Assembly: GCF_030696805.1 (NCBI RefSeq)
Contig: NZ_JAUYRO010000025.1
Span: forward strand, 1,844-65,843
Source of the DNA: Methyloversatilis sp.
Lineage (GTDB): Bacteria > Pseudomonadota > Gammaproteobacteria > Burkholderiales > Rhodocyclaceae
Direction of reading: 5' to 3'
DNA length: 64,000 nucleotides
Part shown: positions 1-64,000 of the stretch, piece by piece
Position numbering within the stretch: the first letter of the stretch is position 1
How the letters are laid out: each line of letters begins with the position of its first letter
Position numbers and translations under genes: made by a program
The notes under the pieces: generated by a model
What the model saw: the letters and a program-made list of their open reading frames with translations, nothing else
Told to the model about the DNA's origin: nothing
Databases searched by the model: none

Positions 1-1
1 G

Positions 2-682
2 GCCGTGGCGGGCGGCATGGCACTCCATCCCGTGGTGGCAGAGCGCTGGCAGAAGTTGATGGGTGTGCCGCTGATCGAGGGCTACGGGCTGACCGAAGCC
101 TCGCCCATCGTTTGCGCCAACCCGATGAATATCGACGGCTACACCGGTTCGATCGGCCTGCCGCTGCCGTCTACCGAAGTGATGATGCGTGGCGAGGACG
201 GCCGTGAGTCGACGCCCGGCGAGCCGGGCGAACTTTTCGTGCGCGGTCCGCAGGTCATGCGAGGCTACTGGAACATGCCGGAGGAGACTGCACGGGTTCG
301 GGACGCCGATGGCTGGCTGGCCACTGGCGACGTGGTGACCCTCGACGACACGGGCTTTCTGCATTTTGTCGATCGCCGCAAGGAAATGATTGTGGTGTCT
401 GGCTTCAAGGTTTGGCCCAGCGAAGTTGAGGAAGTGCTGCTCGGCTTGCCGGGTATCCGGGAAGCGTGCGTGACCAGTGTGCCCGACGAAAAAAGCGGCG
501 AGTCGGTATGCGCCTGGGTGGTGAGCAGCGACACCACGCTCACCGAGCGGCGGATCATCGATGCATGCCACACGCAACTCACGCATTACAAGGTGCCACG
601 CCGCATCGTTTTTCGCGATTCGTTGCCCAAGTCACCGATCGGCAAGATCCTGCGCCGCAAGCTGACGGAAAACGGCGTCTGA
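2..682 (+). CDS. fadD: Long-chain fatty acid--CoA ligase, C-terminal part (5' end outside window)
   Basis: AGGMAL..ERW..L.G..LIEGYGLTEASP, GWLATGD, SGFKVWPSEVE and LPKSPIGKILRR are acyl-CoA synthetase motifs. The frame is open from the window edge. Confidence 0.88.
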   Translation, partial: AVAGGMALHPVVAERWQKLMGVPLIEGYGLTEASPIVCANPMNIDGYTGSIGLPLPSTEVMMRGEDGRESTPGEPGELFVRGPQVMRGYWNMPEETARVRDADGWLATGDVVTLDDTGFLHFVDRRKEMIVVSGFKVWPSEVEEVLLGLPGIREACVTSVPDEKSGESVCAWVVSSDTTLTERRIIDACHTQLTHYKVPRRIVFRDSLPKSPIGKILRRKLTENGV

Positions 683-1037
683 GACCGATGCAGTCGGCCA
701 TCGTCATCCCCGCCATGTCCCCCGCGGTTGCAGGATCGAGGCGTGAAGACCGTACCCGGCCGCGGCAGCGCGATGCTGCACTCGCGCTGCGGGAGGGTGC
801 GGCAGGCCGCGGCGCCTTGCCGCCGGAGTTTTCAACACCTGCGCCTCGGTGCGATTCGGCGCTTCACGTCAGGCACGCGCGAACCTGCCTGGGCGGCCCC
901 GGTCATGGCAGATCGTCGAAGGAGGACAGGGCGGCGATTGCCCGATGCACCATCGCCTGCCTGCGCGCCAATCGGGCTCCGTGCCACGTCGATCACCCCG
1001 CGCGGGCCGCAATGGTGGCGCCGACGGCGCACCTGTC

Positions 1038-1805
1038 GTGAATCGTCATACCGCGTTTGCCGCGTTGGCCGCCGTACTGACCGCGCTGGTCTTTCTGATG
1101 CCGCCCGTCGCTCAGCCGGTGAGTTACCACGATTTTGCCGATCGGCGCGGCTGCTTCGGAATGCCCAACTGCCTGGATACCGCCAGCAATGTCCTGTTCC
1201 TGCTTGCCGGCGCCTACGGGCTGCATGGCCTGCGCCGTCTGTCTGCCAGGGCAGGGCAGCGTGCCTTCATCGATTCGCGCGAGTCACGGGCCTATGCGGT
1301 GTTCTTCTTCGGCATTGTGCTGATCGGTTTCGCTTCGGCCTGGTACCACCTCGCACCGGACAACCAGCGGCTTGCCTGGGACCGGGCTGCGATGGCGCTG
1401 GCCTTCATGGCCTGGTTCGCCACCCAGCTTGCCGAGCGAGTGAGCGTGAGGGCCGGCCTGGCGCTGTTGCCCATACTGGTGGTCGCGGGGTTGTGCGGCG
1501 TCCTCTACTGGGCCTGGAGCGAGACGCAGGGCACCGGTGACCTGCGGCCCTGGCTGCTGGTGCAGCTCGCCCCGATGGTGCTCGTACCACTGCTGCTTCG
1601 GCTCCATCCAGCGCGTTACAGCCATCAGCGCGATGTATTCGCAGTCCTCGGCCTGTATGGACTCGCACTCCTGTTTGATCTGGGCGACCGCGCTGTGTTC
1701 GCGGTGACCGGCGGTGTGGTCGGTGGCCATACGCTGAAACATGTCGTTGCGGCCCTTGCTGCGTACTGGGTCGCGCGCCACTTGCGCCGGCGCAAGCCGG
1801 CGTGA
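1038..1805 (+). CDS. Ceramidase-like (alkaline phytoceramidase/CREST-type) multi-TM hydrolase
   Basis: YHDFADRR..G.PN..DT.SN, SAWYH..PDN.RL.WDR and GHTLKH motifs, about 7 hydrophobic segments. GTG start chosen at 1038. Confidence 0.8.
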   Translation: MNRHTAFAALAAVLTALVFLMPPVAQPVSYHDFADRRGCFGMPNCLDTASNVLFLLAGAYGLHGLRRLSARAGQRAFIDSRESRAYAVFFFGIVLIGFASAWYHLAPDNQRLAWDRAAMALAFMAWFATQLAERVSVRAGLALLPILVVAGLCGVLYWAWSETQGTGDLRPWLLVQLAPMVLVPLLLRLHPARYSHQRDVFAVLGLYGLALLFDLGDRAVFAVTGGVVGGHTLKHVVAALAAYWVARHLRRRKPA

Positions 1806-2095
1806 GGAGGGGCTGTGCGCCAAGGTGCTCCGAACGATGGCCGGCTGCGCCCTTGCCGGCCGCATGACCCGGACAGTCATGGTGCCGCTCGCACGTCCGC
1901 TTGCCGGCCATTGCGGCGGTCGCCGACGTTGCGCCACTGCGCATGCTTCGGCGCCCGGCGAGTGGTCATGACGTTTTCCGCCTTCGCCCACCCGTTCGGC
2001 GAGAGCCACTTGACCCGGTCGGCCAGCAATGATGACCGGCGGCCACTGCGCGCGCGTTGCTTTGTGGTCGCACACGCATCTGCAAAGGACCCACC

Positions 2096-4882
2096 ATGAA
2101 TCTCGACCATCGGCTGCTGGCGATCCTGCGTGTCCTGGCGGTCGAGCTCAAGCCCGGCGCGGGCGACCTTTCGACTTTCGGCATTGATCATCGCCTGGAG
2201 CGCGATTTCGGTCTGGACAGTCTCGCGCGCGTGGAACTGCTGGCACGCATCGAGCGCGAGATGGGTGTACGGCTGGGCGAGGCGGCGCTTGCCGCCGAAA
2301 CGCCACGCGACCTGCTACGTTTGATCGACGATGCGCCACAGACGAGCACGCCGGTTCCCGGTACCTTCGCCCCGGGCCCGGCTTCCGGCCACTTCATAGC
2401 GCCGCCGGCCGAACTCGCCACGCTGACCGCAGTGCTTGACTGGCATGTCCGCCACCAGGGAGAGCGCATCCATATCATTCTGCTCGGTGGGGATGGTCGG
2501 GAGGAGGCGATCAGCTACGCGCAGCTGGCCGCGGCTGCGCGCGATCTGTCGGCCGGCCTGCTGGCGCGCGGCGTGCTGCCGGGCAGCCGCATCGCCCTCA
2601 TGCTGCCCACCGGGCTGGATTTTTTTGCCGCATTCTATGGCGTGCTTCAGGCCGGCTGTGTGCCGGTGCCGCTCTACCCGCCGGCCCGGCCCGCGCAACT
2701 GGAAGAGCACCTTCGCCGCATCGCCGGCATCCTCGCCAATGCGGGCGCCCGCTGGTTCATCGCCGATCCGCGCGCACGTGCCTTTGCCCACGCGCTTTCC
2801 GGCAAATGTCCGACGCTGGCCGGCATCGTCACCGTTGCCGAACTGAGCGTTCCGGTCGCGGTGGCGCCAATTCCCCCACTGCCTGTGCCCGCCTCGCTTG
2901 ATCTCGCTTTCATCCAGTACACTTCCGGCAGTACCGGCGAACCGAAAGGCGTCGCGCTTACCCATGCCAACCTGCTCGCCAATATCCGCGCCATGCGCCA
3001 GGCGGCGCGGGCGACCTCCGCGGACGTCTTTGTGTCGTGGCTGCCGCTCTATCATGACATGGGGCTGATCGGTGCCGGCATGGGAAGCATGGTCGTTGGC
3101 TTTCCGCTGGTGCTGTTGTCGCCGCTTGCCTTTCTCGCCCGCCCAGCGTGCTGGCTGGAGGCCATTTCCCGGCATCGTGGCACGCTCTCGGCAGCGCCCA
3201 ACTTTGCATACGAAATCTGTGCGAACAGGCTCGCGGACAGCGAACTCAACGGGCTCGATCTATCCTGCTGGCGCATGGCCTGCAACGGTGCCGAAGCCGT
3301 CAGCCCGGTCACGCTGGATCGATTTGCGGCACGCCTGGCGCCCTATGGCCTGACGCGCGAGGCACTGGCGCCTGTTTACGGTCTGGCGGAATGTTCGGTC
3401 GGACTGACCTTCCCGCCGCCCGGGCGCGGCCCGCGGATCGACCACGTGGCGCGCAGGGCACTGGCGGACGAGCGACTTGCGCTGCCGGTCGGCGACGATG
3501 GGGCTGACGAGCAGGCCGTACCCGGCTGCGGACACGCCTTGCCGGGGCACGAGATCCGCATCGTCGATCCCGCCGGCCGCGTCCTTGCCGAGCGGCGCGT
3601 CGGACGCATCCAGTTCCGCGGGCCGTCGGCGACAGCCGGATACTTCGAAAATCCCGCGGCGACGGCTACGCTGTTCGACGGCGACTGGCTCAACACAGGC
3701 GATCTGGGCTACCTCGCCGATGGCGAACTGTTCGTTACCGGTCGCGAGAAGGATCTCATCATCCGCGCCGGCCACAACATCCATCCGCAGGAACTGGAAG
3801 AGGCTGTCGGCCGCATCGCTGGCGTCCGCGCCGGCAATGTGGCGGTGTTTCCCGCGACGGACGCACACGCCGGCACCGAGCGGCTGGTGGTACTCGCCGA
3901 AGTACGCGCGGCGATCGATGCACATACGCGTATCCGCGCCGAAATCGAGCGACTTGCCATCGAACTTACCGGTCTGCCGGCCGACGAAGTCGTGCTCGCC
4001 CCGCCAGGTACCGTGTTGAAAACGTCCAGCGGCAAGCTGCGCCGCGCGGCCTGCCGTGCCGCCCATGAGCACGGCACGCTGCTGCGCGGTGTGCGTTCTC
4101 CACGACTGCAGGCGCTCGGGCTGTTGCTGGACGCCGCGAGCGCCCGCCTGCGTGCCCTGCTGCGGACGGTCGCTGGCAAACTGTGGTCAGCCTTTGCCTG
4201 GCTGGTGTTCGCGCTTCTGGCGCCGCCATTCTGGTTGCTGATCGCACTGGCGCCGACGCTGGCGCAGCGCCGCGCGGCCGCCCGCACCGGGGCACGCCTG
4301 GCACTGGCGGCCGGTGGCATCCTGCCGCGCGTGACCGGTCTGGAAAATCTGCCGGACAACGCCCCTGTGGTGGTGGTCGCCAATCACGCCAGCTATCTCG
4401 ACGGTTTGGCGCTGACCGCCGCACTGCCTGCGCGCTTTGCCTATGTCGCCAAGCGGGAACTGCTCGACCATCCGCTGTCGGCGACGCCTCTGCGACGGCT
4501 CGACGCAGCTTTCGTCGAACGCATCGAGACCGCTCGCGGCGCGGAGGAGACCCGGACGCTGGAGGCGCGGGTCAGGGCCGGCGATTCAATCGTTTTCTTT
4601 GCCGAGGGCACTTTCCGCGAAGCTCCAGGGCTGTTGCCTTTCCGCATGGGCGCCTTCCTGGTGGCGGCGCGTACCGGTGTGCCGGTTGTTCCGGTCAGCC
4701 TCGGCGGAACCCGTGTCCTGCTGCCCGGATTGCGGCGCTGGCCGCGCTACAGCCCGCTGGTCGTGACGATCCACGCGCCGCTCGTTCCCGCGGGCGCCGA
4801 CTGGCACGCAGCGCTGGCTCTGCGCGATGCCTCACGGGCCGCAATCCTCGCGCAACTGGGTGAACCGGATCGCGCGGCGTGA
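2096..4882 (+). CDS. Tri-domain acyl carrier protein / fatty acyl-AMP ligase / PlsC-type acyltransferase
   Basis: N-terminal LGLDSL-like ACP motif (FGLDSLARVEL), FIQYTSGSTGEPKG, WLPLYHDMGLIG, YGLAE, LNTGDLG, then TM segment, NHASYLD and FAEGT acyltransferase motifs. Confidence 0.9.
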   Translation: MNLDHRLLAILRVLAVELKPGAGDLSTFGIDHRLERDFGLDSLARVELLARIEREMGVRLGEAALAAETPRDLLRLIDDAPQTSTPVPGTFAPGPASGHFIAPPAELATLTAVLDWHVRHQGERIHIILLGGDGREEAISYAQLAAAARDLSAGLLARGVLPGSRIALMLPTGLDFFAAFYGVLQAGCVPVPLYPPARPAQLEEHLRRIAGILANAGARWFIADPRARAFAHALSGKCPTLAGIVTVAELSVPVAVAPIPPLPVPASLDLAFIQYTSGSTGEPKGVALTHANLLANIRAMRQAARATSADVFVSWLPLYHDMGLIGAGMGSMVVGFPLVLLSPLAFLARPACWLEAISRHRGTLSAAPNFAYEICANRLADSELNGLDLSCWRMACNGAEAVSPVTLDRFAARLAPYGLTREALAPVYGLAECSVGLTFPPPGRGPRIDHVARRALADERLALPVGDDGADEQAVPGCGHALPGHEIRIVDPAGRVLAERRVGRIQFRGPSATAGYFENPAATATLFDGDWLNTGDLGYLADGELFVTGREKDLIIRAGHNIHPQELEEAVGRIAGVRAGNVAVFPATDAHAGTERLVVLAEVRAAIDAHTRIRAEIERLAIELTGLPADEVVLAPPGTVLKTSSGKLRRAACRAAHEHGTLLRGVRSPRLQALGLLLDAASARLRALLRTVAGKLWSAFAWLVFALLAPPFWLLIALAPTLAQRRAAARTGARLALAAGGILPRVTGLENLPDNAPVVVVANHASYLDGLALTAALPARFAYVAKRELLDHPLSATPLRRLDAAFVERIETARGAEETRTLEARVRAGDSIVFFAEGTFREAPGLLPFRMGAFLVAARTGVPVVPVSLGGTRVLLPGLRRWPRYSPLVVTIHAPLVPAGADWHAALALRDASRAAILAQLGEPDRAA

Positions 4883-5185
4883 GGACGACCGGTTCCGGCG
4901 CAGCAGGAGCGCTCGCCCGACCCCTCTCGCGCAGGTCGCAGACTGCTTCCGCGGTCGGGATCCTGTGCAAGCGGGCTCGCCTCGGCATGAGGTCAGCGGT
5001 GCGATTGTTGATAGGCCCGCCAGAGATACCCGCGACAACCTGGTTTCGCCCGGGATGCCTCGCGCACGGGACGAACGGAGCGGTCGAATGCCGGCGGGTC
5101 ATCCTGGTTAAACGCGGCCGTCCTTGCAGCGCAGAATCCGTTGCGGCACCCGTGCGCCAGCTTCGGCAAGTGGCCCGCGCGGGGG

Positions 5186-6262
5186 TCAGCCGGAGCGCTG
5201 GCGCATGTGGCGCACCACGATGACGGCCAGCGTTATCGCGGTAAGCGGCAGGGCGATGGTCTGCATCACGAAGGCGTAGTCGCCGAGCGCGTCGTGCTCC
5301 TTGGCGGCCATGATGAGGTAGAGCGTATACGCGATGTAGTAGGCGAAGAACAACGCGCCTTCCCAGCGGGCGATCAGGTTGCCGGTCATGAAGATGGGCA
5401 GGCAGGCGATGGCGACGGCGGTCATCACAGGGATGTCGAAAGCCAGCATTGAAGGCGGCAGCGTAAGCGCAGTCGGTGCCACCATCGAGGACACGCCGAG
5501 TGCGCCCAGGATGTTGAAGGTATTGCTGCCGACAACATTGCCCACCGCGATGTCGCGCTGTCCGCGCAGCGCCGCGGTGACCGACGCGGCGACCTCGGGC
5601 AGCGAGGTGCCGGCGGCGACAATGGTCAGTCCGATCACCGCTTCGCTCAAGCCGAGGTAACGCGCGAACACGATGGCTGCTTCGACCAGCAGGTTCGAGC
5701 CGAGTACCAGCATGCCCAGGCCAGCCACGATAAGCGCCAGCTGCACCGGTAGCGTCGCATCCCAGCCGGTACTTTTCTCTCCGACGCTGTCCGCGTATTC
5801 GTCATTGAGCGCCTTGGTCTGACGGCGGCTCTGCACGATGAGGAAGGTGGTGTAGATGATCATCAGCGCGACGAAGATCGCGCCGTCGGTCACCGATATG
5901 CCGCCATCAAGCGTGAGTGCGGCGAACAGCAGCGACACGCCGATCATGATCGGCACTTCTTGACGGATGAGCTGCTTGTCGACCAGCAGCGGTGTGATCA
6001 TCGCCGACAGGCCGAGGATGAACAGCACGTTGAAGATGTTGCTGCCGACGACGTTGGCGACCGCCATGTCGGTCTTGCCGTTCCAGGCCGACTGCACCGA
6101 TACCGCCAGTTCCGGCGAGCTGGTGCCGAATGCAACAATGGTGAGCCCGACCACCAGTGGCGAAATGCCGAACGACAACGCAAGTTTCGAGGCGCCGCGT
6201 ACCAGCAACTCGGCCCCCGCGATCAGTGCAACAAGGCCGAGGCCGAACAGCAGGAAAGTCAT
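5186..6262 (-). CDS. yrbG: Calcium/sodium antiporter (YrbG/CaCA family)
   Basis: Two alpha repeats: GTSSPEL..GSNIFN and GTSLPEV..GSNTFN. About 10 TM segments. Confidence 0.9.
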   Translation of the reverse strand: MTFLLFGLGLVALIAGAELLVRGASKLALSFGISPLVVGLTIVAFGTSSPELAVSVQSAWNGKTDMAVANVVGSNIFNVLFILGLSAMITPLLVDKQLIRQEVPIMIGVSLLFAALTLDGGISVTDGAIFVALMIIYTTFLIVQSRRQTKALNDEYADSVGEKSTGWDATLPVQLALIVAGLGMLVLGSNLLVEAAIVFARYLGLSEAVIGLTIVAAGTSLPEVAASVTAALRGQRDIAVGNVVGSNTFNILGALGVSSMVAPTALTLPPSMLAFDIPVMTAVAIACLPIFMTGNLIARWEGALFFAYYIAYTLYLIMAAKEHDALGDYAFVMQTIALPLTAITLAVIVVRHMRQRSG

Positions 6263-6290
6263 GAAATCGTATCCATATTATCAAGCGCCG

Positions 6291-6815
6291 TCAGACAGCG
6301 ACGACCTGTGAGGGTTGCAGGGAGGCCCGCCATACCTGCAGCTTGTCGGTCGCCGAAAGTCCGGCGTGGGCCGGGCTGGTCGACGGCAGTCGGAGCATGT
6401 CCAGCGGGCGGACGTACGGCATTACGTCGCGCCGGAAACAGGTTTCAGCCAGCGCGCCATTGAACAGCACGCGCTGGATGCCGGCGTGGCGCTGAAGAAA
6501 CACAACGAAGTCGTTCGCCTGGGCCGAGCGCAGGTCGATCGCCGAATCCAGACTGCCGAGTCGTTCACAGCTTGCCAACACGTCCCACAGCGCGAGGCCG
6601 GCGCGCGTCAGCACGGCCAGTCGTTCCGCGTACGGCAGTGCGGGATGGGCACCGACGAGGGTGCCCATGATGGACCAGAACTGGTTTCGCGGATGGGCAT
6701 AGTACTGGTTGGCGCCAAGCGACGCTGCTCCGGGCATCGAGCCCAGGATGAGCACGCGCGCCGTGGCCGGGTCGGCCACCGGGGCGAAGCAGCGGATGCG
6801 CGTGCCGTCCGGCAT
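6291..6815 (-). CDS. DNA-deoxyinosine (hypoxanthine) glycosylase, UDG superfamily
   Basis: LILGSMPG..SL...QYYAHPRNQFW, LWDV..SC.R.GSLDS.I and LPSTSPA motifs. The ATG overlaps the upstream gene's stop. Confidence 0.85.
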   Translation of the reverse strand: MPDGTRIRCFAPVADPATARVLILGSMPGAASLGANQYYAHPRNQFWSIMGTLVGAHPALPYAERLAVLTRAGLALWDVLASCERLGSLDSAIDLRSAQANDFVVFLQRHAGIQRVLFNGALAETCFRRDVMPYVRPLDMLRLPSTSPAHAGLSATDKLQVWRASLQPSQVVAV

Positions 6816-7702
6816 CACTTGTTCAGCACGGCCGCCAGTTCGCGGCGATAGTGGCGCACCAGCGGGTGGTCGCTGCCGAGCAGGTCGAACAGATCGATCA
6901 GCGTGCGCCGGCCCGCATCGTTGCCGAAATCGCGGTCGCGTCTGACCACTTCGAGCGCCTGTTTCATCGCGCCCTCCCAGTCTTCTTCCGCTGCGTGCAG
7001 TGCCGACCATTCGAGGCGTGCAGCCAGATCGTCCGGATTGCGCGCGATGCGCGCCGCGTAGTCGTGGTCGGCATCTCCCGGCTGGCGTCGGGCGACGGCG
7101 ATGCGCGCGTACAGCGTGCCGATGCGCGCGCGGTCGTTCATGTCTTCCGGCAGCGCGTCGAGGGCGGCCTGGGCTTCGTCGAGCCTGGCCTGCGCAATCA
7201 GCGCCTCGACCCGGCCGAGCATGGCCGGTTCGAACAGCGGATCGAGGCCGAGTGCGGCCTCGTTCAGCGCCAGCGCGGCGTCGGCATCACCGCGCAGCAG
7301 CGCAGCGCGCGCCTCGTCACAGGTCGGTTCCGCTGGCGACGGCAGCAGGGCGTCGACGAATTCGCGCAGTTCGCGATCCGGCAGCACGCCGGTGAATTCA
7401 TCCACCATCACGCCGCCGACGAAGGCCTTCACGTTCGGAATGCCACGGACGCCGAAGCGGCGCGCCAGTTCCGGGTTGTCGTCCGAATTGATCCTGGCCA
7501 GCCGGACCCGGCCGGCATAGCTGGCGGCCAGCTCTTCGAGCCGTGGCGTCAGCGCCTGGCAGGGCTGACACCAGGGGGCCCAGAAATCGACGAGTACCGG
7601 CATGCGCTGCGACGTGTCGATCACATCGCGCTGGAAGTTGGTCAGTGTCACTTCGATGACGTCGCCGCCGGTCGCGTCGGGGGCGTCGGGATGCATGTTC
7701 AT
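6815..7702 (-). CDS. cnoX: Thioredoxin-TPR chaperedoxin (YbbN/CnoX)
   Basis: VDFWAPWCQPC thioredoxin motif followed by a TPR-like C-terminus ending YRREL..L. Confidence 0.9.
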   Translation of the reverse strand: MNMHPDAPDATGGDVIEVTLTNFQRDVIDTSQRMPVLVDFWAPWCQPCQALTPRLEELAASYAGRVRLARINSDDNPELARRFGVRGIPNVKAFVGGVMVDEFTGVLPDRELREFVDALLPSPAEPTCDEARAALLRGDADAALALNEAALGLDPLFEPAMLGRVEALIAQARLDEAQAALDALPEDMNDRARIGTLYARIAVARRQPGDADHDYAARIARNPDDLAARLEWSALHAAEEDWEGAMKQALEVVRRDRDFGNDAGRRTLIDLFDLLGSDHPLVRHYRRELAAVLNK

Positions 7703-7853
7703 TCCTCATGTAAGTCGTCGATCCGGGCTGCAGTCTGCGCCCGCACCTCCGGATGCAGTGGAGCATACAAACATCAAGCCCGGGCGGGGGACAGATGTTG
7801 CACCGGCGCCCTGAGAGAACGGCGGTCGCCCCGCGATCTGCACCGGCCCGCTG

Positions 7854-7993
7854 TTGGAGCGGCGTCCTCGCCGCGATGAGTGCCGCGATGGTCCCTGATC
7901 AGAGTGCAAGTGTGGGAGCGGCGTCCCCGCCGCGATCAGTGCCGCGATGGTCGCTGATCAGAGTGCGCATCGCGGCGAGGACGCCGCTCCCAC
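7854..7993. repeat. REP-like cluster, family A (GTGGGAGCGGC..CGCCGCGAT): two direct 52-bp units (59-bp period) plus one inverted copy
   Basis: 7856-7907 and 7915-7966 match at 49/52 positions. Inverted copy ATCGCGGCGAGGACGCCGCTCCCAC at 7969-7993. Confidence 0.85.
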
Positions 7994-8206
7994 AGGAACA
8001 GCTCCCACGCGTTTCGCCCCAACCCTGCGCCCGGAGTAGCGGCGGCCAGCGGGCCGTCCGCAAGGGCATGCTGAATGCGCCCCGAGCGAACTGCGAACAA
8101 AACGCCATCTCAACGATCCGACTGCGGTGATCGGTGCCCCCTATATATAATTGCGCATTCGGATCCGCGTGGCGGAGTTCGGCGTCCTTTCCTCCAGTTT
8201 CCCCTC

Positions 8207-11200
8207 ATGACCCTCATTCTGAAGCTCCGCGGTACCCCTGCCTTTTCCGAAGCGCGTCTGGCGCGTCTGGCCGACGATTGTCGTGCGACGGTCGGCAAGG
8301 TGCGCGACGTGCGCGCGACGCAGCACTTTTTCGTCGAATGCGGCGCGTCACCCGGCGCCGACGAACTGGCGCGACTGCACGCGCTGCTGGCGGCCGAACC
8401 GGCGGTCACGCCGGCTGCGGTTGCGCTGCTGGTGACGCCACGGCTGGGCACCATTTCGCCCTGGTCGTCGAAGGCAACCGACATCGCGCGCAATTGCGGG
8501 CTGACCAGCGTGCTGCGCATCGAGCGCGGTGTGCTGTACGAAATCGAGCTGTCACGCGGCCTGCTGGGCGCGGCGTCGCTCGACGCGACCGAGCGCGCGG
8601 CGCTGTCGGCGAAGCTGCACGACCGCATGACCGAATCGGTGCTGGGCAGTCTTGACGACGCCGATGCGCTGTTCAGCCATGTGCCGCCGCGTCCGCTGGT
8701 CAGCGTGTCGCTCGGAAGCGGTGGCAAGGAGCAGGGCCGCGCCGCGCTGGTGCACGCCAACAGCGCGCTCGGCCTCGCGCTGTCCGACGACGAGATCGAC
8801 TATCTTTTCGCGGCGTATTCGAAGCTTGGCCGCGATCCTACCGACGTCGAACTGATGATGTTCGCGCAGGCCAATTCGGAGCACTGCCGGCACAAGATAT
8901 TCAACGCGAGCTGGAACATCGACTACGCGACGCAGGAACTGAGCCTGTTCGGCATGATCCGCGAAACCCATCGCGCGACCCCTCAGCACACCGTGGTGGC
9001 GTATTCGGATAATGCGGCGGTGATCGAAGGCGCGACGACTGCGCCGGTCGACCGTTTCTACCCGGACCGCGAGGGCCGCTGGAGCTGGCACGCCGAGCCG
9101 ATGCACTTCGTGGCCAAGGTCGAGACGCACAATCACCCGACCGCGATTTCGCCATTCGCCGGCGCCGCGACCGGCGCCGGCGGCGAAATCCGCGACGAGG
9201 GTGCGACCGGCCGGGGTGCAAAGCCCAAGGCGGGTCTGGCCGGATTTTCCGTGTCCAACCTCAACATTCCGGGCTTCGAGCAGCCGTGGGAGCGGGTCGA
9301 CGGCGAACTGTACGGCAAGCCCGAGCGCATCGCCTCCGCGCTGCAGATCATGATCGACGGCCCGCTCGGTGCGGCCGCATTCAACAACGAATTCGGCCGT
9401 CCGAACCTTGCCGGCTACTTCCGCACTTTCGAACTGCCCTTCATGGGCGAAATGCGGGGTTATCACAAGCCGATCATGATCGCCGGCGGCATCGGCAACA
9501 TCAGCGCGCGCGACGCGCTGAAGATCGTGTTCCCGGCCGGCACGAAACTGGTCGTGCTGGGCGGCCCGGCCATGCTGATCGGACTGGGTGGCGGCGCGGC
9601 ATCGAGCATGACTACCGGCACCAACACCGCCGACCTCGACTTTGCGTCGGTGCAACGCGGCAACCCGGAAATCGAGCGGCGCGCGCAGGAAGTGATCGAC
9701 CGCTGCTGGCAGATGCAGGACGACAACCCCATTCTCGCAGTGCACGACGTCGGCGCCGGCGGCCTGTCGAACGCGCTGCCCGAGCTGGCGCATGGTGCCG
9801 GCCACGGCGCGTGGTTCGATCTGCGCGCCATCCTGAGCGAAGAGTCGGGCATGAGTCCGGCCGAGTTGTGGTGCAACGAATCGCAGGAGCGCTACGTGCT
9901 GGCGATTGCGCCCGAGCGGGTCGAAGACTTTCGCGCGCTGTGCGAGCGCGAGCGCTGCCCGTATGCCGTGCTTGGCGAGGCAACGCCGGATGGCCAGCTG
10001 ACGGTCGAAGATCCGCACTTCGGTACCAGGCCGGTCGACATGTCGATGGACGTGCTGCTCGGCAAGCCGCCGAAGATGCACCGCACCGTGCAGCGCCGCC
10101 CGGCCTTCGCGCCGCCGATGGACGTCGCCGCCTATGACCTGAAGGACACGGCCTACCGCGTGCTCAGCATGCCCTCGGTCGCCAGCAAATCTTTCCTGAT
10201 CACCATCGGTGACCGCTCGGTCGGCGGCCTGACTGCGCGCGACCAGTTCGTCGGCCCCTGGCAGATGCCGGTGGCCGATGTGGCCGTGACCAGCGCCGGG
10301 TTCAGCGGCTACCAGGGCGAAGCATTCGCGATGGGCGAACGCACGCCGGTGGCGCTGCTGAGCGGCCCGGCATCCGGCCGCATGGCGATCGGCGAGGCAA
10401 TCACCAATCTTGTCGCCGCAGACGTGCGCAGCTTCGATCGCATCAAGCTGTCGGCCAACTGGATGGCCGCCGCCGGGCACAAGGGCGAAGACGCCGCGCT
10501 GTTCGACACGGTGAAGGCCGTGGCGATGGATTTCTGCCCCGGACTCGGCCTGTCGATTCCGGTCGGCAAGGACAGCCTGTCGATGAAGACGCGCTGGACC
10601 TCGGGTGAGGGGGATGAGGCGAAGCAGAAGGAAGTGGTGTCACCGCTGTCGCTGGTCATCACGGCGTTCGCGCCGGTCGGCGACGTACGCAAGACAGTCA
10701 CGCCGCAGTTGCTGATCGACCCCGAAGTCGACACCGAACTGTTGCTGCTCGATCTCGGCCAGATGAAGAACCGCCTTGGCGGCTCGGCGTTTGCACAGGC
10801 ATACGGCGTGGTGGGCGAACATGCACCGGACGCCGACGCGGTGCTGCTGGGCCGCTTCCTGCCGGCGATCAACCGCCTGCGCGACGAAGGCTATCTGCTG
10901 GCGTATCACGACCGCTCGGACGGCGGCCTGTTCGCCACCCTGTGCGAAATGGCCTTTGCATCTCGGGTCGGTCTGTCGATCAACCTCGATACGCTTGCTT
11001 ACGACCCGCTGCTGGTCGACGTCGATTCGCTGGCCAAGAAGCCGGACGCGGTGCGCGGCCGCTTCAACGACCGCACCTTCTCGGCGCTGTTCGCCGAAGA
11101 ACTCGGCGCAGTGATCCAGATCCGCGTCGCCGAGCGTTCGAAGGTGATGGATGTGCTGCGCGAAGGCGGGCTTTCCGGCGTCACGCACGGCATCGGCAGC

Positions 11201-12205
11201 CCGAATGACCGCGACGAAATCCGTCTGTGGCACAACGCCAAGGTCATCTTCAGCGAAGCGCGCAGCGATCTGTTGAAGGCCTGGAGCGAAGTCAGCCACC
11301 GCATCGCCGCGCTGCGCGATGATGCGAGCTGCGCCGAAGAGGCGTTCGCGCTGCTCGACGACACGGATGACACCGGCCTGTTCGCGGCCCTCACCTTCGA
11401 GCCGCAGGAAGATGTTGCGGCGCCCTTCGTGAGCAGCGGCAGGCGGCCGAAGATCGCCATCCTGCGCGAGCAGGGCGTGAACGGCCAGGTCGAGATGGCC
11501 GCCGCCTTCGACCGCGCCGGCTTCGAAGCGCACGACGTGCACATGTCCGACCTGATGGCCGGGCGCGTGAAACTGGCCGACTTCAAGGGTCTGGCGGCCT
11601 GCGGCGGCTTTTCTTACGGCGACGTGCTGGGCGCCGGCGCCGGCTGGGCCAAGTCCATCCTGTTCAATGCACAGCTGCGCGACGCCTTCGCCGAATATTT
11701 CAACCGCGAAGACACGTTTGCACTGGGCGTGTGCAACGGCTGCCAGATGATGAGCCAGTTGCGCGACATCATTCCGGGCGCGGCACACTGGCCGCGCTTC
11801 GAGCGCAACCGCTCGGAGCAGTTCGAAGCGCGCTTCACGATGGTCGAACTGGTCGAGTCGCCGTCGATTTTCTTCCGCGGCATGTCCGGGTCGAAACTGC
11901 CCATCGTGGTGTCGCACGGCGAAGGGCGCGCAGTGTTCGACGACCTGCAGGCGCAGTCGCTTGCCCGGGTCGCGATGCGCTACATCGATCACGATGGCAA
12001 GGTCGCCGCGCGCTATCCGCGCAATCCGAACGGCTCGCCCGACGGCATCACGTCGGTCACCACGGATGACGGCCGAGCAACCATCCTGATGCCGCACCCC
12101 GAGCGCGTATTCCGCAGCGTGCAAATGAGCTGGCACCCGGAACACTGGGGCGAAGACAGCCCGTGGATGCGCATGTTCAGGAATGCGCGGGTGTGGGTGG
12201 GGTGA
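8207..12205 (+). CDS. purL: Phosphoribosylformylglycinamidine synthase (large fused form)
   Basis: [66 protein letters not shown] and MPHPER motifs. Confidence 0.98.
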
Positions 12206-12294
12206 TCTGACGGTGGCTTGTGCTGCAAAGCGGCTGCAGGGGTGATCCCTGTTCGGTGACGGAGCGGCCCCTTTCCTCTGAGGGTACGGACCCT

Positions 12295-12375
12295 GTGGGA
12301 GCAGCGGCCCCGCCGCGATAGGCACTCTGCACGATGGCCATTGCTGCACGATCGCGGCGAGGCCGCCGCTCCCAC
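12295..12375. repeat. REP-like inverted doublet, family A
   Basis: GTGGGAGCAGCGGCCCCGCCGCGAT (12295-12319) and ATCGCGGCGAGGCCGCCGCTCCCAC (12351-12375) lie between convergent genes. Confidence 0.85.
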
Positions 12376-12441
12376 AAGGCCACCGTTCCCGCAGGGCCGG
12401 CATGCCAGGCATCGACGCGTGCGACGCGGCCGGGTTTGTCG

Positions 12442-13479
12442 TCAGCCGCCCTTCAGCGCCAGCGCAGACAGTTTTCCGAGCAGGTCCTGCAGGCGGTCAT
12501 GCTCATGCAGCCCGTTGATCCACGCCTGCGGCACCGCATGCATGCCGCCCTGCGCACCCAGCAACGCACCGAGCACGACGCCGCGGTGGCAATTGTCGCC
12601 GCCGAGCCGTGCGTTCGAGATCAATCCGGTGCGTAGGTCGGGGCCATACTTCACGGCCAGGAACAGCGTCGCCGGCAGTGAATCTTCCAGATAACAGGCA
12701 GGGCTGAACTGAGCGCCGACGACTTCTTCGTCCGGGCGCGTGCGCACCCACGAGCGGTAGGGCCAGGTCAGCGCGGTGTGCGCGGCGCCGCCTGCTCGCT
12801 CGATGGCGTCATCGATCGGCACGCCCTGCAGCAGGAAGTACATCAGGTCGGCGAACACTTTCGCCGCCTCGGCTGCGACCGGGCCCTTGTGCGTCAGATC
12901 GATGTGCGACGCCACCGCTTCGTGCATCGCGTGGCGGTCGGTCGCGTGAAACAGGATGAGCGGTGTCAGTGTGGCCAGGCCGCCGATGTGGATGTCTTCG
13001 ATGCCGCAATGGTCCAGTTCGCGGCCTTCGGCATAGTGCCTGAAGAAGGCGCGGTGGTATTCCTCGACGTAGGTATCGCCGTGCGTGCCGGGCGTCAGCA
13101 TGAAGTCCAGGTAGCGGCGCGCGAAATCGTCGCGGTCGTACTGGCCGCACTCGACCAGTGACTCGGCGAGCAGTGCTGCGAGCCGGATGTTCAGCGTGTT
13201 TTCGCCGGCGTGCAGGAACTGGTGGTAATGGATGCCGCGCGGCCCGCCCCAGAAGCGCGCCTGGTCATGCAGGATGTCGTCGGTCGCGTCGGTGTGCTGG
13301 TACGTGCTGCGCCACAGGATGCTGTCCGGATGCGGATTGTGCGGCGCCATGTAGTGGTCGATCTCGCCATAATCGACTGCGATGCGGCTGCGCGTGTAAT
13401 ACCAGTGCACCGGCATGGCCAGTGCGTCGCCGATGAAGCTGGCCCACCAGGCCGCTTCGAGGCGCGAGTGATCGATCAT
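12442..13479 (-). CDS. ADP-ribosylglycohydrolase-family protein (atypical motifs)
   Basis: N-terminal GDALAMPVHWYY and C-terminal NA.LGGDNCHRG..LGALLGA..G...VP..W..GL. Confidence 0.82.
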   Translation of the reverse strand: MIDHSRLEAAWWASFIGDALAMPVHWYYTRSRIAVDYGEIDHYMAPHNPHPDSILWRSTYQHTDATDDILHDQARFWGGPRGIHYHQFLHAGENTLNIRLAALLAESLVECGQYDRDDFARRYLDFMLTPGTHGDTYVEEYHRAFFRHYAEGRELDHCGIEDIHIGGLATLTPLILFHATDRHAMHEAVASHIDLTHKGPVAAEAAKVFADLMYFLLQGVPIDDAIERAGGAAHTALTWPYRSWVRTRPDEEVVGAQFSPACYLEDSLPATLFLAVKYGPDLRTGLISNARLGGDNCHRGVVLGALLGAQGGMHAVPQAWINGLHEHDRLQDLLGKLSALALKGG

Positions 13480-14327
13480 GATTGCTGCTCCTTGTGGACC
13501 GCAGTGCCTTCAGGCATTTCGCTGGCCGGATGGTTGCATGTGCGAGTCGAACGTCGACGAAACAGCGCGGCGATGGTGATGCACAGCGCGAGCCACGCGG
13601 AGCCGGATGCGAATCCGGCCATCACATCGCTCGCGTAATGCACGTGCAGCACGATGCGGCTCAGTGCGGTCACGAGCGCGATCGCGACAGCGCTCAGCAG
13701 TACTGGCAGATGCCAGCGAGCCGGCAGCAACTGCATCAATATCCAAGCGGCCATGCCGTAAGCCACCAGCGTGCCTGAGCTGTGGCCGCTCGGGAAGCTC
13801 CAGCTGGTTTCCCAGCTCTGGCCATGTTCGTGCAGCGGGCGCACGCGTTCGAACATCGCCTTCAGTGAATGATTCAGCAGCGAATTTCCGCCGATGGCGG
13901 CCACCAGGGCAGCGGCGAGCAGACGCTCCCTGCCCGCCAGCAGCGCTGCTGCACCCGCGATGCACAGCGCAGTCAGCACGACGGTGTCGCCAAAGTGCGT
14001 GAGGCGCGCGAACACACCCAGCGTACCGGCAGACTGATGCGCTGCCATGGCAGCGGCCAGCGCATGGTCGAGGCGCACCAGTCGGCCGTCGGCAGACACC
14101 GCGCTGGCGATGGCGGAAAATAGTAGCAGCGCGCACAGCAGGCAGATGGCGCCGGTGGTTGCGATCTGTACGCGGGTGCGGGCGCCCGCCGGCCACAGTC
14201 GCCGGGCGGTGGTGTGGCCTGCGGTGGCCAGTGCGAAGGCGACACCGAGCGTGCCCAGACAGAGCGGTACCGCATGCTGCGCGATGAAGTCGGCCAGCAG
14301 CTGCGGGTGGGCAAGAAGGGCGTTCAT
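13476..14327 (-). CDS. PAP2-family membrane phosphatase
   Basis: K..F.R.RP, SFPSGHS and SRI.L.VHY.SDV..G motifs. Multiple TM segments. Confidence 0.88.
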   Translation of the reverse strand: MNALLAHPQLLADFIAQHAVPLCLGTLGVAFALATAGHTTARRLWPAGARTRVQIATTGAICLLCALLLFSAIASAVSADGRLVRLDHALAAAMAAHQSAGTLGVFARLTHFGDTVVLTALCIAGAAALLAGRERLLAAALVAAIGGNSLLNHSLKAMFERVRPLHEHGQSWETSWSFPSGHSSGTLVAYGMAAWILMQLLPARWHLPVLLSAVAIALVTALSRIVLHVHYASDVMAGFASGSAWLALCITIAALFRRRSTRTCNHPASEMPEGTAVHKEQQS

Positions 14328-14334
14328 TGATGGC

Positions 14335-15144
14335 TCAGTGATGCGCATCCAGCGCCAGCGCACTCAGTGCGCCCGGCTCGAAGCGATCGCTTTCCGCGCA
14401 GTAGTCCCAGCGCTCGACAACGGCGGCGCGCGCGCCATGCAGCGTGATGGCGCGGATCAGATTGATCGAGTTGCCGGCCTCCGGTCGCGTGCGCTCCGAC
14501 ACCGCCGTGCCGGCCTGCACGGCCCACGCGGTGCGCAGGCCGTCGCCGTCGAGCCGGCGCACGAAGGGCAGGTGGATGTGGCCGCCCAGAATGAGGTCGG
14601 CGCCCGCGGCCCGCCAGCGGATGACCGCCTCGTGATGACCATGCACACGGTTGTGCTTTTCGCCGGGTCGGCTCACCGCCACCGGGTGATGCAGCATGAC
14701 AATGCGCAGTGCGTCGGCCGGTGCGCCATCGAGCGAGCGCGCAACCGCTTCGATCTGATCGGCCGACAGTTCGCCATCGACATGGCGGTAGGCGCGGGTC
14801 GAATCGACGCTGACGATGCGCACGCCTTCGGCATCGAACACCGCATCGTGCGCAGCGCCGAAGGCGCGCCGGTAGCTGCGGTAGGGCACCAGCAGACGCT
14901 CGAAGACGTTGAACAGTGCGATGTCGTGATTGCCGGGCAGGGTGACCTGCGCCGCAATGCCCAGGCTGTCGACGAAGGTGCGCGCAGCGGCGAACTGGCT
15001 GGCGCGCGCGCGCTGCGTGATGTCGCCCGACAGCAGCAGCACGCCGGGCCGCTGCGCCTGCGCCAGCCGACGCAGGGCGTCGCACACCGCCGGCCGTTCG
15101 ACGCCGAAATGGGTGTCGGAAATCTGCATCAGCAGTGCACTCAT
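14335..15144 (-). CDS. Calcineurin-like metallophosphoesterase (Icc/CpdA-like)
   Basis: QISDTHFG, SGDITQ, PGNHD, LHHP and GGHIH metal-binding motifs. Confidence 0.9.
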   Translation of the reverse strand: MSALLMQISDTHFGVERPAVCDALRRLAQAQRPGVLLLSGDITQRARASQFAAARTFVDSLGIAAQVTLPGNHDIALFNVFERLLVPYRSYRRAFGAAHDAVFDAEGVRIVSVDSTRAYRHVDGELSADQIEAVARSLDGAPADALRIVMLHHPVAVSRPGEKHNRVHGHHEAVIRWRAAGADLILGGHIHLPFVRRLDGDGLRTAWAVQAGTAVSERTRPEAGNSINLIRAITLHGARAAVVERWDYCAESDRFEPGALSALALDAHH

Positions 15145-16079
15145 GCCGTCGGGCCCTGCGGCACGATGAGATTCAGCGCGTCCGGCAGCGCCTCGAAATG
15201 CAGTGGCGTATTCATCCAGGCAACTTCGCCGTCGGTGGCCACCTTGATGTGCCGGCGCCGGCGCGAACTCAGGTTGATCGATCGGAAACTGAAATTGACC
15301 ACGCGGTCTGCGTCGCCCAGTCGACCCAGCGCGCCGCGCACCAGCAGCCACAGCATGGCCAGCTTGCCGGTCGGGCGCAGCGTGATGCCGGCCAGCCTGC
15401 CGCGTGCGAGCTCAGCCGCTTCGGGCAGGCCAAGTTGTTCCAGCTGCAGGCGGTTGTTGCCGACAAACAGTGTCACCGTCCGGATCGTGCGCCGCTCGCC
15501 GCCGTGTTCAATGTCCAGCGTCAGTCGGCGATGTTCGCGCAGCAGCGTCAGCAGACCAGCCCAGAAAGCGACGAGGCGGCTGCGGCCAAGCTGTCGTTTC
15601 CACTCCTCGCGGTTTTCCAGCAGCGCCGGATACAGGCCAAGACTGGCGTTCACCAGGAACACCCGGTCATTCACCCGGCCCACCTGCACCGGCCGCACCT
15701 CGCCGTCGAGCAGCAGGCGTACGGCGGCTTCGGTGTCGGCTGGAATGCCGTGTTCGCGGCTGAAGTAGTTGAACGTGCCCTGCGGCAGCACGCCGAAGGT
15801 CAGCCCGCTGCCCAGCATCGCCTGGGCGACGGCATTGATCGTGCCATCGCCGCCCGCCGCAACGACGATGCCCTGTTCGGCGCCCGCCCGTTCCACGGCG
15901 TCGCGCGCCAGTTCGGGCAGCGTCTGTCCTGATTCGACCATCAGGATGTGGTGCGTACGACCGGCGGCAGTCAGCACCGCAGCGATGGTGGCGCAGGTCT
16001 GCGCGGCATCGCTGCTGCCGGAGGCGGCGTTGAGTACGATGAAAAGCGGCGCGGCCTGCGACGAAAGCGGGGGGGGCAT
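15141..16079 (-). CDS. Diacylglycerol-kinase-family (YegS/DgkB-like) lipid kinase
   Basis: LNAASG, AAGGDGTINAV, LPQGTFNYF.R, FLVNASLG and TDGE motifs. Confidence 0.88.
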   Translation of the reverse strand: MPPPLSSQAAPLFIVLNAASGSSDAAQTCATIAAVLTAAGRTHHILMVESGQTLPELARDAVERAGAEQGIVVAAGGDGTINAVAQAMLGSGLTFGVLPQGTFNYFSREHGIPADTEAAVRLLLDGEVRPVQVGRVNDRVFLVNASLGLYPALLENREEWKRQLGRSRLVAFWAGLLTLLREHRRLTLDIEHGGERRTIRTVTLFVGNNRLQLEQLGLPEAAELARGRLAGITLRPTGKLAMLWLLVRGALGRLGDADRVVNFSFRSINLSSRRRRHIKVATDGEVAWMNTPLHFEALPDALNLIVPQGPTA

Positions 16080-16487
16080 CGGATGTACCGGGTGCGGGTT
16101 GGAACCCGGGAATCTCACATGATAGGCAAGCCGATGAGCTTAATCAGCCGGACGATGCTGACAATTGCCGCCTGGCTGCTGCGCAAACCTGCAGCGCGCA
16201 CAGGGCAAGGTCGAGCCGGCGTCGGTCATGGGCACAATTGTCGGTGAGACGGCTGGCCGACGGCGTGGCGCCACAGGCGGTAGCGATGGCCGCGCTTCCT
16301 TCAAGCATGCTTCGATCAGGCCGCGCCCTGCGCGTGCCGTCAGCCTGGTCGTTCCCGGACTTGAAAATGCAGGCGCAGGCCAGGGTCATGTTCCATTAAG
16401 TGCAAGCGCCGGACCAGGACAACGCAGACCAGACCTTGCCGTGATCAGCGCTTTCCATTCGGACGTGGCGAGCGATCGACGTGTGGT

Positions 16488-16740
16488 TGTTGGGCATCGC
16501 CTGCGGCTCACCCCAACCTACCTGTGCTGACCATGGGGATTGGGTGGTTCAGCACGCCGTAGGTTGGGGCGAGCCGCAGGCGATGCCCAACACAGTCCGC
16601 GGCCCTCGCGCAGTCAGGTAAATCAGCACGTCGTAGGTTGGGCTGAGCCGCAGGCGATGCCCAACGCCGTCCTTCGGCCGGCGCTGGTGCGTGATCGACG
16701 GGGGCTCGTTGGGCATCGCCGTTGGCTCAGCCCAACCTGC
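16488..16740. repeat. REP-like cluster, family B (GTAGGTTGGG..GAGCC..GGCGATGCCCAAC): four ~34-bp copies, orientation rev-fwd-fwd-rev
   Basis: Copies at 16488-16521, 16559-16592, 16633-16666 and 16707-16740. GTAG head with an internal GTTGGG/CCCAAC palindrome. Confidence 0.9.
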
Positions 16741-16796
16741 AAGGTCCTGGCGGCTGTGCGATCGGGTGAATCAGTCGAAACGCCTGGACGATGGCC

Positions 16797-19700
16797 TCAG
16801 CCCGAAAGCTTCTTCATCAACTCGCGCACGCCCGCCACGCGGGCGTCCAGATCGACGCTGGAGCGCTTCCACGACAGCCGGTCCTGACCGGCTAGCTTGA
16901 AGTTCCGGTCCTTCTGCACCAGCTGGATGATGCGGATCGGCTCGATCGGCGGGTTGGGCACGAAGGTGACCAGGATCATCGTGTCGTGCGCGTCGATCTT
17001 GGTGATGCCGAGCGGTTTGGCGGCGATGCGCAGCCGGTGCGTTTCGAGCAGGGCGCGCGTCTGGTCGGGCATCTGGCCGAAGCGGTCGACCAGCTCTTCG
17101 CGCAGTGCCGACACGTCGTCGGCCGTTTCGCAGTTGGCCAGGCGTTTGTACAGCGTCAGGCGTTCGTGCACGTCCGGACAGTAGGCGGTCGGCAGCAGCG
17201 CCGGCGTGTGAAGATTGATTTCGGACACGATCTCGAGCGGCTGCGTGAGGTCGGCGTCCTTGCCCTGCTGCAGCGACTTGACCGCGCTTTTCAGCATGTC
17301 GGTATACAGATTGAAGCCGATTTCCTGCATTTCGCCGGATTGCGATTCGCCCAGCACCTCGCCGGCGCCGCGGATTTCCAGATCGTGCATCGCCAGATAG
17401 AAGCCGGAACCCAGCTCTTCCATCATCGTGATGGCTTCGAGCCGGCGCCGGCCTTGTTCGGTCGGCTTGGCGTGCGCGTCGGTCAGCATGTAGGCGTAGG
17501 CCTGGTGATGGCTGCGCCCGACCCGGCCGCGCAACTGGTGCAGTTGGGCCAGACCGAAGCGGTCGGCGCGGTTGATGATGATGGTGTTGGCATTCGGGTT
17601 GTCGATGCCGGTTTCGATGATGGTCGTACACAGCAGCAGGTTATGCCGGCGCTGCGTGAATTCGCGCATCACGCGCTCCAGCTCTCGCTCCGGCAACTGG
17701 CCGTGACCGATGACGATGCGCGCCTCGGGCAGCAGGTCGGCGAGTCTTGAACCCATCTCTTCGATGGTGTCGACCTCGTTGTGCAGGAAATACACCTGGC
17801 CGCCGCGCTTGAATTCGCGCAACACCGCTTCGCGGATGAGCCCGCGCGACCACGGGCTGACGAAGGTCTTGATGGCGAGCCGCTTCTGCGGCGCGGTGGC
17901 GATGACGGAGAAGTCGCGGATGCCTTCGAGCGACATGGCCAGCGTGCGCGGGATCGGCGTCGCGGTCAGCGTGAGCACGTCGACCTCGGCGCGCAGCGAC
18001 TTCAGCGCCTCCTTCTGGCGCACGCCGAAGCGGTGCTCTTCGTCGATGATGACCAGTCCGAGGCGGGCGAAGCTCACGTCCTTCTGCAACAGGCGGTGCG
18101 TGCCGATGAGCACATCGATCTTGCCTTCGGCCGCTTCTTTAAGCGCCTGCGTCTGTTCCTTGGCACTCTTGAAACGCGAAATTTCGGCAATGCGCGCCGG
18201 CCATTCGTGCGCCACCTGGGCGAAGCGGTCGCTGAAGGTCTGGTAGTGCTGTTCGGCCAGCAGCGTGGTCGGCGCCAGCACGGCCACCTGCTTGCCGTCG
18301 GCCACCGCGACAAAGGCGGCGCGCAGCGCGACTTCGGTCTTGCCGAAACCGACGTCGCCGCACACCAGGCGGTCCATCGGCCGGCCGGACGTCATGTCGC
18401 CGACCACCGCGGTGATCGCACCCATCTGGTCCGGCGTTTCCTCGAAGCCGAAACCTTCGGCGAAGGCGTCCATGTCGTGCTGCTTGAAACCGAAGATGTG
18501 GCCCTTGCGCGCCGAGCGCTGCGCATACAGCGCCAGCAATTCGGCGGCCGTGTCGCGCACTTGCGCGGCGGCGCGTTTCTTGGCCTTGTCCCACTGGCCG
18601 GAACCAAGCTTGTGCAGATGCACCTGGTCGCCGGGCGCACCGCTGTAGCGGCTGATCTGGTGCAACTGCGACACCGGCACGTACAGCTTGTCGCCGTCGG
18701 CGTATTCCAGATGCAGGAATTCGGTTTCGCCTTCGCCCAGATCCATGTGGGTCAGGCCGATGTAGCGACCGATGCCGTGTTGAAGATGCACCACCGGATC
18801 GCCGATCTTCAGTTCGGTCAGGTCGCGCAGGAAGTTTTCCGCCGTGACCTTGCGCCCGTCGCGCTTGCCGCGCGAACGCGCCTGCGTCGGATACAGCTCG
18901 GTTTCGGTCACCAGCGCGATCAAGGGCGAAGACAGCGCGAAGCCCTCGACCAGCGGACCGATGGCGACGGTCAGGGCGGCGTCTGCCGCGATGGCGGCGT
19001 CGAAGCCGTCGACCGGCGCGCTCGCCAGCCCGTATTCGGCGAAGTAGTCGATCAGCGTTTCGCGGCGCCCGGCTGACTCGGCGATCACCACGACGCGCTG
19101 TGCCGCGACCTGCGCGCGCAGCCGGTGCAGCGGGTCGGCCGCCTTGCGTTCGATGCCGAGCTCCGGCAATGCCGACGCACCCGCCGATTCGTCCGGTGCG
19201 CCGCGCCCCAGTCGCACGATGGCGCGGTTGGCCAGCGATACGTGGAACTGTTCTTCCGACAGGAACAGCTCGGCCGGCGGCAGGATGGGGCGCGCGCGTT
19301 CGCCCTTCATCAGGTCGAAGCGGCTTTTCGTGTCGCGCCAGAAATCGGCGATGGCGTCGTTCACCTCGGCATCGAGCGCCACCAGCGCGTTGGCCGGCAG
19401 GTAGTCGAACAGCGTGTCGGTGTGTTCGAAGAACAGCGGAATGTAGTACTCGATGCCGGCGGTCGGTACGCCGTTCGACACATCCTTGTAGATGACGGAC
19501 TTCGACGGATCGCCTTCGAAAGCTTCGCGGAAGCGCGATCGGAAGGCGGTGCGCGCCTTGTCGTCCATCGGGAATTCGCGCGCCGGCAGCAGGCGGATTT
19601 CCTTGGTCGGGAACACGGTGCGCTGGGTGTCCACGTCGAAGGTGCGGATGCTTTCCACTTCGTCGTCAAACAGGTCGATGCGGTAGGGCAGGGCGGCGCC

Positions 19701-20246
19701 CATCGGATACAGGTCGACCAGGCCGCCGCGCACGCTGTATTCACCCGGGGCCACCACCTGGGTCACCGGGCCGTAGCCCGCCACCGTCAGTTGCAGGCGC
19801 AGGCGCTCGACGTCGAGCTTTTCGCCCTGCTTGACGAAGAAGGTGTGCGCGGCGAGGTATTCGCGCGGAGCCAGCCGGTACAGCGCGGTCGAGGCGGGTA
19901 CGACCAGCACGTCCAGTTCGCCGCGCATCAATGCGTACAGCGTCTCCAGCCGCTCCGATACCAGATCGTTGTGCGGCGAAAACTGGTCGTAGGGCAGGGT
20001 TTCCCAGTCGGGCAACTGGAAGCTGCGCAAGGACGGCGCGAACCAGCGCAGTTCGTCGAGCAGACGCTGCGCGTCCATCGGCCGAGCCGCGACGACGACC
20101 AGCGGTGCGCTGGCACCGCGTGCCAGTCCGGCGAGCGCGAGCGCCTGGGCGCCGCCGGGCAACGGCGGCCAGTCGACGCGGCTGGACGGGCGTGGGCGGG
20201 GCAGCGGACGCAGAAGTGAGTCCAGCAGCGAGGGCGATGAAGTCAT
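16797..20246 (-). CDS. mfd: Transcription-repair coupling factor
   Basis: LPDWETLPYD.FSP, GDPVVH..HGIGRY, MDRL.CGDVGFGKTEVA, DEEHRFGV, LHQLRGRVGRS and HDLEIRGAG motifs. Confidence 0.98.
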   Translation of the reverse strand: MTSSPSLLDSLLRPLPRPRPSSRVDWPPLPGGAQALALAGLARGASAPLVVVAARPMDAQRLLDELRWFAPSLRSFQLPDWETLPYDQFSPHNDLVSERLETLYALMRGELDVLVVPASTALYRLAPREYLAAHTFFVKQGEKLDVERLRLQLTVAGYGPVTQVVAPGEYSVRGGLVDLYPMGAALPYRIDLFDDEVESIRTFDVDTQRTVFPTKEIRLLPAREFPMDDKARTAFRSRFREAFEGDPSKSVIYKDVSNGVPTAGIEYYIPLFFEHTDTLFDYLPANALVALDAEVNDAIADFWRDTKSRFDLMKGERARPILPPAELFLSEEQFHVSLANRAIVRLGRGAPDESAGASALPELGIERKAADPLHRLRAQVAAQRVVVIAESAGRRETLIDYFAEYGLASAPVDGFDAAIAADAALTVAIGPLVEGFALSSPLIALVTETELYPTQARSRGKRDGRKVTAENFLRDLTELKIGDPVVHLQHGIGRYIGLTHMDLGEGETEFLHLEYADGDKLYVPVSQLHQISRYSGAPGDQVHLHKLGSGQWDKAKKRAAAQVRDTAAELLALYAQRSARKGHIFGFKQHDMDAFAEGFGFEETPDQMGAITAVVGDMTSGRPMDRLVCGDVGFGKTEVALRAAFVAVADGKQVAVLAPTTLLAEQHYQTFSDRFAQVAHEWPARIAEISRFKSAKEQTQALKEAAEGKIDVLIGTHRLLQKDVSFARLGLVIIDEEHRFGVRQKEALKSLRAEVDVLTLTATPIPRTLAMSLEGIRDFSVIATAPQKRLAIKTFVSPWSRGLIREAVLREFKRGGQVYFLHNEVDTIEEMGSRLADLLPEARIVIGHGQLPERELERVMREFTQRRHNLLLCTTIIETGIDNPNANTIIINRADRFGLAQLHQLRGRVGRSHHQAYAYMLTDAHAKPTEQGRRRLEAITMMEELGSGFYLAMHDLEIRGAGEVLGESQSGEMQEIGFNLYTDMLKSAVKSLQQGKDADLTQPLEIVSEINLHTPALLPTAYCPDVHERLTLYKRLANCETADDVSALREELVDRFGQMPDQTRALLETHRLRIAAKPLGITKIDAHDTMILVTFVPNPPIEPIRIIQLVQKDRNFKLAGQDRLSWKRSSVDLDARVAGVRELMKKLSG

Positions 20247-20352
20247 GGGCGGGTAGAGCGCCGCGGTACGTCGAGGTTCGCGCACCGCGAAAAATCAAAT
20301 AGCCAGCGGTCGGCGAAGGCCGGGATTATCGCGGAAACGGTTGCCGGCTGCC

Positions 20353-20706
20353 TCACTCGTATTCGTCGTATTTGCGCGCGTCGCCGCGCACCCGCTCGGC
20401 GGGGTACTTGTCGCGGTTGATCTGCATCTTTTCGGCGACGGCGGCGGGCAGGTCGATGTCCAGCGTATCCGCCAGCCGAACCAGATACACCAGTGTATCG
20501 GCCAGTTCGTGGCCGACTGCCCGCTTCTTCGTGTCCGCCAGCTCATGGCCGGTGGCCAGCCACTGGAAGTGCTCCATCACTTCGGCAGCTTCGATGCTCA
20601 TGGCCATCGCAAGGTTTTTCGGGGTGTGGAACTGCGCCCAATCGCGTTCATCGACGAACTGACGGATCAGGTTGCGCAGTGACAGCAGGTCAGCGGTGTC
20701 GTCCAT
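20353..20706 (-). CDS. MazG-like nucleotide pyrophosphohydrolase (dCTPase-like)
   Basis: F..ERDW.QFHTPKNLAMA.SIEA.E..EHFQW and ELAD...YL.RLAD.L.IDL motifs. Confidence 0.88.
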   Translation of the reverse strand: MDDTADLLSLRNLIRQFVDERDWAQFHTPKNLAMAMSIEAAEVMEHFQWLATGHELADTKKRAVGHELADTLVYLVRLADTLDIDLPAAVAEKMQINRDKYPAERVRGDARKYDEYE

Positions 20707-20844
20707 GGTGTGCGGGGCGATGGTGAGTCGGATTCTGGAAGTCGGGGTGATTGTTGCAAATGTGTCGCAGGATGTGCGCTCGATCGCTTGATCTTGCAAA
20801 TGTTGCGGCGCAATATCGGCGACCTGTCATTCCACGACGCAGAA

Positions 20845-22722
20845 ATGACTCGACAAACAGACGGCGCGAAGGCGCTCGGACCGCTGATGCTGGCGGCGCT
20901 GGGCGTGGTGTTCGGCGATATCGGCACCAGTCCGCTGTACGCCTTCAAGGAAGCCTTCACCGGTAGCCACGGCCTGCCGCTGTCGGAAGCGAACGTGCTG
21001 GCTGCACTGTCGGCACTGTTCTGGTCCGTCACGCTGATCATTTCGTTCAAGTACGTGTTCATCGTGCTGCGTTTCGACAACGACGGCGAAGGCGGCGCGC
21101 TCGCGCTGGCGTCGCTCGCGCAGCGGGCCGCCCGTGCAGGCGTGCGCCGGCGGGTGGCAGCAGTGACGGCTGCCGGCGTGTTCGCCGCGGCAATGTTCTA
21201 CGGCGACGCGGTCATCACGCCCGCCATTTCCGTGCTGTCGGCGGTCGAGGGGCTGGCCGTCGTGGCGCCGACGCTCGAGCACTGGATCGAGCCGATCACC
21301 ATCGTCATCATCATCGTGCTGTTTTCGGTGCAGCGAAAGGGGACTGCGCTGGTCGGCCGCTTTTTCGGACCGATCACCATCGTGTGGTTCGCGGTGCTCG
21401 CCCTGCTCGGGATCAACAGCATCGTGCAGACGCCCGACGTGTTGCGCGCACTCGACCCGACCTACGCCATCGTGTTCGCGATCGATAATCCCGCGCAGGC
21501 TTTCCTGCTGCTCGGTGCCGTGTTTCTGGCGCTGACCGGCGGCGAGGCGCTGTACGCCGACATGGGGCATTTCGGCAAGCGACCGGTGCGGCTGGCCTGG
21601 TATTTCATCGTGTCGCCCGCGCTGCTGATCAATTACTTCGGTCAGGGCGCGCTGGTGCTGCGCGCCTCCGAAACGGTCAGCAACCCCTTCTTCAATCTGG
21701 CGCCCGAGGCACTGCGCCTGCCGCTGGTTCTGCTGGCGACGATGGCGACGGTCATCGCGTCGCAGGCGGTCATTTCCGGCGCCTTCTCGATCACCGCACA
21801 GGCCTCGCGGCTCGGTTATCTGCCGCGCTTGCGCCAGCTGCACACTTCCGACACGGAACGCGGGCAGATCTACATTCCGGCCGTAAACTGGATGATGCTG
21901 ATCGGCGTGGTCGTGCTGGTGCTCGAATTCGACACCTCCAGCGATCTGGCGGCGGCCTACGGCATCGCCGTATCGGGTGACATGATCATCACGACGCTGC
22001 TGATGATCTTCATCACCAGCATGTCGCAGCGGCGCCTGAAGATGGCGCTGCTGGCCGTGCTGGGGGTGTTCTTCGTCATCGAACTGCTGTTCTTCGCGTC
22101 CAACCTGACCAAGTTCCTCGATGGCGGCTGGCTGCCGATGCTGCTGGGCGCCGCGCTGTTCACCATGCTGACCACCTGGAAGCGCGGCAGCGAGTTGTTG
22201 GCGCGCGAGCGCCGGCGTATCAACATCCCGATGGAGGATTTCCTCGCCAGCCCGATTCCCGAGGTGCCGCGCGTAGCGGGGACTGCGATCTATCTGACCT
22301 CGGATCCGGAAACCGTTCCCAGTGCGCTGTTCCATAACCTCAAGCATTTCAAGGTGTTGCACGAGTCCGTGCTGTTCCTGCACGTACGGATCGAAGAAGT
22401 GCCGCGGGTGGCGGCAGAACAGCGGATGACCGTACAACGGCTGGCCGACAACACCTGGGCGATCGAAGTGCGCTACGGCTTCCGCGAGGAGCCTGACATA
22501 CCCGAAGCGCTGCAGGCGCTGCCTCCCGAGGTGCTGGAGCTCGAGGCGATGGATACGACCTATTTCGTCGCGCGCTCGACCGTCGTCGAAGGCGTCGGCG
22601 ACCTGTCGACGTGGCGCCGCGCGTTGTTTGGCTGGATGCTCAGGCAGTCTGAGGGGCCGGCAAATTACTTCCATCTGCCGCCGAACCGGGTGGTCGAACT
22701 GGGCACGCAGATCAGCCTCTGA
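20845..22722 (+). CDS. kup: Potassium uptake permease
   Basis: LGVVFGDIGTSPLY, TGGEALYADMGHFG, ASQAVISG, GQIYIP..NW and YGF.E.PD motifs. Confidence 0.97.
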   Translation: MTRQTDGAKALGPLMLAALGVVFGDIGTSPLYAFKEAFTGSHGLPLSEANVLAALSALFWSVTLIISFKYVFIVLRFDNDGEGGALALASLAQRAARAGVRRRVAAVTAAGVFAAAMFYGDAVITPAISVLSAVEGLAVVAPTLEHWIEPITIVIIIVLFSVQRKGTALVGRFFGPITIVWFAVLALLGINSIVQTPDVLRALDPTYAIVFAIDNPAQAFLLLGAVFLALTGGEALYADMGHFGKRPVRLAWYFIVSPALLINYFGQGALVLRASETVSNPFFNLAPEALRLPLVLLATMATVIASQAVISGAFSITAQASRLGYLPRLRQLHTSDTERGQIYIPAVNWMMLIGVVVLVLEFDTSSDLAAAYGIAVSGDMIITTLLMIFITSMSQRRLKMALLAVLGVFFVIELLFFASNLTKFLDGGWLPMLLGAALFTMLTTWKRGSELLARERRRINIPMEDFLASPIPEVPRVAGTAIYLTSDPETVPSALFHNLKHFKVLHESVLFLHVRIEEVPRVAAEQRMTVQRLADNTWAIEVRYGFREEPDIPEALQALPPEVLELEAMDTTYFVARSTVVEGVGDLSTWRRALFGWMLRQSEGPANYFHLPPNRVVELGTQISL

Positions 22723-22862
22723 AGCGTGCATCGCGTTCGGTTGTGCGCGTGCCGGTGTCGTACGGGAACTGCCGGGCTGCGACAATGACAGACCAGGGCC
22801 GGCGCCCGGCCATCGAACCCCGGGTCGGCAAAGTCTGCGACGCCACCCCAAAAAGGAAAACC

Positions 22863-23387
22863 ATGCGCTACACCCGCACCGCAATGTCCCTGCACTGGCT
22901 GATTGCACTGATGCTGTTCGGCATGTTCGGGCTCGGCCTGTACATGACAGAACTAGCGCTGTCGCCGACAAAACTCAAGCTGTACTCGTATCACAAGTGG
23001 GCCGGCGTCACGCTGTTCCTGTTCGTACTGCTGCGTCTGGGCTGGCGCGTCACGCACACGCCGCCCGCTCTGCCGAGCAGTACTCCGGCATGGCAGGCCA
23101 GGGCTGCCGCCGCCGGACATCATCTGCTTTATGTGCTGATGATTGCCGCGCCGCTGTCAGGCTGGCTGATGAGTTCGGCCAAGGGGTTCCAGACAGTGTG
23201 GTTCGGCGTGCTGCCGCTGCCCGATCTGCTGGACAAGAACGAGACTCTGGGTGGCGCGCTGCTGCTGGTGCACCGCTTCCTGAACTATTTCTTCATGGCG
23301 GTCGTGATCGGGCACATCCTGGCCGCGATCAAGCACCACTTCATCGATCGCGACGGTCTGCTGTCGCGCATGCTGCCCGGCCGCTGA
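22863..23387 (+). CDS. Cytochrome b561 (YceJ/CybB family)
   Basis: RYT..A..LHW..A, HKW.G, H..LY..M...PLSG and HI.AA.KHHF..RD..L.RML heme ligands. Confidence 0.9.
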   Translation: MRYTRTAMSLHWLIALMLFGMFGLGLYMTELALSPTKLKLYSYHKWAGVTLFLFVLLRLGWRVTHTPPALPSSTPAWQARAAAAGHHLLYVLMIAAPLSGWLMSSAKGFQTVWFGVLPLPDLLDKNETLGGALLLVHRFLNYFFMAVVIGHILAAIKHHFIDRDGLLSRMLPGR

Positions 23388-23972
23388 TCAGCGCGTGCCT
23401 GCGGGCAGCCAGACCTGCGAGCTGTCCAGTGCATAGGTCCACGGCAGGCCCGCATTCTTCCAGCCGTTGACGGTGCGCTTGCCGCGATCCGCACCCGCCG
23501 ACGCGGTGTCGCCCTCGAACCCGTCGATCACCGTCCACACGCGGGTAAAACCAGCCGCTGCCAGCGCATTGACGGCGCGCGTCGTGCGGTCACCGGAACG
23601 ACAGATCAACACCACATCGGCCGTCCTGTCGAGGCCCTTGGCCTTGAGGCGCTCCTCGACGGCACTGACGAAGGATGGATTCTTGTGCAATGTGAAGCGG
23701 CGCGACCGGGTGTCGAAGTGGTCGAAATCGACCAGCATGAAAGGAATGTTGGCATCCATGCCTGCCGGTGCGCCGACATAGCTCACCTCGGCCTGGGTGC
23801 GCACATCGAGAAACAGGACGTTCGCGGCACGTTCGCTGACCATCCGGTGCGCTTCCGCGGCCGTCAGATAGCGATCGAGCGTCGTGCGCTTGTCGGCGGG
23901 CACTTCGGATACATCGATCGCTGACGCGCTGCCGCACAGGAAGAACAGCAGGGGGATCAGTGATTTGTTCAT
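23388..23972 (-). CDS. Exported single-domain rhodanese (sulfurtransferase)
   Basis: Signal peptide, FLDVRT..E, active loop ICRSGDR, V..GFEGD and GWKNAGLPW motifs. Confidence 0.88.
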   Translation of the reverse strand: MNKSLIPLLFFLCGSASAIDVSEVPADKRTTLDRYLTAAEAHRMVSERAANVLFLDVRTQAEVSYVGAPAGMDANIPFMLVDFDHFDTRSRRFTLHKNPSFVSAVEERLKAKGLDRTADVVLICRSGDRTTRAVNALAAAGFTRVWTVIDGFEGDTASAGADRGKRTVNGWKNAGLPWTYALDSSQVWLPAGTR

Positions 23973-24019
23973 GGCGCGCTCCCGGAGTGTCGCGCCGCAC
24001 GCAGGCGGCGACGCGTCGT

Positions 24020-26677
<2,658 letters not shown>

Positions 26678-26750
26678 CGCCGGAGGCTGACAGGGTTCAC
26701 GGCTCCGAAGCGCCGTTCTTGAACCGGTGCGCGCCGCTCGGGCTTCACGT

Positions 26751-27380
26751 TCATTGGCCGTAATCCGCGAACTTGCCGAGCACCCGCGCCATCTCGTCGT
26801 CGTCGAGCAGTTTCGGCCTGCCGACCTGCAGCGTGCGCCAGTACTGTTCGCACAGCGTTTCGAGTTCCATTGCGAGCGCGACGGCGTGGTGCAGGCTGCG
26901 TCCGAAAACGAGCATGCCGTGGTTTGCCATCAGGCATGCGCAGCGGCCGGGCAGGGCGTCGAGTACCGCGTCGGACAAGGCCTGCTCGCCGAAGGTCGCA
27001 TAGCGCGCGCAGCGCACGGTGCTGCCGCCGAAGCGGGCGATCATGTAGTGAAAGGGCGGAATGTATTCGCCGATGCAGGCGAGCGCCGTGGCGAACGGCG
27101 AGTGCGCATGCACGATGGCATCCGCGTCGGCGCGGGCGGCGTAGATGTCCCGGTGGATGCGCCATTCCGAAGAAGGCTTGCGGCAGCCGCTGCTGCGGCC
27201 ATCACTGAACACTTCCACGATGTCGTCAGCGGTGCATTCCGCAGGTTCGAGCCCGCTCGGGGTGATCAGGAATGCGGGACCGCGGCGCGCGCTGACGTTG
27301 CCAGCCGCACCGCGGTTAAGTCCGCAAACTTCCAACCGGCGCGCTGCCTCAAGCACATCGCTGCCGCTGACCTCGTTCAT
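26751..27380 (-). CDS. Class II aldolase, FucA/Ald2(DrdA)-like (methylthio-/5-deoxy-ribulose-1-P aldolase candidate)
   Basis: GNVSAR, ITPSG, PSSEW.IH, HAHSP, HYMIA.FGG..V.CA.YATFG and ANHG motifs. Lies downstream of mtnA. Confidence 0.85.
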
Positions 27381-27414
27381 CAGGGTGTGCCCCTGTATTG
27401 TGGATTACCGGTGG

Positions 27415-27442
27415 ATTATCCTGACCGGAGCCCAGAATACAA
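27415..27442 (-). promoter_or_regulatory. Putative sigma70 promoter of the aldolase gene
   Basis: TTGTAT-N16-GATAAT on the minus strand, 34 nt upstream of the ATG. Confidence 0.4.
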
Positions 27443-27555
27443 GCGGGTTTACATTAAAAATTGACGATGGATCAGGTGTTTCGCGATGCAACATCGCTGA
27501 TAGTCTTTACAGTCAATAGTTTCACGCTTCTAGAATTCACTTGAAGTTCTGTGGA

Positions 27556-28638
27556 TCATTCTGCACGGGTGCCTGCGAAATGGACTCCCTCAGGCACGCC
27601 CTCAGGCATTCCCCCAGCCGGATAAACGATGCCGCGTTCGGTGATGAGCGCCGTCACAAGGTGCGCCGGCGTGATGTCGAATGCCGGATTGGCGACCGGA
27701 CTGTCCGGGCCGAGCTGGCGGACGCGGCCGGCCGCACCGCGCACCACGCGCAGTTCGTCGCCGTCGCGTGCCTCGATCGGAATCGACGCTCCACCAGCGC
27801 AGCCCTCATCCACCGTCGACCAGGGCGCGGCGACCCAGAACGGCAGCCCGCTGTCGCGTGCCGCCAGTGCCTTCAGATAGCTGCCGACCTTGTTGGCAAC
27901 GTCGCCGTTGGCGGCGACGCGGTCGGCGCCGATGATGACTGCGTCGACTTGCCCCTCACGCATCAGCTGGCCAGCGGCGTTGTCGGCGATGACCGTATGC
28001 GGCACGCCGGCGCCGGCCAGTTCCCATGCGGTCAGCAGGCCCTGGTTGCGCGGCCGGGTTTCCGAGACCCACACGTGCAGGTCGATCCCCGCGGCGTGTG
28101 CGAGATAGATGCCGGCCAGCGCCGTGCCCCAGCCTGTCGTCGCCAGCCAGCCCGCGTTGCAGTGGGTCATCAGGTTCAGGCGGCCCGACTGTGGCTTGAT
28201 CCGTGGCGTGATCGCCTGCATCAGTTCGAGCGTCAGTTCGCCAATGCGCCGGTTGGCGGCGCGGTCTTCATCGCAGATCGCGAGCGCCTCGCGCCAGGCT
28301 GCAGCGGCGCGCGCGGCCGGTGGCAGCGGCCGCACAAGCGTGGCGACGCGATGCAGCGCCCACGCAAGATTGACCGCGGTCGGGCGGGTTGCGCCGAGGG
28401 CACGCACCGCCTCGTCGAGCGCGGCATCGTCGGCTGCGTCGCGCAGCGCCATTGCCAGGCCGAAAGCACCGATGGCACCGATCAGCGGTGCGCCGCGGAC
28501 CTGCATCGTCGCGATGGCGCGGGCCGCCTGCGCGCCGGTTTCAAGGGCCACCTCCTGCTCGGCAAATGGCAGCAGGGTCTGGTCGAGGATGAACAGACGG
28601 TCGCCATCGAGGCGCAGCGGGCTGGGTGTGTCGTACAT
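27556..28638 (-). CDS. mtnA: S-methyl-5-thioribose-1-phosphate isomerase
   Basis: LDQT.LP, M.VRGAPLIG, TRPTAVNL, THCNAGWLAT..WGTA, ETRP.NQG, GADR.AANGD.ANK.G and NPAFD.TP motifs. Confidence 0.95.
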   Translation of the reverse strand: MYDTPSPLRLDGDRLFILDQTLLPFAEQEVALETGAQAARAIATMQVRGAPLIGAIGAFGLAMALRDAADDAALDEAVRALGATRPTAVNLAWALHRVATLVRPLPPAARAAAAWREALAICDEDRAANRRIGELTLELMQAITPRIKPQSGRLNLMTHCNAGWLATTGWGTALAGIYLAHAAGIDLHVWVSETRPRNQGLLTAWELAGAGVPHTVIADNAAGQLMREGQVDAVIIGADRVAANGDVANKVGSYLKALAARDSGLPFWVAAPWSTVDEGCAGGASIPIEARDGDELRVVRGAAGRVRQLGPDSPVANPAFDITPAHLVTALITERGIVYPAGGMPEGVPEGVHFAGTRAE

Positions 28639-28700
28639 GTCGGATGGGGATGGGCGGGGCTTCAAGCATAATCGGTTGATCCACGACACAGACATCCGCC

Positions 28701-29858
28701 ATGCAGGATTTCCCCGGTCATCTGACGTCGAAACTGCCCGACGTCGGCACGACGATATTCACCATCATTTCACGCGAGGCGCAGGCCTGCGGTGCGATCA
28801 ACCTCGCCCAGGGGTTTCCCGACTTCAGCGCCGATCCGCCGCTGTTCGACGCGGTGGCGGCGCACATGCGGGCCGGGCGCAACCAGTATTCGCCGATGAC
28901 CGGCCAGCCGGCGCTGCGCGAGGCAGTGGCCCGGAAGATGCGCGCGGTGTATGGCGCGGACTACGACGCCGAAGAAGAAATCACGATCACTGCCGGTGCG
29001 ACCCAGGCGGTCTATACGGCGATCACCGCTTTCGCCGGGCCGGGCGACGAAGTCATCGTATTCGAGCCGGCGTTCGACAGCTACCTGCCGGGCATCCGGC
29101 TCGCGGGCGCCACACCGGTGTTCGTGCGCCTCGAAGCGCCGCATTTCCTGCCGGACTGGGACGCGGTGGCGCGCTGCATCACGCCGCGTACCCGGCTCAT
29201 CATCACCAACACACCGCACAACCCGACCGGGGCCGCATGGTCGATCGATGACCAGCGCCAGCTGGCGCGGTTGTGCGACGGCCTTGGCATCGTGGTCATT
29301 TCCGACGAGGTGTACGAACACATCGTGTTCGACGGACGCGAACACGCCAGTGCCGCGCGGCTTCCCGAACTTGCGGCGCGTACCGTGCTGGTGTCGAGTT
29401 TCGGCAAGACCTTCCACGTGACCGGCTGGAAGGTCGGCTTCGTGTGCGCCCCTCCTGCACTGAGTGCCGAGTTCCGCCGCGTGCACCAGTTCAACGTGTT
29501 CGCAGTGAATACACCCTGCCAGCTCGGGCTGGCCGACTACATGGCCGAGCCCTCGCGCTACCTTGAACTGGGCCGTTTCTACCAGACCAAGCGCGACGCG
29601 TTCCGCGCCGGTCTGGCCGGCTCGCGCTTCGAACTGCCGGGCTGCGCCGGCACTTATTTTCAGCTCGCGTCGTATCGCGCCATCAGCGACGAACCGGATC
29701 AGTCCTTCGTGCGTCGCCTGATGCGCGAAGCGGGTGTGGCGGCGATTCCGGTGTCGGCCTTCCACCACGACGGCCACGATGCGCGGCTGATCCGCTTCTG
29801 CTTCGCCAAGACCGGAGCCGTCATTGCGCAGGCGGTCGAACGTCTGCGTTCTTACTGA
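28701..29858 (+). CDS. ybdL: PLP-dependent methionine aminotransferase (YbdL-like)
   Basis: SKLPDVGTTIFT, AINL.QGFPDF, NTPHNP.G, SDEVYEHI and SSFGKTFH.TGWK motifs. Confidence 0.9.
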   Translation: MQDFPGHLTSKLPDVGTTIFTIISREAQACGAINLAQGFPDFSADPPLFDAVAAHMRAGRNQYSPMTGQPALREAVARKMRAVYGADYDAEEEITITAGATQAVYTAITAFAGPGDEVIVFEPAFDSYLPGIRLAGATPVFVRLEAPHFLPDWDAVARCITPRTRLIITNTPHNPTGAAWSIDDQRQLARLCDGLGIVVISDEVYEHIVFDGREHASAARLPELAARTVLVSSFGKTFHVTGWKVGFVCAPPALSAEFRRVHQFNVFAVNTPCQLGLADYMAEPSRYLELGRFYQTKRDAFRAGLAGSRFELPGCAGTYFQLASYRAISDEPDQSFVRRLMREAGVAAIPVSAFHHDGHDARLIRFCFAKTGAVIAQAVERLRSY

Positions 29859-29867
29859 AGGATGTCC

Positions 29868-30080
29868 ATGCAAACCGTTGATTTTACGCTGACCGGCGAA
29901 TACGTAGCGCTGTGCGATCTTTTGAAGCTTGCAGGCCTCGCCAGCAGTGGCGGAGAAGGGAAGGTGCGGGTGGCTCGGGGAGACGTGCAGGTGGACGGGC
30001 AGACCGAAACCCGCAAGACCGCCAAGATCCGCAGCGGCCAGAAGGTCGTGTGTGACGGTGTATGCATCGCCGTCCGGTGA
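29868..30080 (+). CDS. ybcJ: S4-domain RNA-binding protein (YbcJ-like)
   Basis: EYVAL.DLLK..G...SGGE.K......V.VDG..ETRK..KIR.G motif. Confidence 0.88.
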   Translation: MQTVDFTLTGEYVALCDLLKLAGLASSGGEGKVRVARGDVQVDGQTETRKTAKIRSGQKVVCDGVCIAVR

Positions 30081-30102
30081 AGGTGAGCCGGCGCACCTGG
30101 AT

Positions 30103-30121
30103 TGTGTCGACGCTTTTTACA
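30103..30121 (+). promoter_or_regulatory. Putative enhancer (bEBP upstream activator site), TGT-N11-ACA ending in TTTACA
   Basis: TGTGTCGACGCTTTTTACA about 95 bp upstream of a sigma-54 site. Confidence 0.5.
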
Positions 30122-30216
30122 TTCGCACCAGCCCGGGTGACGTTGACCCGGGAGGCGAGCGGAAGGCGTCTGCGAGGTCACTGATTTGATGCGACTTTGT
30201 TATTTTTTTCCGCTAT

Positions 30217-30232
30217 TGGCTCGTTCTCTGCT
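30217..30232 (+). promoter_or_regulatory. Sigma-54 (-24/-12) promoter of the PEP-CTERM gene
   Basis: TGGCTCGTTCTCTGCT has exact GG-N10-GC spacing and is close to the TGGCACG-N4-TTGCW consensus. Confidence 0.65.
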
Positions 30233-30303
30233 TGCATTCAGATCGATATTCCTTCCCTCTGATTTGCCGCGGCTGTGTTGCGGATCGTAATGCGAGGCAC
30301 CCA

Positions 30304-30837
30304 ATGAAATTTCCCAGCCTGCTTGGCCTGGCGACGCTCGGCGTCGCGCTTTCCTTTCCTGCGGCAGCCGGCCTCAACGGCGATATCGTTACCACTGCGC
30401 TGCACGCGGAAACGGCTGATTACGGCCGGTTCTCCGCCGTCGTCGGCGCTGGCGTAGAGGGCAGTCTGGTCGGTGGCAGGTTGCCGTTCGACTATTCCGA
30501 CTCAGGGTTCTCCTTGAGTTCGCCGGGCAACTTCTGCGGCATCCGCAGTTGCGGGGACGCGCGGGAACAGATGACCCTGAAGCTGTCCGGCCTCGAATTC
30601 GGCCCGTCCGTCGTGCTGAAGGATATTGTGCTGGTCACGATCCTGAGCAATGTCACCGTGACAGTCGGACCGACATTTGCTGAGTTTTCCTGGACCGATC
30701 AGTCGATTTCCCCGGGCGCCTTTCTGAGCGCTCAATTCGTCACCGGCGTCGTGCCCGAGCCGGAAGCGCTTACGTTGATGCTTGCCGGCCTGGGCCTGAT
30801 CGGGATTGCCGCATCGCGTCGTTCGCAGCGCGCCTGA
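30304..30837 (+). CDS. PEP-CTERM surface protein, unknown N-terminal domain
   Basis: Signal peptide. C-terminal VPEPEALTLMLAGLGLIGIAASRRSQRA (PEP + TM + basic tail). Confidence 0.9.
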   Translation: MKFPSLLGLATLGVALSFPAAAGLNGDIVTTALHAETADYGRFSAVVGAGVEGSLVGGRLPFDYSDSGFSLSSPGNFCGIRSCGDAREQMTLKLSGLEFGPSVVLKDIVLVTILSNVTVTVGPTFAEFSWTDQSISPGAFLSAQFVTGVVPEPEALTLMLAGLGLIGIAASRRSQRA

Positions 30838-30839
30838 AT

Positions 30840-33800
30840 TCAGCCGTCCTGGGGGGCTTTGGCGAAGCGGCCGTAGTGCAGCAACAGCGTCGGCAGTACC
30901 AGCAGATTCAGTATCGTCGAGGTCGTCAGGCCGCCGACGATGATGGCGGCCATCGGTCCTTCGATCTCCCGACCGGGTTCGCCCGAGCCGAGTACCAGCG
31001 GCATCAGGCCGAGGCCGGTCACCAGCGCCGTCATCAGGATGGACGGCAGACGCTGCGAGGCGCCCAGGATGGCGGTGTCGAGGTTCCACGGATGCCCCTC
31101 GCGCTCCACCAGGTGCTGGAAGTGCGACACCAGCATGATCGAGTTGCGCAGCGTGATGCCGAACAGCGTGACGAAGCCGACCACCGAACCGAGTGACAGC
31201 CAGCCGCCGCCGGCCAGCGCAGCCAGCACGCCGCCGATCAGCGCAAACGGCAGGTTCACGAAGGTGATCACCAGGTTGCGCGAGCTCGAAAATGCCAGCA
31301 TCAACAGGATGGCAATGGCCGCCGCGGCCAGCGCCGAATGCGTGACCAGCTCACGTCGCGCCTGTGCCTGTGCTTCGGCAGCACCGGTCACCGTGTAGTA
31401 ACTGCCTGCGTTGAGTTTCACGTCGTCGCGCAAGGTACGCTCGACGGCCTCGCTGAACGCGCCCAGATCGTGGCCGCTGGCCAGATTTGCGGTGATGGTC
31501 TGCACCCGCTTGCCACCCGAGTGCAGGATTTTGTAGCGACCATTCTCGACGCTGATGTCGGCTACGTCGCGCAGTTCGACCAGCCGGCCGTCAGGCGTGC
31601 GCAGCGGCAGCCGCCCGATTTCATTCGGCGAGCGGCGGTGGTCCGGATCCAGCGTCACAACCAGCGGAGTCGCCAGCGTACCGCGATACACCTCGCTCAC
31701 CTTGCGCCCGGCAAAGGCGGTGCTGGTCGCCGACAGCACGTCTTCGGGCGTCAGTCGCCACACTGCGAGCTTGTCCAGGCGCGGCCGGACGATGATTTCC
31801 GGCGTGCCGGGCGGCGCCAGCACCTGCACATCGGTCGCGCCCTTCACCTTCGCCAGCGCTCGCGCAACGGCGCTGGCGTCGGCATCCAGCCGGTCGAGAT
31901 TGGTGCCGAACACCTGCACCACCAGCGTCGCCGGAAAACCCGATTCGGTCTCGCCGATGCGTTCGGTCAGGAAGGTGTTGACGGAGAACGCCAGGCCGGG
32001 GAATCCGACCGATTCAGCGGCTTCTTCGTCCGAGCGATCGTCGTCGCCGTCATCGCCGGTCACCGTGCGCCGGATGTCGGCGAGGATGCGTTCCTGTGTC
32101 GCACCGTCGAGCGGACCGATTTCGATCTCGACCTCGCTGTAGTGCGGGCCGAAGGGGTCGAACCCGTTCTGCGCCCGCCCGACCCACTGCGCCACCGACT
32201 TCACGCCGTCGATCTGCAGGATCTTTTCGGTCACCCGCTGGCCGACGCGCAGCACCTCGCCCGGCGCGGTGCCCGGAATGGTCGACAGATGCACGATGTA
32301 GTGACCTTCGCGCAGTGGAGGAATGAATTCGCCGCCGAACAGCGGCAGTACGCCCAGCCCGCCGGCCAGCGCCAGCATGACGCCGGCGATCAGCCCGTGC
32401 GGCCGGCGTTCGATGGCGCGCAGCGTCCGCTCATAGCGCGGGCGCAGCCAGCGCACCAGCGGCGGATCCTCATCAGGCAGTTCGCGGTTGCCGAGCATCA
32501 GGAAGCTCATCGCGGGTGTGACCGTCAGCGCCACCACCAGCGACGCGAGGATGGCCAGGATGTAGGCCAGACCGAGCGGCGCGAACAGCTTGCCGGCGAC
32601 GCCGGACAGGGTGAGCAGCGGCACGAACACCAGCGCCACGATGAAGGTGGCGTACACCACCGAGCTGCGCACCTCCATCGACGCATCGAGCACCACCTTC
32701 CAGGCGGCCACCGGAGAACCGAGGTGACGGTTTTCGCGCAGCCGTCGATAGATGTTTTCGCAGTCGATGATGGCGTCGTCCACCACCTCGCCGAGGGCGA
32801 TCGCCAGCCCGCCCAGCACCATGATGTTCAGGCTGGCGCCCGCTTCCAGCATGACCAGTACCGCCGCCAGCAGCGACAGCGGAATGGCGACGGCTGAAAT
32901 GAACGCGGTGCGCAGGTTGTACAGGAACACGAACAGCACGATCACCACCAGCGTGGCGCCGATCATCACGTCGGCCCGTACATTACCCAGCGCCGTCTGG
33001 ATGAAATTGGCGGGCCGGAACAGCGCCGGGTGCAGCGTGACCTGTTCGCGCTCGAACAGCGGTGCCAGCTCGGCCAGCGATTTTTCCAGTTCGAGCGTGA
33101 CGCCGAGCGTGTCGGCGCCGAGCTGTCCCTGCACCATCATGAATACGCCGGGCGTGCCGTTGATCTGCGCCGCGCTGATCGCCGGGCCTGGTGCTTCGCG
33201 CACACGGCCGACGTCGCCGAGCGCGAGCGAGCGCCCATCAGGAAGTGTGACGGTCAGCTGTTCCAGACTGCGCGCGGACGAAGGCGTGGCGTCGATCGCG
33301 ATCAGCAGGCGCTGGTTGTCGTTCTCGACGAAACCTGCGCCGGCGACCGAAGCGGCGCCGCGCGCCGCCAGTTCGACGTCGGCAAAGGTCACCCCCAGCG
33401 TACGCAGCCGTGCCGGGTCGAGCTGGATCTGCCACTGCTTCACTTCGCCACCGAACACATTCACGTCCGCCACACCCGGCACCGCCAGCAGATGCGGCCG
33501 CACCACCGAATCGACCAGGTAGCGCATGTCCATCTGCGAGCGCTGTGCCGACGTGATGCCGATGCCGAGCAGGGTGCTGGCCGACGAGGTCAGTGGCGTG
33601 ATGACCGGCGTTACACCGGCTGGCAACAGCGATCCCAGCGTGCCGAGCCGTTCCGACACCAGCTGACGATTGCGGAACAGGTCGGACTTTTCTTCGAAGA
33701 TGACCGTGATGACCGACAGGCCGGGAATCGACTGCGAGCGCAGTTCCTTGATGCCGCGCGTGCCGGATACTGCCGATTCGATCGGCGTCGTGACCCGCGT

Positions 33801-33986
33801 TTCCACCAGGTCGGCCGGCAGGCCTGGGGCTTCGGTCTGGATCACGACCTGCGCCGGTGCGAATTCGGGAAACACGTCGAGGCGGGCGTCGAACATGCGG
33901 CTGATTGCGTAGAGCACGAGCACCAGCGACAGTGCCAGCACGATGCCTGGCCGGCGCACGGAAAAGCGGACGATGGCTTCGATCAT
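30840..33986 (-). CDS. RND efflux permease, CusA/CzcA (HME)-like
   Basis: LDVFPEFAP.QV.IQTEAPG, GEVVDDAIID.EN, GFVTLFGI..RNSI and RL.SILMTAL..GLGL.PL motifs. 1048 aa. Confidence 0.95.
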   Translation of the reverse strand: MIEAIVRFSVRRPGIVLALSLVLVLYAISRMFDARLDVFPEFAPAQVVIQTEAPGLPADLVETRVTTPIESAVSGTRGIKELRSQSIPGLSVITVIFEEKSDLFRNRQLVSERLGTLGSLLPAGVTPVITPLTSSASTLLGIGITSAQRSQMDMRYLVDSVVRPHLLAVPGVADVNVFGGEVKQWQIQLDPARLRTLGVTFADVELAARGAASVAGAGFVENDNQRLLIAIDATPSSARSLEQLTVTLPDGRSLALGDVGRVREAPGPAISAAQINGTPGVFMMVQGQLGADTLGVTLELEKSLAELAPLFEREQVTLHPALFRPANFIQTALGNVRADVMIGATLVVIVLFVFLYNLRTAFISAVAIPLSLLAAVLVMLEAGASLNIMVLGGLAIALGEVVDDAIIDCENIYRRLRENRHLGSPVAAWKVVLDASMEVRSSVVYATFIVALVFVPLLTLSGVAGKLFAPLGLAYILAILASLVVALTVTPAMSFLMLGNRELPDEDPPLVRWLRPRYERTLRAIERRPHGLIAGVMLALAGGLGVLPLFGGEFIPPLREGHYIVHLSTIPGTAPGEVLRVGQRVTEKILQIDGVKSVAQWVGRAQNGFDPFGPHYSEVEIEIGPLDGATQERILADIRRTVTGDDGDDDRSDEEAAESVGFPGLAFSVNTFLTERIGETESGFPATLVVQVFGTNLDRLDADASAVARALAKVKGATDVQVLAPPGTPEIIVRPRLDKLAVWRLTPEDVLSATSTAFAGRKVSEVYRGTLATPLVVTLDPDHRRSPNEIGRLPLRTPDGRLVELRDVADISVENGRYKILHSGGKRVQTITANLASGHDLGAFSEAVERTLRDDVKLNAGSYYTVTGAAEAQAQARRELVTHSALAAAAIAILLMLAFSSSRNLVITFVNLPFALIGGVLAALAGGGWLSLGSVVGFVTLFGITLRNSIMLVSHFQHLVEREGHPWNLDTAILGASQRLPSILMTALVTGLGLMPLVLGSGEPGREIEGPMAAIIVGGLTTSTILNLLVLPTLLLHYGRFAKAPQDG

Positions 33987-34046
33987 CGGGAGCGGCCCAT
34001 GGGACAGGCTGCCTCCGTTAGGGGGGGCAGGGTGGCTTGGGGGCGG

Positions 34047-34176
34047 TTTTGGGCATCGCTGCGCTCACCCCAACCTGCGGGAAGGTGGTGACACGGAGCT
34101 GAGGGAAGCAGGCGTGCTGCGGACGTGCGGTGTCGCGGTGCTGTCGTAGGTTGGGGTGAGCCAGCGAACCCCAACA
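34047..34176. repeat. REP-like inverted doublet, family B, inside the efflux operon
   Basis: Reverse copy at about 34049-34078 and forward copy GTAGGTTGGGGTGAGCCAGCGAACCCCAACA at 34146-34176. Confidence 0.8.
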
Positions 34177-34208
34177 TGCGGCCGCGGCCCGGCAGCGAAA
34201 GCGCCCGA

Positions 34209-35255
34209 TCAGTCATCGTTTTCGTCCGCCAGCGTGTGCTTGAGCTCTTCCGACAACAGCAGCTGCGCGCCGCGCGTCACCACGCGGGCGTCATCCTCCA
34301 GCTTCGGTGCGAGCCAGCCATCAGGCCGCTGCGAGTCGGCGGGCAGCGCCTGGCGGGTGAATTCCTCCGGTTCGTCATCGTCGCGCACATACACCCAGGG
34401 CAGGCCGGCGTACCAGACGACGGCGCTGTTGGGCACCAGCGACAGCATGGTTTCGCCGGTCACGCCGCGTGCCGCGAGGCGGGTACCGGTCGGCAGTACG
34501 CGCTCGGACTTGTACAGCCAGGTCTCTCCGGCCGCCTGGGCGAGGCTGCGCGGTGCAGGGCCGATGCGGCGCGCCTCGATGGCGTCGTTGCCATCCGGCA
34601 GGCGCAGCAGCATCAGCGGCGGCGCCTCACCGGAACCGCGCAGCGCGACGGCGACCAGCGAATTGCGCCGGTCGGCCAGCCGCTCCAGTTCATCGGGCGC
34701 CTCGCCCGTCGCCGATCCGGCCAGCGGGCCCCAGCCGTGAACCAGCCGCGCATGCAGGCCGTCGGCACGGGCGCGCGCAGCGGCCAGCGCGGCACGATCC
34801 TGTTCGACCTGGCTGCGCGCCGTCTGCAGCGTGCGCTCCGATACATTGCGGTCATCGCTGAACAGCGCCTGAACGCGATCACGCTCGGTTTCGGCGCGGG
34901 CAAGCTGAGCCGCAAGCCGTGCGATGTCGGCGCGCGCTTCATGCAGCAGGCCACGCAGCGCGAACAGTGGCTCCAGGTCAAGCACGGCCGCCTGCGCCTC
35001 GTGTTCGGTGCCGGCCCGCACCGCGAGCGGTTGGCCAAGTTCGATGCCGCTCGCCGTCTGGGCGGCGGCAGTCAGGCGCACGCTGGTCAGGCCGTCGGGA
35101 TTCCGCTCGACCAGTGATGGCACTTCGATATCGTCGTCCGGTTGTTCGCCGTACAGCTTCCACTCGTCGCGGGCGTAATAGACCACTGCCCAAACCAGTG
35201 CGATCAGCAGCAGGCCCATCGCAAACAGCAGTTGCTGGGGAGTGATGCGGTTCAT
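34209..35255 (-). CDS. RND periplasmic adaptor (membrane fusion protein)
   Basis: N-terminal TM anchor, coiled-coil hairpin, VP.SAVVW..G..WVY and VVTRGAQLLLSEE motifs. ATGA overlap with tolC. Confidence 0.88.
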   Translation of the reverse strand: MNRITPQQLLFAMGLLLIALVWAVVYYARDEWKLYGEQPDDDIEVPSLVERNPDGLTSVRLTAAAQTASGIELGQPLAVRAGTEHEAQAAVLDLEPLFALRGLLHEARADIARLAAQLARAETERDRVQALFSDDRNVSERTLQTARSQVEQDRAALAAARARADGLHARLVHGWGPLAGSATGEAPDELERLADRRNSLVAVALRGSGEAPPLMLLRLPDGNDAIEARRIGPAPRSLAQAAGETWLYKSERVLPTGTRLAARGVTGETMLSLVPNSAVVWYAGLPWVYVRDDDEPEEFTRQALPADSQRPDGWLAPKLEDDARVVTRGAQLLLSEELKHTLADENDD

Positions 35256-36643
35256 GGTGTGGTCTCCGTGGGGCTCGTCATTGCAGACAGCGGGCGCTGC
35301 ACCGCATCTTCGAGTGCCAGGCGCGATGCGAGGGTTCGCTGGCGGGCATACAGCACCCGGATGTCGGCTTCGATCACGCGCACGCGGGCCAGCAGGCGAT
35401 CCAGCCGATCGGCATCGCCGCGTGCGTAGCGTTGTTCGGTGCGCGTGGCTTGCAGACGGGCTTCGTCGTGCTCGGCTTCGGCGCCGTCGATGTCCAGTTC
35501 GGCCGCCCTGACGCGGGAGCGCGCGTGGTCGAGCGCCACCAGCGCCTGCGACTGCAGCGCGAGGAAATCCTGCGCAGCCATGTCGCGCCGCGCGACCGCT
35601 TCGGCGATCGGTCCGGCCTGACGTTGCGCCGCAAACAGCGGCAATGCAGCACCCAGACTCCAGACGGTGGCGCCCTGGTCCCACAGCAGACCGGGCCTGA
35701 TGCGGATCTCCGGGTACTGCGCGCGCAGTTCAACCGTCAGCGCCGCTTCGGCTGCGTCGTGCAGTGCCAGCGCACGGCGCAGATCGATGCGGTCGAGCGT
35801 GGCGTTCGCCCGCAGCGCCCCCATCGCCGGCACCGCGGCCGGCGTGTCAAAGGCGGTGAAATCGATGCGCAGTGCGTCGAGTGCAGACAGCGGCAAGGCG
35901 AGCGCCTGCGCAAGATCGCCGCGCGCGCGGATCTGCCGCTGTTCGGCCAATACATAGCGCGATTCGGCCTGTGCCGCGGCGGTGCGGGTCTGCGTCAGTT
36001 CGAGCGCATCGGCAGCGCCCAGGTCGTAGCGCTTCTGCATCACCGCCTGGGCTTCCAGCGTGTTGACGACCAGACGATCGAGCAGCGCGAGCTCGGCATT
36101 GGCCGACCACAGTTCGATCAGTGCGCGCTGGGCGCTGCTGCGGACGACCCATGCAGCATCGGCCTCGTCGAGCAGTGCCGCGTCGGCCAGCAGGCGGGCG
36201 CGCTCGATGCGGGCTTCACGTACCGATTCGCCGGTCAGCGCGAGGTCCAGTGCGAGGCCGACACTCCACGCCGACTGCCCGGGGTCGCGTTCGTTGGTGC
36301 GTTCGGTCTCCGGTGCCAGAACGGTGCGCGGCGTGAGGCCAGCGGTCTGCAACTGGGCGCGGGCCAGGGAAGCACGAGCGCGCGCCTGCGCTGCGGCAGG
36401 GTGCTGCAGCAGCGCCGCCAGCACAAGCTGCTCGGGTGCCCAGCGTTCCGGCGGCCAGGTCGATACATTCATGCTGCGCTGCTCAAGAAATGCGCGCGTG
36501 GCTTCATCGGCCAGCGAACGGCCAAGGAAGGCCGTCTGCAGTGCCTGCGGATCGAGCGGTGCGGGCGGCACCTGTTGCACCGCACATGCGCTGAGGACGA
36601 TACAGGGAAGCAGCAAGTAGAACGGAGGGGTGAGGCACCGCAT
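35252..36643 (-). CDS. TolC-family outer membrane efflux lipoprotein
   Basis: Lipobox LSAC, two helical repeats (RYDLG..D.LEL and RY.RG..DRLD.L), first gene of the RND operon. Confidence 0.88.
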   Translation of the reverse strand: MRCLTPPFYLLLPCIVLSACAVQQVPPAPLDPQALQTAFLGRSLADEATRAFLEQRSMNVSTWPPERWAPEQLVLAALLQHPAAAQARARASLARAQLQTAGLTPRTVLAPETERTNERDPGQSAWSVGLALDLALTGESVREARIERARLLADAALLDEADAAWVVRSSAQRALIELWSANAELALLDRLVVNTLEAQAVMQKRYDLGAADALELTQTRTAAAQAESRYVLAEQRQIRARGDLAQALALPLSALDALRIDFTAFDTPAAVPAMGALRANATLDRIDLRRALALHDAAEAALTVELRAQYPEIRIRPGLLWDQGATVWSLGAALPLFAAQRQAGPIAEAVARRDMAAQDFLALQSQALVALDHARSRVRAAELDIDGAEAEHDEARLQATRTEQRYARGDADRLDRLLARVRVIEADIRVLYARQRTLASRLALEDAVQRPLSAMTSPTETTP

Positions 36644-36688
36644 CCTGATTTGTTATTCTGGGCAGCTGATCAACACCGAATGCTAACG

Positions 36689-37651
36689 ATGCACGCTGTT
36701 GTGCGCAAACGAAGCCCCGGCTGGCGACTCTCATGCATCCACATTTTGATGGGTATGGTGCTGACGATCGCAGCGGCTGGCGTACAGGCGCTGGAGGCGC
36801 TTGAGGTCCGGCAGGCGGCGCCCGGTGTCTTCCTGTTCCACGGCGATATCGCCGAGCAGGATGCGCGGAATCTGGGTGCGATATCCAACCTCGGCTTCAT
36901 CGTCGGCAGCCGCTGCGTGGCGGTTATCGATACCGGCGGCTCGCCAGCTGTTGGCGCTGCGCTGCGCGCCAGCATCCGCAGCAAGACCGACCTGCCCGTG
37001 TGCTACGTGATCAACACCCACGTACATCCGGACCACATTCTGGGCAATCAGGCGTTCATTGACGACAAGCCGGTGTTCGTCGGCCATGCCCGGCTGCCTG
37101 CCGCGCTGGCGGCGCGCAGCAGCCATTATCTGGCAGCAGCCGAACGTCTGATGGGGGAAGCCGGCAAAGGGCTCCAGCCGGTGCCGCCCTCGCGCACCGT
37201 GGCGGACGTGGACGAACTCGATCTGGGCGGGCGGACGCTGAAGCTGCGGGCCTGGCCAACTGCGCATACGGACAACGATCTCACCGTACTGGACGAGGCA
37301 ACCGGCACGCTGTTTGCCGGCGATCTGCTGTTCGTCGAACACCTGCCGGTGGTGGACGGCAAGATACTTGGCTGGATCAAGGTGGGTGCCGCCCTGGCGG
37401 CGATGGACGTGCAGCGCGTAGTGCCAGGTCATGGCGACGCCGGCAGTGCGTGGCGCGAAGCTTTTGCGAAGCAGGGGAACTACCTGCAGGGGCTGGTCGA
37501 TCAAACCCGTGCAGCGTTGAAAGCCGGAAAGACACTTTCGCAGGCGGTGGGCGAAGTCGCACCGGGTGAGGCAACAGGCTGGGCGCTGGTCGATCTGTTC
37601 CACCGGCGCAACGTGACGTCCGCGTTTGCCGAACTCGAATGGGAAGAATGA
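36689..37651 (+). CDS. Periplasmic MBL-fold zinc metallohydrolase (quinoprotein relay system, SoxH-like)
   Basis: Signal peptide, SN.GFIVG...VAVIDTGGS, INTHVHPDHILGN, AHTDNDL, FAGDL and VPGHG motifs. Confidence 0.88.
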   Translation: MHAVVRKRSPGWRLSCIHILMGMVLTIAAAGVQALEALEVRQAAPGVFLFHGDIAEQDARNLGAISNLGFIVGSRCVAVIDTGGSPAVGAALRASIRSKTDLPVCYVINTHVHPDHILGNQAFIDDKPVFVGHARLPAALAARSSHYLAAAERLMGEAGKGLQPVPPSRTVADVDELDLGGRTLKLRAWPTAHTDNDLTVLDEATGTLFAGDLLFVEHLPVVDGKILGWIKVGAALAAMDVQRVVPGHGDAGSAWREAFAKQGNYLQGLVDQTRAALKAGKTLSQAVGEVAPGEATGWALVDLFHRRNVTSAFAELEWEE

Positions 37652-37718
37652 TGGATGGCGCATGTCAGCATTACTGTCAGCAAGCGGTCTGCTGCAGAAT
37701 GACCACGAGGAGAAGACG

Positions 37719-38543
37719 ATGAAATTCAACAACGGATTGCCGGCGGCACTGGCGGCCTGCATGATCCTGCTGCTGCCGGGGGCGCAGGCGGCTGACGACG
37801 GCTCGGATACGCCGATCTGGGGCAAGGTGCGCACGCTGCTGGTCGGCGACCGCCCGGTGATCGAGGATGCGACCGGTTCCGTACTGGAGATCGAAGCGCC
37901 GGTGCGTGCCGAAGACGCGGCCGTGGTTCCGGTCTCCGTGCGCACTAAACAGCTGCCGGGTGGTGTCTACGTCAGCAAGGTGCATCTGGTGATCGACGAG
38001 AACCCGTCACCGATAGGTGGCACCTTCACCTTCACGCCGCTTGCCGGCCGGGCCGACATCGAAACCCGGGTGCGCATCGAGGCCTACAGCTGGGTACGCG
38101 CCATCGCTGAAACGAGCGACGGAAAGGTTTATGTCGCGCGTCGCTTCGTGAAGGCCTCGGGCGGCTGTTCGGCGCCTGCCGGCAAGGACATGGAGGAGGC
38201 GCTGGCGCGGCTGGGCAAGATGAAATTCAAGGTCGAAGAGGCCGCAGCAGGCCAGCCCAGCGTTGCGCAATTGATGATAAGCCACCCAAACAGCTCCGGG
38301 CTGGCAATGGACCAGATGACCCGGCTGTTCGTACCGCCGCATTTCGTGCGCCGCGTCGAGGTCACCTTCGGCGGAGAACCGGTCATGACCGCGGAGGTCG
38401 ATTTTTCGATCAGCGAAAATCCGAACTTCAGGTTCTACGTGCTGCCGGCGAAGGAGGGCGTACTGAAGGCGGTGGTGGTCGATTCCAAGGACCTGCGCTT
38501 CGAAACTTCAGTGGCGATCAAGCCGGGGTTGCGAGGGTCTTGA
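37719..38543 (+). CDS. Quinoprotein dehydrogenase-associated fused SoxY-SoxZ-like carrier
   Basis: Signal peptide. SoxY-like APVRAED.AVVP...IDENP.P and VKASGGCSAP. SoxZ-like ISHPN.SGL.MDQ and SISENP.FRF. RBS GAGGAG. Confidence 0.88.
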   Translation: MKFNNGLPAALAACMILLLPGAQAADDGSDTPIWGKVRTLLVGDRPVIEDATGSVLEIEAPVRAEDAAVVPVSVRTKQLPGGVYVSKVHLVIDENPSPIGGTFTFTPLAGRADIETRVRIEAYSWVRAIAETSDGKVYVARRFVKASGGCSAPAGKDMEEALARLGKMKFKVEEAAAGQPSVAQLMISHPNSSGLAMDQMTRLFVPPHFVRRVEVTFGGEPVMTAEVDFSISENPNFRFYVLPAKEGVLKAVVVDSKDLRFETSVAIKPGLRGS

Positions 38544-38544
38544 G

Positions 38545-38570
38545 CAGTGCGGCGCAAGCCGCACTGTTGT
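38545..38570. terminator. Hairpin terminator between convergent genes
   Basis: CAGTGCGGC-GCAA-GCCGCACTG: 9-bp stem, GNRA loop, short T run. Confidence 0.6.
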
Positions 38571-38585
38571 GTCGCGTGCTTTCAA

Positions 38586-38939
38586 TTACTTGATGAAGCA
38601 GCGCTTCTTTGATTCTGCAACGACGTCCAGGTACTTCTTGACCGCGCCTTTTGTTTCATCGGTGCCGCGGAACACGCCGCCGCGTTCGCCACTCATCGAC
38701 TGGGTGCGGCTGAAGCTCGACAGCTCGACGTACTCGTCATGCGTCAGCTTGGTCGCGATTTCGTCGATCAGGCATGAACACTTGTAGATGTACTCGTGGT
38801 TGGTGCCGTAAGCCTGAAGGCATTCGAGCGCAAATTCGACACGCGAACTGGTCGGGTATTCGTTGGCCGCCGTAGCGGGGCCACCCATCAGCAGCGCGCC
38901 GAGCGCAGCGATCGTCACGTGGAAGCGATGAAATTTCAA
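38586..38939 (-). CDS. Small exported four-Cys conserved hypothetical protein
   Basis: Signal peptide then EYPT..RVEF..EC, KCSC.ID.I and RC. TTG start 7 nt after GAGGAG (ATG alternative at 38954). Confidence 0.75.
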   Translation of the reverse strand: MKFHRFHVTIAALGALLMGGPATAANEYPTSSRVEFALECLQAYGTNHEYIYKCSCLIDEIATKLTHDEYVELSSFSRTQSMSGERGGVFRGTDETKGAVKKYLDVVAESKKRCFIK

Positions 38940-39041
38940 ACCGGATCTCCTCATTTGTTATTGATGAACCGCAGGGACTCGCTGGCTGGCATCGACAAAA
39001 AGGCTAGCACATCAACGCAGACCGCCGTTTTGCCGCCCGAG

Positions 39042-40004
39042 TTGCACAGGATTGTTTCCCGATGGCTTTGCGCCGTCATCGTGATTTTCGCGGGAAGTCT
39101 GTTCAGCGCAGCGCCCGCGCTCGCGCAGCAACTGCCTGAGCTGCGCCTGACGCCGCTGGCCGAAGGCGTCTACGTGCTGCGTCCGACCTCGTCCGAAGTG
39201 AGTCCGGAAAACGCCGGTTTCGTGACCCACATCGGCGTGCTGGTCGATGTACGCGGTCTTGTCGTTGTGGGCACCGGCACCAGCCAGCGCTTTGCGCAGC
39301 ACCTGCTCGCCTTCGTCGAACGCGAACTGGGCAAACCTGTGATCGCGGCGGTCAATCTTTATGGTGGTGGCGACCATGTGCTGGGCAACCGCGCGTTTGT
39401 GTCACGGGGTGTGCCGGTTACAGCGCATATTGAAACAGACCGCTTCATCCGGGCCAGTTGCCATACGTGTGTCGAGCGCCTGACGGCGGCACTGGGCGAA
39501 AATATGATGTCAGGTACCGAACCCACCCCCGCAAGCGTGACCTTCGAACATTCAGGCCGGCTGACCGGCGTCTCCCGCAGGCTGACATTGCTGCACTACG
39601 GACACACCTTCCAGCCCGGCGCAACCGCGCTGCTGGACGAGGCAAGCGGAACGCTGTTCGCGGGCGAGCTGGCGGCGACGCACTATCTGCCCGATCTGTA
39701 CAACGCGAGTGAAACCGGCTGGGTCGCCGCCCTTGATGCGCTGATCGCACTGGGCGCGCGACAGGTGGTGCCCGCGCATGGCGCGCCGGGCGGACGTGAA
39801 GTTCTCGAAGCGCCGCGCCGTTATTTGCAGCAACTGGTCGAGCGCGTGGATGCGCTGTTCGCAGGCGGCGCAACGCTCGAAGAAGCGCTGGATCAGGTCG
39901 AACTGGCGGAATTCCGCGATTGGTATGGCTACGCCCTGTGGCACCGCCGCAACGTGCATTTCGCCTATCTGCACCGGGAGGCCCGTGCCTTCGGCCCGCA
40001 GTGA
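39042..40004 (+). CDS. Periplasmic MBL-fold protein with degenerate metal motif and a CxxC
   Basis: Signal peptide, N.GFV..IG.L....GLVVVGTG, NLYGGGDHVLGN, LFAGEL, VPAHG and HRRNV..AY motifs. Start uncertain (38964 ATG or 39042 TTG). Confidence 0.8.
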   Translation: MHRIVSRWLCAVIVIFAGSLFSAAPALAQQLPELRLTPLAEGVYVLRPTSSEVSPENAGFVTHIGVLVDVRGLVVVGTGTSQRFAQHLLAFVERELGKPVIAAVNLYGGGDHVLGNRAFVSRGVPVTAHIETDRFIRASCHTCVERLTAALGENMMSGTEPTPASVTFEHSGRLTGVSRRLTLLHYGHTFQPGATALLDEASGTLFAGELAATHYLPDLYNASETGWVAALDALIALGARQVVPAHGAPGGREVLEAPRRYLQQLVERVDALFAGGATLEEALDQVELAEFRDWYGYALWHRRNVHFAYLHREARAFGPQ

Positions 40005-40078
40005 AGTCAGGCGTGGATCAGGACACGGCCCGCAGCCGTGCCCCACACAACAAGATTGATCGATGAGGATGAGCCTAC

Positions 40079-41767
40079 ATGTCGGAACCGTTTTCCATAC
40101 CGCTTGAGCAGATGCGTCGCATGGTCAAGCCCACGCCCAAGGGGCGCCCGCTTGATCCGGTTGCCGTCGAAGAAGTGCAGGCGCTGCTCGGTCGCATGCC
40201 GCGCCGTCCGGATCTGCTGATCGAATGCCTGCACCTGTTGCAGGACACCTACCGCGCGGTGCACGCGCGCCATCTCGCCGCACTGGCGGCCGAACTGAAG
40301 ATGTCGCAGGCCGAGGTATACGAGGTGGCGACGTTCTATCACCACTTCGACGTGCTGCGCGAAGGCGAGGGCGCGCCGGCCGAACTGACCGTGCGCGTGT
40401 GCGACACGCTGTCCTGCAAGATGGCCGGAGCGGACGATCTGCTGAAGAAGCTGCCGGGCATCCTGGGCACCAGGGTGCGCGTCATTCCGGCACCCTGTGT
40501 CGGCCGCTGCGAACAGGCACCGGTCGTCGTAGTCGGTCAGAACGCGCTGGGCGGCGCCACCGAAGCGGACGTGAAGGCCGCCGTGAAGGCGAATGAATCG
40601 ACGCATCCGCTGCCCCGTTACGTCGGCTACAAGGCTTACCTCAAAGCCGGTGGCTACCAGTTGTTCCGCGATCTGGTCGAAGGTCGTCGCGATGTCGAGT
40701 CGGTCATTCAGGCGATGGAACATTCCGGCCTGCGCGGTCTGGGCGGCGCCGGATTCCCGGCCGGCCGCAAATGGCGCATCGTGCGTGCCGAGGCGGCGCC
40801 GCGTCTGATGGCAATCAATATCGACGAGGGCGAACCCGGCACCTTCAAGGACCGCTGGTACCTCGAACGCGATCCGCACCGCTTCCTCGAAGGCATGCTG
40901 ATCGCCGCCTACTGTGTCGGCATCGGCGAGGTGTATGTCTATCTGCGCGACGAGTACGCGCATGTGCGCGACATCCTGCAGAAGGAACTGAAGAAGCTGT
41001 TGGCCGCTCCGCCCTGTGCGCTGCCGCCAATCCACCTGCGCCGCGGCGCGGGCGCCTACATCTGCGGTGAAGAGTCGGCGATGATCGAATCGATCGAAGG
41101 CAAGCGCGGCATGCCGCGCCTGCGCCCGCCGTATGTCGCCCAGGTCGGCCTGTTCGGTCATCCGACGCTGGAACACAATATGGAAACCGTGTTCTGGATC
41201 CGCGACATCGTGGAGAAGGGCGCGGACTGGTTCGCCGGTCAGGGGCGCAACGGTCGCAAGGGGCTGCGTTCGTTCTCGGTGTCGGGTCGCGTGAAGAAGC
41301 CGGGCGTGCATCTGGCACCGGCCGGCATTTCGGTGCGCGAACTGATCGATGAATACTGTGGCGGCATGCAAGCCGGCCATGCCTTCTACGGCTATCTGCC
41401 CGGGGGCGCGTCCGGCGGCATCCTGCCAGCCAGTCTGGGCGACATCCCGCTCGACTTCGACACCCTGCAGCCCTACGGCTGCTTCATCGGCTCGGCAGCG
41501 GTGATCATCCTGTCCGACCATGACCGCGCGACCGATGCGGCGCGCAACATGATGCATTTCTTCGAACACGAGTCGTGCGGGCAGTGCACGCCCTGCCGCG
41601 TCGGCACGGCCAAGATGAACACGCTGATGGAAGCCCCGGTGTGGGACACCGATCTGGTCGAAGAGCTGTCACAGACCATGGTGGACGCGTCGATCTGCGG
41701 CCTCGGGCAGGCGGCACCGAATCCGGTGCGCTGCGTCATCAAGTATTTCCCTGACGAAATCAAGTGA
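40079..41767 (+). CDS. NAD-dependent formate dehydrogenase beta subunit (fused NuoE+NuoF-like, Fdh1B type)
   Basis: VCDTLSC...PCVGRC [2Fe-2S], SGLRGLGGAGFP, DEGEPGTFKDR, GAGAYICGEE and ESCGQCTPCR...SICGLG motifs. Confidence 0.93.
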   Translation: MSEPFSIPLEQMRRMVKPTPKGRPLDPVAVEEVQALLGRMPRRPDLLIECLHLLQDTYRAVHARHLAALAAELKMSQAEVYEVATFYHHFDVLREGEGAPAELTVRVCDTLSCKMAGADDLLKKLPGILGTRVRVIPAPCVGRCEQAPVVVVGQNALGGATEADVKAAVKANESTHPLPRYVGYKAYLKAGGYQLFRDLVEGRRDVESVIQAMEHSGLRGLGGAGFPAGRKWRIVRAEAAPRLMAINIDEGEPGTFKDRWYLERDPHRFLEGMLIAAYCVGIGEVYVYLRDEYAHVRDILQKELKKLLAAPPCALPPIHLRRGAGAYICGEESAMIESIEGKRGMPRLRPPYVAQVGLFGHPTLEHNMETVFWIRDIVEKGADWFAGQGRNGRKGLRSFSVSGRVKKPGVHLAPAGISVRELIDEYCGGMQAGHAFYGYLPGGASGGILPASLGDIPLDFDTLQPYGCFIGSAAVIILSDHDRATDAARNMMHFFEHESCGQCTPCRVGTAKMNTLMEAPVWDTDLVEELSQTMVDASICGLGQAAPNPVRCVIKYFPDEIK

Positions 41768-41783
41768 AGGGACGGCAATCCAA

Positions 41784-44588
41784 ATGAATGCACCCATTGA
41801 TGCTTCGGTGATCGCGCAATCGATCGAATTCACGCTCGACGGCCAGTCGATGACGGCCCGTGTCGGCGAAACCATCCTGCAGGCGGCGGCCCGTCAGGGC
41901 GTGGACATTCCGCACCTCTGCTACAAGGACGGCTACCGTCCGGACGGCAACTGCCGCGCCTGCGTGGTCGAGATAGACGGCGAACGCGTGCTTGCGCCAA
42001 GCTGCTGCCGCGCACCGACGCCCGGCATGAACGTGAAGGCCGAGTCGGAGCGCGCCGTGAAGGCGCAGAAGATGGTGGTTGAGCTGCTGCTGTCGGACAT
42101 GCCGGACCAGACCTACACACCCGATTCCGAACTGGCGCACTGGGCAGAGAAGCTCGGCGTGACCGGCTCGCGCTTCGAAGGCCGCGATCAGCCGGCATGC
42201 GACCAGTCGCATCCGGCGATGAGCGTGAACCTCGACGCCTGCATCCAGTGCAACCGGTGCGTGCGCGCCTGTCGCGAAGAGCAGGGCAATGACGTGATCG
42301 GCTATGCCTTCCGCGGTTCGGCGTCGAAGATCGTGTTCGATCAGGACGACCCGATGGGCGCGTCGACCTGCGTGGCGTGCGGCGAATGCGTGCAGGCCTG
42401 CCCGACCGGCGCGCTGATGCCGGCCGGTGGCGTCGGCATGGTGAAGATGGACAAGACCGTCGATTCCGTCTGTCCGTACTGCGGCGTTGGCTGCCAGCTG
42501 ACTTATCACGTCAAGGACGACCGCGTACTGATGGTGAGCGGCCGCGACGGTCCGGCCAACGAAGAGCGCCTGTGCGTCAAGGGCCGCTTCGGTTTCGACT
42601 ACGCGCGTCACCCGCAGCGTCTCACGAAGCCGCTGATCCGCCGTGCCGATGCACCGAAGCACAAGAATTTCGTCGTCGATCCGGGCAATCCGCTGTCGGC
42701 CTTCCGCGAAGCCAGCTGGGAAGAAGCGATCGAGTACGCAACCAGCCGGCTGCGCACCATCCGCGACACCAAGGGGCCGAACGCTCTGGCCGGTTTCGGT
42801 TCAGCCAAGGGCTCGAACGAAGAGGCCTACCTGTTCCAGAAGCTGATCCGCACCGGCTTTGGTACCAACAACGTCGATCACTGCACACGCCTGTGCCATG
42901 CCTCGTCGGTTGCGGCGCTGCTGGAAGCGGTCGGTTCGGGCGCAGTGTCGAACCCGGTACGCGATGTGCTGCACTCGGACGTGATCTTCCTGATCGGCGC
43001 CAATCCGCTGGTCAATCACCCGGTGGGCGCGACCTGGATCAAGAACGCGGTCAGGCAGGGTGCGCGCCTCATCGTGTGCGATCCGCGCCGCAACGACCTG
43101 CAGCGCTACGCCACGCACTTCCTGCAGTTCAAGCCGGACACCGACGTGGCCATGCTGAACGCGATGATGCACGTCATCATCGAAGAAGGTCTGGTCGACG
43201 AGGCGTTCGTGCGCGACCGCACTTCGGGTTTCGATGCGCTGAAGAAGAACGTCGCCGATTTCAGTCCGGAGCGCATGGCCAAGATCTGCGGCATTCCGGC
43301 CGAAACGCTGCGCGAGGTGGCACGCATGTTCGCGACCTCGAAGGCGTCGATGATCCTGTGGGGCATGGGCGTGTCGCAGCATGTTCATGGCACCGACAAT
43401 GCACGCTGCCTGATTTCGATGGTCATGATGACCGGCCAGATCGGTCGACGCGGCACCGGCCTGCATCCGCTGCGCGGCCAGAACAATGTGCAGGGTGCCT
43501 CCGACGCCGGCCTGATACCGATGGTGTTCCCGGACTACCAGGCGGTCGGCAACAAGACCATCCGCGACAAGTTCGAAGAACTGTGGGGCAGCCGTCTCGA
43601 TGCCAACCCCGGTCTGACCGTGGTTGAAATCATGGACGCCATCCATGCCGGCAAGCTCAATGGCTGCTACATCATGGGCGAAAATCCGGCCATGTCCGAT
43701 CCGGATGTCGAGCACGCCCGCGATGCGCTGGCCAAGCTCGATTGCCTGGTCGTGCAGGACATCTTCCTGACCGAAACCGCCTACTTCGCGGATGTCGTGC
43801 TGCCAGCGTCGGCCTTCCCGGAGAAGACCGGCACCTTCACCAATACCGACCGTCAGGTGCAACTGGGTCGTCAGGCGATCAATCCGCCGGGCGATGCGCG
43901 ACAGGACCTGTGGATCATCCAGCAGATGGCCAACGGCATGGGGCTGGACTGGCATTACGACGGCGCGAAGGACGTGTTCAACGAAATGCGCAAGGCGATG
44001 CATTCGATCGCCGGCATCACGTGGGAGCGGCTGGAAGCCGAGCACTCGGTTACCTATCCGTGCGAAAACGAGGGCGACCCGGGCGACGAGGTGGTGTTCA
44101 TCGAGCGCTTCCCGACCCAGTCCGGTCGCGCCAAGCTGGTGCCGGCCAAACTGATCAGCGCCAACGAGAAGCCGGACGCCGACTTCCCGATGGTGCTGAT
44201 CACCGGCCGCCAGCTTGAACACTGGCATACCGGTTCAATGACGCGCCGGGCGTCGGTACTCGACAACATCGAGCCGATCGCCACGGTCACGATCAACCCG
44301 GCCGACATGGCGAAGCTGAAGCTGCGGCCGGGCGAGGTCGTCACGGTCGAATCACGCCGCGGCAAGATCGCGCTGTACGCGCGTGTCGATGGCAACGTGC
44401 CGGTCGGCGCCGTGTTCATCCCGTTTGCGTATTACGAAGCAGCCGCCAATATGCTGACCAATCCGGCGCTGGACCCGTTCGGCAAGATTCCGGAGTTCAA
44501 GTATTGCGCGGTGCGGTTGAAAAAGGGCGGAATGCCGACCCGACTGTCGTCCTACGGCGGCGGTCAGGCGAAGATGGTAACTGCTTGA
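41784..44588 (+). CDS. Formate dehydrogenase alpha subunit (Fdh1A/FdhF type, Cys ligand)
   Basis: IPHLC...DGNCRAC, CIQCNRCVRAC, CVACGECVQACP, CPYCGVGC, NNVDHCTRLCH, LRGQNNVQG and TGRQLEHWH motifs. Confidence 0.95.
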   Translation: MNAPIDASVIAQSIEFTLDGQSMTARVGETILQAAARQGVDIPHLCYKDGYRPDGNCRACVVEIDGERVLAPSCCRAPTPGMNVKAESERAVKAQKMVVELLLSDMPDQTYTPDSELAHWAEKLGVTGSRFEGRDQPACDQSHPAMSVNLDACIQCNRCVRACREEQGNDVIGYAFRGSASKIVFDQDDPMGASTCVACGECVQACPTGALMPAGGVGMVKMDKTVDSVCPYCGVGCQLTYHVKDDRVLMVSGRDGPANEERLCVKGRFGFDYARHPQRLTKPLIRRADAPKHKNFVVDPGNPLSAFREASWEEAIEYATSRLRTIRDTKGPNALAGFGSAKGSNEEAYLFQKLIRTGFGTNNVDHCTRLCHASSVAALLEAVGSGAVSNPVRDVLHSDVIFLIGANPLVNHPVGATWIKNAVRQGARLIVCDPRRNDLQRYATHFLQFKPDTDVAMLNAMMHVIIEEGLVDEAFVRDRTSGFDALKKNVADFSPERMAKICGIPAETLREVARMFATSKASMILWGMGVSQHVHGTDNARCLISMVMMTGQIGRRGTGLHPLRGQNNVQGASDAGLIPMVFPDYQAVGNKTIRDKFEELWGSRLDANPGLTVVEIMDAIHAGKLNGCYIMGENPAMSDPDVEHARDALAKLDCLVVQDIFLTETAYFADVVLPASAFPEKTGTFTNTDRQVQLGRQAINPPGDARQDLWIIQQMANGMGLDWHYDGAKDVFNEMRKAMHSIAGITWERLEAEHSVTYPCENEGDPGDEVVFIERFPTQSGRAKLVPAKLISANEKPDADFPMVLITGRQLEHWHTGSMTRRASVLDNIEPIATVTINPADMAKLKLRPGEVVTVESRRGKIALYARVDGNVPVGAVFIPFAYYEAAANMLTNPALDPFGKIPEFKYCAVRLKKGGMPTRLSSYGGGQAKMVTA

Positions 44589-44609
44589 TACATCGTGCGA
44601 TAAAGAAAG

Positions 44610-44637
44610 ACCGGGGCCGAGTGCCCCGGTTTTTTTT
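44610..44637 (+). terminator. Rho-independent terminator after fdh
   Basis: ACCGGGGC-CGAGT-GCCCCGGT followed by a T7 run. Confidence 0.85.
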
Positions 44638-44659
44638 GATCCTGCACCGGGTATTGTCA

Positions 44660-44689
44660 TTGACGACAGGCGAGGCTGACGGATACCCT
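44660..44689 (+). promoter_or_regulatory. Putative sigma70 promoter of the B12 operon
   Basis: TTGACG-N18-TACCCT immediately upstream of the riboswitch. Confidence 0.5.
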
Positions 44690-44699
44690 GCGCGTGCTT

Positions 44700-44887
44700 C
44701 AGGTGCCCTGACCAGCGTTCGCTGCGATGGGTGAAACGGGAAGTCCGGTGAGTGCCTGCAATCAGGTCGCAATCCCGGCGCTGCCCCCGCAACGGTAAGC
44801 GAGTTGTAGCGATCCATTCAGCCACTGTGCATGACGCATGGGAAGGCGGGTCGCGCATTTCCCTCGCGAGCCCGGAGACCGGCCTGA
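44700..44887 (+). ncRNA. Cobalamin (AdoCbl-class) riboswitch
   Basis: AGGTGCC..., AAACGGGAA.TCCGGTG, CCGGCGCTGCCCCCGCAACGGTAA, GCCACTG, TGGGAAGG and B12-box AGCCCGGAGACCGGCC appear in canonical order. Confidence 0.96.
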
Positions 44888-45043
44888 CGCATTTGACCGA
44901 TGGCTGCGGTGGGCGGCGGAGGTGCGCATTTCCTTTGCCCGGTCGCTTTTCCGCGCAGGTCGTGCGTCGCTTCCCCTTTGCTTCAGACCATCGGATTTCC
45001 GCAATTCGCCGGCGGGTGCTGCCGGCGCTGCAAGGAGGTCTGC

Positions 45044-45841
45044 ATGCGTACCATTCTTCTCACATCCCTTATCGGACTGGCGTTTGCCGGGTCTGCCCAG
45101 GCCGGCCCATTTGCGCCGGCCGCCGGTCAGGCCGGCTCGACCGCCATCAGCAAGGACAGCCCGGCTTTCGTCCAGTGGGCGACCGGCTATCTCGACTATC
45201 TGCCCGGTCCCAACGTCGACGCCACGTGGCAGACGCCGCAAAAGGGTCTGGGCGTGGCCCAGGGCGGCGCGACCGACATCGTCGTGCTTGGCGACGGCGG
45301 CAGCATCACACTCACCTTCGACGGCTACATCACGAACGGCGCAGGCGCCGATTTTGCAGTATTCGAAAACGGCTTCATGGACACCTTCCTTGAACTGGCG
45401 TTCGTCGAGGTGTCGTCCAACGGTACCGATTTCTTCCGCTTTCCGAACTTCTCGTTCACGGCCAGCCCGGTCGGCGGCTTCGGCCTGATTGACCCGACCA
45501 ATATCGACGGTCTGGCCGGCAAGTACCGCGCCGGTTTCGGCACGCCGTTCGATCTCGAGGTGCTGAGCGGCGTCGCCGGACTGGACGTGAACAAGGTGCA
45601 GTACGTGCGCCTGATCGACGTGGTCGGCAATGGTTCGACCTTCGACAGCTTCCCGGCCGAATACGGCGGGCCGCACCCCATCTACGACCCGTACCCGACC
45701 ACCGGCAGCAGCGGCTTCGACCTCGACGCAGTCGGCGTCATCCACTACGCGGCACTGCCGGCCGTGCCCGAGCCGTCGCAGTGGGCGATGTACTGCGCCG
45801 CACTCGGCCTGCTCGGTCTGGTCGCCCGCCGCCGCGGCTGA
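45044..45841 (+). CDS. PEP-CTERM surface protein, BtuH-like putative B12-binding domain
   Basis: RBS AAGGAGG and signal peptide. LGDGGSITLTFD..I.NG.G.DFAVFEN.F...FLELAFVEVS.NG..F.RF core. VPEPSQWAMYCAALGLLGLVARRRG tail. Confidence 0.88.
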   Translation: MRTILLTSLIGLAFAGSAQAGPFAPAAGQAGSTAISKDSPAFVQWATGYLDYLPGPNVDATWQTPQKGLGVAQGGATDIVVLGDGGSITLTFDGYITNGAGADFAVFENGFMDTFLELAFVEVSSNGTDFFRFPNFSFTASPVGGFGLIDPTNIDGLAGKYRAGFGTPFDLEVLSGVAGLDVNKVQYVRLIDVVGNGSTFDSFPAEYGGPHPIYDPYPTTGSSGFDLDAVGVIHYAALPAVPEPSQWAMYCAALGLLGLVARRRG

Positions 45842-45874
45842 TTCTGCCTCCGCTCACCACGAAAGATTTCCGAC

Positions 45875-46663
45875 ATGAAAAAAACACTCATCACGCTCGC
45901 GCTGGGCGCACTGGCCGCCAGCCATGCCGCTTATGCCGCAACCACCGTAGCCACTTTCGACGACCTGCCGCTGGCGCCCGAAAGCCACTTCTTCCCGCAA
46001 GTGACGACCACCTTCACCAGCGGAGCGGCCACGTTCAATCACACTTTCACAAACTTCGGCGGCGGCTGCTGCCATGTTGACTGGGTGTATTCCAACCGCA
46101 CCGACACGACGACCGGCAACTACACCAATCAGCACAGCGCGATCACCGGCGGCGGTGCCGACGGATCGGGTCATTACGCGATCGCCAACTTCGGCGCGCC
46201 GACTGTCAGCTTTGCGTCGGCCGTCAGCGTGCAGGGTGCGTACTTCACCAACACGACGTTCACCGGCCTTACCCTGCTCACCGGCGACTTCTTCTCGAAA
46301 AAGTTCGGCGGCGCCAGCGGCAATGACCCCGACTATTTGAAGCTGACCATCCTCGGCAAGGACGCCGGCGGTGCGACGACCGGCAGCGTCGACTTCATGC
46401 TGGCCGACTACCGGTTCGACGACAACACGCAGGACTACGTGGTGACCGACTGGCGCTGGGTCGATCTGACGGCACTGGGCAGCGTCAGCAGCCTGCAGTT
46501 CGCGCTGGCGTCGAGCGACAGCGGTGAATTCGGCATCAACACGCCGGCCTATTTCGCGCTCGACAATCTGACTGTCACCGCCGTGCCGGAACCCGAACAG
46601 GCCGCGTTGCTGCTGGCCGGTCTTGCGCTGGTCGGCGCAATCGCGCGTCGCCGTCGCGGCTGA
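45875..46663 (+). CDS. PEP-CTERM surface protein with DUF4465 (BtuJ-like) domain
   Basis: Signal peptide. FTSG.A.F, YSN.TD, NQ.SA..GGG..GS..YA, TNTT, KKFGG, DY.KLTI.G, F.LADYR, W.WVDLT.LG, SSD.G..G.NTPAYF.LDN motifs. VPEPEQ...ARRRRG tail. Confidence 0.9.
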   Translation: MKKTLITLALGALAASHAAYAATTVATFDDLPLAPESHFFPQVTTTFTSGAATFNHTFTNFGGGCCHVDWVYSNRTDTTTGNYTNQHSAITGGGADGSGHYAIANFGAPTVSFASAVSVQGAYFTNTTFTGLTLLTGDFFSKKFGGASGNDPDYLKLTILGKDAGGATTGSVDFMLADYRFDDNTQDYVVTDWRWVDLTALGSVSSLQFALASSDSGEFGINTPAYFALDNLTVTAVPEPEQAALLLAGLALVGAIARRRRG

Positions 46664-46676
46664 TCCATTCCGGGGG

Positions 46677-46708
46677 TCACCCGCACGCCTTCAGCGGCGT
46701 GCGGGTGA
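46677..46708 (+). promoter_or_regulatory. Intra-operon perfect 13-bp stem-loop without U-tract
   Basis: TCACCCGCACGCC-TTCAGC-GGCGTGCGGGTGA between the DUF4465 gene and the TonB receptor gene. Confidence 0.7.
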
Positions 46709-46714
46709 GGTGTA

Positions 46715-48796
46715 TTGATGCATTACTTCTGCCTGTTACTGTTGTTGCCCGTGTTGCCGGGCCTGGCGTTTGCACAAGCCTCGGCGCAGCGCCTGCACGA
46801 ACTGGACGAAGTCGTCGTCAGTGCGCCGTCGGCGGCCGACACCTTGCGTATGGTGCCTCACAGCGTCTCCATCATCACCACCGAAGACATCGAGCGTTCG
46901 CCGTCACGCACCGTGGCCGAGGTGCTGGGTCGTGAAGCCAACCTCAATATCCAGAGCTATTTCGGCCGCGACAAGGGCGCCACCGTCGACATGCGCGGCT
47001 TCGGCGCCACGGCGGTCAGCAATGTGCTGGTGCTGGTCGACGGGGTCAGGCTGAACGCATCGGATCTTTCCGGCGCCGATCTGTCGTCGGTCGCGCTGTC
47101 GCAGGTCGAACGCATCGAAGTGCTGCGCGGCGGAGGGGCGGTGCGCTACGGTGACGGCGCGGTCGGCGGCATCATCCATGTGCTGACAAGGCGTCCGCGC
47201 AGCGGGCCGCTGAAAGGTGAATTCGAGGCGCGCACCTCTTCGTATGACACGCAGGAACTGCGCTTCAGCGCGTCCGGCGGTTCCGGGCCGCTGTCCGGCC
47301 GCATCGATGTCGGTCGGCTCGACGGCGACGGCTACCGTGACAACGACGAACAGCGCCGGCGCGATACGGCGGCCGAGCTGCGCATCACGCCTGATGGCCC
47401 GCTGTCCTTCATGGACGTGCTGCTTCGCGTGTCGCGCCACACCGATGAATACAAGTTGCCTGGTCCGGTGTCGCGCGAACGCTTCCTGTCCGGCAGCGCT
47501 GCGCTGCGTCGCTCGAGCACCGCGTCCCCGCTTGACGGCGGCAGTACCGACGACCGCAAGTTCGGCACGCTGTGGCGCTTCGATGTGGGCGATTTCGGCC
47601 TGATCGAGTTCCAGACCGATCACCGCACGCGCGACAACCCGTATCTGATCGGTATCAATCCGGCACTGCCGCTGAGCGATCAGCAATACACGATCGAATC
47701 AACGCGGCGAGACGTGCAGCTGCGCTACGACCTCGAGTACAGCGTCTTCGGCCGCGTCCATTCGTTCGGCGCCGGCTTCGTCACACAGTCGTCCGACTAC
47801 CTGCGTCGTGACGCCGGCCGCACCGTGATCGACCAGTCCAGGCTGCGTACCGGCGACCTGAACGGTCAGGCCTGGTATGCCGAGACGGTGTTCCGCGCGA
47901 CCGATGCGCTGCGCCTGAACGCTGGCTGGCGCAGCGATGACACGAAAAGCCGTACCGAAGCAGCCACCTACCGGCGCACCTGCCAGTTCCAGAACGTGTT
48001 CATTCCGGGCCTGGGCCTCATCCCGGTGGAAATTCCGGGCAGTTGCGTCACTGGCCTCGAAGCTGACAGCCGTTACGTGTCGAGCACGAAAAGCCATGCC
48101 GCGGAGCTGGGCGTGAGCTGGCAGCCGGTGAAAGCGCTGGTGGCGTTTGCCAGCGTATCGCGCAACTTCCGCAACCCGAACATCGACGAACTGGCGCTCG
48201 CGTCGTCCGATCTGCGCGCGCAGCGCGGACGCACGATCGAAGCCGGCATGCGCCTGCAGCCCGATGACAGGCTGTCACTCGGGCTGACGCTGTTCCGACT
48301 GCGCAATCAGGATGAAATCTACTTCGACAGCACCGGCGTGCCGAGCGTGAACCGCAACTACGACCTGCCGACCCAGCGCACCGGCGTTGAGCTGGAAACG
48401 CGCTGGCAGCCGTCGACCGCGTGGCTGTTCGCTGCCAATGCCGGCTATGTGCAGCCGCGTTTCAAAGGTACCGACGCCGACATTCCGCTGGTGCCGCGCT
48501 GGACGGCGAATGCGCGCGCCGAATGGCTGCAGACGCCGTCGCTGCGCTGGATCGTTGCAGCACGTCATGCCGGCCGACGCTTCGACGGCAACGACCTCGA
48601 CAATCGCAGCTTCGCCGAACTGCCGTCCTACACGGTGTTCGATCTTGCGCTGCGCCTCGATCTGGGCGGTGGTGCGCAACTGGCGGCTGGCATCAACAAT
48701 GTGTTCGACAAGGTGTACTCGACCATTGCCTTTTCGGAAACTTACTATCCGATGTCCGAGCGCAATGGCTACGCCAGCCTGCGCTGGCGCTTCTGA
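46715..48796 (+). CDS. TonB-dependent outer membrane receptor (probable cobalamin transporter, BtuB-like)
   Basis: TonB box LDEVVVSA, plug (SIIT.EDI, DMRGFG, VLVLVDGVR, ERIEVLRG), C-terminal LRWRF. Position in a B12 riboswitch operon. Confidence 0.9.
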   Translation: MMHYFCLLLLLPVLPGLAFAQASAQRLHELDEVVVSAPSAADTLRMVPHSVSIITTEDIERSPSRTVAEVLGREANLNIQSYFGRDKGATVDMRGFGATAVSNVLVLVDGVRLNASDLSGADLSSVALSQVERIEVLRGGGAVRYGDGAVGGIIHVLTRRPRSGPLKGEFEARTSSYDTQELRFSASGGSGPLSGRIDVGRLDGDGYRDNDEQRRRDTAAELRITPDGPLSFMDVLLRVSRHTDEYKLPGPVSRERFLSGSAALRRSSTASPLDGGSTDDRKFGTLWRFDVGDFGLIEFQTDHRTRDNPYLIGINPALPLSDQQYTIESTRRDVQLRYDLEYSVFGRVHSFGAGFVTQSSDYLRRDAGRTVIDQSRLRTGDLNGQAWYAETVFRATDALRLNAGWRSDDTKSRTEAATYRRTCQFQNVFIPGLGLIPVEIPGSCVTGLEADSRYVSSTKSHAAELGVSWQPVKALVAFASVSRNFRNPNIDELALASSDLRAQRGRTIEAGMRLQPDDRLSLGLTLFRLRNQDEIYFDSTGVPSVNRNYDLPTQRTGVELETRWQPSTAWLFAANAGYVQPRFKGTDADIPLVPRWTANARAEWLQTPSLRWIVAARHAGRRFDGNDLDNRSFAELPSYTVFDLALRLDLGGGAQLAAGINNVFDKVYSTIAFSETYYPMSERNGYASLRWRF

Positions 48797-48798
48797 GG

Positions 48799-49779
48799 TC
48801 AGTTCCGGTGCGGCACCCGCGTGCTGCGCTGCGCGAAATAGAACCACTCGTTGCCCGGTGACGAGGTCGGATTCGGAAACACGATGTAGCCGTCCTGCGG
48901 CGCCGTGACCGCCGTGCCGTCGTGGCGGCGGCCGATCAATTCGCCGGCCCTGACCGGGTCGAAGCTGCACCAGGGGCGCGCGAACTGATCGTCGGGGTGC
49001 AACCGGTCCACCACTTCGGTCAGACGCAGCAGCTCGAAATCTTCGCGTGCTGGCGTCGAGGGTTGTTCCACCAGTCCGAGATGCGCCAGCGTATTGCGGA
49101 TGGCGCGCCAGGCGAATTCAGGCGCGGCCGGATCGTCGTGCTGGCCGCATTCCAGCGTCACTGCATAGCCGCCCATGCGGCGCATGTATTCGGTGGTGCC
49201 GATGCCGTAGTCCGGATCGGTCGACAACAGGTGGGCGCGTTCGGTCGGCGCGGTGCGGGCCAGTCGCTTGCGCACGCCGGTCGCGTAGGTGTCGAGCCAG
49301 CCCTCGACCAGACGGCGCGCACCGAGCCGCAGCGCCAGTGCCTCTTCAGCAGCCGCGTGCGAGAAGGCTTCCAGCGTGCCATCGTTGTCCTGCGGCCCCA
49401 GCATGGCGAACGGTTCGCCGCCGGTGTGGAAGGAATGCAAGTCGAGCAGCACGTCGTGCGCGGCGAGCAGCGGGCACAGCACGTTGGCGATGCGGTCCTC
49501 ATAGTCCAGCGGCTCGGCAACCGGACGCAGGTTGCGGTTCAGATTGCGGTCGCCGGCGCGCCGCTTCAGCGTCCAGGCGAGCGGATTGGTGATCGGCACG
49601 AAGGTGACGGTGCCGCGCACGATGACCAGATCGCCGCGCGCCAGTTCGTCGAGCACGCGCTCGATGCCGCGCGTGCCGCCGATTTCGTTGCCGTGTACGG
49701 CGCCGAGCACGATCAGGCGCGGCCCGGCTTCGAGACCGTGGAAGGTGTGTGAGGTAAGGCTGTGCGTGGACGGATTCAT
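48799..49779 (-). CDS. Succinylglutamate desuccinylase/aspartoacylase-family Zn hydrolase
   Basis: GAVHGNE, NLNR, LDLHS and TLECGQH motifs. Confidence 0.88.
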   Translation of the reverse strand: MNPSTHSLTSHTFHGLEAGPRLIVLGAVHGNEIGGTRGIERVLDELARGDLVIVRGTVTFVPITNPLAWTLKRRAGDRNLNRNLRPVAEPLDYEDRIANVLCPLLAAHDVLLDLHSFHTGGEPFAMLGPQDNDGTLEAFSHAAAEEALALRLGARRLVEGWLDTYATGVRKRLARTAPTERAHLLSTDPDYGIGTTEYMRRMGGYAVTLECGQHDDPAAPEFAWRAIRNTLAHLGLVEQPSTPAREDFELLRLTEVVDRLHPDDQFARPWCSFDPVRAGELIGRRHDGTAVTAPQDGYIVFPNPTSSPGNEWFYFAQRSTRVPHRN

Positions 49780-49795
49780 CGGGAGGAGAAGTAGC

Positions 49796-51382
49796 TCAGG
49801 AACTGCAGGACAGGGCGGAACAGCCGGCTTTGTTGCGCGCCCATTCGGGACGACGACCGGCCAGCTCGTCGAATTCGGGTTGTTCGTCGTACGGGCGCTG
49901 CATCATCTTCAGCAGCCGCTCGATCATCGCGGTGTCACCTGCGCCCGCATCGTCGATGGCGCGCTGCGCCAGCCAGTTGCGCACGATGTATTTCGGGTTG
50001 GTCGCGTTCATGCGCGCGATGCGTGCCGCGTCCGCTTCGCCGCCATCCGTGACACGCTGCGCCCAGCGCTGCAACCATGCGAGCAGCGTGCGACCGTGTT
50101 CTGCCGAAGGCCCGTCACCGCTGTAGAAGGCTTCATGCAATGGCGCCAGTGCCGCCGCATCGCCCGCGAGGGCCGCAGCAACCGGCACCGCGGCCAGTCT
50201 GCGGAAGAAAATCGTGAAGTCGCATTCTTCCGCCTGCAGCAGCTGGAACAGTTCGCTGCGCATGGCCTGTTCGGCCTCGTCAGCGGCCGCCGGCAAGCCC
50301 AGCTTGTCGGCCAGCATGAGCGTCCAGCGCTCGGAGAAGGTCTGTTCGTAGCCCTCCAGTGCGGCATCGATCGCGGCCTGATCGTCGATCAGCGGCGACA
50401 GCGCGGCGGCGAGCCGGGTCAGGTTCCAGTAGCCGATCTGCGGCTGACGGCCGTAGCAGTAGCGTCGGCCCTGTGCATCGGTGGTGTTCGGCGTCCACAT
50501 CATGTCGACGCCCTCGAGCCAGCCATAGGGGCCGTAATCGATCGTCAGGCCGAGGATGGACATGTTGTCGGTGTTCATGACGCCATGCACGAAACCCACG
50601 CGCATCCACTCGACCATCAGCACTGCGGTGCGGCGGCAGATTTCGGCGAACCAGTCGGCGTAACCGGTGATGTCCGGGAAGTGGTGCGTCATCACCCAGT
50701 CGGCGAGCTGGCGCTGCAGGGCCAGCTCTTCATGCGAGGCGAGGATTTCGAAGTGGCCGAAGCGCACGAAGCAGGGGGCGACGCGGCACACGATGGCGCC
50801 GGGCTCGTATTCGGGATGCCCGTCGTAGAACATGTCGCGCACCACGCGGTCGCCTGTCGTGACGAGGCTCAGTGCGCGCGTGGTTGGAATGCCGAGGTGG
50901 AACATGGCCTCGCTGCACAGGAATTCGCGCAGCGACGAGCGCAGCACGGCACGTCCATCAGCACGCCGCGAGTAGGGCGTCGGGCCGGCGCCCTTGAGCT
51001 GCAGTTCCTGCCGCTGACCCGCGGTATCGATCATTTCGCCCAGCGTGATGGCGCGGCCGTCGCCGAGCTGGCCGGCCCAGTTGCCGAACTGGTGGCCACC
51101 GTAGCGCGCCGCATACGGCTGCATGCCGGGCAGGATGCGGTTGCCGGCAAGCGCCTCGACCGCTGCATCGACGCGCGCCGGTCGGCGCAACCCGAGCTGG
51201 GCGCCCAGCACGTCCGACCAGGCCAGCAGTTCGGGTGCCGCGACCGGCGTCGGCGAGGTCAGCGTGTAGGACGCATCGATGACCGGGCGCGAGCGCATGT
51301 CGGCCGAAGGGTCGGCGGGCAGACTGCGCACGAACAGGTTGTCGAACTCGATTTCATCGAGCCGTCGGGCGGCAATGGGCAT
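49796..51382 (-). CDS. selO: Protein adenylyltransferase SelO (YdiU)
   Basis: YGGHQFG.WAGQLGDGRA, QLKGAG.TPYSR.ADGRAVLRSS.REFL.SEAM, HGVMNTDNMSI.G.TIDYGP motifs. C-terminus SCSS. Confidence 0.96.
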   Translation of the reverse strand: MPIAARRLDEIEFDNLFVRSLPADPSADMRSRPVIDASYTLTSPTPVAAPELLAWSDVLGAQLGLRRPARVDAAVEALAGNRILPGMQPYAARYGGHQFGNWAGQLGDGRAITLGEMIDTAGQRQELQLKGAGPTPYSRRADGRAVLRSSLREFLCSEAMFHLGIPTTRALSLVTTGDRVVRDMFYDGHPEYEPGAIVCRVAPCFVRFGHFEILASHEELALQRQLADWVMTHHFPDITGYADWFAEICRRTAVLMVEWMRVGFVHGVMNTDNMSILGLTIDYGPYGWLEGVDMMWTPNTTDAQGRRYCYGRQPQIGYWNLTRLAAALSPLIDDQAAIDAALEGYEQTFSERWTLMLADKLGLPAAADEAEQAMRSELFQLLQAEECDFTIFFRRLAAVPVAAALAGDAAALAPLHEAFYSGDGPSAEHGRTLLAWLQRWAQRVTDGGEADAARIARMNATNPKYIVRNWLAQRAIDDAGAGDTAMIERLLKMMQRPYDEQPEFDELAGRRPEWARNKAGCSALSCSS

Positions 51383-51450
51383 GGACGTTGAACTCAGGCG
51401 AGGCAGGGCGTACGCAGACTCTATTGTGAGCGATGTGTGTGGCTGCGGGT

Positions 51451-52416
51451 TCAATCGCGCCCGAGCAGCGCCACATATTCGCGCAGCGCGTCGGCGTCGA
51501 TGTCGCGCGTGATGAACACGACGATCGATCCACGGCCCGCGTCCGGCCATTCAGCCAGCGGCGTCGGCGGATGAAGCGTGTGCTGCATGCCATGTATCGC
51601 CACCGGCCCGTTGTGCCCCTCGACATCGAACAGCGCCTTCATGCGCAGCAGGCCTGGGCCTGCGATGCCCGGCCAGCCGGCGAGCCAGGCGTCCAGTCGC
51701 TCAGCGGCAATCGGCCGCTCGAAGGCATAGCTGTCCGCGCGAATGGCGTGCGGTGCGTCCGTCATCACGGGATGAAAGCGCGCTGACCGGGGCGGTGGCG
51801 CATCAAGCAGCGCCATCAGCCCGGCGTCATCGGCCGTCGCCTGAAGGTCGGTATGTGGCGCAAAGGGATTGATGCGTTCGAGCTTGGTACGCAGCACACC
51901 GAGCGCGTGGGCGTCGGACAAATCCGACTTGCTGATCAGCAGGCGGTCGGCGGCGGCGATCTGGCGTACGGCTTCATCCTGTGTCGCCAGCGTGCCCGCG
52001 GCGTGCAGCGCGTCCACAACGGTCAGCGTGCAGTGCAGACGGTAGCGGGCGGCGATGCGGGCGTCCTGCGTCAGCGTGCGCAGGATGGGCGCCGGGTCGG
52101 CGAGACCGGTCGTTTCTATGACGATGCGTTCGAACTGCCGGCGCCCGACGCGCGCGAAGCGCCAGTGCGCGTCGCGCAGCGTCTGCGCCAGATCACCACG
52201 CAGGCTGCAGCAGACGCATCCGCCCGGCAGTTCGACCACCGGCTGTTCCGCCGAGTGGGTCACCAGCAGATGGTCGAGCGAGGCGTCGCCGTACTCGTTG
52301 ATGATGACCAGCGTGTCGGCCATTCCGGGTGAGGCGAGCAGGCGGTTCAGCAGCGTGGTCTTTCCGCTGCCCAAAAAACCGGTCAGCAGGATGATCGGAA
52401 GCGGGCGGTCGCTCAT
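51451..52416 (-). CDS. COG0523/CobW-family G3E metallochaperone GTPase
   Basis: LTGFLGSGKTT, INEYG, GGCVCCS, IETTGLADP, SKSD and LR.K motifs. Confidence 0.9.
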   Translation of the reverse strand: MSDRPLPIILLTGFLGSGKTTLLNRLLASPGMADTLVIINEYGDASLDHLLVTHSAEQPVVELPGGCVCCSLRGDLAQTLRDAHWRFARVGRRQFERIVIETTGLADPAPILRTLTQDARIAARYRLHCTLTVVDALHAAGTLATQDEAVRQIAAADRLLISKSDLSDAHALGVLRTKLERINPFAPHTDLQATADDAGLMALLDAPPPRSARFHPVMTDAPHAIRADSYAFERPIAAERLDAWLAGWPGIAGPGLLRMKALFDVEGHNGPVAIHGMQHTLHPPTPLAEWPDAGRGSIVVFITRDIDADALREYVALLGRD

Positions 52417-53357
52417 GCGGGCACGCCGTCGAGCAGCGCGGCGCGGGTGCGCGGACTCGCCAGTTGCTGCAGCCACCAGTCGAGCGCGCGACCGCGCGGG
52501 CCGGTGCGCCAGGCGATCGAGAAGCGGGCGACCTTCGTGTCGCCGGTGTCCTTCGCCACCAGTCGCCCGGCCGCGATGTGGGCGCGCACGCGGCTTTCCG
52601 GCAGGAAGCCGCAACCCAGACCGCGCAGCTGTGCGTCGATCTTCATGTCGAGCGTCGGCACGGTGAGTACGTCCTGTCCCGGCTGCAGATTGCGCGATAC
52701 GGGCGACAGTTTCAGCGCGCTGTCGGCGATGGCGACGGCGCGATGCATGCGGATGACTGCCGGTGTCAGCACGGACGCGATGCGTGCCAGCGGATGCTGC
52801 GGTGCCACGACGAACACGAATGGAACGTCGCCCAGCGGCTCGATCTGCACGCCGCTGACCCGGCTGTCGTCGGCATCGACGCCGATCGCCAGGTCGGCCG
52901 AACCGGTCAGCAAGGCCTCCCAGGTGCCGGACAGCACCTCCTGGCGCAGCCGGATGCGCGTGGGTGGCGGCAGTCGGGCGGTGTCGCGCTGGCCGTAGAA
53001 AGCGTCCACCAGATCGAGCAGCGTATGCGGACAGAACAGTGCGTTGGCGGCGATCGCGAGCTGGCCTTCCCAGCCGCTGGCGACCCGCTTCACGCGGCTG
53101 GCGACGGCATCCATCTCGATCAGCAGGCGACGCCCTTCCGACAGCAGTTCGCGACCGGCCGGCGTCAGAACGGCGCTGCGGCTGGCGCGATCGAACAGCA
53201 GCACGTCGAGTGCGTCTTCCAGCTGACGCACGCTGTAGCTGAGCGCCGACGGCACCTTGCCGAGCACGCGCGCCGCGGCGGCAAAGCTGCCGGCTTCGTC
53301 GATGGTGGCGATCAGGCGGATCGCTTCAGGGTTCAGCGGGTGGTCGTGGTCGCTCAT
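52413..53357 (-). CDS. LysR-family regulator (YhaJ-like)
   Basis: GSFAAAA..L.KVPSALSY.VR.LE..L...LFDR, E.L.GTWEAL and VA.ADS motifs. Divergent from pirin. Confidence 0.92.
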   Translation of the reverse strand: MSDHDHPLNPEAIRLIATIDEAGSFAAAARVLGKVPSALSYSVRQLEDALDVLLFDRASRSAVLTPAGRELLSEGRRLLIEMDAVASRVKRVASGWEGQLAIAANALFCPHTLLDLVDAFYGQRDTARLPPPTRIRLRQEVLSGTWEALLTGSADLAIGVDADDSRVSGVQIEPLGDVPFVFVVAPQHPLARIASVLTPAVIRMHRAVAIADSALKLSPVSRNLQPGQDVLTVPTLDMKIDAQLRGLGCGFLPESRVRAHIAAGRLVAKDTGDTKVARFSIAWRTGPRGRALDWWLQQLASPRTRAALLDGVPA

Positions 53358-53417
53358 GGGGTGTTCAGGGGGTGAGGTGGCCGGGCGGCAGGCCCTGCGT
53401 TCGCGCGTGACTGGAGA

Positions 53418-53430
53418 TCAAATATTTTGA
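53418..53430. promoter_or_regulatory. LysR T-N11-A operator
   Basis: Palindrome TCAAA-TAT-TTTGA in the lysR/pirin divergent region. Confidence 0.7.
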
Positions 53431-53515
53431 ATGATGATATCAGCGCCATGCGGACACGCCAGTGTTCCAGATCAGCACAATTCAGTCATCGACAAACAAA
53501 TCAAGGAGATGGGCC

Positions 53516-54229
53516 ATGATCAGTCTGCGCAAATCTTCAGAACGCGGTTTTGACGACCACGGCTGGGGGCAATCGCATTTCAGCTTTTCGTTCGCTGACT
53601 ACCACGACCCGGAGCACATGGGATTCGGCGTGCTGCGCGCGCTGATGGAAGACACGATCGCACCCGGAGGCGGATTCGGCACCCACCCGCATCGCGACAT
53701 GGAAATCGTCACCGTCGTGCTGGCCGGCGAACTGACCCATCGCGATTCGATGGGCCATACCGGGGTGCTGCGCGCCGGTGATGTGCAGCGCATGAGCGCC
53801 GGCCACGGCGTGCTGCACAGCGAATGGAACCACGGTCGTGACGACTCCGTGCGCATGCTGCAGATCTGGCTGCTGCCGCAAGCGCGTGGCATCGCGCCGG
53901 GTTACGCACAGGCGCACTTTCCGGCCGCTGCACAGCGCGGGCGCCTGCAGACGCTGGTCCATCCACCGGCGCGCGATGGCGCACTTGGCATCCATGCGGA
54001 TGTGGCGCTGCTTGCCATGCGGCTCGAAGCGGGCGACACGCCGGTCAGCCACCCGTTGGCCCGCGGCCGCAAGGCCTATGTGCATCTGGTGGATGGCGCG
54101 CTGAGCGTCAACGGGCAGCGGCTGCTGGGCGGCGACGCGCTGAAGCTGGACGATGAAACCGAAGTGATCTTTGAACACGGGCAGGGCGCCCATGCGCTGC
54201 TGTTCGACCTTGGCAATCCCGCATCTTGA
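53516..54229 (+). CDS. Pirin-family protein (YhhW/YhaK-like)
   Basis: S.FSFSFA.YHDP..MGFG.LR, GFG.HPHRDMEI, H.DSMG, Q.MSAG.GV.HSE.N and LQIW motifs. Confidence 0.92.
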   Translation: MISLRKSSERGFDDHGWGQSHFSFSFADYHDPEHMGFGVLRALMEDTIAPGGGFGTHPHRDMEIVTVVLAGELTHRDSMGHTGVLRAGDVQRMSAGHGVLHSEWNHGRDDSVRMLQIWLLPQARGIAPGYAQAHFPAAAQRGRLQTLVHPPARDGALGIHADVALLAMRLEAGDTPVSHPLARGRKAYVHLVDGALSVNGQRLLGGDALKLDDETEVIFEHGQGAHALLFDLGNPAS

Positions 54230-54243
54230 TGAAGGAGTCCGGC

Positions 54244-54813
54244 ATGACACAGGTAGCGATCGTTTATCACAGTGGCTATGGCCACACCCGCCGCATGGCC
54301 CGAGCCGTCGCCGACGGCGCCGCGCTGGCGGCCGAAGTCCATGCCATCGAAGTCGACGCAGAAGGCAATGTGCCTGACGCGGCATGGGACACGCTGGCGA
54401 CCGCCGATGCCATCGTGTTCGGCAGCCCGACCTACATGGGCACTGTGTCGTGGCAGTTCAAGAAATTCGCCGATGCGAGTTCGAAGCCGTGGTTCGGTCA
54501 GAAATGGAAGGACAAGCTGGCAGCCGGCTTCACGAATTCCGCCTCGATGAACGGCGACAAGCATTCGACGCTGCACTATCTGATGACGCTGGCGATGCAG
54601 CACAGCATGCTCTGGGTCGGTACCGGCCTGATGCCGAGCAACAGCAAGGCAGCCACGCGCAACGACATCAACTATGTGGCGTCCTTCGCCGGCGCGATGG
54701 CGTCGACGCCGTCCGATGCGTCGGTCGACGAAATGCTTGATGGGGACCTGCAGACTGCACGGCTGTTCGGTCAGCGGGTGGCGGAGCAGGCGGCGCGGCT
54801 GGCTGCTCACTGA
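54244..54813 (+). CDS. Flavodoxin-like NAD(P)H:quinone oxidoreductase (WrbA-like)
   Basis: YHSGYGHT, FGSPTYMG, K.F.DAS and AAGFTNS.S.NGDK motifs. Confidence 0.9.
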   Translation: MTQVAIVYHSGYGHTRRMARAVADGAALAAEVHAIEVDAEGNVPDAAWDTLATADAIVFGSPTYMGTVSWQFKKFADASSKPWFGQKWKDKLAAGFTNSASMNGDKHSTLHYLMTLAMQHSMLWVGTGLMPSNSKAATRNDINYVASFAGAMASTPSDASVDEMLDGDLQTARLFGQRVAEQAARLAAH

Positions 54814-54854
54814 GAGGCGGGGTGGCGGGTGTCACGTACAACCCGCCGTGCTGC

Positions 54855-55229
54855 TCAGGACAGTTCCGGAAAACGCTCCAGCCAGCCCCAGGCGATGAAC
54901 AACACGATGGACACCACACCGGTCCACGTACCGGTGACGAAACAGCAGGCGGCCGGAATGACCAGACCGGCGGCATCGTCAAAGAAATGACCGAAAGTGA
55001 AGAAGAATGCCGTAAAAACCAGCCACTTCAGGATGAAGCCCGGCAGATGGCGGCGCATCAAACGGTTGTGGCGGTAGCTTTGCACACGCTCCAGCCAGCT
55101 GCCACGCGTGCAGTCGCGGAAATACAGGAAAGGCCAGACGAAGCGCCACCAGACGCGCCAGAACGGCTCGGCTGGCGAGGTCAACAAGTCAGCCGGCTCG
55201 ACGCCGGCTTCGGGTGCATCGCGAGACAT
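54855..55229 (-). CDS. Small hypothetical membrane protein
   Basis: Trp/Phe-rich ORF, FLYFRDC..G...ER..SYRHNR, two C-terminal TM segments, fills the gap, RBS GGAGGA. Confidence 0.7.
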   Translation of the reverse strand: MSRDAPEAGVEPADLLTSPAEPFWRVWWRFVWPFLYFRDCTRGSWLERVQSYRHNRLMRRHLPGFILKWLVFTAFFFTFGHFFDDAAGLVIPAACCFVTGTWTGVVSIVLFIAWGWLERFPELS

Positions 55230-55320
55230 TTCGCGTCCTCCTTCTTCATCTCATCCGTCCGCTCTAACGGCTCGATGACACGCAGGTTGAGGTAGGCGCA
55301 CCCGGGACCGGACGCAGAAC

Positions 55321-56139
55321 TTATTTGACCGAAGCCTTCTGGCGAAGTTCGTTCACGTGAGCGGCGATGGTCTGCTGTTCGAGGCGCTGGGCGATCTGCG
55401 CCTTGGCTTCTTCGAACGGCGGCACCTTCAGGTCGCGCACGTCTTCCAGCTTGATCACGTGGTAGCCAAAGTCAGTGCGGATCGGCTGCGGCGTGAACTT
55501 GCCCTTTTCGAGCTTGGTCAGTGCGTCCGAGAACGGCTTCACGTACTGCGCCGGCGCGCTCCAGCCGAGGTCGCCACCGCGGTCCTTCGAGCCCGGATCT
55601 TCCGAGTCCTTGGCCAGATCTTCAAACTTTTCGCCGACCTGCAGCTTGCCGATGATTTCCTTCGCCTTGTCCTCGGTCTTCACCAGGATGTGGCGCGCCT
55701 TGTATTCCTTGTCGCCCAGACCGGCTTTCACCTTGTCGTACTCGGCCTTGACGGTCGCTTCGCTGACCGGGTTGGCGCGCACGTACTCCTGCAGATAAGC
55801 CTGGATCAGCACGGCCTGGCGGGCCAGATCGGCTTGATGCATCAGCGCGGCGTTCTTGTCCAGCCCCTTGGTTGCGGCAGCCTGCGTCAGCACTTCGCGG
55901 CGGATCAGCTCTTCACGCACGGCGGTTCGCAGTTGTTCGCCGTCCTGCTGGCCCTGGGCAATCTGGTTGCGCACCATGATGTCGGCACGGCCCTGCGGGA
56001 TGGTCTTGCCATTGACCGTGGCGAGCACGCCCTCGGCCGAAGCGGCAGCCGGCTTTTCCTTCGCCTTTTGCTGCGCCATCGCCGGCAAGGCGAAGGCAGT
56101 CATGACGGCAAGGGACAGAATCGAGAACGTGTGTTTCAT
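55321..56139 (-). CDS. PpiC-type peptidyl-prolyl isomerase (periplasmic)
   Basis: Signal peptide, EY.ARHILV, S.DPGSK..GGDLGW and FGYHVIKLED.R motifs. Confidence 0.93.
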   Translation of the reverse strand: MKHTFSILSLAVMTAFALPAMAQQKAKEKPAAASAEGVLATVNGKTIPQGRADIMVRNQIAQGQQDGEQLRTAVREELIRREVLTQAAATKGLDKNAALMHQADLARQAVLIQAYLQEYVRANPVSEATVKAEYDKVKAGLGDKEYKARHILVKTEDKAKEIIGKLQVGEKFEDLAKDSEDPGSKDRGGDLGWSAPAQYVKPFSDALTKLEKGKFTPQPIRTDFGYHVIKLEDVRDLKVPPFEEAKAQIAQRLEQQTIAAHVNELRQKASVK

Positions 56140-56192
56140 CGGGTTACCTTTCTGGGTGAATGCCAGGTACTGCTGAATGGACAATTCGTCGA

Positions 56193-56465
56193 TCAAACCG
56201 GATCCGCGTCGCCGGGGGCGCGCGCCGTGATCGACAGGGCGTGGATGTCATGCTGCATCAGGTCGCCCAGTGCAGCGTAGATGAGGCGGTGGCGTTCCAT
56301 CAGTCGCTGCCCCGTGAAACGGGCGGATTCAATGGATAACCGGTAATGCCGTCCACCGGAACGCGCACCTGCGTGTCCGGCGTGCAGATGCGATTCGTCG
56401 ACCAGTTCGAGCGCCGCCGGTTCAAGTGAGGCGAGGCGCTCACGAATGGCGGATTCGACGGTCAT
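56193..56465 (-). CDS. bolA: BolA family protein
   Basis: DESHLHAGH.G, HY...I.S..F.G, RHR.IY.ALG and IHALSI motifs. Confidence 0.93.
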   Translation of the reverse strand: MTVESAIRERLASLEPAALELVDESHLHAGHAGARSGGRHYRLSIESARFTGQRLMERHRLIYAALGDLMQHDIHALSITARAPGDADPV

Positions 56466-56473
56466 GGCTTGAT

Positions 56474-56776
56474 TCACGACGGAAATACCTTGCGGAAGGG
56501 TTTGACCGTGACGCGCTCGAACACACCCTGGATAGTGTAGGGGTCTTCGTCGGCCCAGGCGCGCGCGTCTTCGAGCGAATCGAACTCGGCGATGATCAGG
56601 CTGCCGCTGAAACCGGCTTCGCCCGGGTCGACCGCGTCGATTGCCGGCATCGGACCGGCCACCAGCAGGCGTCCTTCGTCCTGCAACAGCTGCAGGCGAT
56701 GGAGGTGGTCAGGCCGCGCGGCAAGCCGCTTGGGCAGGCTGCCCGGCGCGTCTTCACCCATCAGAACATAAAACAT
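56474..56776 (-). CDS. yciI: YciI family protein
   Basis: RLAARP.HL.RL, GRL..AGP.PA.D...PG..GF.GS and W...DPY motifs. Confidence 0.93.
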
Positions 56777-56852
56777 CGTCACCTCTGTGGTCTCGGCAGT
56801 GTTGGGAACAGGATCGGGCAGGGCTGGAGCCGAAATGTGGAGTCGGACAGAA

Positions 56853-57461
56853 TCAGGAGTTTTTCTCGTCGACGTGACGCGAGAGCATGGCGCCCTGCGC
56901 AAGCACGAACAGGAACATGAGACCCATGCCACCGTACAGCTTGAAATCTACCCAGGTTTCTTCGCTGAAGCTGAAGGCAACATAAAGATTCAACACGCCC
57001 ATGACCGCGAAAAAGCCGATCCACGACAGATTGAGCCGCGTCCACACGGCTTCGGGAAGTTCTATCTGGGCCTGCATCAGGCTGCGGATCAGATTGCGTT
57101 TCAGGAACAGCGCCGCACCGGCCAGCGTACCCGCGAACAACCAGTACAGCACGGTCGGCTTCCATTTGATGAAGGTCGCGTCATGGAACAACAGCGTCGC
57201 GCCACCAAATACGACGATGATGCCAAGGCTGACCCACAGCATGATTTCGACCTTGCGCCCGCGCGCCATCAGCCACAGCACCTGTCCTATCGTCGCTATG
57301 ATCGCGACGGCGGTGGCGATCAGTATCGGGCCCTGCGTGACGGCGATACCGTCGCCCAGCAGCTGGGTGATCAGTGAGTGGGACGCCTCCGGCGATGCGT
57401 TGGCGAATTTGTAGGCTGCAAAAAACAGCAGGACCGGCAGCAGATCGAACAGAAATTTCAT
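56853..57461 (-). CDS. yciB: Intracellular septation protein A
   Basis: MKFLFD..P..LFF, FGG.TL.FHD..FIKWKPT, W..LN..W..FF and WV.FKL.G motifs. Confidence 0.95.
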
Positions 57462-57680
57462 GGTCGCGAATTATGCCCCTCGGGCACCTGGGTGTCCAAC
57501 CGGATCGGCATGTGGATGCCAAATCGGGCATGGAACTGGCTTGGCGGCGAAAAAGTGGCTACAGGGCGCGCAAATTCATGAAGAAAGTCTGCATGGCCGC
57601 TTGTGGAGCGCGCTGCGCCTCACTATCATCCCTGCAGGTTTTCCCGCGCGCATTTGCGTATAACGAAGAAGGAGACTTAG

Positions 57681-57959
57681 ATGAACAAAGCAGAACTGAT
57701 CGAAGCACTCGCCAAGAAAGCCGACGTTTCCAAAGCCGCAGCAGGTCGTCTGCTCGACGGTTTTCTCGAATCCGTCACCACAGAACTGAAGAAGGGTGGA
57801 AAAGTGACCCTGGTCGGTTTCGGTACCTTTGCCACCGGCAAACGCGCTGCCCGCACCGGCCGTAATCCGCGCACGGGTGCCACGATCAAGATTCCTGCTG
57901 CCAAGACTGCCAAGTTTACCGCAGGCGCTGCGCTGAAGAAGACGATCAACAAGAAGTAA
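57681..57959 (+). CDS. hup: HU family DNA-binding protein
   Basis: MNKAELI, V.LVGFGTF...[15 protein letters not shown]...KF.AG..LK motifs. RBS AGGAGA. Confidence 0.96.
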
Positions 57960-58049
57960 CCGGTTTCCTTTCCCGGGGCCGCGGCGAATCCGCAGCCCCG
58001 GACGAACTGTCCGGCATGACCCAGGAAGTGCATGCTTGCCGGCAGGAAT

Positions 58050-58087
58050 AACGGAGGTGTCCGCACGGCGGCACCTCCGTTTTCGTT
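58050..58087. terminator. Rho-independent terminator downstream of hup
   Basis: AACGGAGGTG...CACCTCCGTT stem followed by TTCGTT. Confidence 0.7.
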
Positions 58088-58265
58088 GGGCGTCACAGAT
58101 ATCATGGCGCGCCGCAGTCGGTCTTCCGCGCACGCTTCGCAGTCCGGCGCTGCCTGCTGCACATTCTTCCCGATTTGTGTTGTCGGAGTCTGTGACAGGC
58201 AAGCAGCGCACGGGTTGGATGGCGCACGCTACCATCGTGGGATTAATCCTGTTCGTGCCACGCCC

Positions 58266-59039
58266 ATGATCATCGTCCTGTCTCCCGCCAAGTCGCTCGA
58301 CTACGAATCACCCTTGCCCGCTGCCAGCGCAACCCGGCCCGATTTTCTGGATCGATCGGCCGTGCTGGTGGAAATACTGAAGTCCAGAAGTCCAGCCGCC
58401 ATCGCATCGTTGATGAGTATTTCCGATCCGCTCGCCGCGCTGAACGCCGCACGCTACGCTGACTGGACGCCTGACTACGACGTTCCGCGCGGTCGTCCGG
58501 CCGCGCTGGCGTTCAACGGCGACGTCTACGACGGACTCGATGCCCGCACGCTCGACCGTGCCGGACTCGACTGGCTGCAGCAGCATGTGCGCATCCTGTC
58601 CGGGCTGTACGGGTTGCTGCGCCCGCTTGACCTGATGCTGCCCTACCGGCTGGAAATGAGTACCCGGCTGGTCAATCCGTCGGGCAGGGATCTGTACGCG
58701 TTCTGGGGCGATCTGCCGGCGCAGGCATTGAACGCCGTGCTGGAGAACGATTCGCGGCCGGTACTGGTCAACCTCGCGAGCGACGAATACTTCAAGGCCG
58801 TGAAGCGCAAGACGCTGAAGGCAGAAGTCATCCAGCCGGTGTTCCAGGACTGGAAGGGCGGCACCTACAAGGTGATCAGCTTTTTCGCCAAGCGCGCCCG
58901 CGGACTGATGGCGCGCTATGCCGCCGACCATCGCATCGATGACGTCGAGGCACTGCGGGACTTTGCCGTCGACGGTTATGCATTCGACGTCAAGGCGTCG
59001 TCGGACACACAGTGGTTCTATAGAAGACGCCTCGCCTGA
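58266..59039 (+). CDS. yaaA: Peroxide stress protein YaaA
   Basis: [29 protein letters not shown]...PYRLEM, NLAS.EYFK and AKRARG.M motifs. Confidence 0.95.
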
Positions 59040-59080
59040 GGCCAGAAAAAACGCAGCACCCATCACGAGGAGATCTGATC

Positions 59081-59671
59081 ATGACCCGCCAACAACATCT
59101 GCTGACGGCGCTTGCCGCGACGCTGGGCCTGCTGTGCGCCAGCGCCGGCTCTGCAGCGCAGGACAACCAGTCCGACCGTCTTTTCCGCGAATGCCGGGCA
59201 GCCTGGGCTGACAACAACATCGGTCTGGCCGATGAGCTCTGCTACAAGGCACTGATGCACCCCGATGTGAATGCGATTACTCCGGATGCCAAATCGCAGC
59301 GCCTGTACAACTATGCACAGCTGAAGCGCATGCTCGGCAACTGGGAAGGTGCGGAGGAGTTGTTGCGCGAATCGCTGACCATCGAGGAAAAGCGCGCCGG
59401 CAGCGCCCCCGATCTTCCGTTGGCCCGTCGCCTCGCCGAACTGTCGATCGCCTGCGCCGCACAGAACAAGTGGGCCGAAGGCATCGACATGATCGAGCGT
59501 CTGTATCCGGTCGCCGGCCAGTTTCAGGGTGGCGAGCGTGCGGCGATCAGCGAACTGTTCCGCAACTACGTGCCGCAGGTTGCAACGGCCGGCAAGATGG
59601 ACCTGGCGCGCCAGCTGAACGAGTTCTCTGACTCCGTGCCGGCACGCGAGCCCGGCTTCATCAATCGCTGA
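59081..59671 (+). CDS. Exported TPR-like protein
   Basis: Signal peptide, TPR-like helices (LYNYAQLKRMLGNWEGAEELLRESL), RBS GAGGAG. Confidence 0.75.
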   Translation: MTRQQHLLTALAATLGLLCASAGSAAQDNQSDRLFRECRAAWADNNIGLADELCYKALMHPDVNAITPDAKSQRLYNYAQLKRMLGNWEGAEELLRESLTIEEKRAGSAPDLPLARRLAELSIACAAQNKWAEGIDMIERLYPVAGQFQGGERAAISELFRNYVPQVATAGKMDLARQLNEFSDSVPAREPGFINR

Positions 59672-59683
59672 GGAGGATCGGCT

Positions 59684-60565
59684 GTGGATTCCAGCGCAGC
59701 AAAACCCGCAAGTGGCATGCCGGGAGATCCGGAACGGCGCGACTTCCTGCGGACCGCAACGGTGGCCGGATTTGCGCTGGCCGCGCAACCGGTGATGGCG
59801 CAGCAGATCATCAGCACGCCTGCCACGGGGATGGACACCGGCATGGCCGAGGTCAACACAGCCGATGCACAGAAGCTGCCTGTCTATTTCGCCCGCCCGA
59901 CCGCCACGCCGAAGCCGCCAGTGGTGCTGGTGGTGCAGGAAATCTTCGGGGTGCACGAGCACATCCGGGATGTCTGCCGGCGTTTTGCCCGGGCCGGTTA
60001 CTTCGCGATCGCGCCCGAACTGTACTTTCGCCAGGGTGATCCGTCGAAGATCAGCAGCGTGCCGGAGATTCTTGAACGTATCGTGTCGCGCGTCGGCGAT
60101 GCACAAGTGATGGGCGATCTTGACAGCTGCGTCGCCTGGTCGGCGCAGGCGGGAGGCGATGCCACGCGTCTTGCGGTGACCGGTTTCTGCTGGGGCGGCC
60201 GCATCACCTGGCTGTATGCCGCGCACCAGCCTGCTTTGCGCGCCGGCGTGGCGTGGTACGGCAAGCTTGACGGCCTGCCGGGCGAGCTCACGCCGAACCA
60301 CCCGATCGATCTGGCCGATGCGCTCAAGGCGCCCGTGCTCGGCCTGTACGGCGGCAAGGATCAGGGGATTCCGAACAGCGACGTCGAGGCCATGCGCGAT
60401 GCACTGTCGAAGTCACCTGCCGATGCGGCACGCCGCTCGGACATCGTGCTGTATCCCGAGGCACCGCACGGTTTTCACGCCGACTTCCGGCCGAGTTATC
60501 GCGAAGTCGACGCCAGGGACGGCTGGCAGCGCTGCCTTGCCTGGATGGCCGCCAACGGCGCTTGA
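59684..60565 (+). CDS. Dienelactone hydrolase family protein with Tat-like leader (YghX-like)
   Basis: RRDFL twin-arginine, V.EIFGVH.HI.D.CRR.A, GFCWGG, YGG.D.GIP and HGF.AD.RPSY motifs. Confidence 0.9.
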   Translation: MDSSAAKPASGMPGDPERRDFLRTATVAGFALAAQPVMAQQIISTPATGMDTGMAEVNTADAQKLPVYFARPTATPKPPVVLVVQEIFGVHEHIRDVCRRFARAGYFAIAPELYFRQGDPSKISSVPEILERIVSRVGDAQVMGDLDSCVAWSAQAGGDATRLAVTGFCWGGRITWLYAAHQPALRAGVAWYGKLDGLPGELTPNHPIDLADALKAPVLGLYGGKDQGIPNSDVEAMRDALSKSPADAARRSDIVLYPEAPHGFHADFRPSYREVDARDGWQRCLAWMAANGA

Positions 60566-60617
60566 CGCCGCTGTGCGACGAGCGCCCAGTCGGCTGGCGA
60601 GCGTGAGTGGGCGAGCC

Positions 60618-61622
60618 TCAATGGGCCGAGTGTGGTGTTGCGTGCGCCAGCCCGAGTGAAACGGTGGCCTTGGCATGCGTCAGGTCGCGTGCCGAACCGC
60701 TGCCGAACAGGCAGGCTGCCACCTGGTTGAGCAGCGGTTGCGGGATGGCGCGGTGGCCTTCCAGCATTTCACGTATGCAGTCGCTGGTGGCATCGATGTC
60801 TTCCGCCGGCGGCAGCGGATTGACCAGCTGAGGCGTGCCGATTTCGGCTTCGAACAGTGTGCGGGCGGTCTGGTGTTCGAACATCTGTATGCGCGGTCGG
60901 CGCATCGGGTCGGCGAACGAATCGTCATCGGGGGCACGCATCAGCAGCGCACGCTCCGGTGTGCGCAGGAACATGTCGTGCAGTCGCGACAACAGCTGGG
61001 CGTCGGCGACGCAGATCACGCGCAGGCTGCGCAGCGGTGCCGGGTCGAGCAGTTTGGCGACGACGTGCGCCGTGTTGCGGTTGCCCATGCGATCCCGCAA
61101 GCGGATCAGGCTGTCCAGAGAGGAGCTGAGCATTTCGGTCGGTACCACGGCGCAGCGCCCGGAATTCAGCGTGGTCTGCGCATCGGCCAGACTGCTGCAG
61201 GGCGCATGACCAAGTCGTTCGAACACGTCGATGCTGCCCGCCCGCACACCATGGCCCACGAGCCCATGCACCAGCACGGGCACTTCGAGACGCGCCAGCA
61301 TCAGCGCGAGCAGCGGCATCAGGTTGGGTGCCCGGCCGGCGCGCGAATAGCTCGGAATGACCACCATGCGAGGCCGATGCTGCGGCAGTTCGATGACCGG
61401 GATACGTTCGTTGAGCGCGCGCGCAAAGCCGGCCAGTTCGTCGGCTGATTCGTTCTTCCAGCGCAGGCTGGCCAGTACGGCACCGAGTTCGAGCGCCGGA
61501 ATTCGGCCGTCGAGCATGTCGGCGAACAGGCCGTAAGCCTCTTCTTCCGCCAGATCCCGGCCTTCGTCGCCGCCGCGGCCGAGCGCGGACAGCATGTCTG
61601 TCAGGGTCTGTTGGCTCAACAT
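60618..61622 (-). CDS. ybiB: YbiB (TrpD2, glycosyltransferase family 3-like DNA-binding protein)
   Basis: GRG....RDL...EA..LF..ML.G....LELGA.L..LR.K.ES, PSY..A...PNL.PLLA and R..MG.RN..H motifs. Confidence 0.88.
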   Translation of the reverse strand: MLSQQTLTDMLSALGRGGDEGRDLAEEEAYGLFADMLDGRIPALELGAVLASLRWKNESADELAGFARALNERIPVIELPQHRPRMVVIPSYSRAGRAPNLMPLLALMLARLEVPVLVHGLVGHGVRAGSIDVFERLGHAPCSSLADAQTTLNSGRCAVVPTEMLSSSLDSLIRLRDRMGNRNTAHVVAKLLDPAPLRSLRVICVADAQLLSRLHDMFLRTPERALLMRAPDDDSFADPMRRPRIQMFEHQTARTLFEAEIGTPQLVNPLPPAEDIDATSDCIREMLEGHRAIPQPLLNQVAACLFGSGSARDLTHAKATVSLGLAHATPHSAH

Positions 61623-61666
61623 CGCGGCGCTCGCTCCATGCTCATGTTCGTCTCCTCGAAATATTG

Positions 61667-64000
61667 TTATGCCGCTTGCCGTCGTGCATCGAGCATGCGT
61701 TTCAACTCGGGTACACAGGATCCGCATGAGGTGCCGCAACGCAGTGACTGCTGCAGCGACACCAGATCCGCTCCTTCATCGATGGCACGCACGATGTCGG
61801 GTTCGGCCACATCGAGGCAGTTGCACACGATGCGCCCGCGCGTGGCGGTGGCAACCGGCGGCGTGACCAGCGGTGCGAACAACCAGCGCCGCAGGTCGGT
61901 CGTCGGCTGGCGCCCGGTCATGACGTCGCGCAGCCAGCCAGCTGCGGCGGTTTCGCCGGTCAGCCGGATGCCGGTCAGCAGCTCGTCCTCGATCAGTGCG
62001 CGTTTGGTGATGTCGCGCCGCGCGTCGCGATAGACCAGGCAGGCCGGGTTGTCGAGCGCACAGATGCGGTCGATGTCGGCCAGCCATTCGTCCGGAATCG
62101 GCGTGTCGTGCGCGATGCGCAGCACCAGCACCGGGCGCTCGCGGCCGGCCAGCGACAGCGCGGCATAGGCAAAGCGTGCCAGCACCGGGGCCAGCGCTTC
62201 CGACCGTTGCAGTGCGGCACTGACGGCGACCTCGTCGCTGCCTTCGGTGCGCAGCAACAGCGCCTGATGCGGCAGGTCGGCGCGCGCGATCTGCACCGCG
62301 GCGTGCTTGAGCTCGGGCTGCTTCGAATACGGGTCGGTCCGGCCGGCCGTCAGTGCATTGGCGCCGCTGTTCGACAGGGTGTTGCGCCCCCAGTGCATCG
62401 CGACGAAGGCGCTGCCCGGTCGCTGGGCTGCGCTGGCATGCGCGCGCAGCACAATGGCGCCACGCCGGCTGCGGATGCGCACCAGGTCGCCGTCGGCCAG
62501 ACCGCGGCGCGCCAGGTCGTCGGCGTGCACCTCGACGCGCGGCTCGTCGACATGGCTGTACAGCTGTGCCACCTGGCCGGTGCGGCTCATGCAGTGCCAC
62601 TGATCGCGCAGGCGGCCGGTGTTCAGGTGCAGCGGAAAGCGGGCATCGATCTTTTCCGCAGTGGTGCTGGTGACCGGTACGACAAAGCGTGCGCGGCCGT
62701 CGGCTGTCGCGAACTTGCGCTCGGTGTAGAGGCGTGCCAGGCCGGTATCGGCACCGGCGGGGAAGGGCCACTGCTGCGGACCGAGCCGGTCGAGCAGGGC
62801 GTAGCTCAGGCCGGTGATGTCGAGGTCGCGTCCGCGCGTGGAGTCGACGTGCTCGTTGAACAGCTGTTCCACCGTGTCGTAGGGGAACAGTGTTGTTGCG
62901 TCGCGGCCGAGCCGGAGCGCGAGCGCGTGTGCAAAATCGCAGGCGATACGCCAGTCGGCGCGCGCTTCGCCCGGTGCCGGCAGTGCCGCGTTCACATGCG
63001 TGATGCGCCGTTCCGAATTGGTGACCGTGCCTTCCTTTTCGCCCCAGGTGGTCGCCGGTAGAAGCAGATCGGCGAAGGCGGCCGTTTCGGTGCTGCGGCA
63101 GGCGTCCTGCACGACGACGAATTCGGCCGCCTGCAGGGCTTCGGTGATCAGCGTCTGATCGGGCATCGAATGCGCCGGATTGGTGCAGGCGATCCAGATC
63201 GCCTTCACCTTGCCACTGCGCACGCCCTCGAACAGTTCGACCGCGGTCAGGCCGGGTTGCGCCGGTACGTCATCGATGCCCCAAAGCCGGGCGACTTCGG
63301 CCCGGTGTGCCGGGTTGGCGAGGTCCCGGTGGCCGGACAGCAGGTTGGCCATGCCGCCAACCTCGCGTCCGCCCATCGCATTGGGCTGACCGGTCAGCGA
63401 GAACGGACCGGCACCCGGCCGGCCGATCTGGCCGGTCGCCAGATGCAGCGCGATGAGTGCCGTGCCGTTGTGCGTGCCGTGATGCGACTGGTTCAGGCCC
63501 TGACACCACATTGACATCGCAGCCTTCGCCGAACCGAACCACTGTGCCGCAGTGACGATGTCTTCGGCACGCAGGCCGCAGATTTCCGCCGCGACCGCCG
63601 GTGTCACGTCGCGCACGTGCCGACGCAGTGCGTCGAAGCCTTCGGTGTGCGCGCGAATGAAGGCGTCGTCGGCATGGCCTTCCCACAGCAGCACGTGCAG
63701 CATGGCGTTGAACAGCCAGACATCGGTGCCGGGCAGCAGCGGCAGGTGGAGGTCGGCGTCGGACGCGGTGTCGGTGCGGCGCGGGTCGATGACGATCACC
63801 TTGAGCGCGGGATTGGCGCGCCGCGCGTCCTCGATGCGGCGATAGACGACCGGATGGGCGTACGCCGGGTTGCCGCCTGCGATCAGCAGGCAGTCGGCCT
63901 GGTCGATGTCCTCGTAGGAGCAGGGCGGGGCGTCGGCTCCCAGCGTCATCTTGTAGGCCGACACGGCCGAACTCATGCACAGGCGCGAGTTGGTGTCGAC
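61667..64000 (-). CDS. nasA: Assimilatory nitrate reductase catalytic subunit (5' end outside window)
   Basis: DTNSRLCMSSA, WCQGLNQS..GT, G.IG.PG.GPFSLTGQPNAMGGRE, TGRLRDQWH.M.RTG and C-terminal VC.C...CGT.CGSC BFD-like domain. Confidence 0.93.
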   Translation of the reverse strand, partial: VDTNSRLCMSSAVSAYKMTLGADAPPCSYEDIDQADCLLIAGGNPAYAHPVVYRRIEDARRANPALKVIVIDPRRTDTASDADLHLPLLPGTDVWLFNAMLHVLLWEGHADDAFIRAHTEGFDALRRHVRDVTPAVAAEICGLRAEDIVTAAQWFGSAKAAMSMWCQGLNQSHHGTHNGTALIALHLATGQIGRPGAGPFSLTGQPNAMGGREVGGMANLLSGHRDLANPAHRAEVARLWGIDDVPAQPGLTAVELFEGVRSGKVKAIWIACTNPAHSMPDQTLITEALQAAEFVVVQDACRSTETAAFADLLLPATTWGEKEGTVTNSERRITHVNAALPAPGEARADWRIACDFAHALALRLGRDATTLFPYDTVEQLFNEHVDSTRGRDLDITGLSYALLDRLGPQQWPFPAGADTGLARLYTERKFATADGRARFVVPVTSTTAEKIDARFPLHLNTGRLRDQWHCMSRTGQVAQLYSHVDEPRVEVHADDLARRGLADGDLVRIRSRRGAIVLRAHASAAQRPGSAFVAMHWGRNTLSNSGANALTAGRTDPYSKQPELKHAAVQIARADLPHQALLLRTEGSDEVAVSAALQRSEALAPVLARFAYAALSLAGRERPVLVLRIAHDTPIPDEWLADIDRICALDNPACLVYRDARRDITKRALIEDELLTGIRLTGETAAAGWLRDVMTGRQPTTDLRRWLFAPLVTPPVATATRGRIVCNCLDVAEPDIVRAIDEGADLVSLQQSLRCGTSCGSCVPELKRMLDARRQAA

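Follow-up and report, generated by a model that had tools for sequence, protein, structure and literature searches.

A quinoprotein relay module beside formate dehydrogenase genes in Methyloversatilis, and the possible cargo of its fused SoxY-SoxZ carrier

The segment 36689-44588 of the 64,000-nucleotide stretch of Methyloversatilis sp. DNA analysed here (the window) holds the Methyloversatilis copy of the four-part "quinoprotein relay" module, known bioinformatically, together with the genes of a formate dehydrogenase (FDH). Gene neighbourhoods in relatives and RNA crossing the junction of the module and fdh support a connection of the module with C1 oxidation and with this FDH. As the cargo of the carrier's arm cysteine we tentatively prefer a sulfur species.

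Genes of the locus

The segment encodes, intact, the hydrolase MBL-A, a fused SoxY-SoxZ carrier, a small exported four-cysteine (4-Cys) protein, a second MBL-fold protein (MBL-B) and the beta and alpha subunits of FDH. Profile scores and motifs bear out this gene list, already given by the initial annotation, with two amendments. The 4-Cys gene (38586-38954) is present but lies on the minus strand; it converges on the carrier gene and diverges from MBL-B. The second MBL protein is present but has lost two His ligands (YGGGDH for HxHxDH), as have its counterparts at every locus compared.

30840..33986, minus strand: RND efflux pump, 1048 aa; best NCBIfam family CusA/CzcA, below cut-off
34209..35255, minus strand: RND periplasmic adaptor, 348 aa; weak TIGR01730 match
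35252..36643, minus strand: outer-membrane factor lipoprotein (RND), 463 aa; lipobox LSAC
36689..37651, plus strand: MBL-A, SoxH-like periplasmic hydrolase; TIGR04559, quinoprotein relay system zinc metallohydrolase 2
37719..38543, plus strand: fused SoxY-SoxZ carrier with signal peptide; TIGR04557
38166..38168, plus strand: arm Cys codon TGT, residue 151 of the carrier, within FVKASGGCSAPAGKD, GGCSAPAGKD
38586..38954, minus strand: small exported 4-Cys protein, 122 aa; without Pfam or NCBIfam model
39042..40004, plus strand: MBL-B, second periplasmic MBL-fold protein; best start TTG; TIGR04558 below cut-off
40079..41767, plus strand: FDH beta, NuoE-like and NuoF-like fusion (NAD/FMN/Fe-S); NCBIfam matches
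41784..44588, plus strand: FDH alpha, NuoG-like Fe-S N-terminus and Mo/W-bisPGD domain; TIGR01591
44610..44633, no strand assigned: bidirectional terminator-like hairpin closing the fdh transcription unit

Overlooked in the initial annotation, an RND efflux operon runs divergently on the minus strand (30840-36643) and starts 45 bp from the MBL-A start codon. Its pump scores 611 bits against CusA/CzcA (cut-off 701), and TM4, ALGEVVDDAIIDCEN, has an AcrB-like DD pair. The adaptor start and the outer-membrane factor stop overlap by 4 bp; the adaptor position is conserved among related loci, and PF02321 (OEP) was found on the L001 orthologue of the outer-membrane factor. In L001-L016, L027 and L059 the module is flanked by orthologues of the pump (57-100% identity); the pump is a conserved neighbour of the module in FDH-linked lineages.

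FDH beta matches NuoE at residues 40-169 and NuoF at residues 183-561. FDH alpha scores 786.6 bits against TIGR01591 (cut-off 666) and is of the cysteine type, with no in-frame TGA. Since FDH lacks a signal peptide and its subunits are of the NuoE/F type, the enzyme is cytoplasmic; it is NAD-linked. The cytoplasmic location weakens the periplasmic route proposed earlier. By architecture the pair matches FdsA/FdsB of M. universalis FAM5, annotated as "tungsten-containing NAD-dependent FDH" and expressed constitutively on methanol and methylamine (PMC5023235). It shares with that pair and with Fdh1AB of M. extorquens AM1 the NuoG-like N-terminus of alpha, the NuoE-NuoF beta subunit and the two-gene unit with no fdhD. 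The enzyme is an ordinary two-subunit FDH of this kind, the choice between W and Mo not being readable from sequence.

Searches of the window by tblastn with representatives of PQQ dehydrogenase, MoxJ, cytochrome c, Gfa, FlhA, FghA and SoxC yielded no match. Pfam scans of the other large ORFs revealed no PQQ dehydrogenase, and neither a cytochrome c nor a SoxB-sized metallophosphoesterase was seen among the scanned ORFs. The earlier statement that the window lacks soxABX and a PQQ dehydrogenase therefore stands for the dehydrogenase by tblastn and Pfam, and for soxABX as judged from the ORF scans.

The module and its parts

Described examples of the quinoprotein relay are PP_2677/PP_2678 of the Pseudomonas putida ped cluster and META1p1703-1705 of Methylobacterium extorquens. 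The models TIGR04557, TIGR04559 and TIGR04558 are of the "hypothetical equivalog" type, and according to a 2026 review the set has no assigned function and RB-TnSeq phenotypes are minimal (PMC12997753), in agreement with the earlier remark that the set is known only bioinformatically. The Methyloversatilis locus shares with these examples the order MBL-A, carrier, MBL-B, the signal peptides, the invariant GGCSAP arm, and scores above the curated cut-offs for the carrier and MBL-A. It differs in that tblastn found neither a PQQ dehydrogenase nor a cytochrome c or MoxJ-like gene in the 64 kb window, the neighbours being the RND operon and fdh; moreover, MBL-B falls below the TIGR04558 cut-off, and the fourth member is the 4-Cys protein, not a rhodanese.

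The carrier (275 residues, numbered from 37716) scores 274.7 bits against TIGR04557 (cut-off 140, E 4.6e-82). Its AlphaFold2 model has pLDDT 80, and Foldseek matches it to both the SoxY and SoxZ chains of 2ox5 (TM 0.83-0.86). Cys151 is unchanged across 25 homologues and aligns with the substrate-carrying C-terminal cysteine of SoxY in 4uwq_B and 2ox5_Y; in the model, pLDDT drops below 50 only at residues 151-156. PQQ-, FDH- and SoxC-linked carriers and orphan ones all have the same arm motif, V[KR]A[SA]GGCSAP[AP]GKD.

MBL-A has an N-terminal signal peptide, by inspection, and scores 396 bits against TIGR04559 (cut-off 280, E 8e-119). The motifs HVHPDH, AHTD, GD and GHG, the full di-metal ligand set, are kept in all orthologues. 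The nearest solved structures are an unnamed MBL and chlorothalonil dehalogenase. MBL-B, which from TTG 39042 has the signal peptide HRIVSRWLCAVIVIFAGSLFSAAPALA, scores 148 bits against TIGR04558 (cut-off 300); its metal site 1 is degenerate, while the Asp/His ligands of site 2 are kept.

The 4-Cys protein belongs to the core of the module, with homologues in nearly all related loci. C45, C59, C61 and C119 are invariant among the homologues, and the family comprises at least 1729 clusters, every one named hypothetical. The protein is predicted to form four helices; the predicted fold has no PDB match and is not thioredoxin-like, and the protein has no CXXC motif. Its conservation bears on one alternative, which we consider improbable: a thiol-disulfide relay for maturation or repair, formed by the carrier cysteine with the 4-Cys protein, would hold the strained disulfide between vicinal cysteines of PQQ dehydrogenases, or other cysteines of the periplasm, in the proper redox state, the MBL proteins being accessory and the FDH adjacency reflecting shared regulation only. 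The module does co-occur with PQQ dehydrogenases having an adjacent-cysteine motif (QMCCDTVNRG in the cluster representative). The same review takes this view and mentions a thioredoxin-like gene in the M. extorquens operon (PMC12997753). In L002, L015, L088 and L091 the module has MoxR/VWA maturation genes next to it. However, such a relay leaves the intact di-metal hydrolase, kept at every locus, without a role and the coupling to SoxC (see below) unexplained; the features of the 4-Cys protein do not suggest a thioredoxin, and the module is missing from many organisms that have such dehydrogenases (PMC12997753).

Genomic context in relatives

In most relatives the module is operonic with a XoxF-type PQQ dehydrogenase, a cytochrome c and a MoxJ-like protein. 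Among 42 related loci with full flanks, the dehydrogenase lies beside the module in 28 and gfa/flhA/fghA in 7-10; H4MPT genes adjoin it in Azoarcus and L090. Orthologous fdh adjoins the module in at least five betaproteobacterial lineages, in four arrangements and on either side, and stays adjacent while the flanking genes vary. Metatranscriptome contigs (39909-40116 and 39873-40614) cross the MBL-B-to-fdhB junction, and MBL-B and fdh are probably co-transcribed. The XoxF-type dehydrogenase and gfa/flhA/fghA beside the module in relatives, the recurrent fdh adjacency and this RNA support the link to C1 oxidation and FDH, as had been suggested earlier.

It is somewhat unlikely that the fdh link, whatever the cargo of the cysteine, is simply gene order inherited in one betaproteobacterial group, the module and FDH not working together. 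FDH adjacency is indeed limited, among the 80 closest genome loci, to the subgroup with an opposite-strand 4-Cys gene between carrier and MBL-B, in none of the 42 full-flank loci counted do a PQQ dehydrogenase and FDH occur together, fdhB is preceded by spacers of 227-255 bp in L002 and L014, and the two systems occupy different compartments. Against this, L090 combines PQQ dehydrogenase, module and fdh with a gap of 7 bp between MBL-B and fdhB, in L091 fdh is on the other side of the module in the opposite orientation, and the persistence of fdh across four arrangements, the junction bridged by RNA in the Methyloversatilis locus and the same clustering reported in Gammaproteobacteria (PMC11237559) also count against it.

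Cargo of the arm cysteine

We regard the route proposed in the initial annotation as unlikely. Cys151 would react with periplasmic formaldehyde, or with another aldehyde produced by a PQQ dehydrogenase, to give a hemithioacetal, a PQQ dehydrogenase would convert it to a thioester, and MBL-A, acting like glyoxalase II, would free formate, which would enter the cell before reaching FDH. Such a route would mirror, with a protein thiol, the glutathione pathway of Gfa, FlhA/AdhC and FghA, and shares with that pathway and glyoxalase II the logic of thiol capture, dehydrogenase-made thioester and hydrolytic release of the acid. Those systems work in the cytoplasm with a small-molecule thiol, and FghA belongs to the alpha/beta hydrolases. 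Glyoxalase II is a thioesterase of the MBL fold, and the existence of such enzymes speaks for the proposal. So do the operons with XoxF-type dehydrogenases, the formaldehyde-oxidation neighbours, the contiguity of MBL-B and fdhB in RNA, and the recurrence of fdh beside the module, seen also in gammaproteobacterial symbionts (PMC11237559). However, MBL-A resembles glyoxalase II weakly (28.9 bits over 56 residues) and is no nearer to it than to the remaining classes of MBL. By tblastn, neither a PQQ dehydrogenase nor a cytochrome c is in the window to serve as periplasmic oxidant of a hemithioacetal. FDH is cytoplasmic, and the scanned ORFs showed no formate channel. Since gfa/flhA/fghA are often beside the module in relatives, it is not simply a substitute for them. 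In the metatranscriptomes the carrier has a contig depth several-fold below that of fdh, a poor fit to a main-flux carrier, even if depth of contigs is a poor measure. Finally, neither an S-hydroxymethyl nor an S-formyl adduct has been seen, nor any thioesterase activity, alcohol phenotypes of P. putida mutants are minimal (PMC12997753), and the identical arm in SoxC-coupled carriers points to sulfur chemistry.

The SoxC-coupled loci are the reason why a sulfur adduct is tentatively favoured over the C1 thioester. In L002-L005 and L088, which also carry fdh, a SoxC-type Mo enzyme (587 bits against TIGR04555, cut-off 420) and a cytochrome c lie ahead of MBL-A and the carrier, where stop and start codons overlap, and in three Methylibium loci the carrier is directly followed by SoxC and cytochrome c. 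In total, four lineages have operons that join SoxC and cytochrome c to carriers with this same arm motif. Further, the three named parts descend from the Sox components SoxY, SoxZ and SoxH, and Cys151 corresponds to the sulfur-carrying cysteine of SoxY and lies on the sole low-confidence loop.

Compared with canonical Sox (SoxXA, SoxYZ, SoxB, SoxCD, SoxH; Paracoccus pantotrophus), the SoxY and SoxZ folds, the homologous cysteine position and the SoxH-like hydrolase are alike. The fusion, however, makes the arm an internal GGCSAP loop, not a free C-terminal GGCGG, and SoxXA, SoxB and SoxCD were not seen in the window (SoxC by tblastn, the others from ORF scans). In contrast to canonical Sox organisms, the host methylotroph is to our knowledge not known as a sulfur oxidiser. 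A closer parallel is the soxCD-soxYZ-soxH set of Campylobacterota, for which sulfate release from SoxY without SoxB was proposed (PMC10045233), and which is mirrored by L002 and L088, where SoxC and cytochrome c are in the same operon. In Pseudomonas, a rhodanese-domain protein accompanies the carrier/hydrolase pair; in Hyphomicrobium denitrificans thiosulfate inhibits growth on methanol and not on formate, and a hypothesis already in print is that PQQ enzymes are protected from sulfur nucleophiles (PMC12997753; PMC11237559).

Several observations sit uneasily with sulfur as the cargo. No sulfur adduct has been observed on any carrier of the TIGR04557-type family, SoxC, SoxXA, rhodanese and SQR are all missing from the Methyloversatilis locus itself, the 28 of 42 loci mentioned above are embedded in alcohol/C1 oxidation genes, not sulfur genes, and the tie of MBL-B to fdh is left unexplained. 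The SoxC-like enzyme could also just oxidise free sulfite, the carrier being uninvolved. The SoxYZ-S4 islands of Thiodiazotropha, the Kuphus symbiont and methanotrophic symbionts of Bathymodiolus likewise cluster fused soxYZ and soxH with fdhAB, a likeness in gene content; these gammaproteobacterial islands differ in including xoxF. Their authors argue that such fused carriers occur in organisms lacking thiosulfate oxidation, and suspect a carbon-linked role, to which they lean, or protection of methanol dehydrogenase (PMC11237559).

Under the preferred sulfur reading, the fused carrier would present its single invariant Cys151 on a flexible loop, where, as in Sox, it would be loaded with sulfane, later converted to S-sulfonate. 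MBL-A would cleave the covalent adduct and so regenerate the thiol, and MBL-B, with one metal site lost, and the four-cysteine helical protein may be docking or redox partners. Set between the RND operon and fdh, with MBL-B read through into fdh, the module may be co-regulated with the C1 genes (XoxF/Mdh2, FDH) and would clear periplasmic reactive sulfur (sulfide-derived persulfide, sulfite, thiosulfate) during C1 oxidation.

The FDH adjacency is not new in itself, as a 2024 paper reported it in gammaproteobacterial symbionts (PMC11237559); here a known module is placed beside FDH instead of the usual alcohol dehydrogenase. Since PQQ-, FDH- and SoxC-linked carriers and orphan ones have the same arm motif, one chemistry is expected family-wide, and the module may be a SoxB-independent mini-Sox protecting C1-oxidising cells.

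Gene content of the locus

The genes listed in the initial annotation are all present in the window (G+C about 66%), as established by the ORF listing and family scans used for gene identification. To this set we add an RND efflux operon, situated immediately upstream; the start codons of the operon and of MBL-A, the first metallo-beta-lactamase-fold (MBL) gene, are just 45 bp apart.

Features of the relay module and its surroundings (coordinates, strand where assigned, description)
30840-33986, minus: RND pump
34209-35255, minus: RND adaptor
35252-36643, minus: RND outer-membrane lipoprotein
36689-37651, plus: MBL-A, TIGR04559, 396.2 bits (cut-off 280)
37719 (ATG) to 38543, plus: fused SoxY-SoxZ carrier, TIGR04557, 274.7 bits (cut-off 140)
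38586-38954, minus: 4-Cys protein, 122 aa, with a signal peptide; convergent with the carrier gene and divergent from MBL-B
39042 (TTG, best start) to 40004, plus: MBL-B, the second MBL; best match TIGR04558, 148.1 bits (cut-off 300)
40079-41767, plus: formate dehydrogenase (FDH) beta subunit, a fusion of NuoE-like and NuoF-like parts
41784-44588, plus: FDH alpha subunit, TIGR01591, 786.6 bits (cut-off 666)
44610-44633: terminator-like hairpin after FDH alpha
44900-45841 and 45875-46663: two PEP-CTERM proteins, downstream of a cobalamin riboswitch
46715-48796: TonB-dependent receptor, downstream of the same riboswitch
51451-52614, minus: cobW-family gene

The reported lack of a PQQ dehydrogenase holds for the window, none being found by tblastn and Pfam scans of its ORFs. 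The same searches of the 64 kb yielded no MoxJ-like protein, c-type cytochrome, Gfa, FlhA, FghA or SoxC. XoxF1-3 and Mdh2 are encoded elsewhere in Methyloversatilis (PMC5023235).

Overall, the RND pump comes nearest to the CusA/CzcA family, and its TM4 reads ALGEVVDDAIIDCEN. It was rejected as a heavy-metal exporter, since it scores under the CusA/CzcA cut-off and its TM4 has, in place of the metal-exporter motif, a DD pair like that of AcrB; it may represent an unclassified RND subgroup travelling with the relay module. In contigs of related strains (runs X1 and X3), about 35 unrelated bases take the place of the 222 bp spacer between the adaptor and the pump (33987-34208), the joint skipping 220 bases. 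This suggests a small insertion in the present genome.

Just past the fdh terminator there is a cobalamin riboswitch (RF00174, 111.7 bits, 44684-44901, plus strand). Together with the PEP-CTERM and TonB-receptor genes it probably forms a B12-regulated uptake unit, of which the PEP-CTERM proteins are unusual members. As the riboswitch places these genes in an unrelated unit, the TonB receptor was rejected as a part of the module. A cytochrome b561-family gene (22743-23387, plus) and a rhodanese-domain gene (23388-23972, minus) abut one another some 13 kb upstream of the module. The gene at 61667-64000 (minus) runs past the window end; its product, a molybdopterin oxidoreductase with a BFD-like [2Fe-2S] domain at the C-terminus, resembles an assimilatory nitrate reductase.

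The carrier, the hydrolases and the 4-Cys protein

The carrier is one polypeptide, with the SoxY HMM matching residues 52-151 and the SoxZ HMM residues 175-267. It covers the quinoprotein relay carrier model TIGR04557 end to end (1-226 of 226, E 4.6e-82), above the curated cut-off, and reaches 70 bits against the 125 needed for TIGR04488. Its identity to the proteins of Methyloversatilis species, which are facultative methylotrophs, is 93-96%. In the AlphaFold2 model, built on the alignment of homologues (pLDDT 80, pTM 0.78), pLDDT falls below 50 only at residues 151-156, the cysteine loop joining two beta-sandwich domains. Foldseek places SoxY and SoxZ chains from 2ox5 and 2oxg first among the domain matches of the model (target TM 0.83-0.86). 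Judged from this model, SoxY and SoxZ are covalently fused in the carrier, and the "swinging arm" is held at both of its ends.

The cysteine codon, TGT, lies at 38166-38168 within FVKASGGCSAPAGKD, exactly where the initial annotation had placed it. Cys151 is invariant across 25 carrier homologues (55-93% identity) and lines up with the substrate-carrying GGC at the terminus of solved SoxY (4uwq_B, 2ox5_Y). In canonical Sox the arm is a free C-terminal GGCGG on a separate SoxY, whereas here it is internal (GGCSAPAGKD) and followed by the SoxZ domain. Canonical Sox also has SoxXA and SoxB alongside SoxYZ, whereas the window ORFs covered by the Pfam and NCBIfam scans include neither a SoxB-like gene nor a cytochrome c. 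The family is large, at least 6589 clusters, and in the related loci examined the arm motif V[KR]A[SA]GGCSAP[AP]GKD is the same in PQQ-dehydrogenase-, FDH- and SoxC-associated carriers and in lone ones.

Four loci (L049, L051, L053 and L061, at about 10001-10800 in each) contain a second Methyloversatilis carrier, 51-56% identical and with the same GGCSAP arm. It is an orphan situated between a Crp-family regulator and SpoT/RelA, with no MBL or 4-Cys partner. This paralogue was dropped as a functional clue, its neighbours being housekeeping genes with no MBL among them.

MBL-A scores as the quinoprotein relay metallohydrolase 2 (TIGR04559) and has the complete ligand set (HVHPDH, AHTD, GD, GHG), retained in all orthologues. 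The closest solved structures are 8d2z, an unnamed MBL-superfamily protein, and 6uxu, the chlorothalonil hydrolytic dehalogenase (E about 1e-13), while the matches to B1 lactamases, the MBL-fold sulfatase and glyoxalase II have E of 1e-4 to 1e-2 only. Since these matches span several MBL types, MBL-A is not assignable to a functional class by sequence.

MBL-B is under the cut-off of metallohydrolase 1 (TIGR04558), and its first motif is YGGGDH, not the canonical HxHxDH. This motif is degenerate in the second MBL of every locus examined (THTRQEF, TQPLQEF, TQASPDQ and others), so that the "metallohydrolase 1" paralogue is without the canonical metal motif throughout these loci. This is added by the present analysis. 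In the FDH-linked subgroup a [D/E]-H pair and the later His residues are kept, leaving only the site 2 Asp/His ligands; hence a mono-metal site is possible, but not the canonical di-zinc site. MBL-B is best described as a divergent paralogue related to TIGR04558. Its counterpart in Azoarcus is named by PGAP only "MBL fold metallo-hydrolase".

The four-cysteine exported protein was correctly noted as present, and it does have a signal peptide; the strand needed correction, the gene being on the minus strand. The protein matches no Pfam or NCBIfam model. A profile search yields a family of at least 1729 clusters, all named hypothetical, in which C45, C59, C61, C119 and a GERG motif are invariant. 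The AlphaFold2 model is a small four-helix protein (pLDDT 72), for which no significant fold match was found in the PDB. This family without a model is the fourth core member of the module, a member added by the present analysis.

Related loci and the link to formate dehydrogenase

The comparison took in 80 genome loci surrounding carrier homologues, to which others were added by exact-protein look-up; neighbours were scored by tblastn and clustering of called ORFs. The conserved core consists of the 4-Cys protein, MBL-A, the carrier and MBL-B. Among the 42 loci with at least 8 kb on either side, a PQQ dehydrogenase of the methanol/ethanol family (TIGR03075) is present in 28, a MoxJ-like binding protein in 27, a beta-propeller protein in 18 and a small cytochrome c in 17; genes of glutathione-dependent formaldehyde oxidation (flhA, gfa, fghA) occur in 7-10. 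Thus a PQQ dehydrogenase is the usual context of the quinoprotein relay, unlike the 64 kb window. The Azoarcus KH32C plasmid has the module in one operon with a PQQ dehydrogenase, cytochrome c and MoxJ, with H4MPT genes at its flanks; the PGAP names for the module parts agree with our assignments there.

The RND operon accompanies the module in more loci than FDH does, and in two of them (L016, L027) it is located between the PQQ dehydrogenase and the module. In these two and in L030, a type II NADH dehydrogenase-like flavoprotein gene (e.g. L016 7453-9000, minus) separates the RND operon from MBL-A; these loci have no 4-Cys or MBL-B gene, and GreB follows the carrier. This Pyr_redox_2 gene was considered as SQR and rejected, the best solved matches being type II NADH dehydrogenases (E 7e-40) and SQR being marginal.

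Adjacency to FDH is rarer than the PQQ-dehydrogenase context and recurs in four arrangements.

Gene arrangements with adjacent FDH (a slash separates the two sides)
(i) RND operon / MBL-A, carrier, 4-Cys (opposite strand), MBL-B, fdhB, fdhA: L001, L006-L010 and L012 (Methyloversatilis clade); L014
(ii) as (i), with a SoxC-type Mo enzyme and cytochrome c before MBL-A: L002-L005 and Sterolibacteriaceae L088
(iii) MoxJ-like, cytochrome c, PQQ dehydrogenase (opposite strand) / PCD, MBL-A, carrier, 4-Cys (opposite strand), MBL-B, 7 bp gap, fdhB, fdhA: L090
(iv) fdhA, fdhB and cytochrome c on the other side, divergent from MBL-A; MoxR/VWA and PQQ dehydrogenase downstream: L091

One more locus, L011, has the RND-side genes of arrangement (i), and its contig stops before fdh. 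The FDH genes of L002, L090 and L091 are orthologous to those of the window (66-75% identity). In Thiodiazotropha, the Kuphus symbiont and methanotrophic Bathymodiolus symbionts, a fused soxYZ ("SoxYZ-S4") and soxH were independently reported to be clustered with fdhAB and xoxF (PMC11237559, 2024). Given the four arrangements, the orthology and this report, the adjacency is unlikely to be accidental. That it has no functional meaning is rather improbable in our estimate, which is separate from the readings of the adduct discussed below. The neighbour-joining tree of the carriers has poorly resolved deep branches, and so does not give the number of origins of the adjacency.

In two FDH-linked lineages (L002-L005 and L088), SoxC (TIGR04555, 587 bits, cut-off 420) and cytochrome c are translationally coupled to MBL-A and the carrier. 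In three Methylibium loci (L047, L071, L084), a SoxC-type Mo enzyme and cytochrome c are directly 3' of the carrier. No MBL genes are nearby in the latter, and the neighbours are the housekeeping EttA and RhlE.

In L091 the fdhB-fdhA unit starts with a gene (8097-8723, minus) for a c-type cytochrome of 208 aa, which has a signal peptide and bears no relation to the SoxD-like cytochrome of L002. It is another periplasmic protein apparently transcribed together with the cytoplasmic FDH.

The FDH of the window itself is of the Fdh1AB/FdsAB type, NAD-linked and Mo- or W-containing, by its profile score, NuoG/NuoE/NuoF make-up and lack of an export signal. The alpha subunit has a NuoG-like N-terminus, and the NuoG, NuoF and NuoE domain matches are each under the cut-offs for full-length Nuo proteins. 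Since neither subunit carries an export signal (no Tat or Sec signals at the N-termini) and the beta subunit has NAD/FMN modules, the enzyme is cytoplasmic. The architecture corresponds to the two-gene pair annotated as "NAD-dependent tungsten-containing" FdsA/FdsB in M. universalis FAM5. An expression study of this strain names, of the genes considered here, just the two for FDH, and found no difference in the expression of the pair between methanol and methylamine (PMC5023235).

MBL-B and fdhB are separated by 75 bp. This spacer shows neither a terminator nor a promoter consensus, there is no Rfam match before fdhB, and among strains the alignment conserves the ribosome-binding region only. 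The spacer contains, at 40009-40028, a 10-base unit CAGGACACGG in strain-variable copy number: the RNA and DNA contigs have one or two extra copies after 40018, and the clade member L007 has an extra partial copy. Beside it there is an inverted repeat, CACGGC..GCCGTG, without a T-run.

The transcription data come from four metatranscriptomes of one study, with contigs of a strain 90-95% identical. Assembled contigs, which carry no strand information, cross the MBL-B/fdhB junction (39909-40116 in run X1, 39873-40614 in run X5). MBL-A and the carrier have a several-fold lower contig depth, a poor measure of expression, than the 4-Cys gene, MBL-B and fdh; the depth is about the same for MBL-B and fdh, and is zero over the 3' end of the carrier gene. 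This unevenness is not what uniform DNA contamination would give, though some DNA may have been carried over. Co-transcription of MBL-B, fdhB and fdhA is probable from these strandless assembled contigs.

Possible cargo of the carrier cysteine

The module as such is already known and has curated family models, and its clustering with fdhAB was noted in other bacteria. The carrier/hydrolase set had been said to be known only bioinformatically, which agrees with the NCBIfam models being "hypothetical equivalogs" and with a 2026 review of the ped cluster, where PP_2677 and PP_2678 are uncharacterised and have minimal RB-TnSeq phenotypes (PMC12997753). Particular to the present locus are the detachment of the module from any PQQ dehydrogenase, the RND operon and fdh as its flanks and, apparently, the transcription of a degenerate MBL with fdh. 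Our analysis adds that SoxC and cytochrome c are operonic with the module in some FDH-linked lineages.

From the flexible single-cysteine arm and the intact metallohydrolase we infer, by analogy with SoxYZ and SoxB, that the carrier would bind its cargo covalently and MBL-A would free it by hydrolysis. Our first, if tentative, choice for the cargo of Cys151 is a sulfur adduct, which the SoxH-like hydrolase would release, in what would be a protective role against reactive sulfur. Every named part of the module is of Sox descent, one and the same arm occurs in carriers found with PQQ dehydrogenase, with FDH, with SoxC or alone, and SoxC with cytochrome c is coupled to the module in two FDH-linked lineages and adjoins the carrier in the three Methylibium loci. 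The same set, soxCD-soxYZ-soxH, occurs in Campylobacterota, where a SoxH-like hydrolase was proposed to act in place of SoxB (PMC10045233). A protective role would fit the rhodanese partners in Pseudomonas (PMC12997753) and the finding that thiosulfate inhibits Hyphomicrobium when it grows on methanol but not on formate (PMC11237559).

The initial annotation favoured a C1 thioester on the cysteine, which we rank second and consider unlikely. The cysteine would be a protein-bound periplasmic stand-in for glutathione, forming hemithioacetals with formaldehyde or other aldehydes produced by lanthanide-type PQQ dehydrogenases. The dehydrogenase would convert these to thioesters, MBL-A would release the acid (here, formate), and the co-transcribed FDH would burn the formate. 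Glutathione-dependent formaldehyde oxidation and glyoxalase II are precedents for such chemistry, and the dominant alcohol and C1 gene context, the recurrent FDH linkage and the MBL-B-fdh read-through are consistent with it. However, the FDH works in the cytoplasm, and the scanned ORFs of the window include no formate channel; with no PQQ dehydrogenase or cytochrome c there, a periplasmic oxidant would have to act in trans. Moreover, MBL-A has no specific thioesterase similarity, that to glyoxalase II being marginal, and the SoxC-coupled carriers share the arm. These objections, together with the Sox descent, the identical arm and the SoxC coupling, are the reason for ranking the sulfur adduct above the thioester.

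The review of the ped cluster suggested disulfide maturation or shielding of PQQ from sulfur nucleophiles (PMC12997753). A thiol-disulfide maturation relay ranks third and seems to us distinctly improbable; the three readings together do not take up the whole of the probability.

Given the features of the locus, a sulfur adduct and a C1 thioester should differ in the mass they add to a single cysteine and in the phenotypes of mutants. The locus is useful in this respect, as the module is apart from its dehydrogenase and probably tied transcriptionally to FDH, and as the methylotroph genus concerned can be cultured. The carrier/MBL module is widespread: many Proteobacteria, among them model methylotrophs and Pseudomonas putida, have it in their islands for methanol and alcohol oxidation. 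If the sulfur reading is true, it would account for the way in which quinoprotein metabolism in the periplasm deals with reactive sulfur. If the thioester reading is true, the module would be a new periplasmic, glutathione-independent route from aldehyde to acid, giving the "quinoprotein relay system" a function, and a new formaldehyde route relevant to lanthanide-dependent methylotrophy.

Follow-up and report, generated by a model that had tools for sequence, protein, structure and literature searches.

The 64,000-nucleotide stretch of Methyloversatilis DNA that was analysed (the window) carries a three-gene operon that probably serves the acquisition of corrinoids (vitamin B12), with two predicted binders that bear PEP-CTERM tails and a BtuB-like receptor. 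The initial annotation had listed a cobalamin riboswitch, two genes for PEP-CTERM proteins (here P1 and P2), a hairpin and a receptor gene. All of these are present on the + strand (Table 1), and the spacings it gave, 33 bp between P1 and P2 and 51 bp between P2 and the receptor gene, are exact. The promoter it had also reported was not recovered, as a sigma-70 consensus scan found none in 44400–49000. The operon is a unit with clear borders, set on the 5' side by a terminator (44613–44633) that belongs to a formate dehydrogenase gene and on the 3' side by a convergent gene (48799–49779, − strand). The host is a betaproteobacterium, P1 being 97% identical to its counterpart in Methyloversatilis genomes.

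Table 1. Features of the predicted corrinoid acquisition operon, in window positions
Feature	Position	Strand	Basis
Cobalamin riboswitch aptamer (RF00174)	44684–44901	+	cmscan, 111.7 bits
Putative expression platform	44902–45043	+	includes P1 ribosome-binding site AGGAGG, 45033–45038
P1, predicted secreted BtuH-like protein with PEP-CTERM tail	45044–45841	+	PF07589, AF2, Foldseek, hhalign
P2, predicted secreted DUF4465 (BtuJ-like) protein with PEP-CTERM tail	45875–46663	+	PF14717, PF07589
Intercistronic 13-bp GC-rich hairpin without U tract	46677–46708	+	RNA fold
TonB-dependent receptor, BtuB-like by context	46715–48796	+	PF07715, PF00593

The predicted riboswitch is a genuine, full-length aptamer lying ahead of the operon. 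The match to RF00174, at 111.7 bits (E 3.6e-27), compares with a gathering score of 31.5 and covers model positions 1–189 of 189. In the minimum free energy fold of 44895–45044 (−76.3 kcal/mol, z −3.6), GGAGGUC is paired with an upstream GGAUUUCC stretch, and this pairing may depend on the ligand. The P1 open reading frame was listed as 44900–45841; the true start is most likely the ATG at 45044 (MRTILL...), which the ribosome-binding site precedes.

By sequence comparison, P2 (262 aa) is a clear homologue of BtuJ, as the initial annotation had proposed. Its DUF4465 domain (PF14717) spans aa 69–232 with an E value of 2.8e-49, followed by the PEP-CTERM segment at aa 236–261 (PF07589, 26.1 bits), and its PDB matches are B12-bound structures, 9HMU being the best (E 2.4e-23), with 9FCT (E 6.4e-22) and 9I2L. 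The NTPAYF loop is kept in P2, and with it the hallmark tyrosine of this HI-loop (NTPAY), which 68 of 71 related domains share; Tyr146, which contacts B12 in BtuJ1, is Phe in P2. Eight divergent DUF4465 proteins bind B12 experimentally (PMC13398666).

P1 (265 aa) consists of a Sec-type signal peptide (aa 1–20, ending in AQA), a core domain (aa 21–238; 45104–45757) and a PEP-CTERM segment (aa 240–264), which is its sole Pfam match (PF07589, 24.8 bits; cut-off 20.7 bits). AF2 models the core with a pLDDT of 96, and the model's three best fold matches among 350,542 PDB chains, 8blw_B and 7biz_A/B (TM 0.48–0.49; Foldseek), are the only BtuH-domain structures among those chains. Comparison of the P1-family profile with a verified BtuH-family profile gave a probability of 96.1% and an E value of 3.3e-9 (hhalign), and a plain profile search of the PDB reached only E 0.085. 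P1 is ∼80–100 aa shorter than BtuH, and the confident alignment is limited to ∼80 columns in the N-terminal half. Within it, Asn399, Phe401 and Glu406 of BtuH2, which belong to the nucleotide-loop and metal site (PMC13616437), align with N89, F91 and E97 of P1, which are invariant or nearly so; of the 12 ligand and metal residues listed for BtuH2, nine fall in regions where P1 is not confidently aligned. [quoted passage not shown]

The receptor has a signal peptide, a TonB-box-like DEVVVSA, a Plug domain (PF07715, E 1.2e-25) and a β-barrel (PF00593, E 2.9e-39). Its best PDB matches are the plug domains of E. coli BtuB; its scores fall far short of the cut-offs for the BtuB equivalog models of NCBIfam, where a generic siderophore-receptor subfamily ranks first. 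The hairpin ahead of its gene consists of 13 perfect GC-rich pairs with no U tail (46655–46725 folds at −34.5 kcal/mol, z −2.56) and is not among the entries of the terminator scan. Metatranscriptome contigs from relatives 90–95% identical span the riboswitch, P1 and P2 and are deeper there than over the receptor, contig depth being a poor measure of expression.

The P1 family comprises ∼2,000 clusters at 50% identity. Its context was surveyed in 80 other genomes, and neighbours were counted at the 41 loci where P1 has 4 kb or more on each side: a DUF4465 gene was found near P1 at 29 of these, a receptor gene at 30, and one or the other at 35. Such neighbours adjoin P1 in Proteobacteria, Verrucomicrobiota, Planctomycetota, Desulfobacterota and Bacteroidales, and the P1 gene often lies directly beside the receptor gene or overlaps it. 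True P1–DUF4465 fusions occur in Planctomycetes and Bacteroidales, and at one locus (L025) the P1 core is combined with propeller repeats. A co-oriented cobalamin/AdoCbl riboswitch lies upstream in 36 of the 49 P1 loci scanned, and the linkage holds at loci that lack DUF4465 (for example L043, L058, L062 and L074). Because this association turns up again in dozens of genomes that are unrelated, the arrangement can hardly be accidental. The initial annotation had pictured a graft by one betaproteobacterium, which is too narrow: the P1, DUF4465 and receptor module spans phyla, with its anchors swapped by lineage, and is not a local graft; it is probably old.

The tails of P1 and P2, both above the Pfam threshold, stand in place of lipoprotein anchors, and among the 120 relatives closest to P1, 98 have a PEP-CTERM tail. 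Across the family the sorting signal varies with lineage (PEP-CTERM, VPLPA-CTERM, T9SS with a type A domain, dockerin, choice-of-anchor U). We propose that intracellular cobalamin would turn the operon off via the 5' riboswitch, which would probably mask the ribosome-binding site ahead of P1. Under B12 limitation, P1 (the BtuH relative), P2 (the DUF4465/BtuJ-type jellyroll binder) and the BtuB-like TonB-dependent transporter would be made. P1 and P2 would be exported by Sec and passed by their PEP-CTERM tails to an exosortase, which would place them at the cell surface or within the matrix around the cell, where they would catch corrinoids and hand them over to the transporter; the floc-matrix sponge imagined in the initial annotation may be one form of this. 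An ABC system coded elsewhere would complete uptake, and the intercistronic hairpin would probably ensure that the binders outnumber the transporter.

One alternative is that P1 does not bind corrinoids and is a β-sandwich adaptor, either a carbohydrate/matrix module or a receptor lid or docking partner in the role of BtuG, which holds the complex or P2 in place while P2 alone binds B12. We regard this as unlikely. CBM32, discoidin and F5/8-type C folds do rank close behind BtuH for the P1 core (TM 0.33–0.45), and the alignment reaches just three of the 12 residues of the BtuH2 ligand site, but these belong to the BtuH nucleotide-loop/metal site and are invariant or nearly so in P1, and the best folds and the sole significant profile–profile match are B12-binding domains of BtuH. 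The frequent overlap of the P1 gene with the end of the receptor gene is expected of a stoichiometric partner, a Pfam domain search found no BtuG-type propeller encoded in the window operon, and BtuK2 of Bacteroides thetaiotaomicron offers an earlier case of an accessory protein without B12 binding (PMC13616437); however, P1 is riboswitch-linked even at loci without DUF4465.

It is improbable that P1 and P2 are periplasmic, tethered to the inner membrane by their C-terminal helices and receiving B12 from the receptor in the manner of BtuF. For PEP-CTERM proteins in general, it is poorly established where they end up, and what happens to them after export is poorly documented; no btuF or btuCD was found in the operon or its flanks, nor an exosortase gene among the window ORFs examined. 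Non-lipoprotein members of DUF4465 have been described with periplasmic targeting signals (PMC13398666), but the tails of P1 and P2 pass the PEP-CTERM model threshold and are not generic helices, homologues carry unambiguous extracellular or surface signals (T9SS type A, dockerin, a Planctomycete extracellular signal), and the characterized relatives BtuH and BtuJ are surface-exposed lipoproteins in B. theta (PMC13616437). Least probable of the three is a different cargo under B12 control, such as incomplete corrinoids taken up for salvage (cobinamide or cobyric acid), or some other tetrapyrrole or a cobalt complex, in place of complete cobalamin. Riboswitch-controlled uptake genes are a classic B12 transport signature, and the closest solved plug-domain relatives are those of E. 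coli BtuB, even though the receptor's NCBIfam scores and the Tyr146Phe change in P2 would fit another ligand. Tight cobinamide binding is also known for BtuJ1 (bioRxiv 10.1101/2025.07.01.662609), but every DUF4465 protein tested binds cyanocobalamin (PMC13398666).

The preferred reading, surface capture of corrinoids by P1 and P2, most resembles the extracellular relay of B. theta (loci 1–3), in which B12 passes from BtuJ to BtuH/BtuG to BtuB (PMC13616437). Riboswitch control, a DUF4465 binder, a BtuH-type domain and a TonB-dependent transporter are common to both, as are BtuH-type domain fusions, BtuG1 (BtuH plus propeller) being matched by L025. The relay differs in its N-terminal lipidation, where C-terminal PEP-CTERM tails are found here, and the window operon lacks both the BtuG/BtuK propeller and btuFCD; B. 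theta is a gut anaerobe, whereas Methyloversatilis is a free-living groundwater betaproteobacterium. The DUF4465 binders described outside Bacteroidota (D5EK51 of Coraliomargarita akajimensis and others; PMC13398666) share the domain of P2 and a reported genomic linkage to TonB-dependent transporters, but they were called lipoproteins or periplasm-targeted, PEP-CTERM and exosortase are unmentioned there, the tested set had no proteobacterial member, and the partner family of P1 was not defined. E. coli btuB likewise has a leader cobalamin riboswitch, probably acting at translation initiation, on an outer-membrane TonB-dependent B12 transporter, but as a bare receptor without extracellular capture proteins, whereas here two predicted binder genes precede the receptor on the same transcript.

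P1 and P2 share with other PEP-CTERM cargo, such as the floc-associated PepA family (NF033554), the N-terminal signal peptide and the PEP motif, hydrophobic helix and basic cluster, and they recall Haft's 'choice-of-anchor' domains, where the same cores carry different anchors in each lineage. Most PEP-CTERM proteins, in contrast, have no identifiable ligand-binding ancestry or metabolite-sensing regulator, and the passenger domains of P1 and P2 have both. The initial annotation had considered such a system undescribed. For DUF4465 proteins from outside Bacteroidota, B12 binding had been published before (PMC13398666) and is therefore no novelty; our literature search found no paper tying PEP-CTERM or exosortase to B12 uptake. 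If the proposed reading is true, PEP-CTERM proteins would gain a concrete job in nutrient scavenging.

The three genes are co-oriented and separated by gaps of 33 and 51 bp, as the initial annotation had counted, and a cobalamin riboswitch with a full-length aptamer heads them, as it had also claimed. An Rfam scan gave no other match in the entire 64-kb window. A promoter had been proposed as well; this could not be upheld, as a sigma-70 consensus scan of the locus gave no site for the operon. The first product, P1, is a secreted protein with a PEP-CTERM tail. Its true start is almost certainly the ATG rather than the start of the listed ORF, since AGGAGG lies five bases 5′ of this ATG and the product then opens with a Sec-type signal peptide. 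In the minimum-free-energy fold of the leader (44895-45044), GGAGGUC is predicted to pair with an upstream segment (z −3.6). The operon boundaries are clear, with the formate dehydrogenase terminator on the 5′ side and a gene of the AstE/AspA family on the 3′ side. The hairpin in the second gap was not called a terminator because it has no U tract, and it was absent from the list of the terminator scan. A CobW-family GTPase gene was rejected as an operon member, being on the opposite strand and past two unrelated genes, and despite its name it is probably unrelated to the B12 operon. The host belongs to Methyloversatilis (Betaproteobacteria): two assemblies of this genus encode P1 at 97% identity, and the exact DNA is present in groundwater metagenomes. 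A culturable relative, Methyloversatilis universalis FAM5, encodes P1 at 82% identity.

Features of the operon and of the surrounding window (positions within the window)
Feature	Position	Strand	Description
Third PEP-CTERM protein gene	30232-30837	+	201 aa; PF07589 30.5 bits, no other domain; adjoins RND efflux operon
Terminator of NAD-dependent formate dehydrogenase operon	44613-44633		Upstream operon boundary (terminator scan)
Cobalamin riboswitch, RF00174	44684-44901	+	111.7 bits (gathering score 31.5), E 3.6e-27, model positions 1-189 of 189
P1 gene	listed ORF 44900-45841; start almost certainly ATG 45044	+	265 aa; signal peptide and PEP-CTERM
P2 gene	45875-46663	+	262 aa; signal peptide, DUF4465, PEP-CTERM tail
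Intercistronic hairpin	46677-46708		In second gap; perfect 13-bp, GC-rich, without U tract
TonB-dependent receptor gene	46715-48796	+	693 aa; Plug and barrel; TonB-box-like DEVVVSA
AstE/AspA-family gene			Downstream operon boundary; convergent
CobW/HypB/UreG-family GTPase gene	51451-52614	-	CobW_C domain; 2.7 kb downstream, past AstE-family and SelO genes

The second product, P2, matched PF14717 (DUF4465) at 168.3 bits against a cut-off of 25 (E 2.8e-49, profile positions 8-176 of 176). The likeness to BtuJ, a surface B12-capture protein of Bacteroides thetaiotaomicron, that the initial annotation had put forward extends to solved structures: P2 matched 9HMU (protein D5EK51, E 2.4e-23), 9FCT (BtuJ1, E 6.4e-22) and 9I2L (BtuJ2, E 7.9e-09), all of them DUF4465 proteins with B12 bound, and 9qpm was also among its PDB matches. 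Tight B12 binding has been reported for BtuJ1, BtuJ2 and six more divergent DUF4465 proteins, and the HI-loop motif (G/N)TPAY forms the conserved core of the site, with its tyrosine retained in 97% of homologues (PMC13398666). The HI loop of P2 reads INTPAYF, so that the tyrosine equivalent to the B12-binding Tyr245 of BtuJ1 is retained, as it is in 68 of 71 aligned DUF4465 domains from related loci (P2 of the window included). The DE-helix tyrosine (Tyr146 of BtuJ1) is Tyr in 64 of the 71 aligned domains and Phe in P2 of the window, a conservative change. Given the matches to B12-bound structures, the published DUF4465 binding and the retained INTPAYF, we strongly infer that P2 binds corrinoid. 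BtuJ1 and BtuJ2 carry an N-terminal lipoprotein anchor, whereas P2 has a PEP-CTERM tail instead; a lipobox cysteine is absent from its signal peptide, which ends HAAYA before ATT. P2 also aligned over nearly its full length with NF038120, the ‘QFxxD family PEP-CTERM protein’ (44.4 bits, cut-off 80), as did a homologue at L014:7849-8607, in one of the P1-encoding loci of other genomes (28.7 bits, below the same cut-off). This PEP-CTERM family is curated but has no assigned function, and it may be related to DUF4465.

P1 has no Pfam or NCBIfam domain beyond its C-terminal tail. Neither the single sequence nor a close-family profile (A1) matched the PDB, and a diverse profile (A2, 28 cores taken from 80 genomes) reached at best E 0.085, to 8blw_B, which is B. 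thetaiotaomicron BtuG1 bearing a BtuH domain. Since a plain profile search went no further than this, the relationship with BtuH is remote, and it emerged only in profile-profile comparison. The BtuH-family profile (A4) was collected from a BtuH1-like sequence read off a frameshifted Bacteroides contig, L081, to which we were led by a single 80-aa fragment, all that a search with a 49-aa BtuG1 segment gave; the profile was verified as BtuH by its matches to 7BIZ (E 1e-101) and 8BLW_B (E 2e-81). Aligned with hhalign, A2 and A4 gave a probability of 96.1% (E 3.3e-9, 79 columns, 34% identity), and with BtuH2 as master the two families gave 95.9%. The common core reads (V)SLGxGGxIT(L/V)xFxxxIxNxxGxDFx(V/I)xxNxFxxxxxE.

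Asn399, Phe401 and Glu406 of BtuH2 belong to its corrin, nucleotide-loop and two-metal site (PMC13616437). In the alignment, where the BtuH2 numbering was checked at five residues, they correspond to N89, F91 and E97 of P1 in core numbering (N109, F111 and E117 in the full-length protein). A2 shows no variation at N89 and E97, and the close-family alignment A3 almost none at F91. The other BtuH2 site residues (Q333, F334, Y475, H476, Y510, D522, W577, S582 and E584) lie outside the confidently aligned regions of P1; the C-terminal halves align with low confidence, BtuH being ∼80-100 residues longer.

The AlphaFold model of P1 had a pLDDT of 87.6 over the full length and 96.1 over the core (aa 21-238). 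When the full-length and core models were compared with 350,542 PDB chains using Foldseek, the same three structures came out on top, 8blw_B and 7biz_A/B (BtuH2 with B12), at E ∼1e-3, probability 1.00 and a query-normalized TM of 0.48-0.49 with an rmsd above 10 Å. Generic discoidin/CBM32 beta-sandwiches ranked next, closely behind. The modelled fold similarity to BtuH is moderate, and homology to BtuH is supported by the profile-profile score. On our reading of the alignments, P1 is a genuine, distant member of a BtuH-like superfamily, and it is plausible that it binds B12. The P1 family is highly conserved despite having no annotated core domain: a word-indexed search gave at least ∼8,000 hits, and phmmer, run exhaustively against 1.84 billion representatives at 50% identity, gave 2,029 clusters at E ≤ 1e-3, 908 of them at E ≤ 1e-30. 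A weak similarity to NF033170 (‘LIC_13355 family lipoprotein’, Leptospira) recurred at the SLG..DF..EN core, at aa 82-142 of P1 of the window and in the homologues of loci L014, L022, L057 and L074 (E 2e-4 to 7e-3, far below cut-off); NF033170 may represent a further branch of this superfamily, one anchored by lipid.

The receptor matched PF07715 (Plug) and PF00593 (barrel), with its TonB-box-like segment near the N-terminus. It fell below the cut-offs of both NCBIfam equivalogs for BtuB, the outer-membrane B12 transporter (TIGR01779, 143.4 bits against 599.7; NF007926, 98.5 bits against 836), and it is therefore BtuB-like by context only and not a BtuB orthologue.

The PEP-CTERM tails claimed for both proteins were confirmed with PF07589 (P1 24.8 bits, P2 26.1 bits, cut-off 20.7); with TIGR02595 (cut-off 16), P2 scored above at 19.5 and P1 below at 14.6. 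N-terminal Sec signal peptides were read from the sequence as MRTILLTSLIGLAFAGSAQA, followed by GP, for P1 and MKKTLITLALGALAASHAAYA, followed by AT, for P2. A scan of 30 window ORFs gave no exosortase (EpsH/Xrt). The third PEP-CTERM protein encoded in the window suggests a wider use of the exosortase system by this genome.

In other genomes, the C-terminal signals of P1 and P2 homologues follow lineage. PEP-CTERM is the signal in Betaproteobacteria and in many Verrucomicrobiota (P2) and Planctomycetota; Gammaproteobacteria have VPLPA-CTERM (TIGR03370, 30.8 bits against 25.35), Bacteroidales a T9SS type A sorting domain (41.3 bits against 23), Planctomycetota dockerin, and one Desulfobacterales protein a choice-of-anchor U domain. 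Among the closest 120 relatives of P1, 98 have PEP-CTERM-like and nine VPxPA-like tails. Several of these signals are unambiguously surface or extracellular, and in B. thetaiotaomicron BtuH and BtuJ sit on the surface as lipoproteins; the destination conserved for both passenger domains therefore most likely lies outside the outer membrane.

Two further kinds of C-terminus were seen. In Desulfobacterales, P1 and P2 both carry a G-x-C-F-[IVL] tail outside the assigned families. Most P1 and DUF4465 homologues of six loci from Desulfobacterales and relatives (L048, L049, L051, L044, L022 and L031) end with a glycine-rich stretch, C-F-[IVL] and then 3-8 residues, and the two tails scanned (L049) matched nothing in Pfam or NCBIfam; such tails may form a C-terminal sorting signal that has yet to be described. 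In Verrucomicrobiota and Kiritimatiellota, P1 homologues (loci L033, L039, L042, L050, L053-L057, L059, L060, L067, L068 and L076) have C-terminal extensions of 60-330 aa that end in a conserved (R/K)F(W/Y)R(V/L)xx motif, with no PEP-CTERM, and in most of these loci the partner DUF4465 protein retains PEP-CTERM. The two extended proteins scanned, from L053 and L057, matched no family.

The initial annotation had read the operon as a graft made by one betaproteobacterium. This reading does not hold, as the P1 module was found across phyla. A scan of one genome per GTDB species gave at least 551 P1-encoding stretches, and the best 80 of these, which we examined, come from Beta- and Gammaproteobacteria, Verrucomicrobiota (Coraliomargarita, Haloferula and Luteolibacter included), Planctomycetota, Desulfobacterota, Kiritimatiellota, Spirochaetota and Bacteroidales. 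Iterative searches of all their ORFs placed P1 with DUF4465 in 57 of the 80 loci and with a receptor in 50; since the loci were picked by P1 similarity, the co-occurrence figures given here describe the neighbourhood of P1 and not that of DUF4465. Of the 41 loci in which P1 is flanked by 4 kb or more in each direction, 30 had a receptor nearby, 29 DUF4465, 24 both and 35 either. By Rfam scans, 36 of 49 loci have a cobalamin or AdoCbl riboswitch 5′ of the cluster and in the same orientation, several of the negative loci being cut at contig edges; the positive ones include some with P1 but without DUF4465. Gene order is P1-P2-receptor in Betaproteobacteria, receptor-P1-P2 in Gammaproteobacteria and P2-receptor-P1 in Verrucomicrobiota and Desulfobacterota; in the latter two phyla, P1 and the end of the receptor gene often overlap. 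Such lineage dependence points to selection for keeping the genes together, and not to a single fixed operon passed on by descent. At the Thiobacillus locus (L008:8639-8823), a 6S RNA gene (64.2 bits) lies directly downstream of the receptor gene.

True fusions join the same domains. Planctomycete proteins of ∼2,000 aa combine the P1 core with three DUF4465 domains and a dockerin, proteins of ∼505 aa combine DUF4465 with the P1 core, and a P1-DUF4465 protein occurs in Bacteroidales; the Planctomycete and Bacteroidales cases stand. A Chthoniobacterales protein (L025:6977-9073) joins the P1 core to beta-propeller repeats (SBBP, Reg_prop), the design of B. thetaiotaomicron BtuG1 (BtuH domain and propeller), apparently of independent origin. 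Three apparent fusions in Aquabacterium/Betaproteobacteria MAGs (L004:6773-8575, L006:6899-8491 and L007:3712-5467) were rejected as Rosetta-stone evidence, given an internal PEP-CTERM motif. Each is an uninterrupted ORF with the P1 core and then DUF4465; those of L004 and L006 close with a PEP-like tail and that of L007 ends at a contig edge. In L004, the one scanned, the internal motif lies at aa 310-334 (27.8 bits), between the P1 core and DUF4465. The stop codon between the P1 and P2 genes is missing in all three independent assemblies, and the ORF could represent either a tandem pre-protein that exosortase and signal peptidase then cleave or an artefact of assembly.

The closest known system to the window operon is the Btu relay of B. 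thetaiotaomicron (PMC13616437, PMC8941943, PMC10404256), and the operon is not a categorically new system. B12 binding by DUF4465 proteins outside Bacteroidota and their linkage to TonB-dependent transporters are already published; there, non-lipoprotein members are called periplasm-targeted, and PEP-CTERM and exosortase go unmentioned (PMC13398666). In earlier work, the BtuH fold is said to lack known structural homologues and to occur in gut Bacteroidetes and three Firmicutes species. Full-text searches found no apparent literature linking PEP-CTERM with cobalamin or a cobalamin riboswitch, the paper that holds both PEP-CTERM and ‘cobalamin riboswitch’ using them of unrelated loci, and no papers joining exosortase with vitamin B12 and TonB-dependent, or Methyloversatilis with exosortase. 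As far as the literature searched shows, the P1 family with its BtuH ancestry, the three-part cross-phylum module and the exosortase-type anchoring are new.

We infer ligand binding, regulation and localization alike for P1, P2 and the receptor, along the following lines. At high B12, the aptamer-bound leader would hide the ribosome-binding site of P1; at low B12, P1, P2 and the receptor would all be produced. P1 and P2 would cross the inner membrane via Sec and be processed by exosortase at the PEP-CTERM tail, which would lead to their display at the surface or within the matrix, where they would capture corrinoids and hand them over to the receptor for TonB-dependent import, and an ABC system encoded elsewhere would finish uptake. 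The hairpin 5′ of the receptor gene may set an excess of binder over transporter. The window's own sequence was in none of the RNA runs. In three of the four runs compared with the window (X25, X26 and X28), word depth over the riboswitch, P1 and P2 was clearly, by several-fold, above that over the receptor (window 44600-48900; in X28 ∼40-280 against mostly 6-46); these depths lend weak support, because they come only from metatranscriptome contigs of 90-95% identical relatives, which are other strains, and contig depth is a poor measure. In the RNA contig of one relative, the P2-receptor spacer is swapped for 123 unrelated bases.

We consider the evidence evenly poised on the broader reading, of a phylum-spanning, riboswitch-controlled B12-capture module that would consist of an undescribed BtuH-like family (∼2,000 clusters at 50% identity), a DUF4465/BtuJ protein and a dedicated TonB-dependent transporter, with attachment swapped among PEP-CTERM/exosortase, VPLPA-CTERM, T9SS, dockerin, a possible new GxCF tail and lipidation. 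In Beta- and Gammaproteobacteria, both ligand and regulator would then be defined for a PEP-CTERM/exosortase cargo for the first time, and extracellular B12 relays would be general in Gram-negatives and not a speciality of gut Bacteroides.

To our knowledge, almost none of the thousands of PEP-CTERM proteins has an assigned function. A riboswitch-regulated pair with recognizable B12-binding ancestry is a tractable exosortase cargo whose phenotype, growth at low B12, can be selected for. The P1 core merits a domain model of its own, such proteins now being named after their tails only. If the broader reading is true, BtuH, for which surveys have been confined to gut species, would represent a single branch within a far larger unannotated family, and extracellular corrinoid capture, studied so far in gut Bacteroides, would reach bacteria from many phyla in groundwater, sludge, sediment and the sea.

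Follow-up and report, generated by a model that had tools for sequence, protein, structure and literature searches.

Few microbes make vitamin B12 and many need it, and the way in which it is captured shapes communities. To our knowledge, the surface relay of BtuJ, BtuH, BtuG, and BtuB has been worked out in gut Bacteroides only, and we know of no treatment of BtuH other than as a Bacteroidota-specific fold without relatives. The 64,000-nucleotide stretch of Methyloversatilis sp. DNA analyzed here (hereafter, the window) raises the question of what a PEP-CTERM protein is doing at the head of a set of B12-uptake genes in a groundwater betaproteobacterium, and whether it is a BtuH-like, B12-binding beta-sandwich, as the initial annotation had proposed. 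We consider it about 60% probable that this protein, the 265-aa secreted product of gene 1 (45044–45841, + strand), which carries a BtuH-superfamily domain and a PEP-CTERM tail, is an extracellular corrinoid binder of the BtuH-like type, encoded first in a cobalamin-repressed three-gene uptake operon.

The genomic setting of gene 1 is unmistakably that of B12 uptake, because it is accompanied by a cobalamin riboswitch, a BtuJ-type neighbor, and a BtuB-like receptor. This setting, the strongest evidence available here, had gone unnoticed in the initial annotation. The unit comprises three cistrons, in the order riboswitch, gene 1, DUF4465/BtuJ-like gene, and BtuB-like TonB-dependent receptor. 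Its 5′ boundary is marked by a terminator-like hairpin with a T-run (44613–44641, +; terminator scan and sequence reading), which terminates the upstream formate-dehydrogenase-like gene (41784–44588). The cobalamin aptamer RF00174 follows at 44684–44901 (+), where cmscan gave 111.7 bits (gathering score 31.5; E 9.1e-28). It is full length (model positions 1–189 of 189) and shares its strand with the first cistron, which it immediately precedes, ending 142 nt before the ATG of gene 1. The leader and expression platform (44902–45043, +; sequence reading and RNA fold) contains the Shine-Dalgarno sequence AAGGAGG at 45032–45038, which is paired in a stem in the predicted fold (−76.3 kcal/mol, z −2.45), and no T-run terminator was found in this leader. 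From the modeled fold, we infer a translational OFF switch. A promoter scan of 44500–49000 returned no sigma-70-like site, and when expression evidence was sought, the locus was present solely in DNA runs (groundwater, biofilter, and similar metagenomes) and in no RNA run.

The open reading frame listed for gene 1 spans 44900–45841 (+). The credible start is the ATG at 45044, since AAGGAGG precedes it, the signal peptide opens there, and all homologues start there. The longer start at 44900 was discarded, as it overlaps the riboswitch and has neither a Shine-Dalgarno sequence nor a signal peptide.

Gene 2 (45875–46663, +) encodes another PEP-CTERM protein, of 262 aa, whose DUF4465 domain (PF14717, E 2.8e-49) is the BtuJ-type B12-binding jelly-roll and which matches the B12-bound structures 9HMU (E 2.4e-23), 9FCT (BtuJ1, 6.4e-22), and 9I2L (BtuJ2, 7.9e-9). 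The binding of B12 by DUF4465 proteins has been reported (PMC12751083, PMC13398666). Gene 1 itself was ruled out as a DUF4465/BtuJ protein, with no PF14717 match and an hhalign probability of 0.9% against a DUF4465 alignment; that description fits gene 2 instead. Gene 3 (46715–48796, +; PF07715 and PF00593) encodes a TonB-dependent receptor of the plug plus 22-strand barrel type, the true start of which is probably the ATG at 46718. Its best solved relatives are the entries for E. coli BtuB (E 5e-18 over the plug), while its score of 143 bits against TIGR01779 (TonB-B12) lies below the cut-off and a siderophore-receptor model scores higher. Gene 3 presumably encodes the corrinoid outer-membrane transporter.

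The gene 1 product opens with a Sec signal peptide (residues 1–20; 45044–45103, +; read from the sequence) that is cleaved after AQA, at the junction of MRTILLTSLIGLAFAGSAQA with GPF. A20, G21, and P22 at this junction are invariant across 70 homologues, and the signal peptide is helical in the AF2 model, with a pLDDT of about 55. The peptide ends in AQA followed by G and has no lipobox Cys, the mark of the lipoproteins of the BtuH family; the PEP-CTERM tag is used in its place, and exposure at the surface by a different route is plausible. The conserved, beta-rich domain of ∼215 aa occupies residues 21–236 (45104–45751, +; AF2, Foldseek, and homologue search) and has no Pfam family. The PEP-CTERM sorting signal (residues 240–264; 45761–45835, +) had been recognized in the initial annotation and holds up, PF07589 scoring 24.8 bits against a threshold of 20.7 (E 2.2e-5). 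The tail, VPEPSQWAMYCAALGLLGLVARRRG, consists of VPEPSQWA, a hydrophobic helix, and then RRRG, so that the protein has both the N-terminal signal peptide and the C-terminal layout of a PEP-CTERM substrate, in which the PEP motif is followed by a transmembrane helix and a cluster of basic residues. Several NCBIfam PEP-CTERM models, PEPxxWA-CTERM among them, gave sub-threshold matches, and no curated NCBIfam PEP-CTERM family for the passenger domain scored above threshold. The PEP tail is kept in 108 of the 120 closest homologues. No exosortase was found among the ORFs scanned at 30–64 kb of the 64-kb window. Substrates of the PEP-CTERM/exosortase system (Haft et al. 2006) have been tied to EPS-producing systems (PMC1569441), and no PEP-CTERM protein under a B12 riboswitch, or otherwise linked to vitamin uptake, was found described in the full-text literature searched.

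The reference proteins for BtuH are those of B. thetaiotaomicron, namely, BtuH1 (BT1488), BtuH2 (BT1956, PDB 7BIZ), and the C-terminal domain of BT1490, "BtuG1/BtuGH" (PDB 8BLW, chain B). BtuH has been described solely from gut Bacteroidota (PMC8941943) and as having "no known structural homologs", and the literature searched held nothing relevant on homologues outside Bacteroidota. The motif on which the proposal for gene 1 was based is genuine. It lies at residues 82–127 (LGDGGSITLTFDGYITNGAGADFAVFENGFMDTFLELAFVEVSSNG), and the string as quoted differs only trivially, in that one residue is missing between TFD and I (actual TFD-G-Y-I). The BtuH counterpart given in the initial annotation was essentially right, BtuH2 reading SLGSFGGYIIVGFDHSIPNSGNQYDFCVQGNAFDGSSEPGIVWVMQDINGNG and BtuH1 reading SLGSFGGYITVKMPKEIKNRKGYDFGIIGNPFSGSSEPGIVWVSEDANGNG. 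In the hhalign alignment, a core segment of gene 1 (residues 63–126; 45230–45421, +), which reads VLGDGGSITLTF..I.NG.G.DFAVFENGF...LELAFVEVSSN, is paired with residues 349–415 of BtuH2, and the core common to both is VSLG-x-GG-x-IT...I-x-N..G-x-DF....N-x-F...E....V-x-VS-x-D.

The suggested HHpred-type comparison of the gene 1 family with BtuH was positive, with a probability of 95.9%, E 5.2e-9, and a score of 64.6 over 63 columns. Control BtuH profiles (one reversed and 10 column-shuffled) scored 9.6–18.8, with probabilities <1%, and the likeness is therefore above chance; thin BtuH profiles gave 90.3% and 89.2%. The significant alignment covers only about 63 of the 215 domain residues, at about 33% identity. 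The C-terminal halves scored 18, against up to 18.8 for the shuffles, and a collinear C-terminal match that appears with the global or low-MAC settings of hhalign (TPFDL..LD..V.YVRI with NGFKI..G..L.YIDFIKI) is not significant and was not counted. Against PDB sequences, phmmer with gene 1 and a betaproteobacteria-only profile found nothing at E ≤ 10, and BLASTP of gene 1 against BtuH1 gave E 0.014 over 69 aa only. A cross-phylum profile was needed in the PDB profile searches (177,635 sequences), where, sorting-tag matches apart, the BT1490 BtuH domain (8blw_B, residues 429–473) came out best (E 0.0054 and 0.055). The first such profile (A3) drew matches to T9SS C-terminal domains via the sorting tags of its Bacteroidota members, and these tags were trimmed in the next (A4). 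A protein-database search with the 45-aa BT1490 fragment returned zero candidates, and a locus search based on a BT1490 fragment returned loci of B. thetaiotaomicron and B. faecis. Taken at the level of sequence, these results support the gene 1 domain as a distant homologue of BtuH, related at the superfamily rather than at the family level. It falls outside the BtuH family proper because neither pairwise nor single-profile searches link the two, the lipoprotein signal is lacking, and the domain is ∼50 residues shorter.

The predicted structures are compatible with this placement. AF2 modeled the full protein with a pLDDT of 89.8 and a pTM of 0.82, and the domain alone with 83.7 and 0.87; both models are beta-rich, and their nearest neighbors include discoidin/CBM32-like folds. 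When these two independent models were used as Foldseek queries, the E-values were modest, at about 1e-3. With the full-length model, 8blw_B ranked first (E 8.5e-4) and was the sole match at E ≤ 1e-3; with the domain-only model, 7biz_B and 7biz_A ranked second and third (E 2e-3) and had the highest TMq of all the matches listed (0.51). Dozens of CBM32, F5/8-type-C, and discoidin domains came near these scores (E 1e-3 to 1e-1, TMq 0.41–0.45), and the rmsd is about 10 Å over about 300 columns. The proposed BtuH-like beta-sandwich is partly supported, by the distant homology and the beta-rich models; membership in the BtuH family itself is not.

In BtuH2, N399 and E406 hold the nucleotide-loop phosphate of B12 through metals, and the corrin is contacted by Q333 and, through hydrogen bonds or stacking, by Y475, H476, Y510, W511, W577, and L578 (PMC8941943, PMC13616437). 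The hhalign alignment maps D103-F104 of gene 1 to D393-F394, N109 to N399, F111 to F401, and E117 to E406. Among 216 non-redundant family members, D103, N109, E117, D170, D192, and D226 are 100% conserved, and seven acidic or amide residues are near-invariant in all. The counterpart of F401 is F in just 73% of the members, and that of Q333 (Q29, in a low-confidence alignment) is Q in 39%. The other residues of the phosphate/metal site, D522, S582, and E584, fall outside the significant alignment; a register drawn by eye (EVSTEV with GFDLDA) would set S582 at D226 and E584 at D228, which is D in 69% and E in 11% of the family. Y475, H476, Y510, and W511 belong to an elaboration of ∼50 residues (WYEL...YYPNWI) that is absent from the shorter gene 1 domain and has no counterpart in its family, and W577 and L578 likewise lie in a region that cannot be reliably paired with gene 1. 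The many aromatic residues of gene 1 had been seen as suited to corrin stacking, a suggestion that does not hold in that form, as the corrin contacts are unaligned and only N399, E406, and F401 find a partner. The aromatic content is high, with 19 F, 9 Y, and 2 W (30 in total) among 216 residues, but most of these are Phe at conserved strand positions, which more likely belong to the core than face a ligand.

The unnamed family to which the domain belongs is large, with 2029 clusters at 50% identity, and extends over at least five phyla: Betaproteobacteria, Bacteroidota, Planctomycetota, Spirochaetota, and Thermodesulfobacteriota. The same domain carries two different export tags, betaproteobacterial members having a PEP-CTERM signal and Bacteroidota members a T9SS C-terminal domain, each used with a Sec signal peptide and in contrast to the lipoprotein signal of BtuH. 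In 34 of 150 representative clusters it is fused to one to five DUF4465 domains, and in giant planctomycete proteins it stands at the N terminus, followed by DUF4465 arrays and dockerin. Other fusions are with DUF4430, which we take to be transcobalamin-like, or, in the manner of BtuH2, with PKD/Ig domains. Of 14 sampled loci, 12 have a cobalamin riboswitch upstream of the family member, and the RF00174 aptamer is conserved ahead of the orthologous cassettes in loci L001, L003, L092, and L094. In all the sampled betaproteobacterial loci the order riboswitch, gene 1, and TonB-dependent receptor is kept while the flanks are unrelated, and a DUF4465 gene was called between gene 1 and the receptor in every one except L003. 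None of the betaproteobacterial cassettes has a gene for DUF5074 (BtuG). Three loci from Bacteroidota carry a DUF5074 propeller of the BtuG type, placed after the riboswitch and before the family member, an arrangement that echoes the BtuG-BtuH fusion BT1490.

The likeness to BtuH extends to the surroundings. Both are secreted, surface-destined proteins whose genes share a cobalamin-riboswitch operon with those of a BtuB-type receptor and a BtuJ/DUF4465 protein, and the relatives of gene 1 are joined to PKD/Ig domains or adjoin BtuG-type propellers. The two elements by which a BtuH-family locus is recognized, a gene of the btuB type and a cobalamin riboswitch, are found at the gene 1 locus. 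In Bacteroides, the "extracellular relay" passes from BtuJ (DUF4465, IPR027828) to BtuH/BtuG and on to BtuB. Locus 1 of B. thetaiotaomicron (L007) contains BtuK1, BtuK2, BtuH1, the riboswitch, BtuB1, BtuG-H, and BtuJ1, and the parts of the gene 1 operon match its BtuJ-type protein, BtuB-type receptor, and BtuH-like protein. The betaproteobacterial cassette differs, however, in having three genes, with no BtuG propeller and no BtuK, and in an anchoring that would rely on exosortase and not on lipidation.

In the reading that we prefer, cobalamin would turn off the three-gene operon headed by gene 1. The gene 1 product would be exported by Sec and then handled by an exosortase via its PEP-CTERM tail, and as a result it would come to lie on the cell surface or within the exopolysaccharide matrix. 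Its domain, which we see as a trimmed, distant BtuH homologue on a discoidin/CBM32-like beta-sandwich, would most likely bind corrinoids there, outside the cell. The candidate site, N109/E117 with further invariant Asp, may hold a metal touching the nucleotide-loop phosphate, as described for N399/E406 of BtuH2. At low intracellular B12, the gene 1 product and the BtuJ-like high-affinity binder would together supply the TonB-dependent receptor.

Membership in a B12 locus is no guarantee of binding, since BtuK2 is encoded in one and does not bind (PMC13616437). With this non-binding paralogue as a precedent, the gene 1 product could be an accessory or scaffold of the uptake machinery with no corrinoid binding of its own, for instance, a surface partner or lid of the receptor or a docking platform for the BtuJ-like protein; because a BtuG/DUF5074 gene is lacking from the betaproteobacterial operons, such a scaffold would take the place of BtuG. 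It is true that the context and the fusions link gene 1 to B12 uptake and not to ligand binding, and that the corrin-contact residues of BtuH are not conserved. What is conserved of BtuH, however, is exactly the ligand-proximal phosphate/metal site, with N399 and E406 at the invariant N109 and E117. Moreover, the Bacteroidota members accompany a BtuG-type propeller instead of replacing it, and the gene 1 domain bears no likeness in fold to that propeller, all of which makes a purely structural role unlikely in our judgment.

Two further alternatives concern the ligand. As a carbohydrate or matrix module of the discoidin/CBM32 type, the domain would tether B12-capture proteins to exopolysaccharide or cells, and the invariant Asp, Asn, and Glu would make up the Ca2+ site, structural or sugar-binding, that these modules typically have. 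The closeness of the CBM32, F5/8-type-C, and discoidin matches to BtuH in Foldseek fits this view, as do the association of PEP-CTERM proteins with EPS-producing systems (PMC1569441) and the N-terminal position in the giant planctomycete proteins, where an anchor might be placed. We nevertheless find such a tether improbable. The domain is about 60–70 residues larger than the galactose-binding-like beta-sandwiches of the discoidin, F5/8 type C, and CBM32 families, no sequence-profile similarity to them was detected, and its setting is B12 uptake, not glycan use. The ligand could also be something other than a complete cobamide, such as cobinamide or another incomplete corrinoid, a different tetrapyrrole, or a metal ion, with the receptor importing the same compound under the control of the B12 riboswitch. 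The near-invariant acidic and amide residues, the retention of nucleotide-loop-proximal positions next to imperfectly kept counterparts of F401 and Q333, and the better score of gene 3 against the siderophore-receptor model than against the BtuB one can be read in this way. TonB receptors under riboswitch control are, however, classically cobalamin transporters, and if the conserved site is the phosphate site of BtuH, one would expect the ligand to have a nucleotide loop. The DUF4465 family, for its part, has bound complete cobalamin whenever it was tested (PMC13398666), and we give little credence to a different ligand.

A BtuH-like gene heading a riboswitch-controlled operon in a groundwater betaproteobacterium suggests that a surface B12 relay in the style of Bacteroides exists outside the gut. 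If corrinoid binding by the gene 1 product is borne out, groundwater and wastewater Betaproteobacteria would possess a compact three-gene, riboswitch-controlled relay with both soluble binders anchored by exosortase, and PEP-CTERM cargo would have its first role in nutrient uptake within the literature searched. BtuH would be connected with an unannotated domain family that is large and spans phyla, a function would be assigned to thousands of "hypothetical PEP-CTERM / T9SS proteins", and a smaller BtuH-type scaffold would be at hand for structural and B12-capture work. More tentatively, and at somewhat less than even odds, the domain may define a broad, cross-phylum superfamily of extracellular corrinoid-capture modules of which BtuH is one specialized, enlarged branch. 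In that case, its members would recognize the nucleotide-loop phosphate via a metal site and would be exported or anchored by at least three routes (lipidation, T9SS, and exosortase/PEP-CTERM), and environmental bacteria, floc and EPS formers among them, would commonly possess multiprotein B12 relays at their surface.

The start of gene 1 (45044–45841, + strand) at 45044, assumed in the initial annotation, proved to be a true ATG within the listed plus-strand ORF (44900–45841), as it is preceded by the Shine-Dalgarno sequence AAGGAGG (45032–45038, + strand), is the first codon of a classical signal peptide (MRTILLTSLIGLAFAGSAQA|GPF), and matches the start position of all homologues. The 265-aa product ends in VPEPSQWAMYCAALGLLGLVARRRG, above the Pfam PEP-CTERM threshold, and in the ∼215 residues between these signals no other Pfam and no above-threshold NCBIfam family was found. 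The motif quoted in the initial annotation is present at residues 82–127, although one residue was missing from its transcription. A weak, below-threshold match to NF033170 (the Leptospira LIC_13355 lipoprotein family in NCBIfam) was seen at residues 82–142 (45287–45469, E = 1.4e-4) and in a Bacteroidota member of the family (E = 1.2e-3); spirochaete lipoproteins may also belong to the superfamily.

A full-length cobalamin riboswitch (RF00174, 44684–44901, 111.7 bits, E = 9e-28) is placed between the terminator of the upstream formate-dehydrogenase-like gene and gene 1, and genes 2 and 3 come next on that strand, with only short gaps between. The product of gene 2 (45875–46663, + strand), also a PEP-CTERM protein, carries a DUF4465 domain (E = 3e-49) and matches the B12-bound crystal structures 9HMU, 9FCT (BtuJ1), and 9I2L (BtuJ2), with best E-values of 1e-22 to 1e-23; it is this gene, not gene 1, that belongs to a family with experimentally established B12 binding. 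DUF4465 corresponds to BtuJ rather than BtuH (PMC12751083, PMC13398666), which left gene 1 to be assessed as the BtuH-like partner. Gene 3 (46715–48796, + strand), also under this riboswitch, encodes a TonB-dependent receptor and probably starts at the ATG one codon after the TTG given by the ORF finder. Among solved structures it is closest to E. coli BtuB entries, with matches over the plug only, and it scored under the NCBIfam BtuB cut-off and slightly higher with a siderophore-receptor model.

None of the flanking genes is obviously in the B12 unit. Upstream (38796–44588) are a NuoE/NuoF-like fusion (40079–41767, + strand) and a molybdopterin formate-dehydrogenase-like alpha subunit (41784–44588, + strand). 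Past gene 3 (48799–54813), an AstE/AspA-like gene, SelO, a COG0523/CobW-type GTPase (more likely to act as a metal chaperone than in cobalamin synthesis), and a LysR regulator lie on the minus strand, followed by pirin and a flavodoxin-like reductase on the plus strand. Because the genes directly beyond are on the opposite strand and apparently unrelated, the unit comprises the riboswitch, gene 1, the BtuJ-like gene, and the BtuB-like gene. No T-run terminator was found in the riboswitch leader, and the Shine-Dalgarno sequence of gene 1 is paired in the predicted RNA fold, from which we infer that B12 would repress translation. The only runs with DNA nearly identical to 44600–48800 were metagenomes from groundwater, biofilters, and mine tailings, and no RNA-seq run contained it.

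The domain is widespread: ∼8000 proteins match it in a 90%-clustered database, and 2029 clusters were hit (E ≤ 1e-3) when 1.84 billion representatives were scanned exhaustively with HMMER. The closest named matches are from Methyloversatilis (81%–82% identity), followed by Azoarcus, Thiobacillus, Methylobacillus, and Aquabacterium, and the domain is also present in Spirochaetaceae, Thermodesulfobacteriota, and giant Planctomycetota proteins. Bacteroidota members (∼320 aa, 38%–40% identity) end in a T9SS type-A sorting domain in place of PEP-CTERM. Such exchange of the export tag around a retained passenger argues for an extracellular role. The 216 nonredundant members show no or almost no variation at W45, G83, G86, F92, D103, N109, E117, D192, G224, and D226, with conservation of 97%–99% at D170 and D215.

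The association with B12 genes recurred among the 14 loci sampled, the window included. Riboswitch, gene 1, and TonB receptor occur together in all seven betaproteobacterial loci (the window, L001–L004, L092, and L094), with otherwise unrelated flanks, and in six of them a called DUF4465 gene separates gene 1 from the receptor. The exception is L003, from a metagenome-assembled genome: the interval (6801–7719), where the sister contig L004 has DUF4465, contains no called gene and may hold a pseudogene or a gene-calling gap. In Methylobacillus (L092, 2291–5576), the four-part cassette adjoins metE, the B12-independent methionine synthase gene, and a LysR regulator, which suggests that functions for sparing B12 and for scavenging it are grouped locally. 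Among the Bacteroidota, the riboswitch is directly upstream of the family member in L005 and L006, and a DUF5074 (BtuG-type propeller) gene intervenes in L091, L093, and L095. No riboswitch was found at L089 or L090; L089 is at a contig edge, with DUF5074 downstream.

Fusions also connect the domain with B12-related families. In 34 of the best 150 representative clusters it is fused, in either order, to one to five DUF4465 domains (confirmed with Pfam); other partners are DUF4430, which we take to be transcobalamin-like, and PKD/Ig domains, the latter as in BtuH2. The DUF4430 (PF14478) fusions are from Bacteroidota (P0382, P0278, and P0376–P0380), and at L093 (4521–11121) the order is cobalamin riboswitch, DUF5074, domain–DUF4430 fusion, and TonB-dependent receptor. 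In Planctomycetota (Novipirellula, Rhodopirellula), proteins of 1.5–2.6 kaa carry one N-terminal family domain and, after it, two to five copies of DUF4465; they may act outside the cell as multivalent B12 "sponges." Besides some 25 further representatives, they include P0128, which also has a dockerin, and P0189, whose source names it a planctomycete extracellular domain protein.

No PDB sequence was matched by single-sequence or betaproteobacteria-only profile searches. With a cross-phylum profile, the best match besides those to the T9SS tag was 8blw_B (BT1490 of Bacteroides thetaiotaomicron, residues 429–473, E = 0.0054), which was top (E = 0.055) when the tag was trimmed. This fragment led to the B. 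thetaiotaomicron locus L007, ordered riboswitch, BtuK1, BtuK2, BtuH1, riboswitch, BtuB1, BT1490, and BtuJ1. BT1490 itself (8717–10705) has the DUF5074/BtuG propeller N-terminal (match residues 51–265) and the BtuH-type domain C-terminal (396–654); in a 2026 review (section 5.1), the propeller is said to have the B12-binding domain fused "at the N terminus" (PMC13616437). This BtuG–BtuH fusion is paralleled by the family members adjoining BtuG-type propellers. By BLASTP, gene 1 protein matched BtuH1 with E = 0.014 (32% identity, 69 aa). The profile comparison proposed in the initial annotation bore out a relationship: hhalign probabilities were 90.3% and 89.2% against four- and five-sequence BtuH alignments, and 95.9% (E = 5.2e-9, 63 columns) between the 216-member family profile and a BtuH profile of 31 sequences obtained by metagenome scanning. 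The reversed and ten column-shuffled BtuH profiles scored 9.6–18.8 (<1%) versus 64.6, and a DUF4465 profile gave 0.9%.

AlphaFold2 models were confident and beta-rich for both the full protein (pLDDT 89.8, pTM 0.82) and the domain alone (pLDDT 83.7, pTM 0.87), in which only the loop GNGSTFDSFPAEYGGPHP (45632–45667, residues 197–208), which is extended in the proteobacterial branch relative to Bacteroidota members, fell below pLDDT 50. In the Foldseek check that the initial annotation called for, the sole PDB match to the full-length model at E ≤ 1e-3 was 8blw_B; the domain-only model placed 7biz_B and 7biz_A (BtuH2) at ranks 2–3 (E = 2e-3), with the maximum TMq of the list, 0.51. Modest taken alone, this model-based signal counts because the sequence profiles, an independent line of evidence, single out that rare target as well.

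The BtuH2 domain sequence was taken from the 7BIZ alignment, and its numbering fits all 14 published contact residues. In BtuH2, N399, E406, D522, S582, and E584 coordinate the Ca/Na ions that hold the B12 phosphate, F401 touches the lower ligand, and Q333, Y475, H476, Y510, W511, and W577 contact the corrin (PMC8941943, PMC13616437). The significant hhalign segment (gene 1 residues 63–126, BtuH2 349–415) maps D393–F394 to D103–F104 (100% D and 94% F among the 216 members), N399 to N109 (100%), F401 to F111 (73% F, otherwise aliphatic), and E406 to E117 (100%). A lower-confidence extension sets PAPGQF (Q333) on PAAGQA (Q29), with Q in just 39% of the family, and by eye the last strand EVSTEV could be in register with GFDLDA, placing S582 at D226 and E584 at D228. 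No counterpart of the ∼50-residue BtuH elaboration (Y475, H476, Y510, W511) was found in gene 1, and the C-terminal halves aligned no better than shuffles. The family therefore appears to have the BtuH scaffold and phosphate/metal corner without its corrin contacts, and the corrin-stacking aromatics initially proposed were not supported as stated. As gene 1 also differs from BtuH in having no lipoprotein signal, it is not a family-level member; what stands of the BtuH-like assignment is a distant superfamily relationship and a similar operon role.

Set beside the retained phosphate/metal residues, the missing corrin contacts leave some room, though rather little, for a non-binding accessory or receptor partner. 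A CBM-like matrix anchor and a binder of incomplete corrinoids or another ligand are both improbable. We favor, with a probability of about 0.6, an exported BtuH-superfamily corrinoid binder. The gene 1 product would be anchored by exosortase and bind corrinoid alongside the adjacent BtuJ-type protein, both would supply the BtuB-type receptor, and the riboswitch would turn the whole unit off at sufficient B12.

BtuH has been reported solely from gut Bacteroidota, without structural homologues (PMC8941943, PMC13616437), and a 2026 study noted that DUF4465 genes are often near unnamed "other DUF families" resembling B. thetaiotaomicron accessory proteins (PMC13398666). No paper connecting cobalamin riboswitches or cobalamin uptake with PEP-CTERM proteins came up in our literature search. 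Putative corrinoid binding by gene 1 would thus be of interest to specialists in B12 and microbial ecology, and is simple to test.
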